A stretch of DNA of 64,000 bases, taken from Bispira polyomma (taxonomy: Eukaryota). The number at the start of each line of letters is the position of its first letter. Within the stretch, counting starts at the first letter, position 1. The notes under the pieces were generated by a model. That model did not search any database. It had not been told where the DNA came from and worked only from the letters and a program-made list of their open reading frames with translations. A program made the position numbers and the translations under genes. This document shows, in pieces, positions 1 to 64,000 of this stretch. The stretch is from NCBI GenBank assembly GCA_965649765.1, contig OZ287751.1, forward strand, positions 99,510,001-99,574,000, written 5' to 3'.

Positions 1-1162
1 CCCGACCTCCCCATACGTGTCCCCGACCTCAAAATCGGGAAGGTCGGGGAGCAAAGGTCAAAGTGAAGGTCAGATTTCAGGTTAAGTTTTTTTTTAAAGT
101 TAAGGTTAGGTTTTTCAAGTTTAGTTTGCAATAACAAGTGGTAGTAAAAGATGTGTTTGAGGTATTTATTTTACATGATAGTATTTATCTATAACCTAAA
201 AAGGTAAAACATTTCATAAAAGCTTAAAAATTTGTAAGACAAATAGAACTTTTAATGCCAGAACAGGCAACATACAATAACCAAGGACTAGCCCATAATT
301 GCAAAGACTAACCACATAAAACAAATCATCATACAAAATAAAATAATCTTCAATACTCGAATAGGTACCTAACCTATCATGAAACCATCAGTGTTATTTT
401 ACAACATTATTTTACAACATCTCTTACATTTTTACTAAAAGTTACAATAAAATATAATATTTTTTATGCACACAGGTTTACTTCCTGTTTGTATAAATAC
501 GCCATAATCAAATTCTTCTTTTCTTAAATTTTTGCTGCAGGGAACTCTAAACTCGTGACACCAATTCGCCTGCAGAAGTCCCAGCTCTCAGTGTCCCTAT
601 TCCATCCTGGCAACCCATTGGCTTGCCCAGGAGGGAGTTTAAGACGGTGGGACCTCCACATGGTCCAAATAATTTCAGCTTTTCTTTAAACAAAGAGAGG
701 TGGATGATAAAATTTCGAGTTACCTCCTTGTTTGCACTTCACCATTCAATTCAGTAATACTTATTACTGGTATGACCTAGATCTCATGCTTTCTTAAACA
801 TAAATCATCCATAAATGATCTGTAATTATAGGATATATTACCCATAAATGTTACATAAACATAAGAAATTTGAGCAAAAAAAAACCTTTAAAGTAAAATT
901 TGCCTTGGCTGTGGTAAAAGAGATGTGGAGGGATTCACTAAACTTTTCCAGCTGTTCTCTGGTCAGTGCTGAAATTCAATATGGTGCCCACAAAAGACAA
1001 ATGTAAAACTTAGGGGTTCAAACGCTGTGATTGGTCAAGGCCTTTGATAGACAGAAGAAACCACTAGCAGTAGATGTGGTTATTTTTATTTTTAAGCTAG
1101 TATGTAAAATTTTTAGAATTTAGTGAGAACTGAATCAACTGTCCTCTAAAGTGCACTGCTAG

Positions 1163-1292
1163 TTATTCTGTCCCATCGTGTAATATGCGGATTTTACTGA
1201 TGGTATGCAATGGGACAAATGGAGTTGTTTCTGTCCTATCGTGCAATATGTTGATTTTACTGATAGTATACAATGGGACGGATGAAGTGGTT
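1163..1292. repeat. ~63-bp tandem repeat (2 units), each with an internal GTCCCA...TGGGAC-type inverted repeat
   Basis: TTCTGTCC(C/T)ATCGTG..ATATG..GATTTTACTGAT.GTAT.CAATGGGAC occurs twice. Confidence 0.8.
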
Positions 1293-1978
1293 TACTGTAC
1301 CAAATCATTGTAAATGAGTAATGGCATACCTACCTAAAGCGCAACTTTCTGTCAAATAATTTAAAAATTGATTATTCATTAATGTTAATACTTAGGATCG
1401 GCAATAAAAAAAGGTGAACAGCTAATAATCTATATCAATAGAATATTCTGGGATACAACAAATGAAGTGTGCCTATAAGTATGCCAGTCCAAATTTACAA
1501 TGGTTTGAAAAAGGAAACAACTCTGTCAGTGCATCAGACGATCTGACAGATACTTGGTCTACCTTTTATTATGTGCTGAACATTAAATGTAATGTGATAG
1601 TTTTGAACAGCCTTTATAATTTGGACACATGTGTCACTATATTTCAGAGCAATGAACATATAAAGAAAAATTGATATAATCAATTATCAATATAACAAAA
1701 TTATGTTACATTTTACTTATATGTTAATTTTACATATGTATAAAAATTTAAAATTGCTATTTACTAAATTGCTGAAGAGTAATAAGTCTTTGATATTATC
1801 CAGATTGATTTTATCTTTAAGAATTAATAAATCATAGTTATTTATATTTGACATATATATTTTGATTGTATTGTAATTATGACAACCTTTTTGGTTTAAA
1901 AGATGTTTGTTCAACTCATAATTTTGACGTATAACATACATACTATTACTTAGACATGTACCAATACCCTCCATTGCC

Positions 1979-2246
1979 GGGGGGCCGAGGTGGCCTAGTG
2001 GTTACCAAGCATTGCGCTTCACAATCACTGGTCTTTCACCTCTGGGCGGCGTGAGTTTAAATTCCGTCTATGCCTATGTGGGAAAGGTGGTAGTTCCTTA
2101 CTGTGGGCCACTGGTTTCAGTGCAGAACCTTGATCAACTGTATGCAGTGTTTCCTCCAGCGTTTCTAACTACCCGTCCCAATATAACCTAAACAGGTACT
2201 AGAGTAGACATTAAATATCCAAATTAAAAAAAAAACAAAAAAAAAC
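1979..2246 (+). mobile_element. tRNA-derived SINE with target-site duplication
   Basis: A-box-like GTGGCCTAGTGG, B-box-like GAGTTTAAATTCC, A-rich tail; 12-bp TSD CCCTCCATTGCC at 1967-1978 and 2247-2258. Confidence 0.92.
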
Positions 2247-3039
2247 CCCTCCATTGCCAAGTTACAACACAGCTTCAAAACAGAATTACTGCTATTTAAT
2301 ATACCATTACCAAATTTAATAACACCTTTATGCAGATACAAATCAGCAGGCAAGTCTCCAACAATGACTGGTATATATTTACAATAGATAGAACTTTATT
2401 TCAGACACAATGTCTTTTATATAACAGATTTAACAATCTTCTGACGCATGTTCTACATGTTTTAAAGAACATATTCATTTTTCTTTTAACTAATCTCAAA
2501 AGTCACAGCTATATAGGCCTTGCCATATGTTTTAAATAATTTATATTTTACATTACTTTTTAGATGTCTGAATCGAAATAACCACTATTCCAAATTATGA
2601 AAATATTATGACAACATATGTGTGGGATTGTAATTGAAGTTTATAATAATTAAATTTATTTCAAATTTACTGTTATTGATTTGGTAATGTTATGAATTTC
2701 TATTCTATATTTTGTAACTGTCACGAGGTACCTCAAGTAATCATTTAAGTTGCATTTGCAAGAGATTTGATGGCCATGTATTTGGACTGCATCTGCTACG
2801 AAACCTCTCCTAGATTTCTGCATTAAAGTAAACTGTACAAGTCTATCACTTGCAAGTTCTGACTAATCACTCCCTTTTTGTACTTGTAGGATATGGGACC
2901 ACTGTAGTCAAACTGACCCCCAGAAAATACAGCGGGGATTTTACAAGACATCCTACTACCAGAAGTGATCATCTTTATTGAGTCTTTACTGTGGTCTCTT
3001 TATACGAGTGTCACTGGACATTGATATAAACTGGCCATT

Positions 3040-3345
3040 GTATTTTAACTTGCCCCTTAATGATTCGAGGAATCTTCTAGAGCTTAACAAGAGAATCACA
3101 TAACCAATTGAGAAGTCTAAAAACATCACGATTCATACAAAAGGAGGATGGGGTGTTCAGGGAGGGAACTGAGGGGGGTAGATGAGTTTGAAGACATATA
3201 TTTAAGGCTTTTCTTCCAGAATCTAGTGATCTAAGCTCAACTGGGAGACTATTCCATTACACACGGGAGCAATTGAGAAAGCTCTAGAGCAAGGCCTCTT
3301 GGTGGGTTTAACAGAGGAAACAGGTGCTAGTTATTTTAAAACCTC
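3040..3345 (-). mobile_element. L2-type LINE 3' end fragment
   Basis: RAFSIAP..WNSLP..LR remnants; similar to 42170-42550. Confidence 0.65.
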
Positions 3346-4223
3346 CACAGTTTCTATTGCTTTAGTTTCACTAAGTATATTCCAATAGTATGCGCTGACA
3401 TGAAATCCACTTATAGTTGGGATGAAACACACACACAGAGGAATTTACAAACCAATTTCACTTTCCCTACTTTTTAAATACATCATAAAACTTCGGGGAG
3501 AAAAACGGGGCTTTCAATATTTGTGCACTTTTTTTTCTGCACAAATTCTCTGAAGTTTGTTTATCAGTATGAGACACAACTGACTCCAGGCCAGTTTTAC
3601 AAAAATGAATGAATTGTTATTCAAGAGTACAAGCAAAATAAAAAAAAATCAAACATCATCAGAGAAAATAAATCTTGATAATGACTATACATTTCTACAC
3701 TAATTGCCAAAAAAACACAAACTTTGAAACATAACGACACAAACTCTGTCAACAATTAATTATTTAACACTTTATTATCCATTAAAATAATGTATTTCAT
3801 TTTAACACATGGTTTTTGGCTAGGCTGTTATTTCAAAATAGGCCCCAGGTGATTTTAAGTTCCACTTCTGATGTTAGAATACCCCAGGTTTTTGGCATTA
3901 GTTTTGGAGTAGATTAAAATATTTTGGTATAGTTTGATTAAAGTTCGACTATTTTTAACTAATGAAAATATGGTTAAAAAAGGGGGTAACACAACAACCT
4001 TTTAAACAGTCTACAATCCAAAATCTAAAGAGCAGAAGCTCTGTTCTGCTAATGCCTAATCAAGTTCTGTCATGCGGTTTACATCATAAAATAGTGACAA
4101 CAAGATGAATAACACATTGGGGCATTTTTATTAATACATCATTACATATTAGTAACAATCACTAAGATGGTTAAAACTACCAGGTTAGTCTGTTAGCTAT
4201 ATACAACAAGTTCCTAAACCCAA

Positions 4224-5201
4224 TTACGTTGTAGTGATAGGTTTTTTGAAAACGCAGGCAACTGAGGCCACCTCTTCGGGTGTAGTTTCTAGATAGTGCC
4301 AAATTGCCTGACTCTTCCACCCCCCATGGGCCTGAATACTCTGCAACTGCAAATTTTTATTAAACACAAAGGAAGCACCCGAACGCCTAAAGGCATGAAA
4401 CCCATAATTTGTATATTCAATCTGCAATTTGTTCAATATAACAGCCAGAGCTTTTCTAACTTTGTATGCAGTAAGAGGTACCAGTGTTTTGCCTTTTGGT
4501 ATTACAAACAAGGGAGAATTACCTGTGATTTGAAAAACATTTATCAGTTTTTTGATTACACGAACAGGACACAAGGCTGAGTGTTGCAATTTAGGAATTT
4601 GCACTCTCTGCACTTTGTTTGAACCCTGCATGGCTTTTTGCCATTTGACCACCAAGTGAGCCCCTGGACCTGCAAATATGACATCATTTACAGTAAAGTG
4701 TCTAGTTATGTCAAACGAATACATTGAGTTTGGAACCATATTGGACAATCTGAAAAATCCATAATATGCTACCAAAAAGATAGCTCTATACACCACTCCA
4801 TTGTTAAGATCCCTGCAGGCCAATGATATGCTCTCAATGTCCTGTATACTAAAAACTCCTTTGATTTTAGGTGCATAAAGTGAATTGATAGCCACCGACT
4901 TAATAAATAACCCAATTTTCCAATGAGCGAAGTGTGTGGTTGACAACCCATACAAACAGAAGAAGTGCTTGATAGCCGAAACATAATTCTGCAACCCCTG
5001 TGTTGCATTACCCTGTAGCACCAAATATTCTAGGAACATTAGCAAGGCATGGAGGGATTTATAGGACACACGAAAATATATTGTGAAAGCAAGAAACAAA
5101 TTAAATTTGCCTTTAAAAGCACTGGCTGTACGTGGTCTTAAGGCACAATCTATTCTTGCATCTGCCCCTTGGAGTAGCTGATTGCCCATCTTAGTACCCA
5201 C
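4224..5201 (-). CDS. Tyrosine recombinase of element B
   Basis: Open 325 aa frame with FFRLSNM, KWQK, FHAFRRSGA, HGGW, WHY motifs. Confidence 0.92.
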   Translation of the reverse strand: MGTKMGNQLLQGADARIDCALRPRTASAFKGKFNLFLAFTIYFRVSYKSLHALLMFLEYLVLQGNATQGLQNYVSAIKHFFCLYGLSTTHFAHWKIGLFIKSVAINSLYAPKIKGVFSIQDIESISLACRDLNNGVVYRAIFLVAYYGFFRLSNMVPNSMYSFDITRHFTVNDVIFAGPGAHLVVKWQKAMQGSNKVQRVQIPKLQHSALCPVRVIKKLINVFQITGNSPLFVIPKGKTLVPLTAYKVRKALAVILNKLQIEYTNYGFHAFRRSGASFVFNKNLQLQSIQAHGGWKSQAIWHYLETTPEEVASVACVFKKPITTT

Positions 5202-5205
5202 AATT

Positions 5206-6944
5206 TTAAATAGTAAAATCTGGCAAAAATGCGCTATGCTCTACAGGCCACCATGTGTACTGTTGCAACTCCTGAATTACTTCTTTATGAACTACTTTCC
5301 CAGAAAACCACCTAGAGAGGGCATCTGCATGACTATTTTCTTGACCATAAATATGCCTGTATTCTAGAGTTATGTCGTACTTCGCAGCCAGACCCCAGAT
5401 GGTCCTAGCACAAGCCATAAGAAAATCGTCCCACATACGACCCGAATTAAGCGCATGGACCACTGCCATGTTGTCGCACCATATGCGTACCTTCTTGTTG
5501 ACCCACAGCTTAGCCCAAATTCTGAAAGCTACCAATACATTTAGTATCTCAAAATGGACTATAGTAAGTCCCCCAGATGCTTCTGATGGGTAGGCAGCCG
5601 CATATACATTGTTTTGCCATTTAGCTCCAATACCTGTCAGAGAAGCATCAACATATACTTCTAGCTGTGGCTTTGCTGCATTTATGACCACCTTGCCATT
5701 GTAATCTTGTATAAAACTATTGAACCACCTGAGGTCCCTAAAGAAGGACTGTGTCAATTGAATTCTGCCAGGGCCCTTAATTCCCCTCAACAACTGCAAC
5801 TTTCGGTTTACAAACAACTTGGCCGGATGTATACATTTATGAAGATAAAACAACCTGCCCAATAGACTTTGTAATTCCCTTTTTGACGCCCTAGTTTTGG
5901 TTTTCCAATCATGACAGACCTGTCCAACTTATTCGGGTTAATAGGAAGACCCAGGTTTGTGAACAATTCCTGCAATTTTTTGTAAGCTTTATGTGCGTCT
6001 TGTGATGTCACAATACCGATTACGTCATTGATATAGTTCATTACACAGAAACCCTGTGATGTCATAGCATCACGCAGTACGTCCGTTACGCACTGGCATA
6101 AGGCACTTCCGGTTTTTAACCCGAATGTAATGCTTAAATCAACATAGGTTTTATCTTGATGCTTTATGCCCATGACGTCATAGTTACCCGGGTCTAATCG
6201 CAAATTTCTGAATGCCCTACTTATGTCAGTTTTGAAGAGACGCGCCTGAGGACCTAGTTCTGCAATTTTTTCTACAATGTTATCAATTGTTGGATATTTT
6301 AAACTGAAATGTTGGCCATCATACATATCATCACTAATAGCCGAGTTAACCAAATTTCCATGTGGCCAACTTAAATCAATGATAATGCGTCTGGATGCAT
6401 TTGGCTTAGGTCGAGAAAGCATGGGAGAGTAATGTAGCAACTCAAAAATGTTAGGATCACAAGGACCCACTATGGCTTTATGCTGTAACTCCTTGTTAAA
6501 GTAGACATTAACATCATCCGGGAACTGATCCGCCGAGAAGTGATTTTTTGAATCCCTATTATGGATAAAAGTACTCCTGTCTATTCCCAAAGGAAATCCA
6601 ACTTCCAGATAATTAATTAATGCAACATCCTCATGGTTACTTAGCAATGTTTTCCAATTATCTATGCAGAGATCAGAGGGGACAGGAATGCGCTCCTGCA
6701 TGTATTTAGGTTTACCACTACCCTTGACCATGCCATGAACCTTGGCCACCCAGTCATGCATTGAGTTGGCTGAGACTGTTTGTGTTATTCTCAAGTTAAC
6801 TTGCCTATAAATAGGGACAGAAATAAATCCAACGCTTCTATTAGAACATTTCATTATGTTTGAGTTACAATTGTTATGTTGACGGTCGTTTTGCAGACCT
6901 ATAACAGTTTGAGTTGTGGGAACTCCAATGGAATCAGCACTCAC
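5206..6944 (-). pseudogene. RT-RNase H of element B (disrupted)
   Basis: RRIIIDLSW, KTDISRAFR, catalytic motif reads YIND, frameshift/deletion near 5860-5925. RNase H motifs DASLTG, FEILN, CDNMAVV, ADALSR. Confidence 0.9.
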
Positions 6945-7876
6945 GGATCCCTGTATAACTTACTTTAGTGGCAGTTTGACACTACTGTTACTGATATCAT
7001 TGCCTTGCTTTAGCAAAGCTCTATCCTTGTAGCCAGTATCTTGAATTGTAAAATTTTTACAACACATATTCTCATCCTGACAGTTATGATTTTCAGTACA
7101 TTGTAGAACGAGTACATTATGACTATCTGGTTGTCCTTCCTGCCTAAAATCACTAAGATTGTCACTCTCATTAAGCATTTCATGCTGTGACTGACTACTA
7201 ACTACATAGCCACCAACTGTGTTATTTTGATTACATACACTTAAATGTTGTTTGTGTTTAAAATCTTTTTGTTCACTAAAAGATTCTGCAACCCGAGAAT
7301 TTAACTGCCTGTCATTACACAGAGCTGTGTGTGAAGGCAGGTTTTGTGACAGAAACAGCTGATTCTGATTTGCAATACGAATCCTTTATATGGTGAACAT
7401 GATTTTTATGACATCTCACTGGGTAATTTTTACAATGTATTTTGAGGGACGAACTCCCGCTGTGTTGAAGATCTACTGCTACCGAGCTGTCATTATTCCT
7501 GCCTGGATTAATATTTTTTAGCACTGAACATCTATCAGCTGATATGCAGTCATACTTCAACACACACGTAGTGCGTACTTTGGCCTCAAAACACTCTTTC
7601 TCTCCAATACTGGAGTGATACTCGTCGTCACATACAGAACCTCTGCACGTGGTTTACACATTGAACATTATTAACACTGTCACACAAATCTACAGATACA
7701 GGTTCACTCCAAGGGGTGTGATGAGTGCCCAGCACTCGAGTTCCATTAGACACATGTTTAGAAACATTAAAATTAGTTTTTTTACTACTAAAATTGTCTT
7801 TGTAGAAGGCAACGCCATAGTGTTGGTGGTTTCAGTTCGGGGTACCAGTCTTTTGTCACGCTTGATTGCGTTTCCC

Positions 7877-7884
7877 TATATAAA
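7877..7884 (+). promoter_or_regulatory. Putative TATA box of element A
   Basis: TATATAAA ~45 nt inside the left terminus; copy G has CATATAAG at a similar offset. Confidence 0.35.
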
Positions 7885-8052
7885 TCAATAAAATTTCAAA
7901 TCTCTTTCTTTACACCAACCGTCAGCAGAGGAACAACATTGAATTAATACTGGAGATTTGTGGCAGAGAGTCTTGGTTTTGTTTTAATATACTTGTTTAC
8001 ATTTGTTTATATTCGTTTTAGTATTTTAGTGTAACTGTAACTGTTTCTCACA

Positions 8053-9120
8053 ATGCCACGAGTAAAAGTGTATGGTTGTTCCAAATGCATGGAAAGGCAT
8101 GCCAGACCAGTCGGTACCAAATGTAGTCGTGTGTTAAATGAGTCCATTTCCGAGGACGAGCTAGTTGATGGGGCGGATTCCGTCGCTCCCAGTGGTCTGG
8201 CGGAGGTTTCCAGTAAAATTTTACTGCAATTACAGAGCATGGGTGACATGATGAGTCGGCTTGATAAGCATGTTCTCCTCACTGAAGCGGCTTTGGTGAA
8301 GGATTCACCCAACAATTGTAATGGGAGAGATAAAAATTCTGTTCAAAGTACCTGTGAAAATCCCAATGCTGACGGCTCGAACACTGACGCAACTGTAGGG
8401 AGTGGACATACGGATCAAATCAGTGCTGTCAGTGTGGACAGTGTGGTCCCGACTATTGAGTTTCTGCGAACAAACACCAGTATCCAAAGTCAGGTCGAGC
8501 AACGTCTTAGTGAACTTAAGGAGCTAAACGAGAATCCGAAAAAAGGTAAGATCAAATCACAAAGAGGGGGTGGCGTTGATGTTTTAGTGAAAAGAGTGGT
8601 CGAATGGCCCCAGAATCACGTGTTGTCCGGAAACTTTAAAACGCGACCCAGTTATGACGATCTTTCTCTTAGTCAATGGGTATGTGGGTTTACCCGCATT
8701 ATTCAAGATGAAAAAAAATCGGAAATAAAAGAGATTATGTTGGATTACATGGCGGGCTTAATGGAGGACTCCCAGGATTTTTCCTGGGAGGCCGCCAAAG
8801 CCTGCCATGCCGTGGTGTTAACCACCATGGAAATGGATAAATTGAAATGGACAGAGGTCGAGAAATTAGATAGGTTTCGTCGCGCCCATGCCCAGAGGCA
8901 TGTATCAAGCAGTGGTAGCAGCAGTACTTTCACGAGGGGTGGGAGTAAAAGTACAGGCATGGGGAGGCAGGGCTCGGCCAATTGCAAATTTTATCAGGAA
9001 GGTTCCTGCAAATTTCAGTCTAGCCACAAGAGTGGAAATACCTTCTTTAAACATGTTTGCGAAACATGTGCTGGGGCGCACAGGAGTGCTAATTGTACCA
9101 AAAAACAGTCAAAAAACTGA
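8053..9120 (+). CDS. Gag-like protein of element A
   Basis: 355 aa ORF. N-terminal CxxC..H..PVG..C motif and C-terminal Cys/His cluster (CKFYQEGSC..H..HVCETC..H....C). Homologous to decayed ORFs in B, C, F and G (KIKSQRGG, WPQ, DFSWEAAKACH). Confidence 0.85.
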   Translation: MPRVKVYGCSKCMERHARPVGTKCSRVLNESISEDELVDGADSVAPSGLAEVSSKILLQLQSMGDMMSRLDKHVLLTEAALVKDSPNNCNGRDKNSVQSTCENPNADGSNTDATVGSGHTDQISAVSVDSVVPTIEFLRTNTSIQSQVEQRLSELKELNENPKKGKIKSQRGGGVDVLVKRVVEWPQNHVLSGNFKTRPSYDDLSLSQWVCGFTRIIQDEKKSEIKEIMLDYMAGLMEDSQDFSWEAAKACHAVVLTTMEMDKLKWTEVEKLDRFRRAHAQRHVSSSGSSSTFTRGGSKSTGMGRQGSANCKFYQEGSCKFQSSHKSGNTFFKHVCETCAGAHRSANCTKKQSKN

Positions 9121-9211
9121 GAGCCCACTGCAGCAATGCAATGGGCGATAGTAGAAATTTCAAACGGGTTTCCAGGATTTTCAACTGTTAGACACCAATA
9201 CTGCTAGACAA

Positions 9212-9916
9212 ATGTGTCAATACTATCGTGGTAAGAAGTATAACCAGAGTTATAGTGACATAGTAAAGCGATCTGAATGCAGGCAAGCATCTGAGGCGAG
9301 TTCTACTTGTAGTAAAATTGCCAATGTCGTTCGGTACGTTAAAAGTCGCACCTTCACTAGACAAAAGAGTCATAGTGACATAGTAAAGCGATCTGAATGT
9401 AGACAGGCATCTGAGGCTAGTCCTACTGGTGGTAAAATTGGAAATTTCGTTCAACACAGTAACAGTCGCACCTTTACTAGACAAAAGAGTTATAACCTCC
9501 ATAGGGTGGGGTCCGGGCCAGATCCCCACAGTACTACCCCCCACAAGGGCAATACTAGTGGGGGGAGGAAAAGCACTGGGGAGGGCGAGGCTGGGCTCTC
9601 ACTTACAAAGCCAACAAAGGGGCATGGAGGAGTGCGTCTTAATAAAAACAATCAAATAAAGTTACAGAACAAATTTGCTGTGCTTATGTCTCCTGGCTCG
9701 ATGGAAGTACGTGTGAATGGCGTGGGACAGCAGGTGTCATGTTCTGGTAATAAAGGTGTTATGCACTCACGTATGAATGCGACAAAAACGAGAGAAGGAA
9801 AAACAAATAGTAGCGAACATAGTAGTATTAGGCAGGCCACTGTGTCCAATGTGTCACTGTGGCTCGTGGGGGTACTGACAACCATATGGTTAATGACAAA
9901 TATGCCCTGGCCCTGA
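9212..9916 (+). CDS. Low-complexity basic linker ORF between gag and RT (probably the N-terminal part of Pol)
   Basis: 234 aa, frame open from 9155. SYSDIV and NKFAVL motifs parallel TYAQVV and NRFTPL in the same-position ORF of copy C (24147-24686). Confidence 0.55.
   Translation: MCQYYRGKKYNQSYSDIVKRSECRQASEASSTCSKIANVVRYVKSRTFTRQKSHSDIVKRSECRQASEASPTGGKIGNFVQHSNSRTFTRQKSYNLHRVGSGPDPHSTTPHKGNTSGGRKSTGEGEAGLSLTKPTKGHGGVRLNKNNQIKLQNKFAVLMSPGSMEVRVNGVGQQVSCSGNKGVMHSRMNATKTREGKTNSSEHSSIRQATVSNVSLWLVGVLTTIWLMTNMPWP
9246..9495 (+). repeat. 120-bp in-frame tandem duplication (~2.1 units)
   Basis: AGAGT(T/C)ATAGTGACATAGTAAAGCG at 9246 and 9366, partial third copy at 9486. Encodes the 40-aa repeat SxSDIVKRSECRQASEAS...SRTFTRQK. 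Confidence 0.9.
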
Positions 9917-11706
9917 AGCAAAAAATTAACAAGAAAGAACTTTTGAGTAAAGCCAAGGGCAATTTCACTCACTGCAAATGGCGTAGCCAGAATAGGGTTG
10001 AATACGGTTTTACTCCCCTGTCCGACTTGTGCTGTAGGGTTTGGGATAGGGGAGCCGAAAATTACAGTGCTGACATTTTAAAATTGCATCAAGTACTAAG
10101 AGAGGATGGGAGACAAAATTTTAAGGGACTGCAGCTACCCGTTAAGTCGCAACTAAATCCGGAAAAGTGGTTTCAATACTTGAAATCTTATTGGGATTGG
10201 CAGCTTCCCTTATTGGTCAAGTACGGCTTCCCCCTCGATGTGAGGCGCGAAAATATTACTCAATCAGACGTCAGTAATCATAAGTCGGCTCTAGAGTTCC
10301 CAGAGCACGTTGACACGTATTTAAAGGAGGAGTTGAAATATGATGCTATTCTGGGCCCTTTTAAGGATCCCCCTATACGAAACATGCATTTTTCTCCCAT
10401 GATGACCCGTAATAAATCCAGCTCCAGTAATAGGCGTGTCATTGTGGACCTTAGCTGGCCAATTGGTGAATCAGTGAATGCAGGGGCTTCTCCCGCTGAG
10501 TATCTTGGCACAAAATTTTTACTGTCTTATCCGTCAGTGGATAGTCTTACTAATAAAGTGCAGAAACTAGGCAAAGGTTGCAAGATATTTAAGGCCGACA
10601 TCAGTCGCGCATTCAGGCACGTGCCGATTGATCCGGGGGATATTGATCTGTTGGGCTTAAAATGGAATTCTTACTATCTGGATAGGGCTCTCCCGTTCGG
10701 GTTCCGGAACGGATCCACTATTTTTCAGCGAATTTCTGACGCCGTAAGATATATCATGCTTCAGGAAGGCTGGCATATACACGCATACATCGATGATTTT
10801 TTATGTGTTGCCCTCCCAAGTAAAATTACAGATATATATAACAGGCTTCAGGCCTTGCTCAATGAATTGGGTCTTACTGTTAGCCCTAAGAAATTAGTGC
10901 CCCCGAGCACTGAAGTAGTATGTCTTGGTATTTTAATTAATACTGTGGATTTTACCACGTCTGTTCCAAGTGAAAAAATGTCTGAGATTAAAGACTTATG
11001 TAAAATATGGCGCACTAAAGAGAATTGCACTAAGAGAGAGTTGCAGTCATTACTTGGCTCCCTTCTGTATATTTCAAAATGCATTCGATATGCCAGAGTG
11101 TATCTCAATAGAATGTTGCAACTGCTCAGAGATAATCATACCAGAAAAAGGTTTACACTGACAAATGACTTTAAGAGGGATCTTAACTGGTTTTGTACCT
11201 TCATGCAGCAATTTAATGGCACAAGTTTCTTTGTTCACAGGCCTATCGATGCTCAGGTAGAGCTAGACGCGTGTTTAACTGGGATGGGCGGAATTTATGC
11301 TGGCCAGGTATATAAGTTATCTGTTCCAAAAGAAATGGCAAACCATAATATTGCTTCGTTGGAAATGATTAACATTCTAGTAGCACTCAAATTGTGGGTG
11401 AAACTGTGGCAAGGAAAGAGGGTACTATTTAAATGTGATAACCAGGCCGTGGTCAGTGTGTTAAACAGTGGTCGGACTCAGGACCCCATTTTGGCAACTT
11501 ATACTCGAAACATTTACTTGTGGGCCAGCCGATTTGATATCGACGTGAAGGTCATACATATTCTTGGGGTTAAGAATAAGGTCGCAGACCTCCTGTCCAG
11601 ATGGGACAGAACGAAATTGAATGCACAATTGCTGCATGAATGGGCGGGCCCAGTGGTGTGGCTTCCCACTAGTGAAGCCTTGTTACAGGTAATTACGGAT
11701 ATCTAA
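9859..11706 (+). CDS. Reverse transcriptase-RNase H of element A
   Basis: 615 aa. RT motifs RRVIVDLS, KADISRAFR, LPFG, YIDD (10786-10797), CLG. RNase H motifs LDAC, LEMIN, CDNQAVV, NKVADLLSR. No methyltransferase domain after RNase H. Confidence 0.95.
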   Translation: MARGGTDNHMVNDKYALALKQKINKKELLSKAKGNFTHCKWRSQNRVEYGFTPLSDLCCRVWDRGAENYSADILKLHQVLREDGRQNFKGLQLPVKSQLNPEKWFQYLKSYWDWQLPLLVKYGFPLDVRRENITQSDVSNHKSALEFPEHVDTYLKEELKYDAILGPFKDPPIRNMHFSPMMTRNKSSSSNRRVIVDLSWPIGESVNAGASPAEYLGTKFLLSYPSVDSLTNKVQKLGKGCKIFKADISRAFRHVPIDPGDIDLLGLKWNSYYLDRALPFGFRNGSTIFQRISDAVRYIMLQEGWHIHAYIDDFLCVALPSKITDIYNRLQALLNELGLTVSPKKLVPPSTEVVCLGILINTVDFTTSVPSEKMSEIKDLCKIWRTKENCTKRELQSLLGSLLYISKCIRYARVYLNRMLQLLRDNHTRKRFTLTNDFKRDLNWFCTFMQQFNGTSFFVHRPIDAQVELDACLTGMGGIYAGQVYKLSVPKEMANHNIASLEMINILVALKLWVKLWQGKRVLFKCDNQAVVSVLNSGRTQDPILATYTRNIYLWASRFDIDVKVIHILGVKNKVADLLSRWDRTKLNAQLLHEWAGPVVWLPTSEALLQVITDI

Positions 11707-11742
11707 ACTTTTGTCATCAAATGTGTAATTTCAGGTCACAGT

Positions 11743-12720
11743 GTGGTGGAAAGTTTGCTGACCAGCCTTGCCTGTAGAAGGATGCATACAGCTCTGGCTC
11801 CGTCCACATCTTCTGCTTACAGCAGCATGTTTAAGATCTTCCTAGCCTTCACCATTTTTATGGCTTGGCCTAATGCTCAGGTGAATGTGTTTCAGTTACT
11901 TGCATTTCTTGAATTTTTGAGCTTTAACTGTGTGTCTCCTTCTCAGATTGCAAACTATCTTTCAGCTGTGAAGGCCAAGTGTATTCTGTTTCATTTAGAC
12001 GTTGAACCGTTTTCTGATCCAAGGATCTCGTATTACAGCAGGGCTTTGCTAGTAAACAGGCCTTTACAAGTAAAGCTGAAAAGTGTCTTCGATATCCCAT
12101 TAATGTTAAGTGTAGTACAAAAATGTCATTTAACTTACATGGGCCTGATATTTAAGGCTATGTATCTCACCAGTTTTTTTAGCTTTTTACGTCTCTCAAA
12201 TCTATGCCCTCATTCCATGGCCTCATTCTCACCGCTTAAACATCTGGCCAGGGGAGACGTGTTCTTCAAGCCTGGGTATGTACTGTTAATGATAAAGTGG
12301 AGCAAGACAATGCAGACTAAGGATGCTGTTAAACTACTGTCTCTTCCTGCTCTTCCGAATTCAGAGTTATGTCCGGTGGCTGCTCTGAGAGCTGTGTTGG
12401 CTGTATCTCGTGCTGGCAAGAATGCTTCTTTATTTCAATATAAAGTGAAAGATTCATGGGTTCCCATGACGGATAATCGAGTTAGACGGCATTTAAAAAA
12501 TATATTACAGATGCTGAATCTTCAGCACTCCAATTTAACTTTTCATTCTCTCCGGCGTTCAGGTGCCACGTTTGCGTTCAACAATAATGTTCCTCTACAG
12601 GATATTCAGCGACATGGCACCTGGACGTCGGACTGTGTTTGGCGTTATATTACTGATTCCGCTTTGGTTGGCACCCAGGTGGCTGACTCCTTTTCGGCTG
12701 CCCTACGAAGTACCTCCTAA
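11743..12720 (+). CDS. Tyrosine recombinase of element A
   Basis: 325 aa with the complete catalytic set: R (FLRLSNL), K (WSKT), HxxR (HSLRRSGA), HGTW, Y (WRY). ORF opens at GTG directly after a TTTCAG acceptor-like site. Confidence 0.95.
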   Translation: MVESLLTSLACRRMHTALAPSTSSAYSSMFKIFLAFTIFMAWPNAQVNVFQLLAFLEFLSFNCVSPSQIANYLSAVKAKCILFHLDVEPFSDPRISYYSRALLVNRPLQVKLKSVFDIPLMLSVVQKCHLTYMGLIFKAMYLTSFFSFLRLSNLCPHSMASFSPLKHLARGDVFFKPGYVLLMIKWSKTMQTKDAVKLLSLPALPNSELCPVAALRAVLAVSRAGKNASLFQYKVKDSWVPMTDNRVRRHLKNILQMLNLQHSNLTFHSLRRSGATFAFNNNVPLQDIQRHGTWTSDCVWRYITDSALVGTQVADSFSAALRSTS

Positions 12721-12832
12721 AATTTTTTGGGCTTGGTGGTTTAGATTTTTCCTCTCACCTAAAACTTTATAAATCTACATGTTTAAAACATGAAAAATAA
12801 ATGTCAATAAAATTAAATTATCACACTATATT

Positions 12833-13153
12833 GGGGCATAAGGTCACCCTCCTGTGGGGAGCACATAATGTACTCCTCCATCTAACTTTCTAAATCTTTG
12901 AATTTTAATTTCACTTAGAATTGCCTAAATTGTCTAAAATTTCAAATTTCATTAAACTTTAATTTATTCACTTAAACTTAAAATTATAGTATTCTTAAAC
13001 TTAAATTCCATTTATGGTCACCTTTTTCTGTTCCTAACTTATGGTCACCCTAACTTAAATTTGAAATCTCACTTAGGGTAACCTCATCTTGACAATTCCT
13101 TGTTCTATGGTGACCTTAAAATTTGTTGCTTTCTTAAGGTTACCTTATGCCCC
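12833..13153 (+). repeat. 3' palindromic repeat array of element A (GGTNACC core) enclosed by a 16-bp inverted repeat
   Basis: GGTNACC cores start at 12842, 13016, 13043, 13077, 13109 and 13138. GGGGCATAAGGTCACC (12833-12848) is complementary to GGTTACCTTATGCCCC (13138-13153) at 15/16 positions. Confidence 0.9.
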
Positions 13154-13300
13154 TCTTCTTAATGAGAAACTGTACATAGTAGTTTTAACCCTGTAGTGTA
13201 CTAATAAAATTATGAACCGCAATCTTTCTCTGTGTTGATAAATATATGAATAACTAGTTCATACCTGGTTCCTGGGAACTGTTATACTTGTTCATATAAT

Positions 13301-14345
13301 TTACACACGTGGACTTGGAGGATCTTTTGTCTCCCCGTTTTTTGACATTCTATTACATTCACATTGTTTGTGGGGCAGAAACCTTTTTAAAACAATACAA
13401 AACAAGCATGTTTCATCATTTTTTCCCCCTCTTCGTGATCTACATGAGAGCTGCAAGTGTTGTTATTAAACTTCAAACAAATGACTTCCTTTGTCCCTTG
13501 CTCCGCAGAATATTTACCCCACTGCTGATATTCGTTGCTTTGTAACGTGCGTTGCGAATTTTGCATGCGAATTCAATCGTCTCAAAATTTAGCCAAATAG
13601 ACTTGCCACGCTCCATGGTTTGGAGAACTACTCTATGAGCTTGTTTAACCATACCCCAGTTGGTCTCCATAGCATCCTGCATTAGCAGTTTTAAATATTC
13701 TAGCATATTGTCCTTGACCTTTTTACTGGTTTCTTCCTGTACACAACCAATGAACCCAAACATAAATTGGAAGGGGGTAAGCTCTTCGTACTTGGGATTT
13801 CTCCCACTGATACCAGTATAACAAAACTCATGGGGCCAACCCACGTGGGCCTTATTCTTTTGCTCATTAACACGTAATAAACCTGATTTAGTTTTGTTCG
13901 TACCTGAGTCCCCGTTCACAACCATGTAATTTCTTGATCTGTAACTGTACTTGCTTCTGGATCTCCTCGTTGTTCTTCAGAAACTGTGGATCTGGCATGA
14001 CACTGTCATTCTCTTCATCTGATGAATTCTCGTGAATAGTAGCTGCCTTTCTGGTAGACACGTGGAACCTTTTGGAGCCATGGCCACGCTTGGGTGAGCT
14101 TTGCAAGACAGCACTGAGAGAATGTTCATTCACCCCGTCTATTTTTGTCTCTAGACGTTTATTGTGCTCCTCAAGAGCAGCAATTTTTTTGTAAAATCAA
14201 AGTTAATGGATCAGCCCCTGTGGTCACAGACGTGGCCCGCTCAGTTGTCTAGTTTCTCCTGCAATTCCTCCCCACAGGATGCACGTGTAGTGGTTCTTTC
14301 CCCAACTTCTCACACGCTGTACAGTGAAACGTTCTCCTTCTAGAA
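13301..14345 (-). pseudogene. gag of element B (frameshifted)
   Basis: CTAC..HVHPVGRNC near 14330; ORF pieces 13888-14133 and 13473-13925 (WPHE, MLEYL..LMQDA..W); ends HKQCEC..SKN. Confidence 0.8.
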
Positions 14346-15747
14346 AATAAGAGAAGTCCTCTCTCCCGCAACAAAACCTGGCTTGTCAAATTGAATATCA
14401 GTTGCACAAGGCAGTAGTAAACTTAAAATCTTCGTCTGAATTTAGCCCGATATTCTACAATAACAGAGCTTTTTCCAAGCCCGACAAGCCACGCCTTGTT
14501 GCAGAAAAAGAACTGTTTCCTCAGCTATTGCTACCTTCACAATGACTAGTATTTGCACAGCCAAGCCCCACCCCAACATTTTGACCCAGTATTCAACCAT
14601 GTGCTAGAGCTGTAGACTTTTACTGAACAACTCAGATTTATTTTTAACCACTATTTCCTAAAACCTAAAACTTTCAAGTTTAAGGCTCTTTTGCTCATTC
14701 TGTACTAACTGAGGACAAAGTTCTTTAATTTTATGTTTCAACTGAAACTTGTTGCTAACTCAACACACCCATTATGGTAATATTTACAATTATTTGAATA
14801 TATGTTAGTATAGGGGCCAACCCAAAATCAGGCATTAAAATAAATAAGCTTTAAAATCTGGGAGTTATCAACAAACATGTATCTTAAACCATAACTGTAA
14901 ATGTTAATCCACTTGAATCAATAAAATATGTGTTATAACATAAGATTTCTGACAAAAACAAATTTAAAAGAGGGGGTAATCTAAACAGGAGGAGTAAATC
15001 AAAATCGAGTAGCAGTTAAGTTAAACTATTTACAAATCGGTGAGTTTTGTATTATATTGTATCACAATTTTTATTTTTGATTGCTGTTGAAAATAGATAG
15101 CACTAAATATAGTTTTTTAGTAAAAAACAACAACTCTGGTGTAGATATATTTAAAATTTGACACATTCGTTTAGTTCAAGGTATATAAGCTGTTTTGTGC
15201 GATTAAATCACATCAAAAATATACTACAATGAAATGATAGACTAAAGTCACAAGTGTATCTTGCTTTTTGGTATTTTGCAATGTCTTCAAAACAACAACA
15301 AAATGTAATAGAACATTTTTAAATATAACTGTATCTTGTTTACTATTTAATAGTAATGATAGCTAATACTTAATACAAATGAAAAATAAAATGAAATTGC
15401 AACTAGCTATACAAATAACTCAAAACATCATGAATCTGTCACAATTAAAAAGGGCATTTGAAAAATAAAGCAAATCCCAAATAAAAAAATATCTTTATGT
15501 ACTTGACCAGGAGGCAATTTTGAGTAGTCAGTTTAAGTTAAAGAAAACATAATGTTTATTGTTCCATCAGCCCAAGGCCCAAAGCTGTCATTTCCTACAA
15601 ACTTAAAGTGAGTTTTTAAGATTTCTATGTTGCAGTATTATTAAATAATTAACTTAGTATTAATAAACCCAAGCTAAATAGACCCGATGCACTGAGAAAA
15701 GAATATATCATTATTTCCATAACATATATTTTTGGTAGATATGTCTC

Positions 15748-16938
15748 TTAACATATTGTACTAGTAGTAGCCACACAAACTTCCAAAGAAGGTCCAGTTT
15801 TATTGCAGTCTTGGTTTAATTGCACATTTTCAGACCCTACCTCATCTTTCCGCACACAACATCCAAATGCCTTATTTAATGACTGCCTAAAAAGAGGATA
15901 AGTTATACTCAGTATGACTAGATTCACTGCCATCCCCGTGTTCACGTTCACAAGATACTCTGCCAGAAAAAGCCAGAGGCGAAAGTGAGAGCTGACATGC
16001 AATTTGTCTTGGGAGGCATAATTTTTTTTGATGAACTCCTTGTTGATGTAGAGCACTGTCTTCATCATATCGGCCGGAACTTGGCAGAGTAAAAAAACGA
16101 TAAAATACACAAAGGTTGCGTGCCTTAGCTGGGAACTGTCTGATTGGAAAAGTGGTGTAAGTTCACGTTGAGACTTATAAATTGCACGCAACATGAGTAA
16201 TAGTAAGATGCCAATGACTGCAAAGGGCACCGCATGGTTGGTAATGATTTCCAGTATCCGGACCTCAGGTTTATTGCGGAATTGTATTGGTAAAGGCACA
16301 CACAAGGGCCCCCTAGAGAGATATATCACTCCCACAGTAAGGCTGGTGTTTAGGTAGATTACTAAACTTACAACTACCATCAGGCAGATCACAATCCTCG
16401 CACGCATCACCGTACACATTCTGGGTGACTCTGATGGCCACGACATAGTAATATACCTATCCACGCATAGTGCAACGGCCAGCCATATGGACAGAAAAGA
16501 TGATATATTGCACAACATATCCACCAGCTGACAAAAAATTGGTCTATGGTAGATGTTATAGCCAAGAATGGTTAACCACTTCAGGAACAGCATAACAAGG
16601 TACAGGCCATTGGCGGTAGATATAGCGCAGAAATAGTGGCTCGATGAAAACTTTCTGAGCTGCAGGCCCATGGTTCCTATGGACGTGATCACATTAGCGA
16701 CTGTTCCTAGGACAACAAGAAGTGGTGTGTACCACACCTGAGTCTGGTGGACAATTTCTCCCAAAGAAGTTAAGCTGGCCGGTGTGTCCAATAGTGTATC
16801 AGCGATAGACCATACACTCTCTTCCTGGCCATAGCTGTTGTGAGACACAGTGGAAGGCTCTGCGGTGGTCACTAAGTGTGTTCCATTCTCCAGAACGGTT
16901 TGTGTAGACACAAATGATATATGGATATCCATGCTCAC
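15748..16938 (-). CDS. Class A (rhodopsin-like) GPCR, peptide-receptor-like orphan, uninterrupted CDS
   Basis: 396 aa with seven hydrophobic segments, TM1 GTVAN, conserved TM3 Cys (FCQL), DRY motif, ECL2 Cys, TM5/TM6 prolines and helix-8 FR. Acceptor-like TTTTAACCCCACAG ~210 nt upstream of the ATG. Confidence 0.9.
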   Translation of the reverse strand: MSMDIHISFVSTQTVLENGTHLVTTAEPSTVSHNSYGQEESVWSIADTLLDTPASLTSLGEIVHQTQVWYTPLLVVLGTVANVITSIGTMGLQLRKFSSSHYFCAISTANGLYLVMLFLKWLTILGYNIYHRPIFCQLVDMLCNISSFLSIWLAVALCVDRYITMSWPSESPRMCTVMRARIVICLMVVVSLVIYLNTSLTVGVIYLSRGPLCVPLPIQFRNKPEVRILEIITNHAVPFAVIGILLLLMLRAIYKSQRELTPLFQSDSSQLRHATFVYFIVFLLCQVPADMMKTVLYINKEFIKKNYASQDKLHVSSHFRLWLFLAEYLVNVNTGMAVNLVILSITYPLFRQSLNKAFGCCVRKDEVGSENVQLNQDCNKTGPSLEVCVATTSTIC

Positions 16939-17449
16939 AATGTTTTGGTTGTCTCAGCTATATCCTAATTCTACAAAATATTGAATATACCGGTATATGA
17001 TTTTTTTGAATATATCAAAAACAGTATAATAAAACCTCTATAAGCCAAACAAGAGGCAGAGTGAAAATGTGCTGGCAATAATGGCCTCAAGTATAATTTT
17101 TTGTTGACTGCTTGCCAACAGACAAGGAGTAACAAATGTTGCCGGCAACCTGTGGGGTTAAAATATATAAATCAGAGCAATTTGCATTGTAACCTGTTAA
17201 AATCAATATTGATCTGCCAAATGTCAGATGCTAAGTGGTCATTATCCTATATCAATTTGTAATAAACATTACAAGTATCAGCAATTTATCTGATACGTAT
17301 GGTCACATGTATCAACTTGTTATTGCACAAAACCTGTTATTAAAACTAAATTATCATTCCAATAGGTACAAAATAAAGTGTATTTCGAAGTGTAAATATA
17401 AGTCAATCTTGCCACCTTTATATTCACCACCTCAAGAGAATTAAAAAAC

Positions 17450-17870
17450 ATCTATCCCATTAAACTTCTCTAATCATAGCAAATGCACTCAACAGCAGTC
17501 GATTGGGCTACTGCAATTCTCTGATTCTTGGACTAAAGAAATTCCAGCTGCAAAGGTTACAGTCAATCCAGAATCACTTATCCAGAGTTGTGTACTGTGT
17601 TGGACCTCATTTGTCAAGTACCGCATCATTTTCAAGACTAATGTTGCTACATGCAAAGCTGGAAACCTGTGTCAGTCCCCCATATCTTGCCTTATTGTTG
17701 TCTTGCAGCAGGCTTACCAGATGGAACAAAATTTCAGTCTCTGATACTAAAACTAGTATATGGATTGGATTCAATGGCCTCTCTGTTCGCGCACCTATCC
17801 TGTGGAAAAAATTTACCAACCATTATAATATCCCAGAAAATCTTGTCTCACTTTGAAGATTCAATGGTTA
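17450..17870 (+). mobile_element. L2-type LINE 3' fragment
   Basis: SSRLGYCNSL, LQRLQSIQN, SVRAPILW remnants. Confidence 0.7.
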
Positions 17871-17879
17871 AATAAACTA

Positions 17880-19720
17880 ATAATGAAGCAGTGTAAACCA
17901 CCGACCTACAGCAGGTACCTCACAACTGTCCCACTGGATTCTAACCAACATTAGTGAGAAGCCAAAGGCTGTGAAGCAGGCTTTCCTAACTACTCGGCAA
18001 TAAGGGTCCCTTGATGGAAATCATAAACTACAATAGCCTTAGAGATTTTAATGGACTACTCTTTTTATGGTTATTTATGGTTAGTCACTTAAAATACCAT
18101 TGATTAAATGGTTGTTGAAGAGAGATCATCAGTATTTTTGTAATGACAATAACTATATTTCAAATCTGAAAAGGATCTGCTTTAGTTTGGTATATTTTCT
18201 CTGCAAAGGTTCAGAAATGGCCAGGTCCCATACAGAAGATGATGGTGCAAGTATGATAGGGAATGCTGGAGAATGCTGGATAATTTTGGATGATTTTGGA
18301 TAATTTTGATTTTTTATCATTCTACGTGAGGAGGGCGTAAACTTTTTTATGCTTCGATGCATGGGGAATTACAGAGGTATGTGAGGGGTAGAGAAGGGGT
18401 GGAAAAGAGGACAGAATGGCAAATAATCATGAGGGATTGGCTACCACTAGGAAGAAATTTAGGTTCACCGACATTTGCCATTAACATTTGTAAACGTTTA
18501 ATCAAACATTGTGGATAAGATAGACAAGGAATGGTGATATATAGGCAAATGTCTGTACGAAGAAATATATTTAAAAAAATAATTCACTAAAATTAATATA
18601 GACGTTTTCTGTAGTATGGCAGTGCTCCATATTATGTCACAATACAAAATCTTCTCTCTTCGGATTGTTTATAAACGTGACATTCTTACATAGATTTGAA
18701 TACAACAATTGTTGTATTGGTGTTTTGTTACTTTTTTAGCAAAGTATTGTAAATTGTTTTTACATATAAAAATGTAATTTTAAAGTCATTATAGTTGTCA
18801 GACAGACTAAAAATAAACATTCATAAAAATAGTATTCTTGATTCTGGGTGTGATTATGTGTTTACATTACTAAACCCTGTAATAGATGTGCAATTATGAA
18901 GTTAGAATAGTTTATAAAATGAAATATTGCTATTGCACTGATGTTAGCACTTAAAAATTATAAACAAGCTTATCAAAAATACTGTCTCGAAAACCGAAAC
19001 CTATTTTGTTCCTCCAAAACAGTGATGTCCATCAACACAATCCCTAAACATTGATCCATTATCACTTCACATTAATTGATATACCTTGTCATACCTAGGT
19101 ATATGCTATCCATTTTTAATTTCATTTCTAATTTATTTTCTAAATTAACAAAACTGAGAAAATGATTGAACTATTTCACACAGTCATATAGACGTCGTTT
19201 ATAGCTTTTTAAGTGCCAGAATACACTGTATGTTCTAATGCTGATATTAATTGTTCTTGAAGTGACACACACATAAAGGTCTCCATTACTTGTCTCTATC
19301 ACTACTCACACACACAATGAGCTGAGTGCTGCACTCCCAGGCACTTTCAAAGCACAGCATTAAACATGTCATTCCTTCCTTTAGTTTTCTACAGAATGAA
19401 TTGCAAGAGAGTGCTTATTAAATGTACACATTTTTATGTCTGTTGGGCCTAAGATATATCATAGGTTTTCCATTGGCTACTAGATTGTGCAGCCCTTGTC
19501 TGTGCAAAATGCATTGTAACTATTTCAGTTAAAACTATGACAACTGCACTGGTTTACTTTGTATTCCCCTGTAGTGCAGAGTCTTCCCTTGTTGGAAAGT
19601 CTACCGAGGTAGAAATTAATTTGGTCTGTTATATTTTTTCTCAAAGCATCCCTTTTATGTGAGCCTTGTACTGCAATTTTCTCTGGCTTTTAGTCCAGAC
19701 TTACGTAGCTGAATGTCCAG
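17880..19720. repeat. Diverged direct duplicate of 28900-31390
   Basis: Collinear shared blocks, e.g. TAAAGTCAT.ATAGTTGTCAGACAGACTA (18781/29891), ACACACAATGAGCTGA, CCCCTGTAGTGCAGAGT. Confidence 0.85.
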
Positions 19721-21144
19721 GTTCAATGCTCAGGGGGAGGAGTATACAGATCAATTACCCCAGGCTCAAGTTAGAGTACTGCATATTGCCAATGGCATTC
19801 AGCTATTGCAGCAGTTTCAGGATACATTTAACCATTTAGTCTGATGAACGTTTTAGTTATTTGTAGATGTATTTTGTCCACTGGGTTTTGATCATTTGTT
19901 GGGTCTATTGCTGTAATATTTCTGTAAATCAGTTTTTGGGATAACAAAACAAACCAACAAACATAGAATCAAGAGTAATCAAGAGTAAACATAATCTTCT
20001 TATCAGAGGTGATAACTTTACATTCTGTGTCTATAAAACAGTTTAATGAAATGTATCCTGGGAACACATAATTTACAATTTTACAGCCCTCATTTAAGTG
20101 GCCTTGTCCTCACCTCCACACAAACAGGTATTGAGTTGATTACCTTTCTTTGCTTTCTTACATAAAACATGAATTTACACCACTGCTTATATTTATCACA
20201 TTCTGTTTTTATTAACCTGCTTTAATTTTTATTGATAATGTGCTATACATTTATGGAGAAAATTAGGATTAACTTAATTAAATGTATTAATTAATGTATC
20301 AGATAAACTATATCAGAATTTATGCTTCTCTACCATGACATTTGGGGGTGATAGGAAACATTTACTGAGGTATGTACTCCATTCAGCACTGTTTGAGCTT
20401 ATGTATAGTTTGGAAAACAAGTGCAATACTGCATTTGTTAAACTATGCCAGAAATTAGTACTTTAAATCAAACATAAAGAGATTATACCCCCTCACTCTC
20501 TTTTACAAGATTAATATAGCAAACACCAGCTGCAGCTCAAAAAAATGGACCCATAAAAGATTAGCATGACAGGTGGTAGCTTACAGTGCTACAGTTTGCC
20601 TATCCAATTGCAGAGCATGGTGGTTTGTAGACCTAAGTTGTCTCTCACTGAAACAGCTGTTTTTTGCTGATGTGTGGCTGTTACCAAAAGTTTGTTTCTG
20701 ATAGCAAATTATTGAAGATGCGTATCGACATACTTACAGATACGCTTCAGTGTTTTGTTTTAGTTTGTACAAATATCAATCAGTATTATCATCCTAGTGG
20801 TTTACAATATATCTCACTGTACTATCTTAATTGTTTATCAAGTGATGTGTATCGATAGAGTTTTTATTAAGGATATAACAATATATTGGCAAATCAATAT
20901 ATCCAAATCTTTTTTTTTCAATCCAAAAATTGCAATACTAAATTGGAAAAGCTAGTACATCATAATTACAGTAAAATGTTTTATATATTGTCTGGAATTT
21001 TCTAGAAATAAAGTGTCACATTGTGCACAGTGCCCTGACCTTAGGATAGATAATCACCTTGGAATGAGACGACAGTTGGGATATATATCTTTAATCTATG
21101 ACTACACATGTATGCAACTGGTTAAAATTTTATCTTTAATATGA

Positions 21145-21350
21145 ATGAGGCCACTTTAGTGAGAATAGAGTTTAAGTTAAAGCTAGAATAAATGTGACTT
21201 TACGTCTACTTAAATTTTGAGTTTAAGTTTGAGTTTAAGTTTAACAGAATTTAAGGTAACCTTAACAAATTTACATACTTAAGATTGGCCTTAGCCTTAC
21301 ATGTGTCTAGTTAAGGTAACCCGATAATTTCGACTATAAGGTGGCTTAAA
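21145..21350. repeat. 3' palindrome array of element C
   Basis: Perfect TTAAGGTAACCTTAA at 21251-21265; variants at ~21149, 21280, 21311 and 21337. Confidence 0.8.
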
Positions 21351-21419
21351 ATAGATTAACAATTTGTAAAATTATAACATATACATATAGTAAAATAAGA
21401 CCATAACCCCAAGGCCCAA

Positions 21420-22407
21420 CTAGGAAGTAGAAGGGTTGAGAAGTGATTGAAGAGCCAGGGCGACCTGGTATGAGGCTAAGTGGTCTTCTGTTATGTATCT
21501 CCACACACATTCTGAAGACCAGATGCCCTGGCTCTGAATATCCTGTTGGGGGATGTGTGCATTAAAGGCCAAGGTTGCACCCGATCTGCGGAAAGTGTGA
21601 AAGGTAATGTTAGCTTGAGCTTTACCTAGTCTTACTAGAATGTCTTTAAGATTTAATCTAATTTTACTATCTATTAGTGGTGCCCACTGAGTGTTAGCTT
21701 TCACTTGGAATAATGGGGTATTTTTGGTACCCGCTGTGATTGAAAATAGTACTTTGAGAGCTCTGACAGGATAAATAATTTTGATTTGTAGTGAAGGAAT
21801 TTTAAAAACCTTAAATGTGTTTTTTGCCTGCAAGGTCTTTGTCCATTTGATAATTATGTGAGCGCCTGGAGGGCGAAGATGATGTCGGCCCTGGCTAGCT
21901 GATGTAATGGTAAATAGGCAGCTTGAGAATGAGGTACTAGATTTGAAATTCGAAAGGAAAGAGAAAAATGCTAATAGGTAAGCTGCTTTATATACTTGCC
22001 CCATATACATGGAGTCACAAATTGTGGAAATTTGTTGAAGTAACTCAATGTCAATAATTCCATTTGACTTTGCTGTATAGGGTTTTTGTAAGATGATGAC
22101 TTTCTGGAAATACTTTATTCTCTGATCAGAGAAGGCACAGATCTTCAGGCCATATAGTGCCATATTTGCCTCAATTGCAGATAGGTAATTTGAAACTGAA
22201 GTATGAGAAGTATTGTTGACTGCCAGAAACTCAAGAAACAATAGAATTGCAGTGGGTGTGATATTTTTAATACAAATGTTGGCAAAAAAAGTAAGCTAGG
22301 AATACTCTAAAACATAGCTGTATACGCTTTTTGTGTGGAGGGATGAAGGGCCTGGTGAGTTCTAGTGGTTGCTCTGTCTGCCAACTTTGATACCCAAGAT
22401 GGGGAGC
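21420..22407 (-). pseudogene. Tyrosine recombinase of element C
   Basis: KWTKT, FHTFRRSGA, CVWRY; local frameshifts around the first catalytic Arg. Confidence 0.85.
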
Positions 22408-25289
22408 CTGAAAATATTAAAATATAGACCAATTTATTTCTAGAAGGTCATCATTGACCTGAAGCCAAATGGAATTTTTAAGTAAGTCTTTCAATTTAGC
22501 TTCATCATTGGGTGTAATAACCCATCTAGCTTCCATGAAAATATTCCTTGCCATAGCTGCGAGAGTGAGGACATATGCTTTTTCCCCGAGTTTAAAATTG
22601 AAACAACTGCCTGATTGCCCATTGGTTTTTCCATATTCTGATTGCGACAAGGATATTTAACATCTCGAGATGCACTATAGTATAATTTCTATATCCAATG
22701 GGGATTTCTTTAGTATAAACTCGATTGTTACAGCATGCGCCAAGTCCCTTTAGACATGCATTCACATGTACCTGATCGGTTACCGGTCTGCGGTCGAAAA
22801 AGGCCATACTGTTAAAAGCAGTAATACAGATGTTAAACCAGTTCAAATCCTGGTGAAAGGCCATATCTAGGTTAACAGTGTATCTAGCATTCTATTAAGA
22901 AAGGCTCGTGACATCCTAAGACATTTTGAAATGTACAATAGTGAACCTAATAAGGATTGAAGCTGTCTTTTAGTGCAGCATTTCTTATGTACCCAACTTT
23001 GACAAATTTGCTTTATCTCTTCGAGCTTACTGCTTAGGATTGATACCGTAAAGTCTTCTGTATTTATTAACACAACAAAGCAGACCACCTGGGTGCTAGG
23101 AGGAACTATTTTTTTCTTACTGATAACAAAGCCTAATTTGTTAAAGATTTCCTTGAGTTTGTCAAAGGATTCCAAAACTGAAGGGGAACAGCCATATCTG
23201 ATTACGTCGTCGATATAATTAATGACGTCTTAGCCATGTGACGTCACGATGAGGTGTACAGCATCACTGAGCCTTTGAAAAATTGCTCTGCCGTGGTGAT
23301 AGCCAAATGGCAGACACGTATCAATATTATAATTGTCAAGCTGGAAACCTATTAAATCGTAGTCTGCTTGATAAATCTTCTCGTGCCTAAAAGCGTGACT
23401 ATTGTCTAGCTTATAAAGTAGGGCACCCTTTCCTAACTTGACCACGTTACTAGTTATGTCATCCACTGTGGGAAGTGTTAACAAAAATGGAGTACCTAGA
23501 TACTGGTCTCTACTTATGGCTGAATTTACTGATTACCCTTGTGGGCAGCTTAAGTTGGTAATGACTCTTATGTGCTTATCATCCGTGTGTAAATCGGATA
23601 AGGGAGGTTCAGTGAAGGGACCTATGATTGTACCAAATTGTTTTTCTTCCTCAAGGTATGTTTTGATGTCATCTTTAAATAAATTAGCCGAACTGTGATT
23701 TTCACCTTTATTTTGTAAAGTGCACGTTCTGTCAAAGTCGAGGAGAAATCCAAATTGGATGAGGTGTAATAATCGACGATCCCAATAACCATCTAATTGT
23801 TTTTTCCCATTCTTCAACATTTAATTGTGACACAACTGGTATTTGCGACCCTGAGAAATTTGGACCATTATGTTGTTTAACCACTTTATGTAGTTTCACC
23901 GGATCTCTTAAGTGTGTAGGGGTTTTTACCACTTGGGGAAGTTTTTGATCACCAGAGGAATGAAACCAAAGTTTTTTTTGTTTTGCTTATTCCATTGTAC
24001 AAATACGGGATTATTCTCAGCCTTTTCTAAGACCTCCCTGTGTTTACGCTTCACTTGTAGCTGCAATTCGTTTTTGTCCCTCACTTGATTACATAGATTG
24101 TATAACCTCACCTAAGTCACAATCTGAATTGACAGCCATGTCATTTTCACCAAGTAATGTCAAGGGGGGTGAACCTATTATCCCAACTAGTCTTATTTGT
24201 GCTAGGACGGCCCTCTGTATGTGTAGGGATTAACTTGCCAAGTCCCCTTTTGTCCTTACTGGAGGTGCGACTTTGTCCATCGTTCCCTAAATTAACTTTG
24301 GGGCTCAGGCTTTGTTTGGGGGCTCCAACAATTGAGCCAAAGCTTGCCTTACTGACATGTTGATTACATTTCCTGAAACTGTGTACATTAGTGACATTAG
24401 TATTGACAAACTTTTGACTTTTTCTACTTTGGCGACCATCAGAAGGTGACATTTGGCCACAATTTTGTGCCCTTTTTGAATTTTTACTTGTATTACTCGA
24501 ATTCAAATTCTGTGTCACTACTTGGGCATATGTTTTCTTGGCAAACCTAGCCCAGTCCGCCCTCCAATTGTCGCTACATTGAACTTTAGCCTTTACATTA
24601 TTATATACAGTTTGAGCACCACAATATTGACCATAATTTTTTATCTGTACAGTAAGTAGTCTTACAAGGTTCATTTTAATTATCAATGTTGTGCACTGCT
24701 GTTATGCAATGCCCTAATTGTTTTTCGCACTAGGCTGTTCAGTGGATTTACCCATTTTGTTTCTATGGCAATCCTTAGAGGCATGGGGAAATGACTTCCC
24801 AAAAGACAAAGCACGTGGCACAGACATGTAAATAAGTTTGACCTTTAGTATCATGGTCAACCTTGTGGGGACATGAGCCTTTTTGGAAGTACCTGCAAGG
24901 GACTCCTTTTTCATTCATTTTTTGACTTCTACCAAAACTTGAGGAATTTGACTGAGTATTGTTTACCACTCTTTGGGCATGAGCCCTACAGATTCTGTCA
25001 ATTTTTGGAGTCTCGTCCAACGAAACTTTACCCTCTTCCATCTTACATAGAAGGACTGCATGTCTTCCCTTAGCAGCTTGCCAAGAAAAATCATGACAGT
25101 CCTCCATGAGGTCTTGTGCATATTCCAGCATGGCATTTTTAATATCAATATTACTCTCGTCTCTAACAATTGAACAAAGCCCAGACATTCACTGAGCCAT
25201 AGAAAGGCTATCGTAGGTAATTCGAGATTTACTTGTCCCTCCAAGGATGTGGTTTTGTGGCCAGGCCACTTGATGTTTTACCCAAACTC

Positions 25290-25990
25290 TCTGGTTGAGT
25301 AATTCAAAATTGAAACTCAACCCTGACAAAACAGAATTCCTACTTATTGGTTCCAAACATCAGAGGGAAAAAGGTTCTTGACTTCTTCCCTGCTACTCTC
25401 CTTGGAAACAGCACTGTTCCTGCTGACAGTGCGAAGAACCTATCAGTTACTTTTGACTCCTACTTCTCCTTCAAAAAACATGTCTCAAATATCTGTCGTT
25501 CCTGCTATGACAACATCCGTGACTTTCGCAGGATTCGACGACATTTAACCCAGGGAAATGCCATTGCAGTGGCCAACTAAACAAACTACAGAAAATACAA
25601 AATAACCTGTGCAGAATAGTAAGCCATGCTGGCCCTCGCACTCACACTACTCCCCTACTAAAACAATTACATTGGTTACCTATTGAGTTTCGTATTAAAT
25701 TTAAGGTAATTGTCTTCATTTCTAAGACAGTACATGAACATCAACCTGCCTACTTATCATATATGCTGTCTCTCAGCAATCTCACCAGAGGCAATCATCT
25801 CTCCACCTATGGTTTCCTACCAAAAAAACAAGCTGGAGTGGAATAGCCTTCCTACCAGTCTTCGGACTAAGACAAGCATTATGGGTTTCAGAAAAAGGCT
25901 CAAAACACATCTGTATCAGCTCACTTTCCCACCCTAGCATGCATCTAATGGTCACAACTGAATTTCTGATCACGAACCTTTTTCCATCTA
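25290..25990 (+). mobile_element. L2/CR1-type LINE 3' fragment abutting the truncated gag of C
   Basis: WLSNSKLKLNPDKTEFLLIG, NLSVTFDS, LKQLHWLPIEFRIKFK, WNSLP..LR..FRKRLKTHLY. Confidence 0.85.
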
Positions 25991-26816
25991 CTGGACTATG
26001 CTCTTGCACACTTACTAGGATATGCGCCACAGAGGATGCCTGGTCATTGATTGTGGCGGTATAGAAGTAAAATATTAACATTAACATAAGCAAAAATAAG
26101 CATGCATAAGTAAGATGGTCCCTTAATAAGAAAAACGTCGTAAATTTCAAGCTGCTCGAAATGTTTTACTTTTCCGACCATTCTTGTGAAACAGTTGGTG
26201 CGTTTACGGGAAACGTATGACACGTATTTAATGTGTATATGACTTAAATGACGGCAGTAAAACAAACTATGCATCCAAATAATATTTAAAACAAGGAGAA
26301 TGAGAATGGAACAGGTTTAGAAACGTGGCTAACATATTTTAAAATGTGGCTAATGAAACAGACATTATTGAAACGGCTATTAAAATGTGGTAAATGTGTG
26401 TACAGATGTGTACATAACGTGTAAAAAATGGCCCATACATAGATTTTTGGCTACGTTTCCTTGAATTTTAACTTAGTTTATTTCCGTCTTCTAACGTTTA
26501 CAGAATTTTAAATCCAAACGTGCTCAGTGTGACCACGGCATAAGTTATTAGGCGGCCAAACAGTTTGCTGGGTCCCTTCCTTGACTGTGACTAAGCTTGG
26601 TTTCAAAGACAAATTTTCGTGTAGATTAAAGCAAATTATATCGAAAAGGAATATTTATTTTTTACATTATTTCAGGTTTGTTGTGATAAATTAGCTAGTT
26701 TTACTACTTTTAGAACTTCATGATTCAAATACTTGTGCAATAACTCAGCAGACATATATGAGATTGTTGGGGTAATGTGCTTTAAATACACTGGATTTGA
26801 AATTAATGTTAGTCAA

Positions 26817-27016
26817 TATGATTTACTGGCACACTTTGATAATAGGTTTATGTATAATAGTGTCATACTGCAGTAAAATAAGGCCTCCTTTATCATATAC
26901 CCATACTTATACTTTATATGATTTACTGGCACACTTTGATAATAGGCTTATGTAAAACAGTATCATGCTGCAGTAAAATATGGCCCCCTTTATCCCACAC
27001 ACATACTTATACTTTA
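26817..27016. repeat. ~100-bp tandem duplication
   Basis: TATGATTTACTGGCACACTTTGATAATAGG...CATACTTATACTTTA occurs twice in tandem. Confidence 0.9.
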
Positions 27017-28306
27017 TACAACTTGGCTATTGACACAACTCCACACACATTGAACTGAAGCTACATCACATACATTACACAACCTCAATGAAATAACACA
27101 ACCTTATGGAATCAACTCAAACTTAAAATCACAATTAACCCCAATAAGACCATTTCACTAGAAAAGATAATGCTGAATTCCAATGTCAAATTAGGCCATA
27201 ATCAGAGTATACTTTGAGATTAATATTAATTTTATAGTTTACATTCACAAATTAATTTCTCCTGATGCTTAAAAATGGCCGGGAAGTATATTTCAATTTG
27301 CTGTGATTTTAATTTTCTATTTCATTAACACTTTATTAAAATATTTTTTTTTTCATAAACTTATAATAATACAGCAATTACTCTGTCAGCAAAACTTCTA
27401 TTTTAGATATAAATGTTTATAATTACAGTTAAATGTGTTGACAACAGATGTAACTCAAATTATAAGATTAATGGACAGCAGTCGCCTACATATGTAAAAA
27501 CTGATTGTTTTCGACACCAATATTAGTTTATGTTGTGAAATTCTCAAAACATATGTATCACTGTACAAATACAGAAGCCAGGTTCATAGATATAGTAAAA
27601 CAATGTTTAGATTTAGTACCGGTTACGTAACCAGTTGGGTTGCAATTTTGACCTGAAGGTCACAGCAAGGTTACTGTACATAAGTATGAGATGTATAGGA
27701 TAAGACACATTATGCTAATATGTAAGTTCACTATGGCAGTGCAATTTCGATCCCAATGTCAGAGCAAGGTATGAGATCTGTTGGAGAAGCAATACTAGCC
27801 ACTCTGAGTGTTTTAAACAAAATCTGTTATTAAAAGTACAATGTATTCCTTGTAAGTACTGTAAAAGTGTCTTTGAAGCATAAAGTGCATAGTGCACATA
27901 TTTGAATCAAATATTTTTTTTTCAACTTTAATATTTCATATGACTGGCAGTTGAAAGCATATCATACTCCAGATTTTCAAATATTCATTTTACAAATCTG
28001 CATTTCATTTTGTAACAATTAGCAAATTATAAGCTAGTACCAGTGATGAAGTGTTAATTTATTTGGGATTTTGTGACTATATTAACACATATTTTATCAT
28101 ATAGTGATGGTCAGATTTATCAGAGGATGGAGCAAGTACTATTTGTAGTACAAACCACCGAGCTACAAGGAGTACCTAAAAAACTGTAGTAATATAAAGG
28201 AACCAGTGGGAGTTGATTCCATAGTCCTAAGAGGCGAGAGCGTAATGATATTTAAGTAGATGCTTCGAACAACTTGACCACTTAGTACCAGTCACAACAA
28301 CAAGGG

Positions 28307-28556
28307 GGGGGGCCACGGTGGCCTAGTGGTTAGCAAGCACTGCGCTTCACAATCACTGGTCTCTCACCTCTGGGTGGCGTGAGTTTGAATCCTGTTGATG
28401 CCTATGTGGGAAAGGTGGTAGTTTCTTACTGTGGGCCGCTGGTTTCAGTGCAGAACCTTGATCAACTGTATGCAGTGTTTCCCCCATTGTTTTGAACTAC
28501 CCATCCCAATATAACCTAAACAGGTACTGGACGTTAAATATCCAAATAAAAAAAAA
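28307..28556 (+). mobile_element. tRNA-derived SINE (same family)
   Basis: Aligns end to end with 1979-2246; imperfect TSD ACAA..ACAAGGG. Confidence 0.9.
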
Positions 28557-28649
28557 ACAATGACAAGGGCCTACTACAAGAAACAAAGTGCGTTCTGCTC
28601 CTTGAAATGGTCCCATGTGAAAGCTTCCTTCAAACTTTAAGTTGGCTTT

Positions 28650-31390
28650 TGCAGTGATAGAGACGACCAGGAGACCTTACTGTTTGTGTGAACTACACAA
28701 ACTGCACTATCATCACTGGAACTTGGAAGCACAGGGTATTCTGGCACTTAAAAAACGATTAACGGTGTAAATATGACTGTGTGAAATTGTAAAATTAGAC
28801 AAGTTAGTTTAGTATGTACCTAGCATTGTTAATTTAGGAAATCAATGATAAATTTCTATTAAATCTCTAGACACAAAGATTCAATGATGATGGAAACCGC
28901 TAAAAAAGAAGTACTGTAAACCCCTGACCAACGGCAAGTACCTGAAAAACTTTCTAGCATGAAGGAATCAACAGGATTTCAACCGACATTGGTGAGAGGC
29001 CAATGGCTGTGAAGCACGCGTCTATAATCAATAGGTCACCACAACATCTTAATGGTAATCATAAACCACAGTAGCCTTAGACATTTACTAGACAAGTCAT
29101 TTTAGTGTTATTTAAGGTTATGCAGTAAAGCGAGCACTACTAAAATGGTAGATAAGGATAGATTGAGTATTTTTATCATGCCAAAACACTAACTCTAATT
29201 AATGTCTAAAAAGTCTCTGCTTTTGTTTTGTATTTTTCCTCTTTAAGGTTATGGTAACGTAAACACAAACTGATTGCCGATAAGCCTTTTTGGGTGTAAA
29301 GGGCTTTTTTAAACCTGTACTACTTTAAGTTGTTGACCTTAAACTCCATTTATGAGTAACATGTCTATTTTTTCATGTACTCATTTAAACATTTTAAGTG
29401 TCATGTTAATATTATATTTTTTTATATATAATACAAATAACATTATTTCATGTTTCATACACGTGACACATCTGTCATAAAAACGAAGGAATAAACATAT
29501 TCAAGTAGGTTGCAACAAAATAAATAGGAAAATTTCATTAGAATTTTGCATGATATAGTTTTTGAATTAAAACACAAAAACTGGGATATTTTGAAAAAAG
29601 CAGTAAACTTACTATCTTATAAACAGATATGTTTTTGTATGCATTGTTTTTTTTTTATAAAATAAGACAACATATTTAAAAAGATTAATTACTAAAAATA
29701 ATACAGACGTTTTCTATTCTGGGGTAGTAGCACATATTGTGTCACAATAAAAAACCCTTCTCACTACGGTTTGTTTACAACATATGGCATGTTATTTCTT
29801 CCATTGATTTGAATGCAATACAAGAATCGTTGTCTGGGTGTTTTGCTACTTTTATAGAAACATATTGACGTCTTTATCAAAATATCATTCTAAAGTCATC
29901 ATAGTTGTCAGACAGACTACATATAAACAGCCATAAAAGTAGCATGATTTATACCCAGCACAATTATGTGTGTGCGTTACCAAACCCTGACATGGATGTG
30001 CAATGATGAGGTTACAATACTTTATCAGATAAAATATTGCTATTGCAGTGATGTTAGCACACAGATAATGATGAACAAGCTTATCAATAATTGGCTCTCA
30101 TTTTACAGAATAAAATAATACAAAATTATTAGAAAGCCTTATACAAGGCTTCATCAGCTTATCAACAATTGTGTCTCAATTTACAGAAGAAATTGATTCA
30201 AAGATCTACGAAATACCTCATACAAATTGCTAATTAACCTGTTCTAGACAACTAACAGCCAACCAGCATCATGTTACTATCCTTCCCCTAACTGAAGAAA
30301 TCCATATAGTATACAAACCGTTTACAAATGATATATCCATTGAACAAATATCCCAGGAAATATATGTATATGCTATACTAAGCAAATATCTAGTTCTTTA
30401 GTTTCCACCAAATCAGTAAATTACTTAATAAAATCAACAAATATTAATCCATTATCTTGAATTTGAATCAATTCACATAAATAATATATCTACACAAATG
30501 AAACATCACCAAAATTGAGAATGTAAAGTTTTACTTAACATCGATATTAGTATATTTACCCATTTGCAATTAAATTTATAATTTACGAAGCTAAAAAAAT
30601 TGCATAATTTCACTATTTCACACATGCCATGTTTACATTGTTATTAGTTTTTCAGTGCAATAAAACATTGTCTGTTCCCTTGCTTATCATGGTAGTTTTT
30701 GTAGTTCACACAAATAGTAAGGTACCCCACTACTTATCTCTATTCCTACTACCACACACAATGAGCTGATGACATCCTCTCCTGCTCCTGGCCTATTAAA
30801 CCTGCCACCATATCCTTTGGTTTGCTACCAAATCGGTTTCAACAAAGTTCTTATTAAATGTACACATTGTTTTGTCTGTTGGCCAAAAATATATTATTAG
30901 TTTTCGTATTGCTACTAGTTTTTTGTGCATGCATTGTCTGTGCAAATGCGTTGTAGCTGTTTTAGTTAAAACTCTGACAAATGGACTAGTTTACTTTGCA
31001 TTCCGCTGAATATAGAATCTTCCTTCATTTAAAAGCCTACCAAGGTAGCAGCTAATGCTGTCAGTTATCCTCCTAAAAGCATGCCTTTTATGTGAGCCAG
31101 GATGTCTTTGTCTCAGTCTTCTGACAGTTTGAATTAAATCGTTATTCTACAATCTTTCTGGCCATTAGCCCTGCCTTATTTAGCATAGATATGTTACCTT
31201 TCGTCTTACACCACCATACTACACACTTTGTAGTCCCCTGTAGTGCAGAGTATTCCCTTGTTAGAAAATCCTACCAAGGTAGCAGCTTATTTGGTCTGTT
31301 ATCCTTCTGAAAGCACCCTTTTTATGTGAGCCTCAGTTGTACTGGAATTTTACTGGTTGTTAGTCCAGCCTAAATTACCTGAATATCCAA
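28650..31390. repeat. Duplicate of 17880-19720, containing ~120-140 bp inverted repeats (28654-28790 / 30612-30745)
   Basis: ACCTTACT.TTTGTGTGAACTACA.AAACT...TGTGTGAAAT is present in inverted orientation at the two ends. Confidence 0.75.
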
Positions 31391-32513
31391 ACATATATCT
31401 CTCTATTTCTCTCTTACTGTTAACATGGCTTAGGTATTGTGTTTACAGTGCAAATACCGGTTTTCGAAATAAGCAAAACATTGTCACAAAAAATCACACA
31501 GGTGGTTGGGCACAGGAGTGGGATTTAAAATGAGCCCACACTAGCCCGAGAGTTATATCATGCTAGAACACAAAGGTCCATATAGGAAAACATTAGGATT
31601 AACATTATTACATGTCACAGACACCATCATAGAAATCTACACAAAAATACTGACATAAAAAAATATCACCTAATATCAGGGGACCTGGCAAGTTGAGCCT
31701 AAACATGTACATGAGACATACCCACCTCAGTGGCAAACATTTTATCTGTATTTCCTTAAAACCAGGTTCAGAAAGGGTCATGGTAATCGTGGTGTACATT
31801 TATAACTAGAACACCAGGTGTAACATTGTTATCAAGCAATATGGCAGATACTTGTAACATTATTAACCCAATATAACTGTCATCATGCATAGCTATTAGG
31901 GATGTAAATGCCACCCTGCTAACAGCATACATCTAAATAAGTAGATTTAACCTCTCTGACCCAAGGTCAATATCATAGACATTTCTTGTGCAAGAGACTG
32001 TTAAAAGTTTTCATATTATTTGGCTTGTACACTCCGACACCCCCTTACCACCTGGCTATAGTTATTGGGACTTCCCCATTGGTCTATTATTTCTGTTGTA
32101 AATCTAACAATTTAAAAAATTAATTTTACTTTTCACATCAGTGTCAACCTTGTGGGTCAGACTGTGATGGTCAGATATATTTTGGAAAAAGAAACCAGTC
32201 CTATTCCTACTGGAAAATATCATCAGGGATATCTAACAGACATATATTCCACTTTTAGCAATCTGAATTGATTAATTGGTCACATTATTCAGTCAACACA
32301 ATTCTAAAGGAAACATTTTTTTTTTCTATGCTAATATGCCATAAATATACCTATTATCTATCTTGATAGTTTATTCCTAAACAATTTATCTTTGCTGCAT
32401 CTCACACAGGCGACACAAATGCAAAACAGAGTTGCGATTTGTTCCATTGATCTTGTGCAGTCACATCTTGTGCAGTCACATCAAAAACAACAACAAAAGA
32501 GTCGTCTATCGCT

Positions 32514-32700
32514 ATCAGTAACAGTAACAATCAGTAACAGTAACAATCAATAACAGTAACAATCAGTAACAGTAACAATCAATAACAGTAACAATCAATA
32601 ACAGTAATAATCAGTAACAGTAACAATCACTAACAGTAACAATCAGTAACAGTAACAATCAGTAACAGAAACAATCAATAACAGTAACAATCAGTAACAG
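32514..32700. repeat. 16-bp minisatellite (CAGTAACAGTAACAAT)n, ~11-12 units
   Basis: Direct head-to-tail repeats with single substitutions. Confidence 0.95.
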
Positions 32701-34962
32701 CTAATTTATGATCGATTGTGATCTCTTAAAAAATGTGGCATTAATGTGTGGGGCATGTGGCATTAATTACAGCCTATTTATTTTCAACTCCTTGCTGAGG
32801 ATCAACTGTTACTTATCACAAAGGGACTGTCGTTGTGACCATTGAGCAAAGCATGTGAGTAACACACCCATTGAAAAGGAGACACTAGCAAGGCACTAGT
32901 GCTATTTATCAAAAGTCATAACTGCAGATTGTCCTTAAAATGAAACTTTAAATCCTTATAAATCCTCATTAAAAATGGTTACACTCACTATTCTGTTGTA
33001 AAATAACTTGATTCAATGAAAACATTATCACTACATAGTGTCATATTCAAAATAGAAAGAATACTATGACTGATCATTGTATAAAAAGAAAAAAAAACAT
33101 TTGTAAATATTACAGCAACTTGTTTCAACTAAGACAGAGAATCTATGCATTAATTTAGAATAACCATTCCTTGTTGTTTTCAAAGGAATATCTCAATTTG
33201 ATAATGCAGTACTTTATGTTGCTAACAAACTGAGATTCTGTATCACTTCCAAAATATTAGATATCATCACACAAACTGAACTGTATCAAAATGTTATTGT
33301 CTTTTAACCATACCAGACATATATTTAACCAGTTGGGTTAAAATCACTGCTCATAGCCAGTTCTAAAGGATAGCAGTCTTTCGGGGAATGTTACCAATCG
33401 ATCTTTAAATAATCTGAGTTTTCAAACAGAATAATTCATGTAATTTGTCCAGTTGAAAATATCACACAAGTTGGGAAAATTTATCAATTGTTCTTCAGGT
33501 TTGAAATCTTACAGTCCTTCAGAACAAAAAAATATAGGGATATAGTTTATCTTGAAACTATATCCATTTGTCTGATTTGTCTGAAAAAGATTAACATCAT
33601 TCAAACTAATTATCTAGGTTTGTAAAATTGGACAAGGACACATGGCATGCAAGGAGAATGTAGCTTTTCGTATTCTTATCCATTACATTTCGATTAAAAT
33701 TATTTAAAATTATATAGTAAAAGTTGGCACAAATGCAATTAAATAAATTGATATGTGCAATTGAAATGGTCGGGTCATGCCAATGTTTAAAACAATACAA
33801 TTTTCAAAATAATGGTTTAGTTGCCTAAGATCTAAATATTTAGAGATACACATTATTACTCCCTAAACACGTGTCATACTTTGACATAGTTATTTTCTCA
33901 CAATGTACAATGATAAAACTTCGACCAATGATCATAAAAATATAGACAACATCTTCTCAGTTGTTACCATACAAAATCATTAATAACTTAATCTAAGGTA
34001 TTTTTTCTTTGCACAGAAAATATTATATTTAATATGCAATAGCGGCTAAAGGGTCAACAACTTATATGAGAATGTGTGAACCCAAAATAGACTTGTTTAT
34101 GACATCACATAAAGTCCAGACAGTCTGACACTTAGATAAGTGGGAACATAATGCATTTAATGTTGTCTTAAGGACCCATGTCACACAGGCAAATTGGCTG
34201 GGCGACAAGTCTCGGCATGAAATATGTAAATACAACACACACTACAAATTGTTCCTCTACAATAATGAGGTTTCCCATTTGGATCAGTGAAATATGTATT
34301 GTGTGTCATTTTATTTGTAAAAAAGATGTGGTTTGGTTGTTACAAATTAGAATCAATTAATTAAGATATGTAAATATTATTATAAATTATAAGTCATATA
34401 TGTGACATGTTTGCGTGGGGTGGGTTCATACAGTATTCCTTTGCAGGAAACACAACATTGCCTAAATGTGTTGTCCTTGTGAGATCATTACATAGTGTAT
34501 GACCAGAGGAGGTGAGCCCTACCTTCAGTAAAGTCAGTGCTGTGCTGCCCTGTTCTTTTTGTTAAGGGCACAATTCTTGTTCATTAATTATGCGAACTAA
34601 TTAGGTCAGCTAATTGATGTCACTGCTAGTATAGCATGACAAGTCAGTAGTGAAAATTTGAAACTTTACTGTATACCCCTCCTTAACAAATTGTTTACTT
34701 AGCTACACCAATTAGACATAAAGACAATTCAGCTGAGCAACAAATCACCCACCTTCAAAGTCCAAAATTCGCAAGTGTATAATTAATTTGTTGGTAGGTC
34801 CCATATTATTCCCACAAGCCAAAATAAATGGGTAGAATATTATCTGAAGGTGGTCCCGCCTTTTTCTAATAGATTACCATTATTAAGTTGCAAGTCAAGT
34901 AAGCAACACATATTTTTTTCCAACCCCCCACCCTAAAACTTGTACATTCACTTCACTTTTCC

Positions 34963-35177
34963 CTAGCTACTCACCTTGATAGCTCATGTACCCCTCCCCG
35001 TGGGCTCGAACCCCGGTCCATGTGGTATTGGTTCTCGGCTTGCAACTTCATACTGGTGTGGGTTATCAGGCAATTCAGCTCTGCAGCCTAGAACCTCTAC
35101 TGCTAGGCGACTAGGTGCCATAGGACCGAGGTTCTGTCCCATGGGGCAGTTTATCGTTAGAGATGGTGAGTAGCTAG
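34963..35177 (-). mobile_element. Small GC-rich element with tRNA-like boxes bounded by 13-bp inverted repeats
   Basis: CTAGCTACTCACC (34963-34975) / GGTGAGTAGCTAG (35165-35177); B-box GGTTCGAGCCC on the minus strand at ~35002-35012. Confidence 0.5.
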
Positions 35178-35988
35178 AGTACCACATTGTATATATATAT
35201 GGCGTAACACTTTTTACAACCCACGAAGGTCATAAATATACTTACCTTCACAGGTTATAAACTTCTTAGTTTTTTAATTTACTCAGTCATCCTGAGTATT
35301 AATGTCTCAACTTTCATGTTGTTCTTTCAGGGACTTCTTTTTCTTTCCTTGTAATTACATATTCTTGGGATTTTTAAAATTTTACACAAATTTTACTTGT
35401 ATAGTTGTACATAGAGGCAGTAGATAGAAAATAAATATATCCCAAACAGCACCTGGTTTCTAACACCTCCTAAAGCTACCATTACTTCCCATAGGTCACA
35501 CTTTTCAGTTTAAAAGCATTACCAAACTTTAACTATTTATCAACCAATTTTAGCTACTTTTAACGTCTTTTTGCCAGAGTCTCTAAAAATCCATCCTAAA
35601 CTTTGAAACTAAAGAGACAAACGCCATTTTAACATTTAAAGTTTTAAATTTTACAAATATTTAAAATTTTTATTTGTGATATTGGACTATTGAAGCCGTT
35701 TTATTATTTTTTTCTCTCATTTATTGGACTGTTTTATGATTTATACACAAATTTGTTTTGTACATGGTAAGTCATAAGTCTGTAAGGAACAGTACTAAGG
35801 GAGAGATATAATATGGATTGTTATGACATCATACGGACAGTCAGTCTATGTACAAATAACTATAAAATATTAAATATATTTACACGTGGTAACAGTAACT
35901 TTATGGAGATACCAATAATAATGATTTTTATGAATTCATACAATCTTTCTATATTAAATTGAATGCGTGCGTTATGACCAGCATCAGG

Positions 35989-38900
35989 TGTCAGTTTCCC
36001 CAGGTTAGGCTAATTATAGAAGCTCATTAGGCAAACCAGTGGCACCAAACTTTCCCGACAAAATTGTTTACCTGCCCAAGAATAAACACAATTATCCTTA
36101 TTCTGGGATAAAACATTAAAGGAATAACAAGTAAAAAAGAACTACATTCTCTTTTGGACGCCATCTTAACTATTTTACACTTTACAAACAACCAAAGGAT
36201 ATTTTAACTTACAGATGTTTTAAAGGACGTTTTTACAATTGTATATTTATAAAATGCTTTTAGAAAGACAATTACATATTAGTGAGTTTGTATATTGAAG
36301 TGGTGTGAAATACAAGGATAATACAATGACTGTCACGGCTCTACTGTATACAAATCATGGGGCCTAAAGAGCAGAGTAATAAACATAATATCAGAAGCAA
36401 GAACAAGGAGCAGTGTCATAAGTGTAATGCAAGAGATCGAGTGCCGGTAGAAGATCTCTGCCTCAAGGATGGACCAGCAGATCAGACCCTGTCGGCCGGA
36501 TAAGACAACCCAGATTAGTCTAATGTACAGGTGCCATCTACATCTAACCAGCAGCAGGAAAGAAGGGTAACCCACAACTACACTGCCAAAGGCAAGTACA
36601 CAAGTATTATTCAGTACATGAAAGCAGTGTTGATAATTGAAGTTATAGTAAGCTAGGGGTCAAGGACCACCTAAAGCCAGTGCTAAATAATTAAATTGTC
36701 CACAATATAAGGCATATAGAGAGCCATGTGTACAATGTGGACTCTAACATGTCAGATTTATTTAGTGAAACGCGTCAGACCCAGGAATGTTCTAATAATA
36801 ATGAGGGTGACCATAAAATTAATGTTAAATCGGCAGTAAAACAGGGTCAGTTTGGTGATGGGTTCCAAAGTTCCACCGTGAGTGCCCCTGCCACCATAAA
36901 CCAATTAAGTCATTGTGTAAATGTTTATGGGGAATTGAGCCTGCTAACAAAAGGGGGGAACTTACAGGAGTGGCTGAGGGGGTTTATACCAATTACGCCA
37001 GGACCACTTTTACAACTTCTCCCACACAAAAGGGCCTTGTGATACAAAGCAGTGACATGGTACAATGGGTTAAAAATTAAAAAGGTGTGCCTAATTACAA
37101 GGGAGCCAGAGTGTCTGTGCCCTCCCAATTAAACATACATGCATGGCATGCTTATTTAAAAGATTAAGACCACTCAATTGTTTGTGTTACCTCCAATATG
37201 GGTTCCCCTTAGCACTTGATTATAGTACTTTCCAGTACAACACACAGGTGGATAACCACTCGTCAGCATTGGCATATCCAAGTAAGTTACAAGGCAATGG
37301 TGGGACCTTTAAAACTAGTCCTTTCAAAAAATTACACATCTCACCATTAATGTCTAGGCCAAAACCAAACGGTAGTAGAAGAGTAATTGTGAACCTTTCA
37401 TGGCCATGTGGCATCAGTGTCAATTCTTGTATCCCCAAAAAGTTGTTTGACAATATTGAATATCAGCTTAAATATCCCACAATTGACAATATTGTGGACA
37501 AAATAGCCAGGTTAGGCTATACAAAATTGACTTATAACGGGCCTATAGGAACTTAAGGACGGACCCTTTTGATTATCCTGTCTTAGGTCTCATTTGGGGA
37601 GGTATATTATATGTGGACGTATCAGTCCTCTTTGGCCTTTCTTCTGGTGCATGCGCCTGCCAAATGGCAACTGATTGTATAAGATTCCTTATGTACACAA
37701 ATAATTATTGGGTATGCTCATACCTGGATGACTGCATAGGGGTTACGCCTCCAGGAAAGGCTAGGCTGACCAGTTAATGAAGATAAGGTAAATACCCCCA
37801 CAACTGAATTAGTTTGCCTAGGTATAAACATAAACGCTGACACAGGGTGTGTTACAATTCCAATGGACAAATTAATTGCCACCACACTCACCACACTCAC
37901 AGGGTACATTACTGTATTAAAACATTTCTTCCAAATGTATGACCTACCCACAAGTGCCTTGCAACAAAAAAGTGGCCCTTGTCATTTAATCAGTGTCAAA
38001 TAATGCACCACTTACATATAAGATTAAAGGAGCCGTCTCCCCTCAAAAACTTCAGCAGTTAATTGCCTTAGCTTCTGGGTTCCCCGGGGTCAGGCTTTTA
38101 GGCTTTTTCGGTTTTTACAGGCTGGCTACACTAGTTCCCAGCACAGCAGCCCAGTTCCAACCTTCCCGGTTTCCAACCGAAAGTGACGTGGTAGGGGGCT
38201 CACCTGGGGCCCATATTCTGACAAAGTGCGCCAAAAACATGCAGACGTCTGGCCAACTGCAGGTGGTACAGGTACCAAAGCTCCCTGGTTCAACATCTGT
38301 CCTGTTAAGGCTCTTCTGAACATTGTTCCTAAACACCCATCAAACAAAATTCCTTTATTTAAATATTTACACAAAGGTACTACGGTTGTAATCACTTCCT
38401 ACCAAGTGAGAAAAGTCCTTACTGGGCTATTGCATAGGCTCGGCTTCCCTCCTGCAGAATTGGAGTTCCACGCGCTCCGTCGGTCGGGGGACGTCATGGG
38501 CCTTCGACCATAATGTTGACTTGGATCACATAAAGGTGCACGGCAGTTGGAGGTCAGACGCCATTTGGCGTTACCTCATAAAAACACCCACAGTGCCTGG
38601 TAGGGTTGCAAACACATTTACAAAATACCTTTAACCATAAATTAATACCCCTACCTTTTGGGTTAGGTTATTTAAGTACATACGTATATAAGTAAACCTA
38701 CAACAATAGTGTAAATAGTTTAAGTAGTAGAGTTAACTAACAAATTAGTGGTTAAACCTTAATGCTAGGGTCACCTCAAAACACCAACCGGGGTGACATC
38801 AACTTAAGCTTGAGATAACCCTAACCTCTAGTGTAAGGTCGCCTTTAACATAGTCTAGTGGCTTGCCACATGGTAACCTCAACTTCAATTAAGGCTAACT

Positions 38901-39148
38901 TAGTTAAGGTCACCTTAAAGTCACAAGTTAAGGTTATGGCTACTTTTGTAGGTGACCTTATGTTAAGTAGATTAGTCGTGATATATACACTTTATAGACT
39001 AATATATATATATATTTGATGTTGTGTATTTTAATAAAAGCCCAAATATGTTACAAATTCGTTATTACTCTGTGTTATACCTTAACGTGCCTTCCAATAA
39101 TCTTGGATCATCTTAATCTCTTACTTGGACAACCTGGGGAAACTGACA
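35989..39148 (+). mobile_element. YR retrotransposon copy E, internally deleted, with perfect 18-bp terminal inverted repeats
   Basis: TGTCAGTTTCCCCAGGTT (35989-36006) / AACCTGGGGAAACTGACA (39131-39148). RT pieces 37143-37880 (SRRVIVNLSWP, YLDD); YR pieces ~37890-38634 (FHALRRSG, HGSW, WRY). Closest in motifs to copy B. Confidence 0.9.
38750..38963. repeat. 3' palindrome array of element E
   Basis: About 9-10 GGTNACC-like cores (38769, 38792, 38814, 38837, 38872, 38893, 38908, 38932, 38952), including TTAAGGTCACCTTAA with its core at 38908. Confidence 0.85.
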
Positions 39149-40139
39149 AAGAAACATACAATATTGTGTGAGTACAGTGTTCCTGCTAGCAGGCTGTGAT
39201 ACTTTGATACTCAGGACCTGCAGCGAAAACCTGTTACAGTTCTATCAGCGGCTGTGAATTATGTACTCTGTCTTAAATCATGCTAGTATAGCTGGTTTAA
39301 GTCGTAGAAGAGGAAGGTATCTTAAAAAAAGGTTTTATATTTTACACTATTTCACAAAATTTTACATTTAAATCGTTTATTATAAATCTACGCTTACACC
39401 TGCATGAATTAGGACGGGCTGGTCTGTTTTTATATTGAGTTTCAGACACTAAAACATTAACAATAACTATGGGACCTCGGAAAACATATGATTGCAGATG
39501 GTGTAGTGTCTGTTATGCAAAGCGATAAATGCACACGACTGGTAGTTAGTGACAAAATTCCTGAAAAACTTATCTTTACAGCCTTGTTTACACACCTTAG
39601 TTCCCTCTTGTACACACACACACACATATTTTTTTAGCTAACCATAAAAGATGGACTACGGTGAGTTACACATCACTGTTGTCAGAGAGTGCTGGCCATG
39701 AAATGGGTGTATAAAGCTGTCTCTTTCCCACACTTGGGGACAATAAAGGGCAGGGAGTTGCACCAGTTCATCAATGTTTACAGAGCTAAGTCAGGCCACT
39801 GGTATTATAAGTACGTTTCACTAATGCAAAAGATTAAAATGAACCAAATGAAAAATCCACTGGTTTAGAAAAGCTACCAGCCTGTGGCAACATGGTATAT
39901 GCAGATAGTGGTCCAGATAACCACCTCAAATGTTGGTCTAGCATTCAGTGAAATTTGTCATGCATGTAGTATGTAGAACTATTCCTTGTAGCACTATTGA
40001 CTATTTGGCTTTGGAATCAACAATGAAAATATTACAAGATGCAAATGTAACTGACAATTGCACAGGTTTAGATTTAGTTAGGCTTTGAATTCAATTGCAA
40101 CACCTTCGTATTATTGTATGATGTGTGGTGTACCCAACA

Positions 40140-40324
40140 AATTCTGGGTTGTGCAAGTACAGTTAGTGTAACCTTAAGTTAAGGTGTTTAATATGTATTG
40201 TTATGTGTGTGTTTAATAAACAGCCCAAATGTTTTATAAACTTGTTTGCTTTTCATTATTTAACTTATCACCTGTTTTAGCTGGCAACTCCGCCACTTAC
40301 CTTGGCATTGGCTGGGGAAACTGA
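40140..40324 (+). mobile_element. Relic 3' end of another YR element (H)
   Basis: TAACCTTAAGTTAAGGT, then AATAAACAGCCCAAATG, and terminal CTGGGGAAACTGAC, all matching the 3' end of E. Possible decayed RT/RNase H upstream (39450-40070). Confidence 0.6.
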
Positions 40325-42169
40325 CTTCAAATGTTGGTTTAACATTGAAATTAGAAACTTGTTATGGCTAAGCTGGTCAGGATTTTTATATTCTATATAT
40401 ATTTATATATAGTCTGCTACCAACATTCGCTTGTTTAATACAGATTACCTACATAAATAATTAATGCAAAAGATTAAAATGAACTTTTACTTTTGGATTT
40501 GTGATTCTGTAGTACAATGTACATTAATTAAAAGATCTATACGGATGAACTTAATTAGTAGGAATTAATTACTAGAGTCACTAACATAAAGTAGCTAAAT
40601 AAATGTTCAACGACACTGTTCCACTTGTACAATTTATACAGCTATCTCTTGTATTTATTCAACAATAAAAATATTATAAGAGACAAATAAAGCCAGCAAT
40701 TAAATAGGTCTATATACTCAGTAACGGTGTACCGTCAATTTTAACACTTTTATCAACATTTTACTGGTGGAGGAAACCAGTAGCGATTAGTTGGCCAATA
40801 TTTCTGTGTTGTACACCAGTCAGTTTGGCCAAGTATACTATTAACTTTCTGATATGAATGTCAAGGCCGAGCTTTAAACCCACAACTGCAGCAGTATTAC
40901 CTTTACACCACTGAGGCTCCGATGTATCATGGTCATTGTTAGGCATGTAATATATTGCCTATTGCGTCAATACTGAATGACGCTTTAGTTATTTATTATA
41001 AAAATGACAACTTTAATAATATTTATTGATCCATGTTAATTACATAATATGTAAAACGTATTGCCACCTGGTAAAATAAGCAGAACAGGAAACAATCACA
41101 CTTTCGTGCAACGAACTATATACTTTATTACAAATAATATTTATTTTCTCTAAAAGTACACGGTATAAGGAATATTTCATATCAGACAAAACAATTGTCG
41201 CGTTTCCTTGGAGATTAATAAAGGTAGTCATTAAGTGTAGCTTACTAGACCTTTAACATCAAATCCCAAATCATGCTTGTGAACTATATCATCAACTTAC
41301 TGTTTAAAATATCCAAACAAGCAAAAATATTCAAATGCTTCACCACAACTACAAGCTAATTTTGCTCCAAAAACAGCTCCTAGATTCATGATATTCTAGT
41401 TAAGCAAAAATGGTCTCTCCTATACATACGTTTATGTCACCTTTATCTTTTCAAATGGTACAGTGACAAGTCAGACAAGAACATTAAGATATTGTTTTCA
41501 TTAACCCTTTTGAGGGTTGTAATAATAATATTAATAATAAGTTTATTCCATCTAAGTTTTCAATGAAAAAACATACGTTATATACATTATATAGATTATT
41601 TTTGTAGATTTACACATTAGATATACTATTTCTGCTGTTGCACTTTAGATGATGCCTAGCATCAATAAAGCGCGTTAAAAATTCGTAATAGTATTAATAA
41701 TATTTCTTCTTTGAATATTTAAATTTGAATAAAAAGAACTTAGAATAGGGAAAGGGTAAAACTGAAGCAATGCTTATAAGATGCTGTATCCTTACTTCCA
41801 GTTTTGACATAAAAAAGCAAAATTTTTTTTTCAAATGTTAGTAACTTATAACTAAAACTAAACATCTGCAAAATAACATAATATACTCGTGCACTAAAGA
41901 TCTTTTTTCATACACTATTTATTTTTTTATTTGTTAATATAATTCAACAGTAAACTTTTTAAATCTAGGCAAGCAGGTGACACAGTTTGTTACACCCAGA
42001 ACTTATGTCTGTTGGCAAGCATCCAACGTCCTAAAATAATTGATTACATTTAATTCCTTGCAATAAGAAACTGTTGGTAGAGCAAACGCCTTTGTTTAAC
42101 AAGACACAGTTATTGGATACTGGAAGTAGCCTGTGTTGTGTGTTTTAGCGACACCAGCTATCTGTAAAC

Positions 42170-42550
42170 GTTTTTATTGTGCAACACTAAGGCGAGGAAT
42201 CTTCTAAAGTGCAACAACAGAATTGGTTATCTAATAGAAGAATTCCAAACACATAGCAAAGTCATAAGGAAGGATGTGGGGGAGTAGAAGCAGGAAACTG
42301 AGTGGGGGAAGGGGGAGGCCAGTTTGAAGAGGTGGGTTTAAAGCTTTTGCCTAAAAGCAAAAAGTGTTTCAAGCTCAACATGGAGACAGTTCCACTACAG
42401 CAACAGCAATGGAGAAAGCTCTAGACCCAGCCCCCTTGGTAGGTTTTGCAGAAGAAACAGAGAGTCGCTTTCTCCTTTTAAGGTTACTGAAAGCAAAGCG
42501 AGATGCAAGCTAGGAGGATTGTTGAGAGTTTAGCAGCTTTTAAATTAGTA
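42170..42550 (-). mobile_element. L2-type LINE 3' end fragment
   Basis: RAFSIA..WNCL..LK(T)HLF remnants; tail similar to 3040-3345. Confidence 0.65.
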
Positions 42551-43069
42551 ACATGGATTAAATCAAAATAATAAAATATTTCGAACAAATGTCCTTCAGT
42601 TCCACGTAGTCGTTTTTTTTCTAAACATAATAAATTTTTGTTTTGGTGACAGTTTGAAGTTAAGTTTCGGGCTAAATATTGCTTTCAACACATTTGTGTC
42701 GTATCACGCTAAGCAGCTCACTGATGGACGAAATCAAAACAGGATAGTTGGTCAAGGTTTGTTGCTCTACATACCACCAGCCTTTCAAGAAGTCTGCAAC
42801 AGCCGACTTTCCCACACACACCTTGGACGAATAATTCGCCACAGCAGAGGGGAGAGGTGATTGTATTTACCACTAAACCACTGAGGCCCAAAAATAAGGT
42901 AAAATGCATTTAATATTGTTACAATTATTATCTATAATTGCAATTTAAAAAAAAAATATTTTGTATTTCCTGTTGAGAAATATGTCACCACTTTCAAAGA
43001 TGTTGTTTCTCAACAATCCTCCTACATTCTCTTCTCCCAGTTGGTAACCTTGAGGGAGGAATTATTATT

Positions 43070-43315
43070 ATTTTTTAATTTGGATATTTAACGTCCATTC
43101 TAGTACCTTGGGAGGGTAGTTGGAAACACTGGAGGAAAACACTGCAAACAGTTGATCAAGGTTCTGCACTGAAACCAGCGGCCCACAGTAAGCAACTACC
43201 ACCTTTCCCACATAGGCATTGATGGGAGTAGAACCCACGCCAGCAGATCCCAGAGGTGAGAGACCAGTGATTGTAAAGCGCAATGCTTGCTAACCACTAG
43301 GCCACCACAGCCCCC
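43070..43315 (-). mobile_element. tRNA-derived SINE (same family)
   Basis: Reverse complement of the 1979-2246 element, with a small internal deletion. Confidence 0.9.
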
Positions 43316-43389
43316 AGATACAGAAGAGGTGAAAATGTACAACTGTTAATGTTGTGTGCAATAGACAAAGTATAAGTTCCCTTAAGAGA

Positions 43390-43690
43390 AGAAAAATACT
43401 TTCTGTTTCTTCTGTAAAGCCCACCAATCTACAAACCTAGATCTTTTATCAATTTTTGTCCCTATAGTTCTGAATAGTCTCACATTTGAGCTTTGATCAA
43501 TAGACATACTTTCGGGGTTTAGGAAACAACTTAAAACCTATCTCTACAAAGTCACTTACCCCTTTATTCCCTGTACACCCCACATCCTTCCTTGATACCT
43601 GTCTATGTTTTTCTGGACTTCTTGAATGATTAATTGATACTGCTGATGTAGCAGCTTAGAAGATGCATCACATCAATAAGGAACGTTAAA
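43390..43690 (+). mobile_element. L2-type LINE 3' end fragment
   Basis: FRKQLKTYLY remnant and similar 3' UTR. Confidence 0.55.
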
Positions 43691-44365
43691 GATATGTCAT
43701 TGCGGGGAGAAAAATCATGACCAGTCATTTGAAGAAAGTTGTTAGTTTACTGTATGTGTATCCACACAAGTTGTCCACTAGCATGAGCACCAATCAGAGA
43801 TTGTTTACTAGAAGCTTTTGCTGCCCTTTTCTGGGGTTATCTCATTAAATAATTAGAAACCAAAGTGTAAACAAGTAAAACAATATTTCCCAATGCGCCT
43901 CCCATTAAAAAAATCATTGTTAAAGTGTATGTACTATAATTTGTGCATATACTATCATAGCCAATCTTTACCTTAGTTTCAATTGGACTTTGGGGTTTGC
44001 ATCCTGCACTTTCATATGATTATCCATCTTGAACAAATCTTCTTGTGAAAACAAATGTTACTTTCTAATCAACCTTGAATCAGAAATCAAATATTGCCTA
44101 CCTCAAAACTGCTTTGGCTATATAACCTAAGTACTGTAGGTCACCCTCACCCAGAAACATTACAGACCTCATAATTAGCCTTTTCGCTGCAAAAAAACCC
44201 ATACTTTATAGTCATATTTCATTCTCAGAAAAACAATAATTCCAAAAATAACTCCCTATGGTCGATAATAGGAGAACAAAGCCATAGATATGGGTGATAA
44301 ATGCCAATATACTGCAACATAAATATTTAAGTAAAGTGGGAAAACATGAAAATAGTAGGCATTAA

Positions 44366-44924
44366 CCCTTTTCTGGTTTTCGCCTCTTTTTGTCTGGAGT
44401 TATAAAGTAGCTTTGCTAAGTACAGGAAAGTCAAATATAACAAAACAAATTAAAAAACTTAAAACAAAGATTTAATTAAATTATTATCATCTATGTTTAC
44501 TCTCTATGTCACTCTGTTGCATTGTGCTTTGGGCTTCAGCCACAGACTCAAATTTAACATTTAAATGTACATTATATCCTATACTAAAACGTGTATAAAT
44601 CACCACTAAACGTGTATAAATTATTCCTAAAACATGTATAAATCACCCATTATAAAAATAAAAATCACCAGTAAAATATGTGCACATGTATAGATATATA
44701 TGACGTACTTCCAGTGTTTTAAACGGGGCCATTATCAGGTATTGTGACTTTACAATTGCAGGCAATAGAGTAAACCAGTTCGTGATTACCAGTCAGTATA
44801 TGTTCTATACAGCTGCGCAAGTACATGTATGAAGTTTTAAACTATCGGGTCTCGTTTGGAATATAAATGACTTTACAATAATGAATCAGCCGGACGTCAT
44901 CCGACATATAAGGCTAAAAAGGGG
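44366..44924. mobile_element. Possible piggyBac-type MITE
   Basis: TTAA|CCCTTTT ... AAAAGGGG|TTAA ends; internal AAACGTGTATAAAT repeats. Confidence 0.5.
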
Positions 44925-46864
44925 TTAAATGGAGGTTACACTTCAGGATAGGGAAATTTAATTCTCAATAAAAATTTGAATAATTTAAACTTGTATTGAT
45001 TTTTCAAGTAAGAAAATAATCAACGGTGAAAAATAATTATTGTGAAATTTTTATTGCATGAAATTTTTTACTGTTTACACTTTTACAGTAATCAGGCTCT
45101 GTGCCTCCCATAGGAGCTTTAATAAATTGTTATTTCACCTTTGTTTGTTATTATCTGAAATACCAGAATATGTTTTCTTTATATTTACCCTCAGAGGGAA
45201 GGTTATTACTATTGGTATGATTTATTATTTGTTCATTGTTTGTTTATTGTACGCTTTTTAGTCAAATGATATTGCGTTGGAGGGATGTTGCAAGGAAGAA
45301 TTTCTTAATCCTTTCCACCACAAAAAAAAAAAAGTATCGCTAGGAACTGAAAAACATTTTTGGATAGGTTACATATAGCTCATACACATGCCAGAGGCAA
45401 CTTCCAATATTCAGCTTCACCTACAATTTTAAAAAGAAAGTCTGCCTTTTCAAACCATTTCCTATTGCAAGGTACTAAAGAAAAAAAATATAATATTTTG
45501 GGATGTGTCATTAACAAGCATTTACTTGAACCTAACCTGCAAAACCTTCATTAAATACCGTATACTAATTCCCACTTTGCTGACAGTAATTATTGTATTA
45601 TTTCCTGAACCTTAATATCACCACTGCACTTATTGTATTAACTACTGTCTTGTTAACCCTTTTGAACTCAAGAGAACAATTTCACCCGGAACTGAATGAT
45701 ATTTTTTAGATAAAAAGTTACAGATAGCTGGAGTCACTAAAACACGCACCACAGATTAAATCTGGCATTCAATAATGTCCTCGGGTGTAATTTATTTAAA
45801 CAAAACAGTTTACTGTACTGATAATTTCCTATTGGGAGGAACTGAAGGAAAATAAAATAATATTTTCGGATGTGGACTGCTTTGGAACAGACATAGGGGG
45901 TCGATTGAAATGTCCTTGATTTACAATTTAGTGAAACTAGCAGTCTTATGTTTAACAACAATGAAATATTTGGCTTGATGCTATATATGATATCACATAA
46001 AATAATAATGGTGTATTTTGTATTTCTCAATTTGGATAAGAAGACAGCTTTACAGTTGACATTTTTACACTGATCACATTTGTCTGTAAGATCTTGTCCA
46101 CCTATACAACAACTTCACTGCACCCTTTTATCTTGTGTGCTGGAGCCTCACTGTGGGAGCGACAAAGACATAAAAGAATGGGAAACAGAGAACAATAACC
46201 TGTAATGGAGCTTAGGCACGAAGTTCTATTTTGTTTAAGTATATGTTAAGTGAAAGCAGTTCTTACATAAGATCAATCTAGTATGTGTAATCTGGTTATA
46301 AATGATGGACATGAACCCTTAGGTAATACAGGATTCCAACAAACTGTTTGGAAATCTTTTTTTAAACATTTTCAATACCAATCTCATTGCTGTATTGTAC
46401 CAATGTTATTACATATATAAATCAGTACTCAGCTTATCTTTCACCAAACCTTTACATCTTAAAAAGATCACAATATGTAAATAATTAAAAAAAATACATC
46501 CACGTGTTTCCTCCTAAATATTATAAATGGGATTTTATAATTCCACAATTTCCCATGTATATGGTGCCTCCTCTGAGATTTCTATATCACTTCAGCAGAC
46601 ATCAATTGTAATTTTGCGCACAATAAACTTTGTTTAAAATACTCTGCCCTATTGCTCTTTACAGACTTGCAACTTGGGTGTTTTATGAACACAGTCAGAG
46701 CAATAATTTTGGTAATAAAGGATGACTTAGTTGCATTATCTACCAAATGATCTACCCAAATGGCACCCATTTATTATTAATGTACCTTGCAGACCATGTT
46801 AAACAGCTATATTAGACAGGGTTTCTACTGAGAAAAACAACATGCATTGTACCATTAGGTTTGC

Positions 46865-48480
46865 CAGTTTCCTACAAGATGATCTTGAATATTGATGGTA
46901 TGTGAAAAGTTAGTAAAAGAGGAAGAGTGGGGATATTAGTTTTAATGATTAAATTAAATTCCTAACATTTATTTACATACTGAGTTGAGAGGGCACCTTA
47001 GAAGCATGCATTTCAAATTTGAAAAAATAAAGTCACCTTAAATTGAGATGACAACTTAAGGTGACTAGAAAATGTAATTTGAAACGAAGACTGGCCTTAA
47101 CTTTGGATAATAAGGCTACCTTAAATGTAAATAAACTTTTGAGTTTAGGGTAACGTTAAGTCTTGGTAAGGTTACCCTAAAGAGTTTATAAAGATGTATG
47201 AATTAAGTTAAGGGTTAATAAGAAGAGTGCTAAGGTCGCCCCAAACATTTATATGTAAGACATTCTAAAGCATGCATGATGTTTTATATAAAATATATGT
47301 AAATAGGGACCCAAAGAAGACTCTTGAATGCAAAGCTCCTTGCTCAGATGCATTGTAGTCATACAAAATATACTTCCACATGCACTCCGACGTCAAGGTG
47401 CTATGACTCTGTATGTCCTGGAATGGTTCATTGCTATTAAAAACAAAAATGGCACTAGATGTTTAGGCCTTTATGTTGTTTGAGTGGCTATCTGTCTTAG
47501 ATGAGAGGGCACATCTGCAATTATATTGACCAATCGACATGTAATATACCATCATGGACTTGGACCCACTGTGGGTTAGGTATTAAGTTGATTAGTTTGT
47601 TAATATTATCAGGCGTGAGTGGCCATTTATACAGCAGATCCGACACATGATTGTCTCTGCCTAGTGTATGAATAGTTCTTAAGCTGATATCGACTAAGGC
47701 AATTTCCATAAAAATGTTTCTTGCCACAGCTGACAGTGTCAAATCTTTAGTCTTACCCGAGCCCAAGATTCCTACTACAGCTGCATTATCACACTGAATA
47801 ATGAGTCTCTTGCCTGCCCATAGGGATTTCCAGACCTTTATAGCCACCTAAATGCACAATGGTGAGGTACAGGTAACCCAAAGGGAGTGAATGCTCCAAA
47901 CCTAGTCATTGAACCTACCCCTTAGGCCCTTGTAGGCATGCATCCAACTGATTTCAGTCAATGGTTGGTTCATGGTAAAAAAGGCTGTGCCATTGAAGAC
48001 AGGCAAAATTTTGCTGAACTAGTTGATGTCCTAATAAAAACTCAGTTCTTAATTTGTAGGAGTGAAGTCTTGCATGTTCACTAAAACCCCAAGGCAGGTA
48101 GCTTTGGTTCCAGGATAAACTGGTTTCTTTTCACTAATGACAAAGCCAAGTTATGGTAACAAGTGATACAACATGTCAAATGACTGTCTACTTTCTAAGG
48201 GGCTGCCATACCCAATGACATCTTCGGTGTAGTTTGTCATGTTATACCCATGATGCTTCCTGATAAATCTGATGCCATCGCTGAAAACTCACGCAATCAT
48301 GTCTAAAGCCAAACAGCAGACAGGAATAGACGTAATATTTGTCAAATTAAAGACCCTGAAGGCTGTAGTCAGCTGGGGCCATTTTCACGTCAATTTAATA
48401 TAATTAAGTACCACATCCAAGCCGACAAATTGTGCTTGTGATTGTATCAATAATAGGCAATGTATAGGCCTTATCTGAAG
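46865..48480 (-). mobile_element. YR retrotransposon copy D, heavily deleted
   Basis: RNase H ORF 47521-47847 (CDNAAVV, NHVSDLL); RT relics to ~48480; YR reduced to N- and C-terminal stubs (47330-47514); array 46990-47243; CAGTTTCC terminus at 46865. Confidence 0.85.
46990..47243. repeat. 3' palindrome array of element D
   Basis: About 8-9 variants, e.g. GGGCACCTTA, AGTCACCTTAA, TTAAGGTGAC, TAAGGCTACCTTAA, TTAGGGTAACGTTAA, TAAGGTTACCCTAA, TAAGGTCGCC. Confidence 0.85.
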
Positions 48481-48589
48481 TTCAAAAGCATACTTGTTCG
48501 CCTCCATGTCCTCATCTTTACATAAAGAAGTCTTACGTGAACCACCTTGGTTACCTGTTTGCTGTCTGATCTGTCAACTTTTCCTGAAA

Positions 48590-51500
48590 CTTTTTTTTTC
48601 TCAATAATGTTTTATTTAACCTTTTTGTACAACAAAAGAAACACATCGGGAGGGCGAGCCCCCATTGAGGTTTAGTTACAGAGTCTCTCATACACAGTAT
48701 GAGTACAAATCAAAACTACAAATGTAACAAATCTGACCATTGCTCCATTTTAGATAACAACACAATTTTATAGTAACATAAATTATTGTTTCAACAGATT
48801 TACAAACACTGACCATGATTTACTATAGGAATCGGGCTTCGTGCATTCAATCTACCCCATCGATCATTTAAAATGCGCATAAAGCACGAGTTTACGTATT
48901 TTATTCGTATTCTAAAATGGTATACCAATAATGTTGTAAACTAAGAGAGATTTCTTACCTAAAATGTACAAGCCACGGTCCCATGTTATGGCTGTTCCAT
49001 CATATAAACACACATGAAAACTGAGTCGCAAAACAAAACCCCTTCAAATTTTGTGAGAAAACATACCTATAAGGTAGGACATAATATTCATGAAAAATAA
49101 ACCTCAAGTACATGAAAACACCAAAACAGTAACAAAACACTTTATTTGTAGATATACAGCATAAAGGTAAACATTATTATACAGAACTTAACATTTACCG
49201 GTGTCCGAAATCGTACACATTTACAAAAATTCGGTTACCAGCCAAAATTTTTGTACGGCTAGGGACTAACTCACGAGGATGAACAGCCACACTTTATCTA
49301 CGGTGTTTTATACAGAATTTATACATTGCGCAAAAGACATCCTTACGGGCGTTGCGCAGCCCACCATTTTAGAATAAACTTTTAAACATACATTTCTATT
49401 TCAGATAATAAATATTGTTTCGTGTTAATTACTCTTTAGACACTTTTGCTACTCAAACTAATTTAATTATTGGATCTTGCACATTTAAGAATATAGAATT
49501 TTGCTGTTGTATAAATAACATTTATAGGAATATTAGGTATTTTAGATTCCCAAGTTCAAAAGATCAATGTACTAGGAGTACAATTAAACTTAATACTTAC
49601 TGACTGACTCAACCAAGATTTAATATTGCTTCAAAACTGTACACTTTTTTGGTTTTAGCACAGGACAAACAAGTGAATTATTGTTTCTTCATGCTCATTA
49701 CAAAGACGGCACACAAAAAATTATTTGTACCTATATATTATTTTATATTAAAACCAGATCAGTAAATTGTCCTTGATAGTATGAAAACATAATTTATGTA
49801 TAAATTTCCAAGGTTGCAGGTCCAAGGATATATTTAGATTATCTTCCCACTTATGCCAAGATCTATTTTCACAGATATTGTCAGTTATAATTAGATCATG
49901 AAAATCTCTTGTTCCTTTTCGAGATTTACAGAGTAGTTGGATATGGTTGTGATAAATCGGCCTTTGGCATATCTTTGGTGAAAAATCATCAGTTTGAAAG
50001 TACATTTTTAAAGACGAACACAGTCTGTGGTATGTAATAAAGTCCACACGAGTATTATAGTGAAGAGTAATACTCTCCTTAGTCAAAAAGTCACCCTCAT
50101 TTGTGATAAGATCATGGGGGAAATGACTCTTTCTTATATAACTTAGGTATCAAAAGGTTTAATTTGGAAATAGTAGAGTTATACCACAGAAGTCCAGACA
50201 TTCTTTTATACTCATTACTTTTTGGGGCCAAGGTTACTGTACTCCAGGCTATCAGAAAATCCTTCCAAAACTTGTGGCTTATTATAAAAGATCTTAGTAA
50301 AGACCACTCAGACCCCAAGTATTTTATCGACTGAGCCAATAATACTCTGTGCCAACTTTATCCAGAGGGCATATTTGTTACAATATGAATGACGGATCCA
50401 TGATACTTTAAGCCCTTTGATAAAACAGTTAACATTTTTAAACCTCCCTCTAAATACCTTTTTGACAATTGCTTTTGACTAACTTTATCTGGTTTATCAT
50501 CCCAGATAAATTTGTGAAATAACGTATTTATTTCTTGAATAAACTTAGTATCAGGGTTTGGTAAGGAAATAAAAAAGATGATTTAAGTTAGGTAGCACTA
50601 AAGTTTTCATCACTGTTATTTTACCAATAGGTGTCAAATAGTACATTTTCCAGTATTTTAAGGACTGTTTCATTTTGCTTTCTGCTTTGGGATAATTGAG
50701 ATAAGGAATTTTGTCCAGATCAACTGAAAATGTTATTCCTAACAAAATAAATACTGTTAAGCCCCAACTCAAATTCTCTCCCACTTCTAATTTGTCCTTT
50801 GAAAATCTTTTCTTCCCATCCAATTTAGTTTTCTTTTGTCAGTGTTAACCTTTAGTCTAGAGAATGATCCATATATTTCCATATATATTTGTTATAGTGG
50901 TGGCATCAGGAAATTGTGTTATCTTATATACATTGTCGCCTATAGTATTCCTATAATAGACTTATTATTTTGATCGTGATAATCAATATTTGTGCACATA
51001 TAATAAATAAGTAAGGTGCAATTGGGTCACCTTGTCAACAACCTTTTTCAATTATTATGAAGTCTGACAAAACACCGCATTGCATAACAGCTGCCTTAAT
51101 GTTTTTATTAACCGTTTGTATCCAGCGTAGCACACTTGAACCAAAATCAAGAAAGTTTAAAACAAAGTCTAAAAAATTCCAGGAGACAGAATCAAAATGC
51201 TTTTTCAAAGTCTGTATTTTTTTTTTTTTTGCTCTGTATAATACATTAAATCATATATTAAGCGTATATTAAGCGAGTGGTATTTTCGATATATCGGCCA
51301 CTTACAAAATCCTGACTGATTAACAGAAATTATCTTCCAAAGGTATTTCCTTTTATTCTGTTAGCGATGGCACTAGAACCAATTTTGTATATAACAGATA
51401 ACAGAGAAATAGGTCGCCAATTCTTTCAGAATTATCTTGGTTTATTACCTTTTGGTAAACAGTTGATAATACATTGTCGTAATGATGTCGACATTTCGCT

Positions 51501-54020
51501 ACATTTATAAGCATAGTTTAAAGATCTAAGAACAAAATATTTTATTTTACTTCAAAATACTTCAATGTTCAAAAAATTCAAATGGTAATCCATCAATGCC
51601 AGGACATTACCCACTTTTCATTTCTTTTAACACAATACTCTTAAGCTGTTCAGTGTTCGTAACTTGAAGTTACCAGATATTTAGTAATTATTAATCATTA
51701 TCTCTATTACTGCAAGTATATTAAGTTTCAGATAACTAAGACGGTTATACAGTTCACTCATGTACTACAACTACAGCCACTTACTTGGCTAAAACTTAAG
51801 CAGCAGCCTCCCAAATGAGCTGGAATCGTTGAGGTCCCAGGTGTATTCCACCAAACGAACGTGTCACCACAAATAGTTTTATACTGATTTCGTTATCTTT
51901 GAGTACTGATAAGACATTCTTACCAGCATGCCATTCCAATCATCATCAAAGTTTTCCACCCAACTGTCTCCACTTTCTAGGCGATAGGCGTATATGTTAT
52001 GTTGTGCACGTGCAACTCGTGTATCCATATAAACTGCCTTCAGTGCTGGGATAACATCTTCCTGACATATAATATTTACTCCATGCCCTTGAAATGTACT
52101 GCCCCTGTAACCAACTGGCGGGACTGTAGACACTTTAAACTCCAGCGTTTTATCCAGGACAATCATGTTAATGTCCTTTACTTTGTCCATCTATAGTTCC
52201 ATCACTTCTTGGCTCACAAGCAATTTGTCCAGATGCCACTTAGGTTTTTGTTGTTTTTCGCTGGCTTTTTGAAAGATTGGCATAAGGGTTTGCCTTCGGC
52301 TCCTCATTTCATCAGGAAGTTGCTCACTGACTCCAAATTTTCTTCCCTTTAACAGGTTTTTAACATGCTGAAGAACAACCTTTTTTCCTTTGAAGGGGTT
52401 AAATTTTGCTACTATAAGTTATGTTCTTATGTTGCTTCTTTTGCCCAGTCTATGAACTCTGTCAAAAGAGATGGTTGAGAAATTTTCCCTTGATATTTTT
52501 TATTTAGCTCTCATAAAAACCAACAATAAGTCCTTGGTTACCGCATTGGTCTCATTTGGTTGCTCCTGACTGTTGTAGAAAACAAGATTTTCCCTCATGG
52601 ATCTTGCTTGAAGTTGTACAAGATCCTCTTTCAGATATTGTATGTCCTTGTTCTTTGCAATTTGTCCAGCATGCTTCTGGCACTGATGCACTGGTCGCTG
52701 GTTTTCTTTCTTAAGCTCCACCACATCATTTGCTTGAAGTTGTTGAGATGACTCAACATCACTTAACCGCTTGTGGACAGCTTCCACCTTTTCTTTGAAA
52801 TGTCTTTTTTGCTCTTCTATAGCACACAATACCATGTTTGATTATACTAAGACTGGTAGATAGTCTTACCTTTAACTTGTCCATAACAATACCTATGTTT
52901 ATATCCAAAATATCTTTGAAAGCTTCTAGCTTGCTGGTAATATCAAAAGCTGAGGCAATTTCTATGTCATCCTCACTGTTTGACATATTAACTTCTTCAA
53001 TGGGTGAAATCACTTCCCTTTAACTGTTCTACCTTTCTCGGTGCCACTGGGGGTTGTTTCCAATACCCCGAAGAAATTACTTATCCTGTGTGGTTTTGAT
53101 TCAGCCAAAGGAACAAGAGAACTTTCCTGTACTAACAAGGTGTCATCACGTGTTTTTTGTGCACTCATTACCACTGATATTTGACCAAAGTCTGTGTAAT
53201 ACTGGTCAATTGTCTTCTTACACTCTTTAATACTGGGGCTAACCAAATATCCAATCTTTATTACTTGACCACAGAAAGGTGAAACAAGTACTAGACCTTT
53301 GTAACCACTTTGTGTTTTCCTTTTTAATTAACCTTAGTGAACCTGCCAATCATCTGTCACAAGGACTTTACATATTAAACACTTGTATTGTCATACTTTT
53401 TCTCTCTAAATATTCATCACTGACAGCCTTAAATACATCTAAAATATATACGGTCTATCCTATTTCTTTTTATCTTTCCATTAGTATTAATTTTATACTG
53501 AAGTTTTCCCATATTTCCATTAAAATTATGAATAAGTTTTTGTGTCCTTCTACATAACTTTCAATATCATTTCCTGAAACTTTGTAATGATATGCATGGT
53601 TAGTACTTTTGATAAGAACATTATTGTCCTTCTGTGATCCTTTTGACATTGAAACATTCACAATAGGATCCACCTTTGTATAGTGTACACTGGAGTGCTT
53701 GCTTTTTCCCCAGCTGTTGTTTGTTTTGGTGCCATTTTTCAAAATGTCAGAATTTCAGCATAAGACTTTTTCTTAAAACGAGCCCAATCCGTCCTCCAAT
53801 GTACACTAGCTTCAAGATTGCATGCAGTATAATATACAATTATACTATTAAAAAGAGACATTTTCAGTTCTATTATTAAAAAAAATGTCTCTTTTTTAAC
53901 ACCAATTTCACTATTATGTCCATGACAATGATCAGTATATTTTGACAACGGTAATGCATTTCTGCAGTGCCTTACTCAATTTTTTACATTTTTCTGCAAT
54001 CTTTTGCAGAATGTGGAAAG
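48590..54020 (-). mobile_element. Decayed L1/Tx1-clade LINE
   Basis: Poly(A) tail (T-run at 48590) with upstream AATAAA. ORF2 relics PGIDGLP, KNWRPISL, QGDPIAPYLF, LTPIGKITVMKTLVL. ORF1 relics LQARSMRENLVFYN, FDRVHRLG, GVSEQLP. 5' boundary uncertain. Confidence 0.85.
51796..53250 (-). pseudogene. LINE ORF1 (coiled coil-RRM-CTD) with C-terminal IMPACT/UPF0029-like domain
   Basis: GSTFQGH...ARAQHNIYAYRL...NFDDD and, after a frameshift, VVTRSFGGIHLGPQRF directly follow the ORF1 RRM/CTD relics. Confidence 0.8.
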
Positions 54021-54059
54021 GATCGCCCAGTTAACCTACGGTTACTACAAACATGTAAA

Positions 54060-57000
54060 TACATGGTTCCCTTGGCGTCGTGATCACCTTTCTTGGGACA
54101 AGTACCCTTCTAGTAGTACCTACATAAGTACTTTTCTCTTGGAAGTGCATTGGTGTGATTTGAAGTGTGGGTGGTAATTAATCAATAATTTAGTACATTA
54201 TTGATTCTGGCAACCTTAACTTAACACTCAGTCTTTCAAGTTAAGGTTGGTTTGACAGTGAATTATGATCACCTTAACATCATTTTAAGGGAACCTTAAT
54301 GTTATCTTAATTTAACATTGATACAATTCTTGTTAAGGTAACATTAACATGTGTATAATTTTGAAAATATTGATTAATAAGTAAAATTTATAAACAGTAA
54401 TAGCATAACATAACAGTAAAATTTCCCTCAAGCCCAACAGTAGTGTAGTGCTGCACTAAAATAAGGGCTGATGTTGCTGAGGGTTATACAACTGAAACAT
54501 GCCACACAAGGCTCTGTATGGACAGAGGTGTGATTCATCTAGCTTTGGGAGACTAATGACAGTGACATTCTTTATGTCTTGCACTGTCTTAGTCCATTTT
54601 ATTAAGACCTTGACAAGAGACTTGGTGAAGAAGACATCACCTCCTGCCAAGTGTCTGGTGCTGTCAAAGGTATGCAAAGAATGTGAGACAATATTTGAGG
54701 CTCTAAGAAAATGCTTTTAGAAACACAGCCTTGAAAACCTTGCCATAATCCATTTTTACATAGTGCTACATCCATATTGCTTCTACGTGTTACTGATACG
54801 GGTCTATTAATTCTAATTGCTATTACTTGATTTTGGGTTGCTCAAGGCACTAATAGATGCATTTTGCCTTTATGGCTGATATATATTATTTCTAATCATT
54901 TTGACTGAGACTTTACTTACCACCAAACATTCCATAAAGGCCAACACTACCTCAGTATTGATATCTGCTAATTTAACTTTGACATGTAAACAAAATGACA
55001 CAAAGTTCTTGAATAACATGCTGTAACATTCCTGGGTCTTTGGTAGAAATGCCTGTTGCACACTAGAACCTGTCCGACCTGACAACCTTGCCACCATAAT
55101 GTGACCTACAACAAAGTATAGCATCAATAGTATCATTAGTTATCAGTATGTGCTGTACATTATAAGTCATTATCTAATTTTAACATTTCAATATACATAG
55201 GAAGCCATACTGGCTGTTGCAAATACATTAATAATTCACTATTATTTGCCACTGTATTCTGCCATCCAGACCGGAGATTGGCAGTTCTATTGAGTTTGCC
55301 CAGGACATGGATGTACTGTAGTACAGCCAGATACCACACATTCCTGGCACATGCCCCAGAAAATGGGTCCCTGGCCCTACCTGACTGCAGCACTTTCACT
55401 ACAGCATCATTGTCACATTTAATTGGCACTTATCTACCACTCCAATGATTGTAAAACAACCTCAAGGCAACAAATATATTTATCATTTCTAAATGAACAA
55501 TATGTAGCTGTTTGTAACCCTTAAATATTCCAAGGTGGCATACCATGTCTTTCCATCTGCCCCTAAAACCTGTTAGGCAAACATCTAGTTATAATATAAA
55601 ATCAGTGTTTTATGGTCATACATTAATATGCCATTGTATGTTGGCAGAAATTTAGCAAATTATCTCAAGTCCCTAAAGAAGTCTGCAGTCAACTGAATTT
55701 TGCATCTATGCTGGCTTATTCTCAAAAGCTCCGGCATCCTGTTTAAGAAGAACCTGGCTGGATTTACACATTTGTGTACATACAGTAGCACCCCCAAAAG
55801 GGATTGCAACTGCCTAAGAGTACAAAGTACCTGGATTGCCATTCCTTGACAACTTCATTAATTTTTTGCAACTTATTTTGGGAAATCGAAATGGTTCCTG
55901 TTTTCATATTAATGACTCCCAAACACACAGCCTGCGTGCTAGGGTGTATAATTTCTTTGCACTAATCGTGAGACCTAAATTTTCCAAGCATTCATAGAAC
56001 TTGTTTGCTATAGCGGGCGTGTCGTATCCAATATAACCGTCAATGTAATTGCCCTTTGTTTTATTTATTTATTCAAATAGGCTTTTATGTCTTTAGGGAA
56101 ATTAACAGCAGACATGTGGTTTTCCACCTCCCCCACCAAATCAGTTGAATTTGCCAGTTTTGGCGACGGCATATATGCCTTAATGGGATCACTCATTACT
56201 GGGGCCTGAGTTTGAACAATGTCATGGTGAAGTGGGTTGGATAATGGAACAAAGCTATACTTGAAGTCGGTTTGTTCTTTTCATCGTCTGTGTGCTAACA
56301 CCCTGTCCACTAAGCTTGTTTGCATAATATTGAATGGACAAATTTATCACCCTTACCATTTCTATTTATGTCAAACAAATGGGTTTGTTTCCCCTAAGCC
56401 TTTTGTTTCAATTCACTACTGTTGCACTACTACTAACTTCATCTGCAGATGTATTCTTACTGGCTAATTAAATCCCATCACCACTATCTTTTATCACTTC
56501 TTAACACCTCTTTTGTTACCCACACTTTCATTGTATCCCCTACATTGTTGGCAATTTGGGGACACTTACTTCAACACTCTCTTAATGACACGTCTGTTTT
56601 TGTTGTTTGCCCTAGCCCCCTTAGCTTTTTACCCTAATTTTTTTTGCTATCAATTATATTGAAGCAGTGCACATACCTAGTCACATACCTTTTCCTTTCT
56701 ACATGTTAACAAAGCCTCAATGTTTTTCTGCCAGTTTTTAAATTCTATAAAACTCGTTTACATGAGCATAATTTCAACATTGGACCTGTCACAGAAAACC
56801 GTGTTTTTAAAACTTTTTGCTATTCTACCTTTTGTAAAACACATATCACCAACACAGTGATCAAACTTCTGAACACATTTTTTATCAACAACATTACACA
56901 ATACTTGGTTAATCTTGTCTGGAGTATATACCTCTCTTTCCTTATTTACAATGCTGCCCACTTCTCTTATTAAAGGGGAGCGCCTGGCTGCTTGTTTTTT

Positions 57001-58190
57001 TAATGAAAATTTTTATAGTCCTTTTCCCAATGACCACTCACACTTCCCCTCTCTAAACAAGAAGAACATATATGTTTGTGGATTTTGCCACCGTTCTTGT
57101 GGTCCTTACACTGGCTACAAGCCCTAGTTTGATACGCTTTGCAATACTAATGTTTACCACCCCGATTGACATCTGAATTTTTTTCACAGTTATTCTTACT
57201 TCTTACTACATGCTTTTGTACATGAGCACGTCAAATCCTATCTAATGTATGACTATCTTCCTATTTCAGGGCACCGCCTTTCTATCTCAACAAGCAGACC
57301 AGCTGTGTATCAACATTTTGTCTTTAATATCGGAGTCTTGCTCCACAACAATATTCGTTTTTAAACGCTGCACCCACTGAGTAAGTGACAACTGATCATC
57401 GGAAATACTAGTCTAGTAGTGCCACCTAATATTGGTTCTTGGGCCCAGGAGACTTTGCTTTTAATTATTACCTCAATATTACCCCCATTTTTGATTTAAT
57501 TTTGTTTGCTCCATAATTACCTTTCTGGCTCGTGGACTCAGCCTCTAAAGAACGGACATGTGCATCCACCTGCTTTTGCAGCTCAATTGCACTTTTCAAC
57601 ACACATAATTTGGGGACAATTTCCTCCTTAGAGGATCACTCTGAAGAATCTACTTCATTGTCAACAGTACTGTTTTTTTTACTTTTACTGCTTTTCTCAT
57701 TCAAGTAGGTACTACTTAACTTAGGATTGTTCTGTGAGGACGATTCTGCTGATCCTGTTGATTGACCAACTGCTGTCTTTTCCCCCACCAGGTCCAACCT
57801 TCTGTGGTTTCATGGCTCCAGCATCCGGTAGGGGTCTAGTGTCTCAACATACACTAATTACATTTCACTTTATTTTTACTAGGCATTGTTTGTGCCCTAG
57901 AGTTGTTTTTATATAGTCCAGTATCTTCAAAGGACACACACACACACCATCAGTACGATGTTTGAGACAAATCCAAGCTTTATAGACAAATTTTAAACAA
58001 ATTACCCTGTTAATTATATATAATATGTAAACATCCCTTTGTAAGACACCCTTTCGAGTCAAATCATGCATGGGGTTGTCCCTTGTAGAGTACACAAGCA
58101 CAAAAAGTCATCTTAAAATAAACTAAAAGATTCAAAATGATAAAAGTTCAGCATATACAAAGTGCAAGGTAGCGTCTTGGCATTAATGGG
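54060..58190 (-). mobile_element. YR retrotransposon copy F, decayed
   Basis: YR pieces 54456-55105 (GDVFF, IKWTKT, LCP); RNase H 55160-55600; RT remnant 55660-56050; gag relic 57000-57700 (HICSSC, KIKS); array 54208-54350. Boundaries approximate. Confidence 0.8.
54208..54350. repeat. 3' palindrome array of element F
   Basis: GGCAACCTTAA, TTAAGGTTGG, TATGATCACCTTAA, TTAAGGGAACCTTAA, TTAAGGTAACATTAA. Confidence 0.75.
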
Positions 58191-58192
58191 GT

Positions 58193-61070
58193 CAGTTCTC
58201 GGGGACCTGACTGTTACTATTATGGGATGGCTCGTATCGCCATATAAGCCAGCGCCGACTAAATGTTCTCACCTTTTAACTATTCTGTATACAGAATAGA
58301 AGCAGAGTAAACACGCCTCTTCTTTTGGTTGACAAAGAGTCAGAGTTTTTATATGTATATGTGCTTTTATTTTCCATTCTTTTTGTATTTTAACCTCTCC
58401 TATACTCTAGTGAAGCCAGTCTTTGATTGCGTAAGTGTCTTAGAAAGCACGAGCAGCCCATGAAAAGGAACAGGCTGGAGAGAGCTCCTGATGGCAACTT
58501 GGTCTTGATTGCTATTTTATAACAACTGCACTCACTCAGCCAAGTGATGGAGTGAATAGACCAGCGGGTGTAGCTCATGCAGGCAGCTCTAGCTTAAAAC
58601 CACACCAGTGAACAGGCCAGTAATTTACCTAATGATGCTTCAACTTCTGGTTCTGTAGACCTGCCTATACCCGCACTACGGTAGTAAAAGCCAGACTGTG
58701 GCCAGTAATGTTGTCCCGAGTGTCGATTTTCTAAAACAAAATGTACAAATTCAGGCTTAAGTGGAGCAGATATTAACCGAGCTTAAGAACCTGAACGAGC
58801 CATTATCAGGTAAAATTTAGTCACAGAAGGGAGGCTGTAGTAAAGTACTAGTAATAAGAGTAGTAGATTGGCCTCAGAACCTCATATTAACTGGATGTTC
58901 TAAAACTCGGCCCAGCTAAGACGACCTCTCGCTAGTTTAGTGGGTATGCAGAATTACACAGATAATGCATGAACAAAAAATCTGCTGAAATTAAAAATGC
59001 TGTTAGAGTACATGGATAACTTGATGGTGGAAGCAGACAATTTTTCGTGGGAAGTGGCCAAGGCCTGTCACAAAGTCATCTTTACTAATATGTTGGATGC
59101 TTGTCCACCGGAATGGGAGGCAATTATGCAAATCAGGTGTATGAAATTAAAATGCCAAAGAAATGACTGCAATGAATATTGTTTTTTTTAGAAACGCTGA
59201 ACATACTAGTTGATTGAAATTATGGGTAAAAATTTGGACTGAAAAAAAATTCTGATAAAATGCTATACTCAAGCTGTAGTCAGTGTGCTGCAGACTGCTC
59301 GCACTACAGATCCAACTATGGCTACCTATAATAAGAACATACATAAGTTTGATGTAAACAAGTTTTGCACATTTCAGGTGTCCAAAATAAGGTTGCAGGT
59401 TTGCTTTCCAGATGGCAGAATGCAGAAAGTGATCATGAACTCTTATATAAAATGGTGGGTCCAGTACAATGGCTCCCCACATATGCCAATTTATTGCAGG
59501 TTAATAACCTCATATAGTTTATGTGTTTCAGATATTCATCCAGTCAATTTCCTTCTTACTAAAAATGCTTTTGGGAGGCTTCATTCTGCATTCACACTGG
59601 CCACAACCAGGGCTTATGACAGAATGTTTAGGCAGTTCATTGCTTTTGGGGTGTTTGCGAACTGGCCCCCTAACAAGGTGACTACATTACAAATACTCGC
59701 CTATTTGGAATTTTCTGCCACCCATATTGCTAATCAGCTTTCAGGTATGAAAGCCAAATGTGTACTATTCAATATTGATGTGCAATCCTTTGCTAATCAA
59801 AGAATTGCTTATTATAACAGAGCCCTCTTAAGTCACAGGCCTCTACAAGCTATACTTAAGTCAATGTTTTACCTTCCCTTGTTGTGTGGCCTGGTGTGCC
59901 AATGTGATCTGACTCATATGGGCCAGATATTTACAGCGGTGTATCTCACGAGCTCCTTTAGATTTCTTCACTTGTCAAACTTGTGTCCCCATTTCCTTGC
60001 CCGTTCTCGCCTCTTAAACAACTGGCCAAGGGGGGGGGGGGGGGGATGTCTTTTTCAAACTAGGTTATGCAGTCCTTATGATCTAATGGTCTAAAACCTT
60101 ACAGATTGACGACGCCATTCATTTGCTTATCATTCCAAGTTTTGTGCACAGTAGGGCCCTTAGAAACGTTCTGGCACTAACCACGGAGTCATATTATCCC
60201 CCTTATTATAATATAGATTGGGTACTTCCTGGGTCCCTCTTACCGATTCAAGAGTCCATAGGCACCTAAAAATGACCTCAAGTTACTCGGCTTGTCGGAT
60301 TCGGGTTTGACTTTTCACGCATTTCGGTGTTCAGATGCCACCCTTGCATTTAATAATAATGTCAACATCCAGGACATTCAAAAGCATGGCACCTGGACAT
60401 TCGACTGTGTGTGGCGTTGTATCACAGATTCTGCCTTAACTGGCTCTGAGGTTGCGGATTACTTTCTCTCTGTAATACTACCTACTTCCTAGAAAATATG
60501 GTGTTTAGTGGTCTGACAAAGGCAGTCGTCTCTTCAAAAATTCTAGATGAACTTTCTTATAAACAGTATATACAAATTTTCCACTCAGTAAACAAAGTTT
60601 CCTTCCTGGGGCATAAGGTCTCGCTTCAGTCTCTCAAGCACATAATGTACTCATTCATTTCAATCTCAATTCTGAAACCTTAAAGTCCAACTTTAAATTG
60701 ACATTTCAATTTCAAATTTGAAACATTAAAGTTTCGCTGTACAATTTTTAAATTAACCTTATTTCATCTAAAGATTAGGGTTAACTTTAACTCAAACAAA
60801 ATTTACAGTAAGCCTCAACTTTAATTTAAAGTTCAGGCTTAAACTCTTTCATTTGAAAATTTCACTCAATGTAAGTTAAACTTAGACTGAAGCTTAGATG
60901 ACCTTATGCCCTCCTCTTCTTTTAATTTGATAACTGTATATAAACTTTTTTAATAGCCTCATATTACATTATATTTAATAAATATTTAACCGCAGTCTCT
61001 TTACTTCTGTGTCTTAACAATGGTCAAATAAGTCAAAAATTTCATCGCGTAACTTGTCCTAGAGGAAAAT
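58193..61070 (+). mobile_element. YR retrotransposon copy G (A-like family), RT deleted
   Basis: Left end CAGTTCTCGGGGACC resembles that of A. gag relic 58400-59100 (DNFSWEVAKACH); RNase H tail 59270-59510; YR 59532-60492 (FHAFR, HGTW). 3' block shares GGGGCATAAGGTC, GCACATAATGTACTC and ACCTTATGCCC with A. Confidence 0.88.
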
Positions 61071-62649
61071 AACACAATTCAATTCTTTATATCTGATTTG
61101 TCCATTAAGTCAGTTCAAACTGAGAAAGTATAGGGGGTTTCATGTAAACAAGCTAGGCTCTGCCAATAACATACGTTGTGTATTCAATTACCTAGGAACT
61201 AGATGGGGATTCCAGCTGACATCACAAATGAGCAATTAGTCTGATATCCTGCTAATTCTGAATGGGCTTGAGGCCTTACCCCTGTGATGCCTTGACACCA
61301 CAGGCTATCCTCTATATTATGTTACATTGTTCCTGGAACGATGTATTTGTCAAGTCATTATATTGCTTGCTATATGGTTACAGAGAAGAAAGCTGTTCTT
61401 CCTTGCTTAAAAAGATATGAAACCCTTGATTGAAATGCGTTCAATCCATAAACCCTGTTTATATTTGTGTAAAAGGTTATCACATGCGGTTTGTATTCAC
61501 TGTAATGAACAAATTTTGACAAGTATCCACCATTACACCTCACCTTAAAATTGTATAGAAATGGTTTAACTGACAGTTTTGTGCTTGTCTGTAGTAAAGT
61601 ATCAATTACTATACAGTTACTGACACAAGTGTATTGCATTGTATATGCAAATGTAGACTCAGTCCATTTGTCTACCTTTGTGTGGTATTCAACGTCCTAA
61701 TTAATATTTTATTTGACTGCCCAACTGCAGCCTACCTGTAACTGTCATTGTCCTAACTGAGGCGACAGGCGTGGTCATGACCACTTATCAACATGTCCAA
61801 GGTTCTGCAGTAGTTTAGTCTGCTACTGGGGTTACAAACCAACTGAGCCATCAGTCATCTGAGCTACTGTGTATCTGATTCTAACAATAAACAGAAAAAC
61901 GATATTATGTGTCTACTCTATAAAAGAGTATTGCTTAAACTTTATAGTTATATTATGTTCACTCCCAGTCATATTTCAGGTAAAACATTAAGGAAACTGT
62001 ATTTTGCCTTTTCTCTGAAGCACTGCTGCTTGTTGGTAGATATACACCTGGATCAATGTGTTTGTCAACAGCATTACACAAAACTATTGTACCAATTACA
62101 CAAAATGTGGTGGATGATGAACACCCCATTAAAGGGACACCACCGCTTAAGTGTCAGTCATGTTACTATGACACTACATTATGCTCACTGATTTGCTATA
62201 CTTTTCAACATGGCCTGATGCTAGAATTGTTATTACCAATGTTCATTGGCAAACAATGAATGAAACTTGGAATTTCTTAACCATTTGCTTTCCCGTTTCT
62301 AATTTTTTTTTATTACATTCTACATTACAGTCATTTGTGACACATTGGTCTCAGCCAGGAATCTATGTTTTCAAACAAAATAGTTTTTTAGGGTCGGGAC
62401 ATGTTCCTGTATTGTTTGAAAATTTAGTGCATATCCCATAAATCCTTTTGAACCTGACCCACTAATTCCACCTCTTATACATACCATCGGTAAGTATATT
62501 TGCCAGTAACACATATACAAGATCACTATAAGCTTCAATTTAGATATCTGTACTATAGAACCTTAAATTTATGAAAGAGTATAGGATGTCTACAGCAAAG
62601 TTGGTTCAAATCGAGTTTGTTCCGTCATGCAGAGAAGTTTATCAGATAC

Positions 62650-63012
62650 AAGGCACAGTAACCCTGATAAATTATACCTTAACATTCCCACTTTCGACCC
62701 TCGCTTCCACAAATCCAAAGTTCAGTTTAATCACTGCCTAGCTCATGATGACCCCCTCATTTGGAACAACCTACCTGATCATGTTCGCTTGGCTCAAACT
62801 TTCTCCTCTTTCAGGAGTGAGCTGAAGGCCTACCTTTTTGAACAGGCTTTTCCACCTTAGCCGTCGCAACCATTTACGGTAGTTTTCCTGGTAACGACTT
62901 CCATCTGCCCACTATTATTGATTTTCAATTAATGTTTTGGGTTTGTTGCGCCTTAGAAGATTAAGCACTATAAAAGTACGACTAGATTAGATTAGACTAA
63001 CTTAGATTAGAT
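62650..63012 (+). mobile_element. L2-type LINE 3' end with (TTAGA)n tail
   Basis: WNNLPDHVR..FRSELKAYLF..AFPP* followed by a 3' UTR and TAGATTAGATTAGA repeats. Confidence 0.75.
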
Positions 63013-64000
63013 TACTTGCCGGAGGTCGGTAGTTTACATGCTACAGCACTGGTTTTTGCTCCCATTGAATCTGGGTGTCGTGATATGACATAAGCTGTGG
63101 AAAGCAACATCAAACCCAACCAAATTCGAAAAAAGAATATTGAAATTCTTGAGTAAAATTAATATGTCACAAAATAACTCGGACAGTCTTTACTAGACAT
63201 ATCTATATACCTTGGCTTAAAGTTTCTAAAAAGAAAAACATTTCATTTAGGTTTACATCAACTATTAACATTTTACTAATTTACCTGGAACACAAAAATT
63301 GTGATAACAATGCTGCATTGACTGATTCAAATGAAAATCAAAAACAATTAATTAGTTGAAATCTGAGTTCAAGTCTACACCCTCAGTTAAAAAATGCCAT
63401 TAATAAGTAAAGTCATCTAATCACTATATTCAGGAACATTTTTGTGACAGCTGCTTTTTGTAGGTAAATCTTTTTTTTTAAATTCCTACGAAGGGGACAT
63501 ATTAAGTTACATGAATTTCAATAAATTATTCTTTAAAAAAGGTCAGTATTGAGAAGATAGCATAATATGTCTATGTGGTTTCTATGGCAAGTGAAAAACG
63601 GGTCATGGAAATGGTTAACACAATACTACAAAATATTTCTGCAGAATAAAAAATATATATTTACTATTATATTTACTCAAATGAAAGGTTTCATATATTT
63701 ACAAATGTATATCCTAAATCATTTATCTTTTCATTATTTGGAAGAAATTGTAGAGTGGTACCACACACGCTGTTTGGGAGGTAAAACAAATATTTGTTGT
63801 TTTTACTCTGATTGAGTGTAGTGTTAAATGGATCATACCATTATTGTTTTCCCGAAGTGTTAATATCGTTTCCATTTGTATCTTTGAAATCATACTGTTA
63901 CATTATTCTTCTGACCTCTTACCTCTTCAAGATAGGCAAGATTTATTTTTAAATTTTGGGGACAAAGCAAAATTTGAAATTTCTCAAAAAGTAAAAAGCC

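Follow-up and report, generated by a model that had tools for sequence, protein, structure and literature searches.

The recombinase of a Ngaro-like retrotransposon in Bispira polyomma is probably translated from a spliced mRNA that fuses it to the N-terminal ~165 residues of Gag, as indicated by a conserved splice donor in gag, a phase-matched acceptor, and a tyrosine recombinase (YR) frame that lacks a start codon. The window analysed is a stretch of 64,000 nt of contig OZ287751.1 (GCA_965649765.1; 99,510,001-99,574,000, forward strand), and all positions refer to it. The element, designated A (7801-13282), sits inside another element, B, on the opposite strand, and has the following layout.

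7801..7947, plus strand: split direct repeat A1, the 5' end of element A, recognized by its recurrence in relatives
8053..9120, plus strand: gag-like ORF1 of 355 aa, from the sequence and an AlphaFold2 model
8053..8545, plus strand: predicted first coding exon, Gag 1-164 plus the first base of Gly165
8543..8551, plus strand: phase-1 splice donor AAG/GTAAGA (8545/8546), lying in a linker predicted to connect helix 142-160 with the Gag core
8546..11734, plus strand: predicted 3,189-nt intron with the rest of gag and all of pol, proposed from donor and acceptor conservation and the phase match
9093..11706, plus strand: pol, with a variable N-terminal region, reverse transcriptase (RT) plus RNase H (RH), and no methyltransferase (MT); Pfam RVT_1 and RVT_3
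9111..9146, plus strand: candidate signal for -1 frameshifting, the heptamer A AAA AAC at the gag stop followed by a hairpin, recognized by recurrence, with a putative function
11729..11734, plus strand: phase-1 splice acceptor TTTCAG, 28 nt downstream of the pol stop
11735..12720, plus strand: predicted second exon, a complete Cre-like tyrosine recombinase of 327 aa after the junction Gly
12737..13282, plus strand: split direct repeat B of element A; the copy stops here without A2-C-B2

An earlier note on this DNA had placed donor AAG/GTAAGA at 8545/8546 and acceptor TTTCAG/GT at 11734/11735, and both are present. Joining 8053-8545 to 11735-12720 gave, as had been claimed, an in-frame protein, which is 492 aa long, has only the terminal stop, and reads ...NENPKK-G-HSVVES... 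across the junction. The consensus at both sites and their matching phase are those of a spliceosomal GT-AG intron.

Element A is a Ngaro-like YR retrotransposon, a class assigned by ORF order, split repeats and domain content; the only tree made was a quick one of unnamed YRs. The order gag, RT/RNase H and, last, YR is that of the Ngaro superfamily (order DIRS), which passages in PMC3783388, PMC4157794 and PMC9210276 describe with the arrangement A1...B1-A2-B2 and no MT. Accordingly, no MT match to Pfam was found after RNase H, and only 33-35 aa separate the ADxLSR motif of RNase H from the pol end in 9/9 pol ORFs. Both pairs of split direct repeats (A1-ORFs-B1-A2-B2) were present in 13 of 17 self-compared copies, with an A2-to-B2 spacer of ~0.4-1.3 kb in relatives, and intact relatives, for instance L001, L008, L018, L024 and L025, have A1 directly 3' of B1. 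Element A itself keeps just A1 and B, without the A2-C-B2 terminus that intact copies have. The terminal repeats are direct, in contrast to DIRS1-like elements, which have inverted repeats and an MT. Split direct repeats also fit PAT-like elements, but these are described as carrying an MT domain as well (a passage in PMC4157794), which is absent here. MT loss from a PAT lineage is described in the same source, and the family, its class being set by structure, may descend from such a lineage. YR candidates numbered at first look ~12,000-14,000 per genome search, figures that are not copy numbers.

The donor was examined across the elements of this genome. At the homologous Gly, G/GTA is present in 32 of the 35 gags aligned and in 20 of 21 gag clusters, whose pairwise identity is 16-74% (median 25%). 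The profile over the 21 clusters is MAG/GTAAGT-like, with A or C at -3 in 21/21, A at +3 in 21/21, G at +5 in 15/21, and A at -2 in 18/21 against 7.9 expected from synonymous usage. The Gly codon was GGT in 19/19 cases; for five further columns with a conserved Gly the figure was 41/94 (Fisher p=1.3e-6, uncorrected for relatedness). The flanking residues vary, being K, S, T, Q or A before the Gly and K, M, N or T after it. Every other gag column and phase reached at most 6/21 for G/GTR, and the best pol column reached 6/9, at a coding Gly without flanking consensus. The donor was found in 17 of the 19 held-out copies that could be mapped, and its position coincides with a predicted domain boundary in the Gag model.

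The acceptor is conserved too. All 40 family-A sequences have its AG, and a phase-1 TTNYAG lies upstream of YR in 17 of 20 YR clusters, as opposed to a mean of 0.51 and a maximum of 8 over 402 control window/phase pairs. Among 66 copies it is in phase 1 in 60, shifted by nearby indels in 4, and absent in 2; in a held-out set of 20 copies it was present in 18, the junction being deleted in the other 2. Where database homologues extend upstream of YR, 27 of 29 showed the translated acceptor signature, a motif defined post hoc, vs 167 of 1315 control windows. The claim that splice sites and phase are conserved across copies is thus borne out in gag clusters, YR clusters and the held-out set alike, with the DNA-level evidence all coming from one genome and the counts not independent because families share ancestry. 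That the motifs simply follow from constraint on the protein and from the AT-rich DNA of the spacer is largely refuted and highly improbable: a Gly would be plausible as a linker residue at the donor, and the spacer is T-rich, but synonymous positions are fixed while neighbouring residues vary, the sliding and column controls speak against it, and the held-out prediction came true.

Splice sites were also found in other elements of the window.

13899..13906, minus strand: element B donor CAG/GTACG, homologous to the A donor; B hosts the A insertion
5198..5203, minus strand: element B acceptor position, decayed to TTGTGG
22408..22413, minus strand: element C acceptor TTTCAG; the donor region was not found in the C copy
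47515..47520, minus strand: element D acceptor TTGCAG; YR mostly deleted
55106..57523, minus strand: element F, donor 57521/57520 and acceptor ending 55106
58807..59531, plus strand: element G, donor 58809/58810 and acceptor ending 59531; pol mostly deleted

By tblastn, the donors of B (13904), F (57521) and G (58809) fall on the Gly codon homologous to G165 of A, in agreement with the earlier note. The acceptors that it gave at 22408, 47515, 55106 and 59531 all exist, and those of F and G are in phase 1 to the YR frame. For those of C and D, phase 1 holds with respect to the local N-terminal peptide only: the frame of C changes further downstream, and most of the YR of D is gone. Element B does read TTGTGG, as had been reported, and we regard this as a decayed site since TTGTAG stands there in the five genomic relatives closest to it (L041-L045). 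Four copies (L107, L147, L150, L020) are without the donor GT. A further group of at least 99.5% identity (L087, L088, L151, L152, L154) has in common a destroyed donor and an altered gag/pol frame, together with an intact YR that has Met at codon 7; its 98.8% relative L153 has kept the donor. This group may have been copied in trans, or may start its YR at Met7.

The second exon models as a full two-domain enzyme like those of the Cre/lambda-integrase family (model pLDDT 89; Foldseek TM ~0.7 to Cre/Tre), and it matches Phage_integrase at E 7e-6, slightly below the curated cut-off. The predicted fusion differs from that family in gaining an N-terminal module derived from Gag. Lambda Int carries an extra N-terminal domain in a comparable position, of unrelated origin. 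Conservation of YR begins at the acceptor, and so, in the model, does its fold: L8, A12, R15, A19, T24 and Y28 are conserved in 57-68 of 68 aligned rows, and helices 3-19 and 22-41 are confidently predicted upstream of the first Met. A conserved start codon is absent, the first Met lying anywhere between codon 4 and codon 183.

Independent production of YR from a downstream ATG, whether through an internal promoter or through re-initiation once pol has been translated, is very unlikely. Of the 68 aligned YRs, 39 have Met31, and some families, the donor-less L087 group included, have Met at codon 4-7, but a start at Met31 or later would remove helices that are conserved in the core-binding domain, several families lack any Met ahead of codon 54, 78 or 183, and both splice consensuses would be left unexplained. 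Access to YR from pol, by stop read-through or frameshift to give Gag-Pol-YR, is more improbable still. The pol stop and YR share a frame in A and in 28 of 39 family-A copies, and fungal Ngaro YRs in frame with or shifted from RT-RH appear in a passage of PMC3783388. Across families, however, the pol-YR spacer of 6-30 nt puts 23, 11 and 18 copies in frames 0, 1 and 2, the pol stop and YR are in frame in only 11 of 52 copies, the frame differs even between A subfamilies, and in several copies the YR frame contains extra stops before the acceptor.

The pairing of donor with acceptor is suggested by their phase match (1 in 3 by chance) and by finding no other conserved donor in a search that covered gag and RT/RH, as neither the variable N-terminus of pol nor the 5' leader could be aligned. 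Both sites might instead be used with other partners, the acceptor being joined to another 5' exon, from a donor in the leader or by trans-splicing, and the gag donor serving another acceptor or only U1 protection from early polyadenylation; a passage of PMC5580714 describes protection of this kind, dependent on U1, for the copia element EVD. We consider this unlikely. A non-coding leader needs a downstream ATG, and none is conserved, yet conserved coding begins right at the acceptor; the two sites share phase 1; and a scan of RT/RH found no second conserved acceptor (5/9 at best, with a sliding-control maximum of 8/20). Splicing of Gag-N to YR, predicted from DNA, is the only reading that fits all tests. 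It is argued for by a donor constrained at the nucleotide level beyond protein need, a phase-matched acceptor, coding conserved from that acceptor, and the lack of a conserved ATG or pol-YR frame.

Spliced forms were sought in the genome and in databases. Four junction patterns for intron-less retro-copies, run across the genome, gave 0, 0, 0 and 1 match, and the sole match (L130) was rejected for having no gag or YR similarity. Three YR matches with unusually long open frames (L131-L133) proved to be RH-YR run-throughs or deletions. No donor-acceptor joint occurred among the 15 of 40 joints listed for A, nor was the single joint of the young family L127 of this kind. We take the retro-copy and joint results as neutral because spliced RNA may lack a packaging signal. 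Fusion proteins were not found: among the best 120 of 420 database YR matches, none was longer than 354 aa; the two YR matches above 399 aa were RH-YR run-throughs, and a search with the Gag-N region found no match. The database YR matches look like ORF calls on genomic contigs and therefore could not show a spliced form.

ORF1 is labelled gag from its position and Cys/His fingers, a putative assignment that family and fold matches did not confirm. Weak zf-CCCH_4 matches occurred in 8 of 26 relatives (best E 0.021), and Foldseek gave 0 matches at E<=0.001, the best VIA Z being 5.2. In the AlphaFold2 model (mean pLDDT 72), an N-terminal Cys/His finger-like motif is followed by helix 49-83, a disordered linker, helices 135-160, a helical core at 167-291 and C-terminal Cys/His fingers; prediction of a trimer scored 0.02. 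In element A, indels split pol into two ORFs (9155-9916, 9832-11706), while L001, 98% identical to A, has a single 872-aa pol ORF. Intact copies have pol overlapping gag in the -1 frame, and the heptamer and hairpin were found again in related families; the likely route to pol is a -1 frameshift or read-through.

In the proposed scheme, a single promoter would give a full-length RNA from which Gag is made, and the same RNA would yield Gag-Pol by -1 frameshift, or by stop read-through in one clade. Splicing of part of the RNA would take out all of pol together with the core and the C-terminal fingers of Gag, and the fusion would place the N-terminal finger and conserved Gag helices on a complete Cre-like enzyme. 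Retroviruses likewise use one promoter: the full-length RNA serves for Gag, a frameshift or read-through yields Gag-Pol, and a spliced RNA without pol expresses the 3' gene. Gag, Gag-Pol and spliced YR likely form a retrovirus-like three-product scheme, with one promoter, three routes and a spliced 3' gene. It differs from env in that the 3' gene encodes the enzyme of integration and that, with the donor ~165 codons into gag, a large Gag piece would stay fused. Of the two analogies drawn in the earlier note, env fits better. The copia one fits less: Ty1/copia elements also have a donor in gag, and their conserved alternative splicing sets protein ratios, but the product described in passages of PMC5580714 is Gag alone, whereas a Gag-enzyme chimera is predicted here. 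Passages on Ngaro in PMC3783388, PMC4157794 and PMC9210276 have YR as a separate, overlapping or frameshifted ORF, with splicing or a Gag-YR fusion unmentioned there. A literature search, with the founding Ngaro/DIRS papers and Repbase Reports outside its reach, found spliced YR expression nowhere described.

As to the role of the Gag piece, we prefer the plausible view, to which we give an even chance, that through Gag-Gag contact it brings the recombinase into the complex of Gag, RNA and cDNA, or directs it to target chromatin, or both. Somewhat more tentatively, the Ngaro integrase at large could be a chimera in which the spliced-on Gag finger and helices form a targeting or particle-loading module. 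The choice of integration site by Ngaro elements is reported to depend, apparently, on ORF1 (PMC8547959), and such a chimera, if true, would be a direct mechanism for that control; annotated Ngaro YR ORFs would then be merely second exons, superfamily-wide. A conserved spliced Gag-YR fusion would explain how a third ORF without a start codon is expressed in elements of the DIRS order, and would correct the annotation of a very abundant family. By giving the recombinase its true N-terminus and a separable module, it would make both its meeting with cDNA and target choice testable, and it would show convergence on the retrovirus-like plan of gag, gag-pol and a spliced 3' gene.

Element A (7801-13282, forward strand) codes for a gag-like ORF, a reverse transcriptase (RT), an RNase H and a tyrosine recombinase (YR), whose model (pLDDT 89) matches full-length Cre/Tre structurally with a TM of about 0.7. 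Intact relatives carry split direct repeats in the order A1-ORFs-B1-A2-spacer-B2 (13 of 17 self-compared copies). The pol ORF stops 33-35 residues past RNase H (9/9 pol ORFs), which leaves no space for a methyltransferase. By ORF content, repeats and the missing methyltransferase, the sequence of A has the features that define Ngaro elements in the accessible parts of PMC3783388, PMC4157794 and PMC9210276.

The copy of A in the window is defective, with a split pol and no A2-B2, and is nested on the opposite strand within another copy, element B (4007-14785). At least seven Ngaro-like copies occupy the 64-kb window, and at several retrieved loci Ngaro copies likewise lie in or beside other Ngaro copies. 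Counted by eye, about 21 of 39 family-A copies (close relatives of A) end after repeat B without A2-spacer-B2, an end shared by window A (12737-13282), L003-L007 and others, and 14 of 39 keep A2. The loss points to B1/B2 recombination as a frequent event, comparable to the formation of solo LTRs, or else to an alternative replication product. Tandem copies spaced about 5.5 kb (L060, L062 and L063; G000:C8, 57.13-57.15 Mb) and the repeated B-A units of L091 are compatible with insertion of circles into their own termini or with tandem duplication. Two further features were recorded, the first probably a host gene:

15748-16953, reverse strand: rhodopsin-family GPCR, single ORF (Pfam 7tm_1, E 4e-14)
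32482-32732: tandem array of a 16-nt unit (sequence repeat)

An earlier note had proposed that YR is expressed by splicing to gag. In element A, the donor in gag (8545/8546) and the acceptor before YR (11734/11735) were both found, and their joining produced a 492-aa frame without interruption. The other window splice sites lay where the note had placed them, and the donors of elements B, F and G mapped by homology to the same Gly codon as that of A. The acceptor position of B reads TTGTGG, as claimed; its five closest relatives read TTGTAG there, and by comparison with them the B acceptor is a decayed site.

Conservation of the donor was examined in family A, for which 39 of 40 other scored places were retrieved (250 candidates), and in 60 further copies picked to cover the spread of identities in two YR searches. 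The donor GT was retained in 34 of 35 family-A sequences covering the site. Among 35 aligned gag sequences, chosen for long gag frames out of 66 examined, 32 have G/GTA at the position of Gly165 of A; so do 20 of the 21 gag clusters (cut at 75% identity; median pairwise identity 25%), a mixed-member cluster being represented by its GT-keeping member L084. Across the 21 clusters the bases are −3 A/C in 21, −2 A in 18, −1 G in 21, +1 G in 20, +2 T in 21, +3 A in 21, +4 A in 11, +5 G in 15 and +6 T in 9, a profile that matches the U1 donor consensus. The flanking amino acids differ among clusters and the underlying bases are constant. The donor Gly codon is GGT in 19/19, compared with 41/94 at other conserved Gly columns, and no other gag column has a donor-like motif in more than 6 of 21 clusters.

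The acceptor AG was intact in all 40 family-A sequences, despite indels in the spacer before it. A phase-1 TTNYAG marks the YR start in 17 of 20 YR clusters, against a control mean of 0.51 and maximum of 8 (402 window/phase pairs); any YAG was found in 18/20 (control mean 4.1, maximum 14). In 20 further copies retrieved once the prediction had been fixed, 18 of them from one tree clade, the acceptor was present in 18/20 and the donor in 17/19. A peptide signature of the translated acceptor, set post hoc and scored on protein sequences only, occurs in 27 of 29 database homologues having upstream residues, versus 167/1315 control windows; these homologues probably come from other genomes. All DNA-level evidence comes from a single genome and related families.

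The first in-frame Met of YR lies anywhere from codon 4 to 183, depending on the family. Confident helices of the model and conserved residues begin directly at the acceptor (L8, A12, R15, A19, T24 and Y28 in 57-68 of 68 aligned rows). The pol stop shares the YR frame in only 11/52 copies, and the spacer shifts YR out of the pol frame in 11/39 family-A copies. Together, the variable Met, the constraint from the acceptor onward and the rarely shared pol frame argue that YR requires an upstream phase-1 coding exon, and the gag donor was the only conserved phase-1 donor found within alignable parts. We infer that donor and acceptor are paired. Evidence against the fusion comes from five near-identical copies (L087, L088, L151, L152 and L154; identity ≥99.5%), in which the donor is destroyed and YR is intact with Met7. 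This group also has an altered gag/pol frame, and one close relative keeps the donor; four more copies have lost the donor GT. The L087 group is a recently multiplied sub-lineage, possibly non-autonomous, in which gag continues into the N-terminal part of pol to form an ORF of 631 aa. On balance, the spliced Gag-N/YR fusion proposed earlier fits the sites, phases and constraint, with neither a conserved Met nor a conserved pol frame available to YR, and we consider it a probable route of YR expression, predicted from DNA.

Goodwin and Poulter (2004) reportedly mentioned spliceosomal introns for some YR retrotransposons, and splicing in this group may possibly have been noticed before. No account of spliced YR expression was found in the literature searched, the founding papers of the group lying outside that scope; it was absent from the accessible parts of PMC7192593, PMC4157794, PMC6681497, PMC3783388, PMC9210276 and PMC8547959, and likewise of PMC9341512, PMC3266345, PMC12440569, PMC13465315 and PMC5240408.

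In the proposed mechanism, Gag would be translated from full-length RNA and Gag-Pol would arise through a −1 frameshift, because the two ORFs overlap with pol in the −1 frame relative to gag, and the heptamer A AAA AAC recurs near the gag stop (13 of 21 copies displayed). A strong hairpin follows the heptamer in A and the L101-L128 clade (8-9 bp; window 9111-9146, and at the gag stop in L101, L115, L118, L119, L121, L124 and L128). In the L092-L097 clade pol lies in frame behind UAG-G, which suggests read-through; one superfamily thus holds two candidate recoding modes, −1 frameshift and in-frame UAG. The Gag-RT interval (window 9155-9916 and relatives) is about 200-300 aa, highly variable, basic and of low complexity, and in A contains a 120-nt tandem duplication (9246-9485).

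The spliced RNA would yield Gag(1-165)-YR. In the Gag model the predicted cut falls in the linker separating helix 142-160 from the core, so that the fusion would retain the conserved helices, in which P133, L138 and Q145 are invariant, as well as the N-terminal finger, and would lose the core and C-terminal fingers. We favour the view that this Gag piece is a putative loading or targeting module. ORF1 appears to set integration-site specificity in Cafeteria Ngaros, according to the accessible part of PMC8547959, and a Gag-YR fusion would, by our own reasoning, account for that effect.

Follow-up and report, generated by a model that had tools for sequence, protein, structure and literature searches.

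The arrays of short palindromes that follow the tyrosine-recombinase (YR) genes in the window, by which we mean the complete 64-kb stretch of Bispira polyomma DNA analyzed here, appear, as judged from comparative sequence data, to be a conserved module that acts in cis and belongs to terminal repeat B of retrotransposons of the Ngaro type. The palindrome unit is TTAAGGTNACCTTAA, a dyad of 13–15 bp with the form TTAAGGT-N-ACCTTAA, which occurs in three to eight copies per B repeat. In copy A of the window, six GGTNACC-cored sites are located behind the stop codon of the recombinase (Table 1), and sites 2 to 6 follow each other with spacings of 27, 34, 32 and 29 nt. The initial annotation had described six such palindromes, five of them with a period of 27–34 nt, and could be confirmed in both respects. 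Helical phasing of the site spacing (10–11 bp) was looked for and not found.

The array-bearing elements are Ngaro-type tyrosine-recombinase retrotransposons. In copy A the Pfam domains RVT_1, RVT_3 and then Phage_integrase are matched in consecutive frames of the same strand, which gives the order gag, RT/RNase H, tyrosine recombinase, as in Ngaro. A methyltransferase-like domain, the lack of which sets Ngaro apart from DIRS1/PAT, was not matched by Pfam in the ORFs of copy A, which is weak evidence for its absence. A search of the element's own genome (1.035 Gb) with the 3′ region of copy A revealed more than 40 copies. Dot plots of full family-A copies (L031–L033) resolved A1 with 147 bp, the ORFs, B1 with 546 bp, A2 with 147 bp, a unique stretch of about 708 bp, and B2 with 546 bp. 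Split direct repeats in the order A1-[ORFs]-B1-A2-B2 were also found in L052, L053, L057 and L061, with internal copies of A and B downstream of the recombinase. The arrangement A1-[ORFs]-B1A2B2 is the hallmark of Ngaro elements (PMC9210276, PMC8547959, PMC4157794). Unlike the Ngaro elements described so far in the searchable literature, the mapped copies contain about 700–1,100 bp of unique non-coding sequence between A2 and B2, and their B repeat carries the conserved palindrome array. Copy A itself keeps A1 and a single B in the window and is devoid of the A2-spacer-B2 part; a second B repeat was not detectable in the other window copies. A DIRS1-like layout of ITRs and ICR was rejected, as there are no terminal inverted repeats around copy A and the repeats of the full copies are direct. 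A search for RNA evidence recovered the sequence in only three DNA-like contig runs, which consisted of fragmented repeat contigs and provided no informative joints.

In all five families with mapped repeats the array is situated wholly within B, and full copies therefore carry it twice. B begins with a leader of about 95 nt, followed by the array, a further 55 nt or so, and an AATAAA signal, and it ends about 75 nt past this signal. Its place between the recombinase stop and AATAAA puts the array into the 3′ UTR of the transcript. In five families the last site is found 135–290 bp before the end of B. The array lies 130–290 bp before the B/A joint, which is presumed to be the end-to-end junction of a circular intermediate. 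The A repeat contains a TATA box, and in the B-A arrangement the array lies about 215–530 bp upstream of this promoter.

Table 1. Positions of the repeats, reading frames and palindrome arrays in the window.
Feature	Position	Strand	Remarks
A1 split direct repeat, copy A, 147 bp	7801..7947	+	TATA box at 7877; recurs directly after B1 in L031–L033
gag ORF, copy A	8053..9120	+	N-terminal C-x2-C-x3-H-x2-P-x4-C knuckle, long helix, C-terminal zinc knuckles
pol region, copy A (ORF2 and reverse transcriptase/RNase H-like ORF)	9212..11706	+	Pfam RVT_1, RVT_3
Tyrosine recombinase ORF, copy A	11743..12720	+	Pfam Phage_integrase
B split direct repeat, copy A, 546 bp	12737..13282	+	copy A ends exactly at the end of B
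Left arm of closing inverted repeat, copy A (GGGGCATAAGGTCACC)	12833..12848	+	contains the start of site 1 (12839–12851)
Sites 2–5, copy A, 13 nt each	13013..13118	+	starts 13013, 13040, 13074, 13106; AT-rich spacers
Site 6 (13135–13147) and right closing arm (GGTTACCTTATGCCCC, 13138–13153), copy A	13135..13153	+	
AATAAA polyadenylation signal within B, copy A	13203..13208	+	followed by CA and a TGTGT-rich stretch; equivalent layout in other families
Array of copy C	21146..21349	-	2 good sites, 3 weak ones; downstream of recombinase 21420–22241
Array of copy E	38766..38960	+	7 sites, at most 3 mismatches
Array of copy D	46988..47243	-	7 sites, at most 3 mismatches
Array of copy F	54206..54346	-	5 sites, at most 3 mismatches
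Array domain of copy G	60609..60911	+	inner sites decayed; closing inverted repeat GGGCATAAGGTC / GACCTTATGCCC retained
'Stub' H	40164..40176	+	lone site with 2 mismatches; no element matched to it
B repeat of copy B, 208 bp	4007..4214	-	zero palindrome sites; family spread without array

Tblastn with the copy A proteins (gag, pol and recombinase) revealed at least seven related elements in the window. In copies A, C, D, E, F and G an array directly follows a recombinase frame of the same orientation, and copy B (recombinase 4224–5201, minus strand) has none. GGTNACC is counted 26 times in the window, compared to 9.9 times expected from shuffles. With TAAGGTNACCTTA and at most two mismatches, all 25 matches fell into the seven intervals that the initial annotation had named (1,583 nt) and none into the other 62.4 kb, while the reversed motif as a control gave 6 matches in the window. 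The initial annotation is supported in that the motif is common to diverged copies with unalignable spacers and restricted to the region behind the recombinase. Arrays at the matching position were likewise recovered in copies C, D, E, F and G; the stub reported as H turned out to be a single site with two mismatches.

The same picture was obtained genome-wide. Perfect 13-mers occur 7,312 times, compared to 90 for the reversed control, and pairs of perfect sites 8–38 nt apart occur 503 times, compared to zero. Behind 24 recombinase 3′ ends, 103 sites were found in the 800 nt downstream and none in the 800 nt of coding sequence upstream. At ten of the first 15 close-pair loci a recombinase frame is present no more than 1.5 kb away, and in every case the array follows it; the other five have the appearance of detached B repeats. 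For annotation purposes the motif reliably marks Ngaro tails and solo B repeats. The genome-wide sample comprises 15 loci found by pattern and 30 family-A loci and was partly found via the motif itself. Elements found without the motif (the seven window copies and eight homologue loci) carry at least three sites in 9 of 15 cases and at least one in 11 of 15. Array-bearing elements belong to two clades, one closest to recombinase A and one closest to recombinase B, the latter being about 29–35% identical to A.

Two further assemblies, reached via protein homologues, extend the comparison beyond this genome: ERZ22147071 with several families and ERZ25073805 with one element that shows the closing repeat only. 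In ERZ22147071 the families L052, L053, L055 and L057 display the same repeat layout, and their B1 and B2 each contain three to seven sites. In L061 a single full site is accompanied by several AGGTCA/TGACCT half-sites in other arrangements, and L062 and L063 have zero sites. The closest relative of A, L054 (58% recombinase identity), comes from ERZ25073805 and has retained nothing of the array but the closing inverted repeat GGGCATAAGG ... CCTTATGCCC, the two arms of which start 55 nt apart. L052 reaches at most 70% DNA identity to the genome of the window, and this only in the coding part of the recombinase, so the second host must be a different one. The B regions of the two are unalignable, yet the motif is identical. 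Over 144 kb of loci from the other assemblies, 6.1 sites per kb were counted inside B and 0.17 per kb outside, the latter corresponding to the control rate.

The array is not indispensable, since at least three families (family B, L062 and L063) exist without it. Family B is represented by at least six copies with 92–96% identity, plus separate B2 copies. A variant palindrome was sought in this family and none was found; in L062, GTTAAC is present three times (p about 0.003 for one word, among many words tried).

A position matrix built from 103 sites is symmetric, and its information peaks in the core and falls outward. Positions T1, A2, G4, T6, A8, C9, C10, T12 and A13 are occupied at 92–98% or more, the looser columns being 3, 5 and 11, and the flanks of the 13-mer prolong the dyad to the complete unit given above. 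The center of the dyad is variable (C 34, G 35, A 22, T 12). With C or G in the center, as in 67–72% of the sites, TNAAGGTCA is created on one strand; about one third of the sites are centered on A or T and therefore lack AGGTCA. This hexamer is present in 66 of 98 sites, its halves overlapping as AGGT-N-ACCT. With one half as the sole anchor, 71–77% of the half-sites have a partner half with at most two mismatches out of six, which identifies the palindrome and not the half-site as the unit.

Comparison of 36 family-A copies with 84–100% identity revealed the same six sites and spacers in the same order; lower site counts result from point changes only, and the closing arms are 305–324 nt apart in all but one copy. 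The mean minor-variant fraction amounts to 0.016 in site and closing-arm columns, compared to 0.065 in spacers, and columns with a variant of at least 10% make up 1 of 90 in the sites and 40 of 231 in the spacers (p = 3e-6). This fourfold lower variation of the site columns shows signs of selection. Selection on the motif had already been proposed from the window, and the proposal is strengthened by this difference as well as by the recurrence of the 13-mer at about 29% recombinase identity and in another assembly.

The half-sites decay independently, and it is sequence rather than pairing that is conserved. Departures from the consensus within sites comprise 3 compensated pairs, 20 G·U, 24 A·C and 53 other mismatches. 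A selected RNA hairpin should show compensation as well as an excess of G·U on the transcribed strand. Simple local RNA hairpins, which would have loops of 1–3 nt, are not supported on these grounds, with neither compensation nor a G·U bias. The sense and antisense strands of the array fold equally well, i.e. there is no strand preference. Scarce compensation, short loops, the missing strand bias and the lack of phasing fit a reading of the two halves by a dimeric protein on duplex nucleic acid.

Tentatively, and with clearly less than even confidence, we infer that the dyads serve as duplex docking sites for a dimeric protein, preferably the Gag/recombinase head of the element itself, and that they are accessory to the B/A joint. 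A dimeric, sequence-specific protein would recognize the dyads in duplex form. Our preferred candidate for this reader is element-encoded, namely the N-terminal zinc knuckle and long helix of Gag, a module that would also head a spliced Gag(1–164)-recombinase fusion. The dyads could then act as accessory ("arm-type") sites that gather recombinase or Gag on the nucleic acid of the element near the joint. By means of the closing repeat and the dyad symmetry of the domain, duplex sites might be formed by fold-back in single-stranded cDNA or RNA as well. If the binder is encoded by the element, array and binder would define the missing cis-trans pair of the mechanism.

Accessory or arm-type sites are known from other tyrosine recombinase systems, such as the arm sites of lambda attP and the DR accessory motifs in the internal resolution site of Tn4430. 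The lambda recombinase recognizes its arm-type sites by means of a separate N-terminal domain. Similar to these systems, several copies of a short motif are found no more than a few hundred bp from the presumed crossover site, with three to eight per B repeat at the distances from the joint given above for five families. Unlike the sites of lambda attP and Tn4430, the present putative ones are dyads and not asymmetric, vary in number and spacing between families, and belong to a eukaryotic, retrotransposon-borne system. They are not canonical recombinase core sites because their center comprises 1 nt rather than 6–8, and the ends of the element are located elsewhere, at the B/A joint.

The N-terminus of Gag, C-x2-C-x3-H-x2-P-x4-C followed by a linker and a long helix, is conserved with invariant C, C, H, P and C in seven families, the first 95 residues of which are 23–43% identical and otherwise hard to align. 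In an AF2 model the long helix reaches pLDDT values of 80–89; profile searches against PDB and Pfam returned weak matches of coiled-coil type. Copy A further contains a strong splice donor AAG/GTAAGA (8545/8546) and an acceptor TTTCAG/G (11734/11735) in phase, which would join Gag residues 1–164 to the recombinase. The putative fusion is deduced for copy A from its splice signals and their reading frame. If Gag and recombinase both carried this head of knuckle and helix, it would be a natural candidate for the reader of the dyads. A bolder version, in which the head of the spliced fusion reads arm-type dyads and a lambda-integrase-like accessory array is combined with a core at the junction, even on fold-back cDNA, appears distinctly unlikely to us. 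If true, the architecture of recombination sites would thereby be defined for the first time in a tyrosine-recombinase retrotransposon; no description of a recombinase target or of nucleic-acid selection in YR retrotransposons was found in the searchable literature.

Several observations count against the docking reading, among them the lack of helical phasing and the array-less families B, L062 and L063, of which L063 retains the Gag knuckle. In addition, binding to duplex DNA does not require a dyad symmetry at the level of the domain, and in L053 and L057 half-sites of the AGGTCA type are present in the promoter-bearing A repeat, too.

Neither the motif itself nor an array of this kind in elements of the Ngaro or DIRS type was found described in the searchable literature (Repbase and Dfam were outside the search), in line with the initial annotation, which knew of no counterpart in DIRS1- or Ngaro-type elements. 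Added here are mapped boundaries that place the array in B, counts for the genome and for a second one, the constraint within a family, and tests that speak against local hairpins, helical phasing and a turnover of units. Further additions are a polar arrangement, the dyad symmetry of the domain, natural array-less families, and the conserved head of Gag as a candidate reader. A short, sharply defined motif in one terminal repeat that is conserved across deeply diverged families and two genomes and absent from a few natural families offers a testable handle on poorly understood elements.

It is also possible, though in our judgment doubtful, that the array is a cluster of sites for a host factor, i.e. 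an enhancer- or insulator-like array in the U3-like part of the terminal repeat, by which a conserved host transcription factor would drive or modulate the TATA promoter of the A repeat. The irregular spacing, the turnover of sites and spacers between families and the dispensability of the array in some of them are consistent with this. A motif that stays constant across deeply diverged element proteins and two host genomes is explained by a host factor at least as well as by proteins of the element that co-evolve with it. The A repeats contain a TATA box, and in L053 and L057 it is preceded by ATTGG and TGACCT(T) half-sites. Arrays of host-factor sites are known from retroelements, for example the Su(Hw) array of gypsy and the enhancer repeats of retroviral U3 regions. 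The present array resembles them in being a homotypic cluster: one short motif recurs, separated by AT-rich spacers that are not conserved, within non-coding regulatory sequence of a retroelement. It differs by its strict dyad and by its position, which is upstream of the poly(A) signal and in a repeat other than a classical LTR. If the binder is a host factor, the array would show how such elements plug into host regulation.

The sequence TNAAGGTCA, the creation of which by a C or G center also speaks for a host factor, corresponds to the extended half-site of the estrogen-related-receptor/NR5A type, and accordingly the C- or G-centered sites, about two thirds of the total, hold TTAAGGTCA on one strand. 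In contrast to such half-sites, the overlapping second half is conserved too, one third of the sites are A/T-centered, and orphan half-sites are a minority. A monomeric nuclear receptor leaves the second half, which is conserved independently of the center, unexplained, and the nuclear-receptor interpretation of the AAGGTCA half-site offered at first is not supported in this respect. Pairs of non-overlapping hexamers (DR, IR or ER) were rejected as well, given the overlap of the halves. To our knowledge, a dyad of 13–15 bp with overlapping halves matches no nameable dimer site of a transcription factor. Moreover, outside the Ngaro repeats the motif occurs at background frequency (62 kb and 132 kb examined), and a host factor would not explain the dyad symmetry at the level of the spacers.

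Likewise doubtful, and marginally more so in our view, is an explanation by single-strand structure. The array would then act by folding back or by forming several hairpins, either in the genomic RNA, where it belongs to the 3′ UTR and is present twice, or in single-stranded cDNA. Packaging, dimerization, nuclear export, control of the poly(A) signal in B1 or priming of DNA synthesis would be conceivable roles. The location in the 3′ UTR upstream of AATAAA is compatible with these, and the folding energy is far below that of shuffled sequences: copy A gives z = -6.0 with the closing (bracket) helix in the MFE structure, and 18 families give a mean z of about -4.6 to -5.1. Closing inverted repeats of 12–19 nt occur. 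In the A clade (copies A and G; loci L046, L050 and L054) the closing repeat is conserved, and the two outermost sites are lengthened to GGGGCATAAGGT ... ACCTTATGCCCC. In L046 both arms deviate from the consensus in a matching way, a compensated pair that leaves a 19-bp helix intact, and copy G has an additional family-specific helix of 10 bp beyond an internal loop. The closing arms of L052 and L041 comprise 18 and 17 nt.

The symmetry is not restricted to the sites. When the domain was compared with its own reverse complement, with sites fixed and spacers shuffled, 7 of 18 families gave p values of 0.02 or less, and the Stouffer combination of the z-scores yields Z of about 7. Complementary runs of at least 17 nt are enriched within arrays (3 of 220, compared to 6 of 4,533 between families). 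There is thus real evidence that a predicted fold-back of the domain coexists with sequence-level conservation of each dyad. Duplex protein sites on hairpins are known from single-stranded replicons, for example the Rep-binding elements in the terminal hairpins of parvoviruses. Similarly, a fold-back of the array would present recognition sites in duplex form while the replication intermediate is single-stranded; unlike the parvoviral hairpins, the domain is internal rather than terminal and the fold-back is predicted from sequence.

For elements of the DIRS order, a role in the priming of cDNA synthesis could be considered because the start of this synthesis is explicitly described as unknown for DIRS-1 (PMC7192593), and a 3′ hairpin has been proposed for DIRS-1 according to a citation in the same source. 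The idea of a tRNA primer, raised by the presence of TGGTGACC in some sites, which we take to be the complement of the 3′ end of tRNA-Trp, was discarded; the sequence differs from the consensus, and the match goes no further. Against single-strand structure in general stand the local hairpin loops of only 1–3 nt, the lack of covariation within sites with G·U not above A·C, the equal folding of both strands, and the conservation of sequence rather than pairing. On average, sites of one array are also no more complementary to each other than sites of different families (p = 0.2), and an Rfam search with both strands of 12600–13400 gave no match at E ≤ 1.

That the array is a functionless by-product, generated by hairpin-induced template switching or by local inverted or tandem duplication during reverse transcription and persisting by inheritance, we regard as improbable. 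Traces of tandem duplication do exist, with a unit of 131 nt in L055, tandem units of 39 nt at two genomic places, and a similarity of the copy A spacers at 120-nt spacing. An inverted duplication could yield the dyad symmetry, and some families manage without the array. Nevertheless, the 13-mer is maintained while the spacers become unalignable, the site columns vary four times less than the spacers, and arrays are found in both deep clades and in another genome. Highly improbable is the cassette- or att-like reading, according to which each palindrome would be a recombination site with units gained and lost as in an integron or CRISPR array: apart from the superficial repeat-spacer appearance that had suggested it, nothing speaks in its favor, as the 36 family-A copies are fixed in number, order and spacers of the sites, without gain, loss or reordering of units, the 1-nt center contrasts with the 6–8-bp crossover region of known tyrosine-recombinase core sites, the ends of the element lie elsewhere, at the B/A joint, and the insertion flanks of four copies, inspected for a target-site role, do not resemble the motif.

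Two further features concern the orientation of the dyads. The conservation of the left versus the right half shows only a trend with the type of center (p = 0.085), and the last site is G-centered in 13 of 19 arrays (p = 0.002).

The start of B1, the first copy of the split direct repeat B, is straddled by a G/T-rich tract of the type TTGGGGYTT|GGGG in all five Ngaro families with mapped repeats, where it is located 10-30 nt 3' of the recombinase stop. In LTR elements, the corresponding position would be occupied by a polypurine-type plus-strand primer site adjoining the LTR.

Positions of the G/T-rich tract and of the Gag head in copy A (window) and in Ngaro loci of assembly ERZ22147071
Feature	Element	Coordinates
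G/T-rich tract	copy A	window 12724-12745
G/T-rich tract	L052	L052:7010-7030
G/T-rich tract	L053	L053:7003-7022
G/T-rich tract	L057	L057:6897-6915
G/T-rich tract	L061	L061:5983-6000
Gag residues 1-95	copy A	window 8053-8337

Compared with the full layout A1-ORFs-B1-A2-spacer-B2, copy A (window 7801-13282) consists of A1 and one B, its terminus falling exactly at the B end, and the A2-spacer-B2 part is missing. A second B was not shown by the other six copies in the window either. Recombination between B1 and B2 or integration of a resolved circle could have produced this single-B state.

Not every B repeat contains the palindrome array. In family B it is short (208 bp; window 4007-4214, minus strand) and devoid of palindrome sites; despite this, several copies with 92-96% identity were found elsewhere in the genome. 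The B repeat of L062, a locus of another array-less family, contains GTTAAC three times and AGTNACT twice (L062:5950-6463), tentatively suggesting that a different palindrome may stand in place of the array.

Related sites also occur beyond the B array. In the A repeats of L053 (L053:2150-2180) and L057 (L057:1955-1990), ATTGG (reverse CCAAT) adjoins TGACCT(T) half-sites, the same as those of the B array, and in L057 this combination lies upstream of a TATA box. Elsewhere in the genome, outside the window, tandem 39-nt units, each with a perfect TAAGGTCACCTTA, form two mutually inverted blocks about 100 kb apart (C2:149005-149211 and C2:252844-253050). These blocks look like a satellite-like amplification of a site-plus-spacer unit. 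The window itself holds a tandem array of about 15 units of a 16-nt repeat of the ATCAGTAACAGTAACA type (32482-32732) and a dispersed repeat of ~225 bp in three copies with 90-93% identity (1979-2203, 28307-28531 and, inverted, 43134-43315).

At the start of Gag, copy A and the loci L052, L053, L056, L057, L061 and L063 share an invariant knuckle of the form C-x2-C-x3-H-x2-P-x4-C, after which a long helix is predicted; no matching family for this region was found in Pfam or PDB. In copy A, a strong splice donor within gag (8545/8546) and an acceptor directly upstream of the recombinase ORF (11734/11735) are in the same phase, so that a Gag(1-164)-recombinase fusion is predicted. The ORF between gag and reverse transcriptase contains a 120-nt tandem duplication with 85% identity (9246-9485). 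An intronless 396-aa ORF on the minus strand (15748-16938) encodes a rhodopsin-family 7TM domain (Pfam 7tm_1) and is a host gene between retrotransposon copies.
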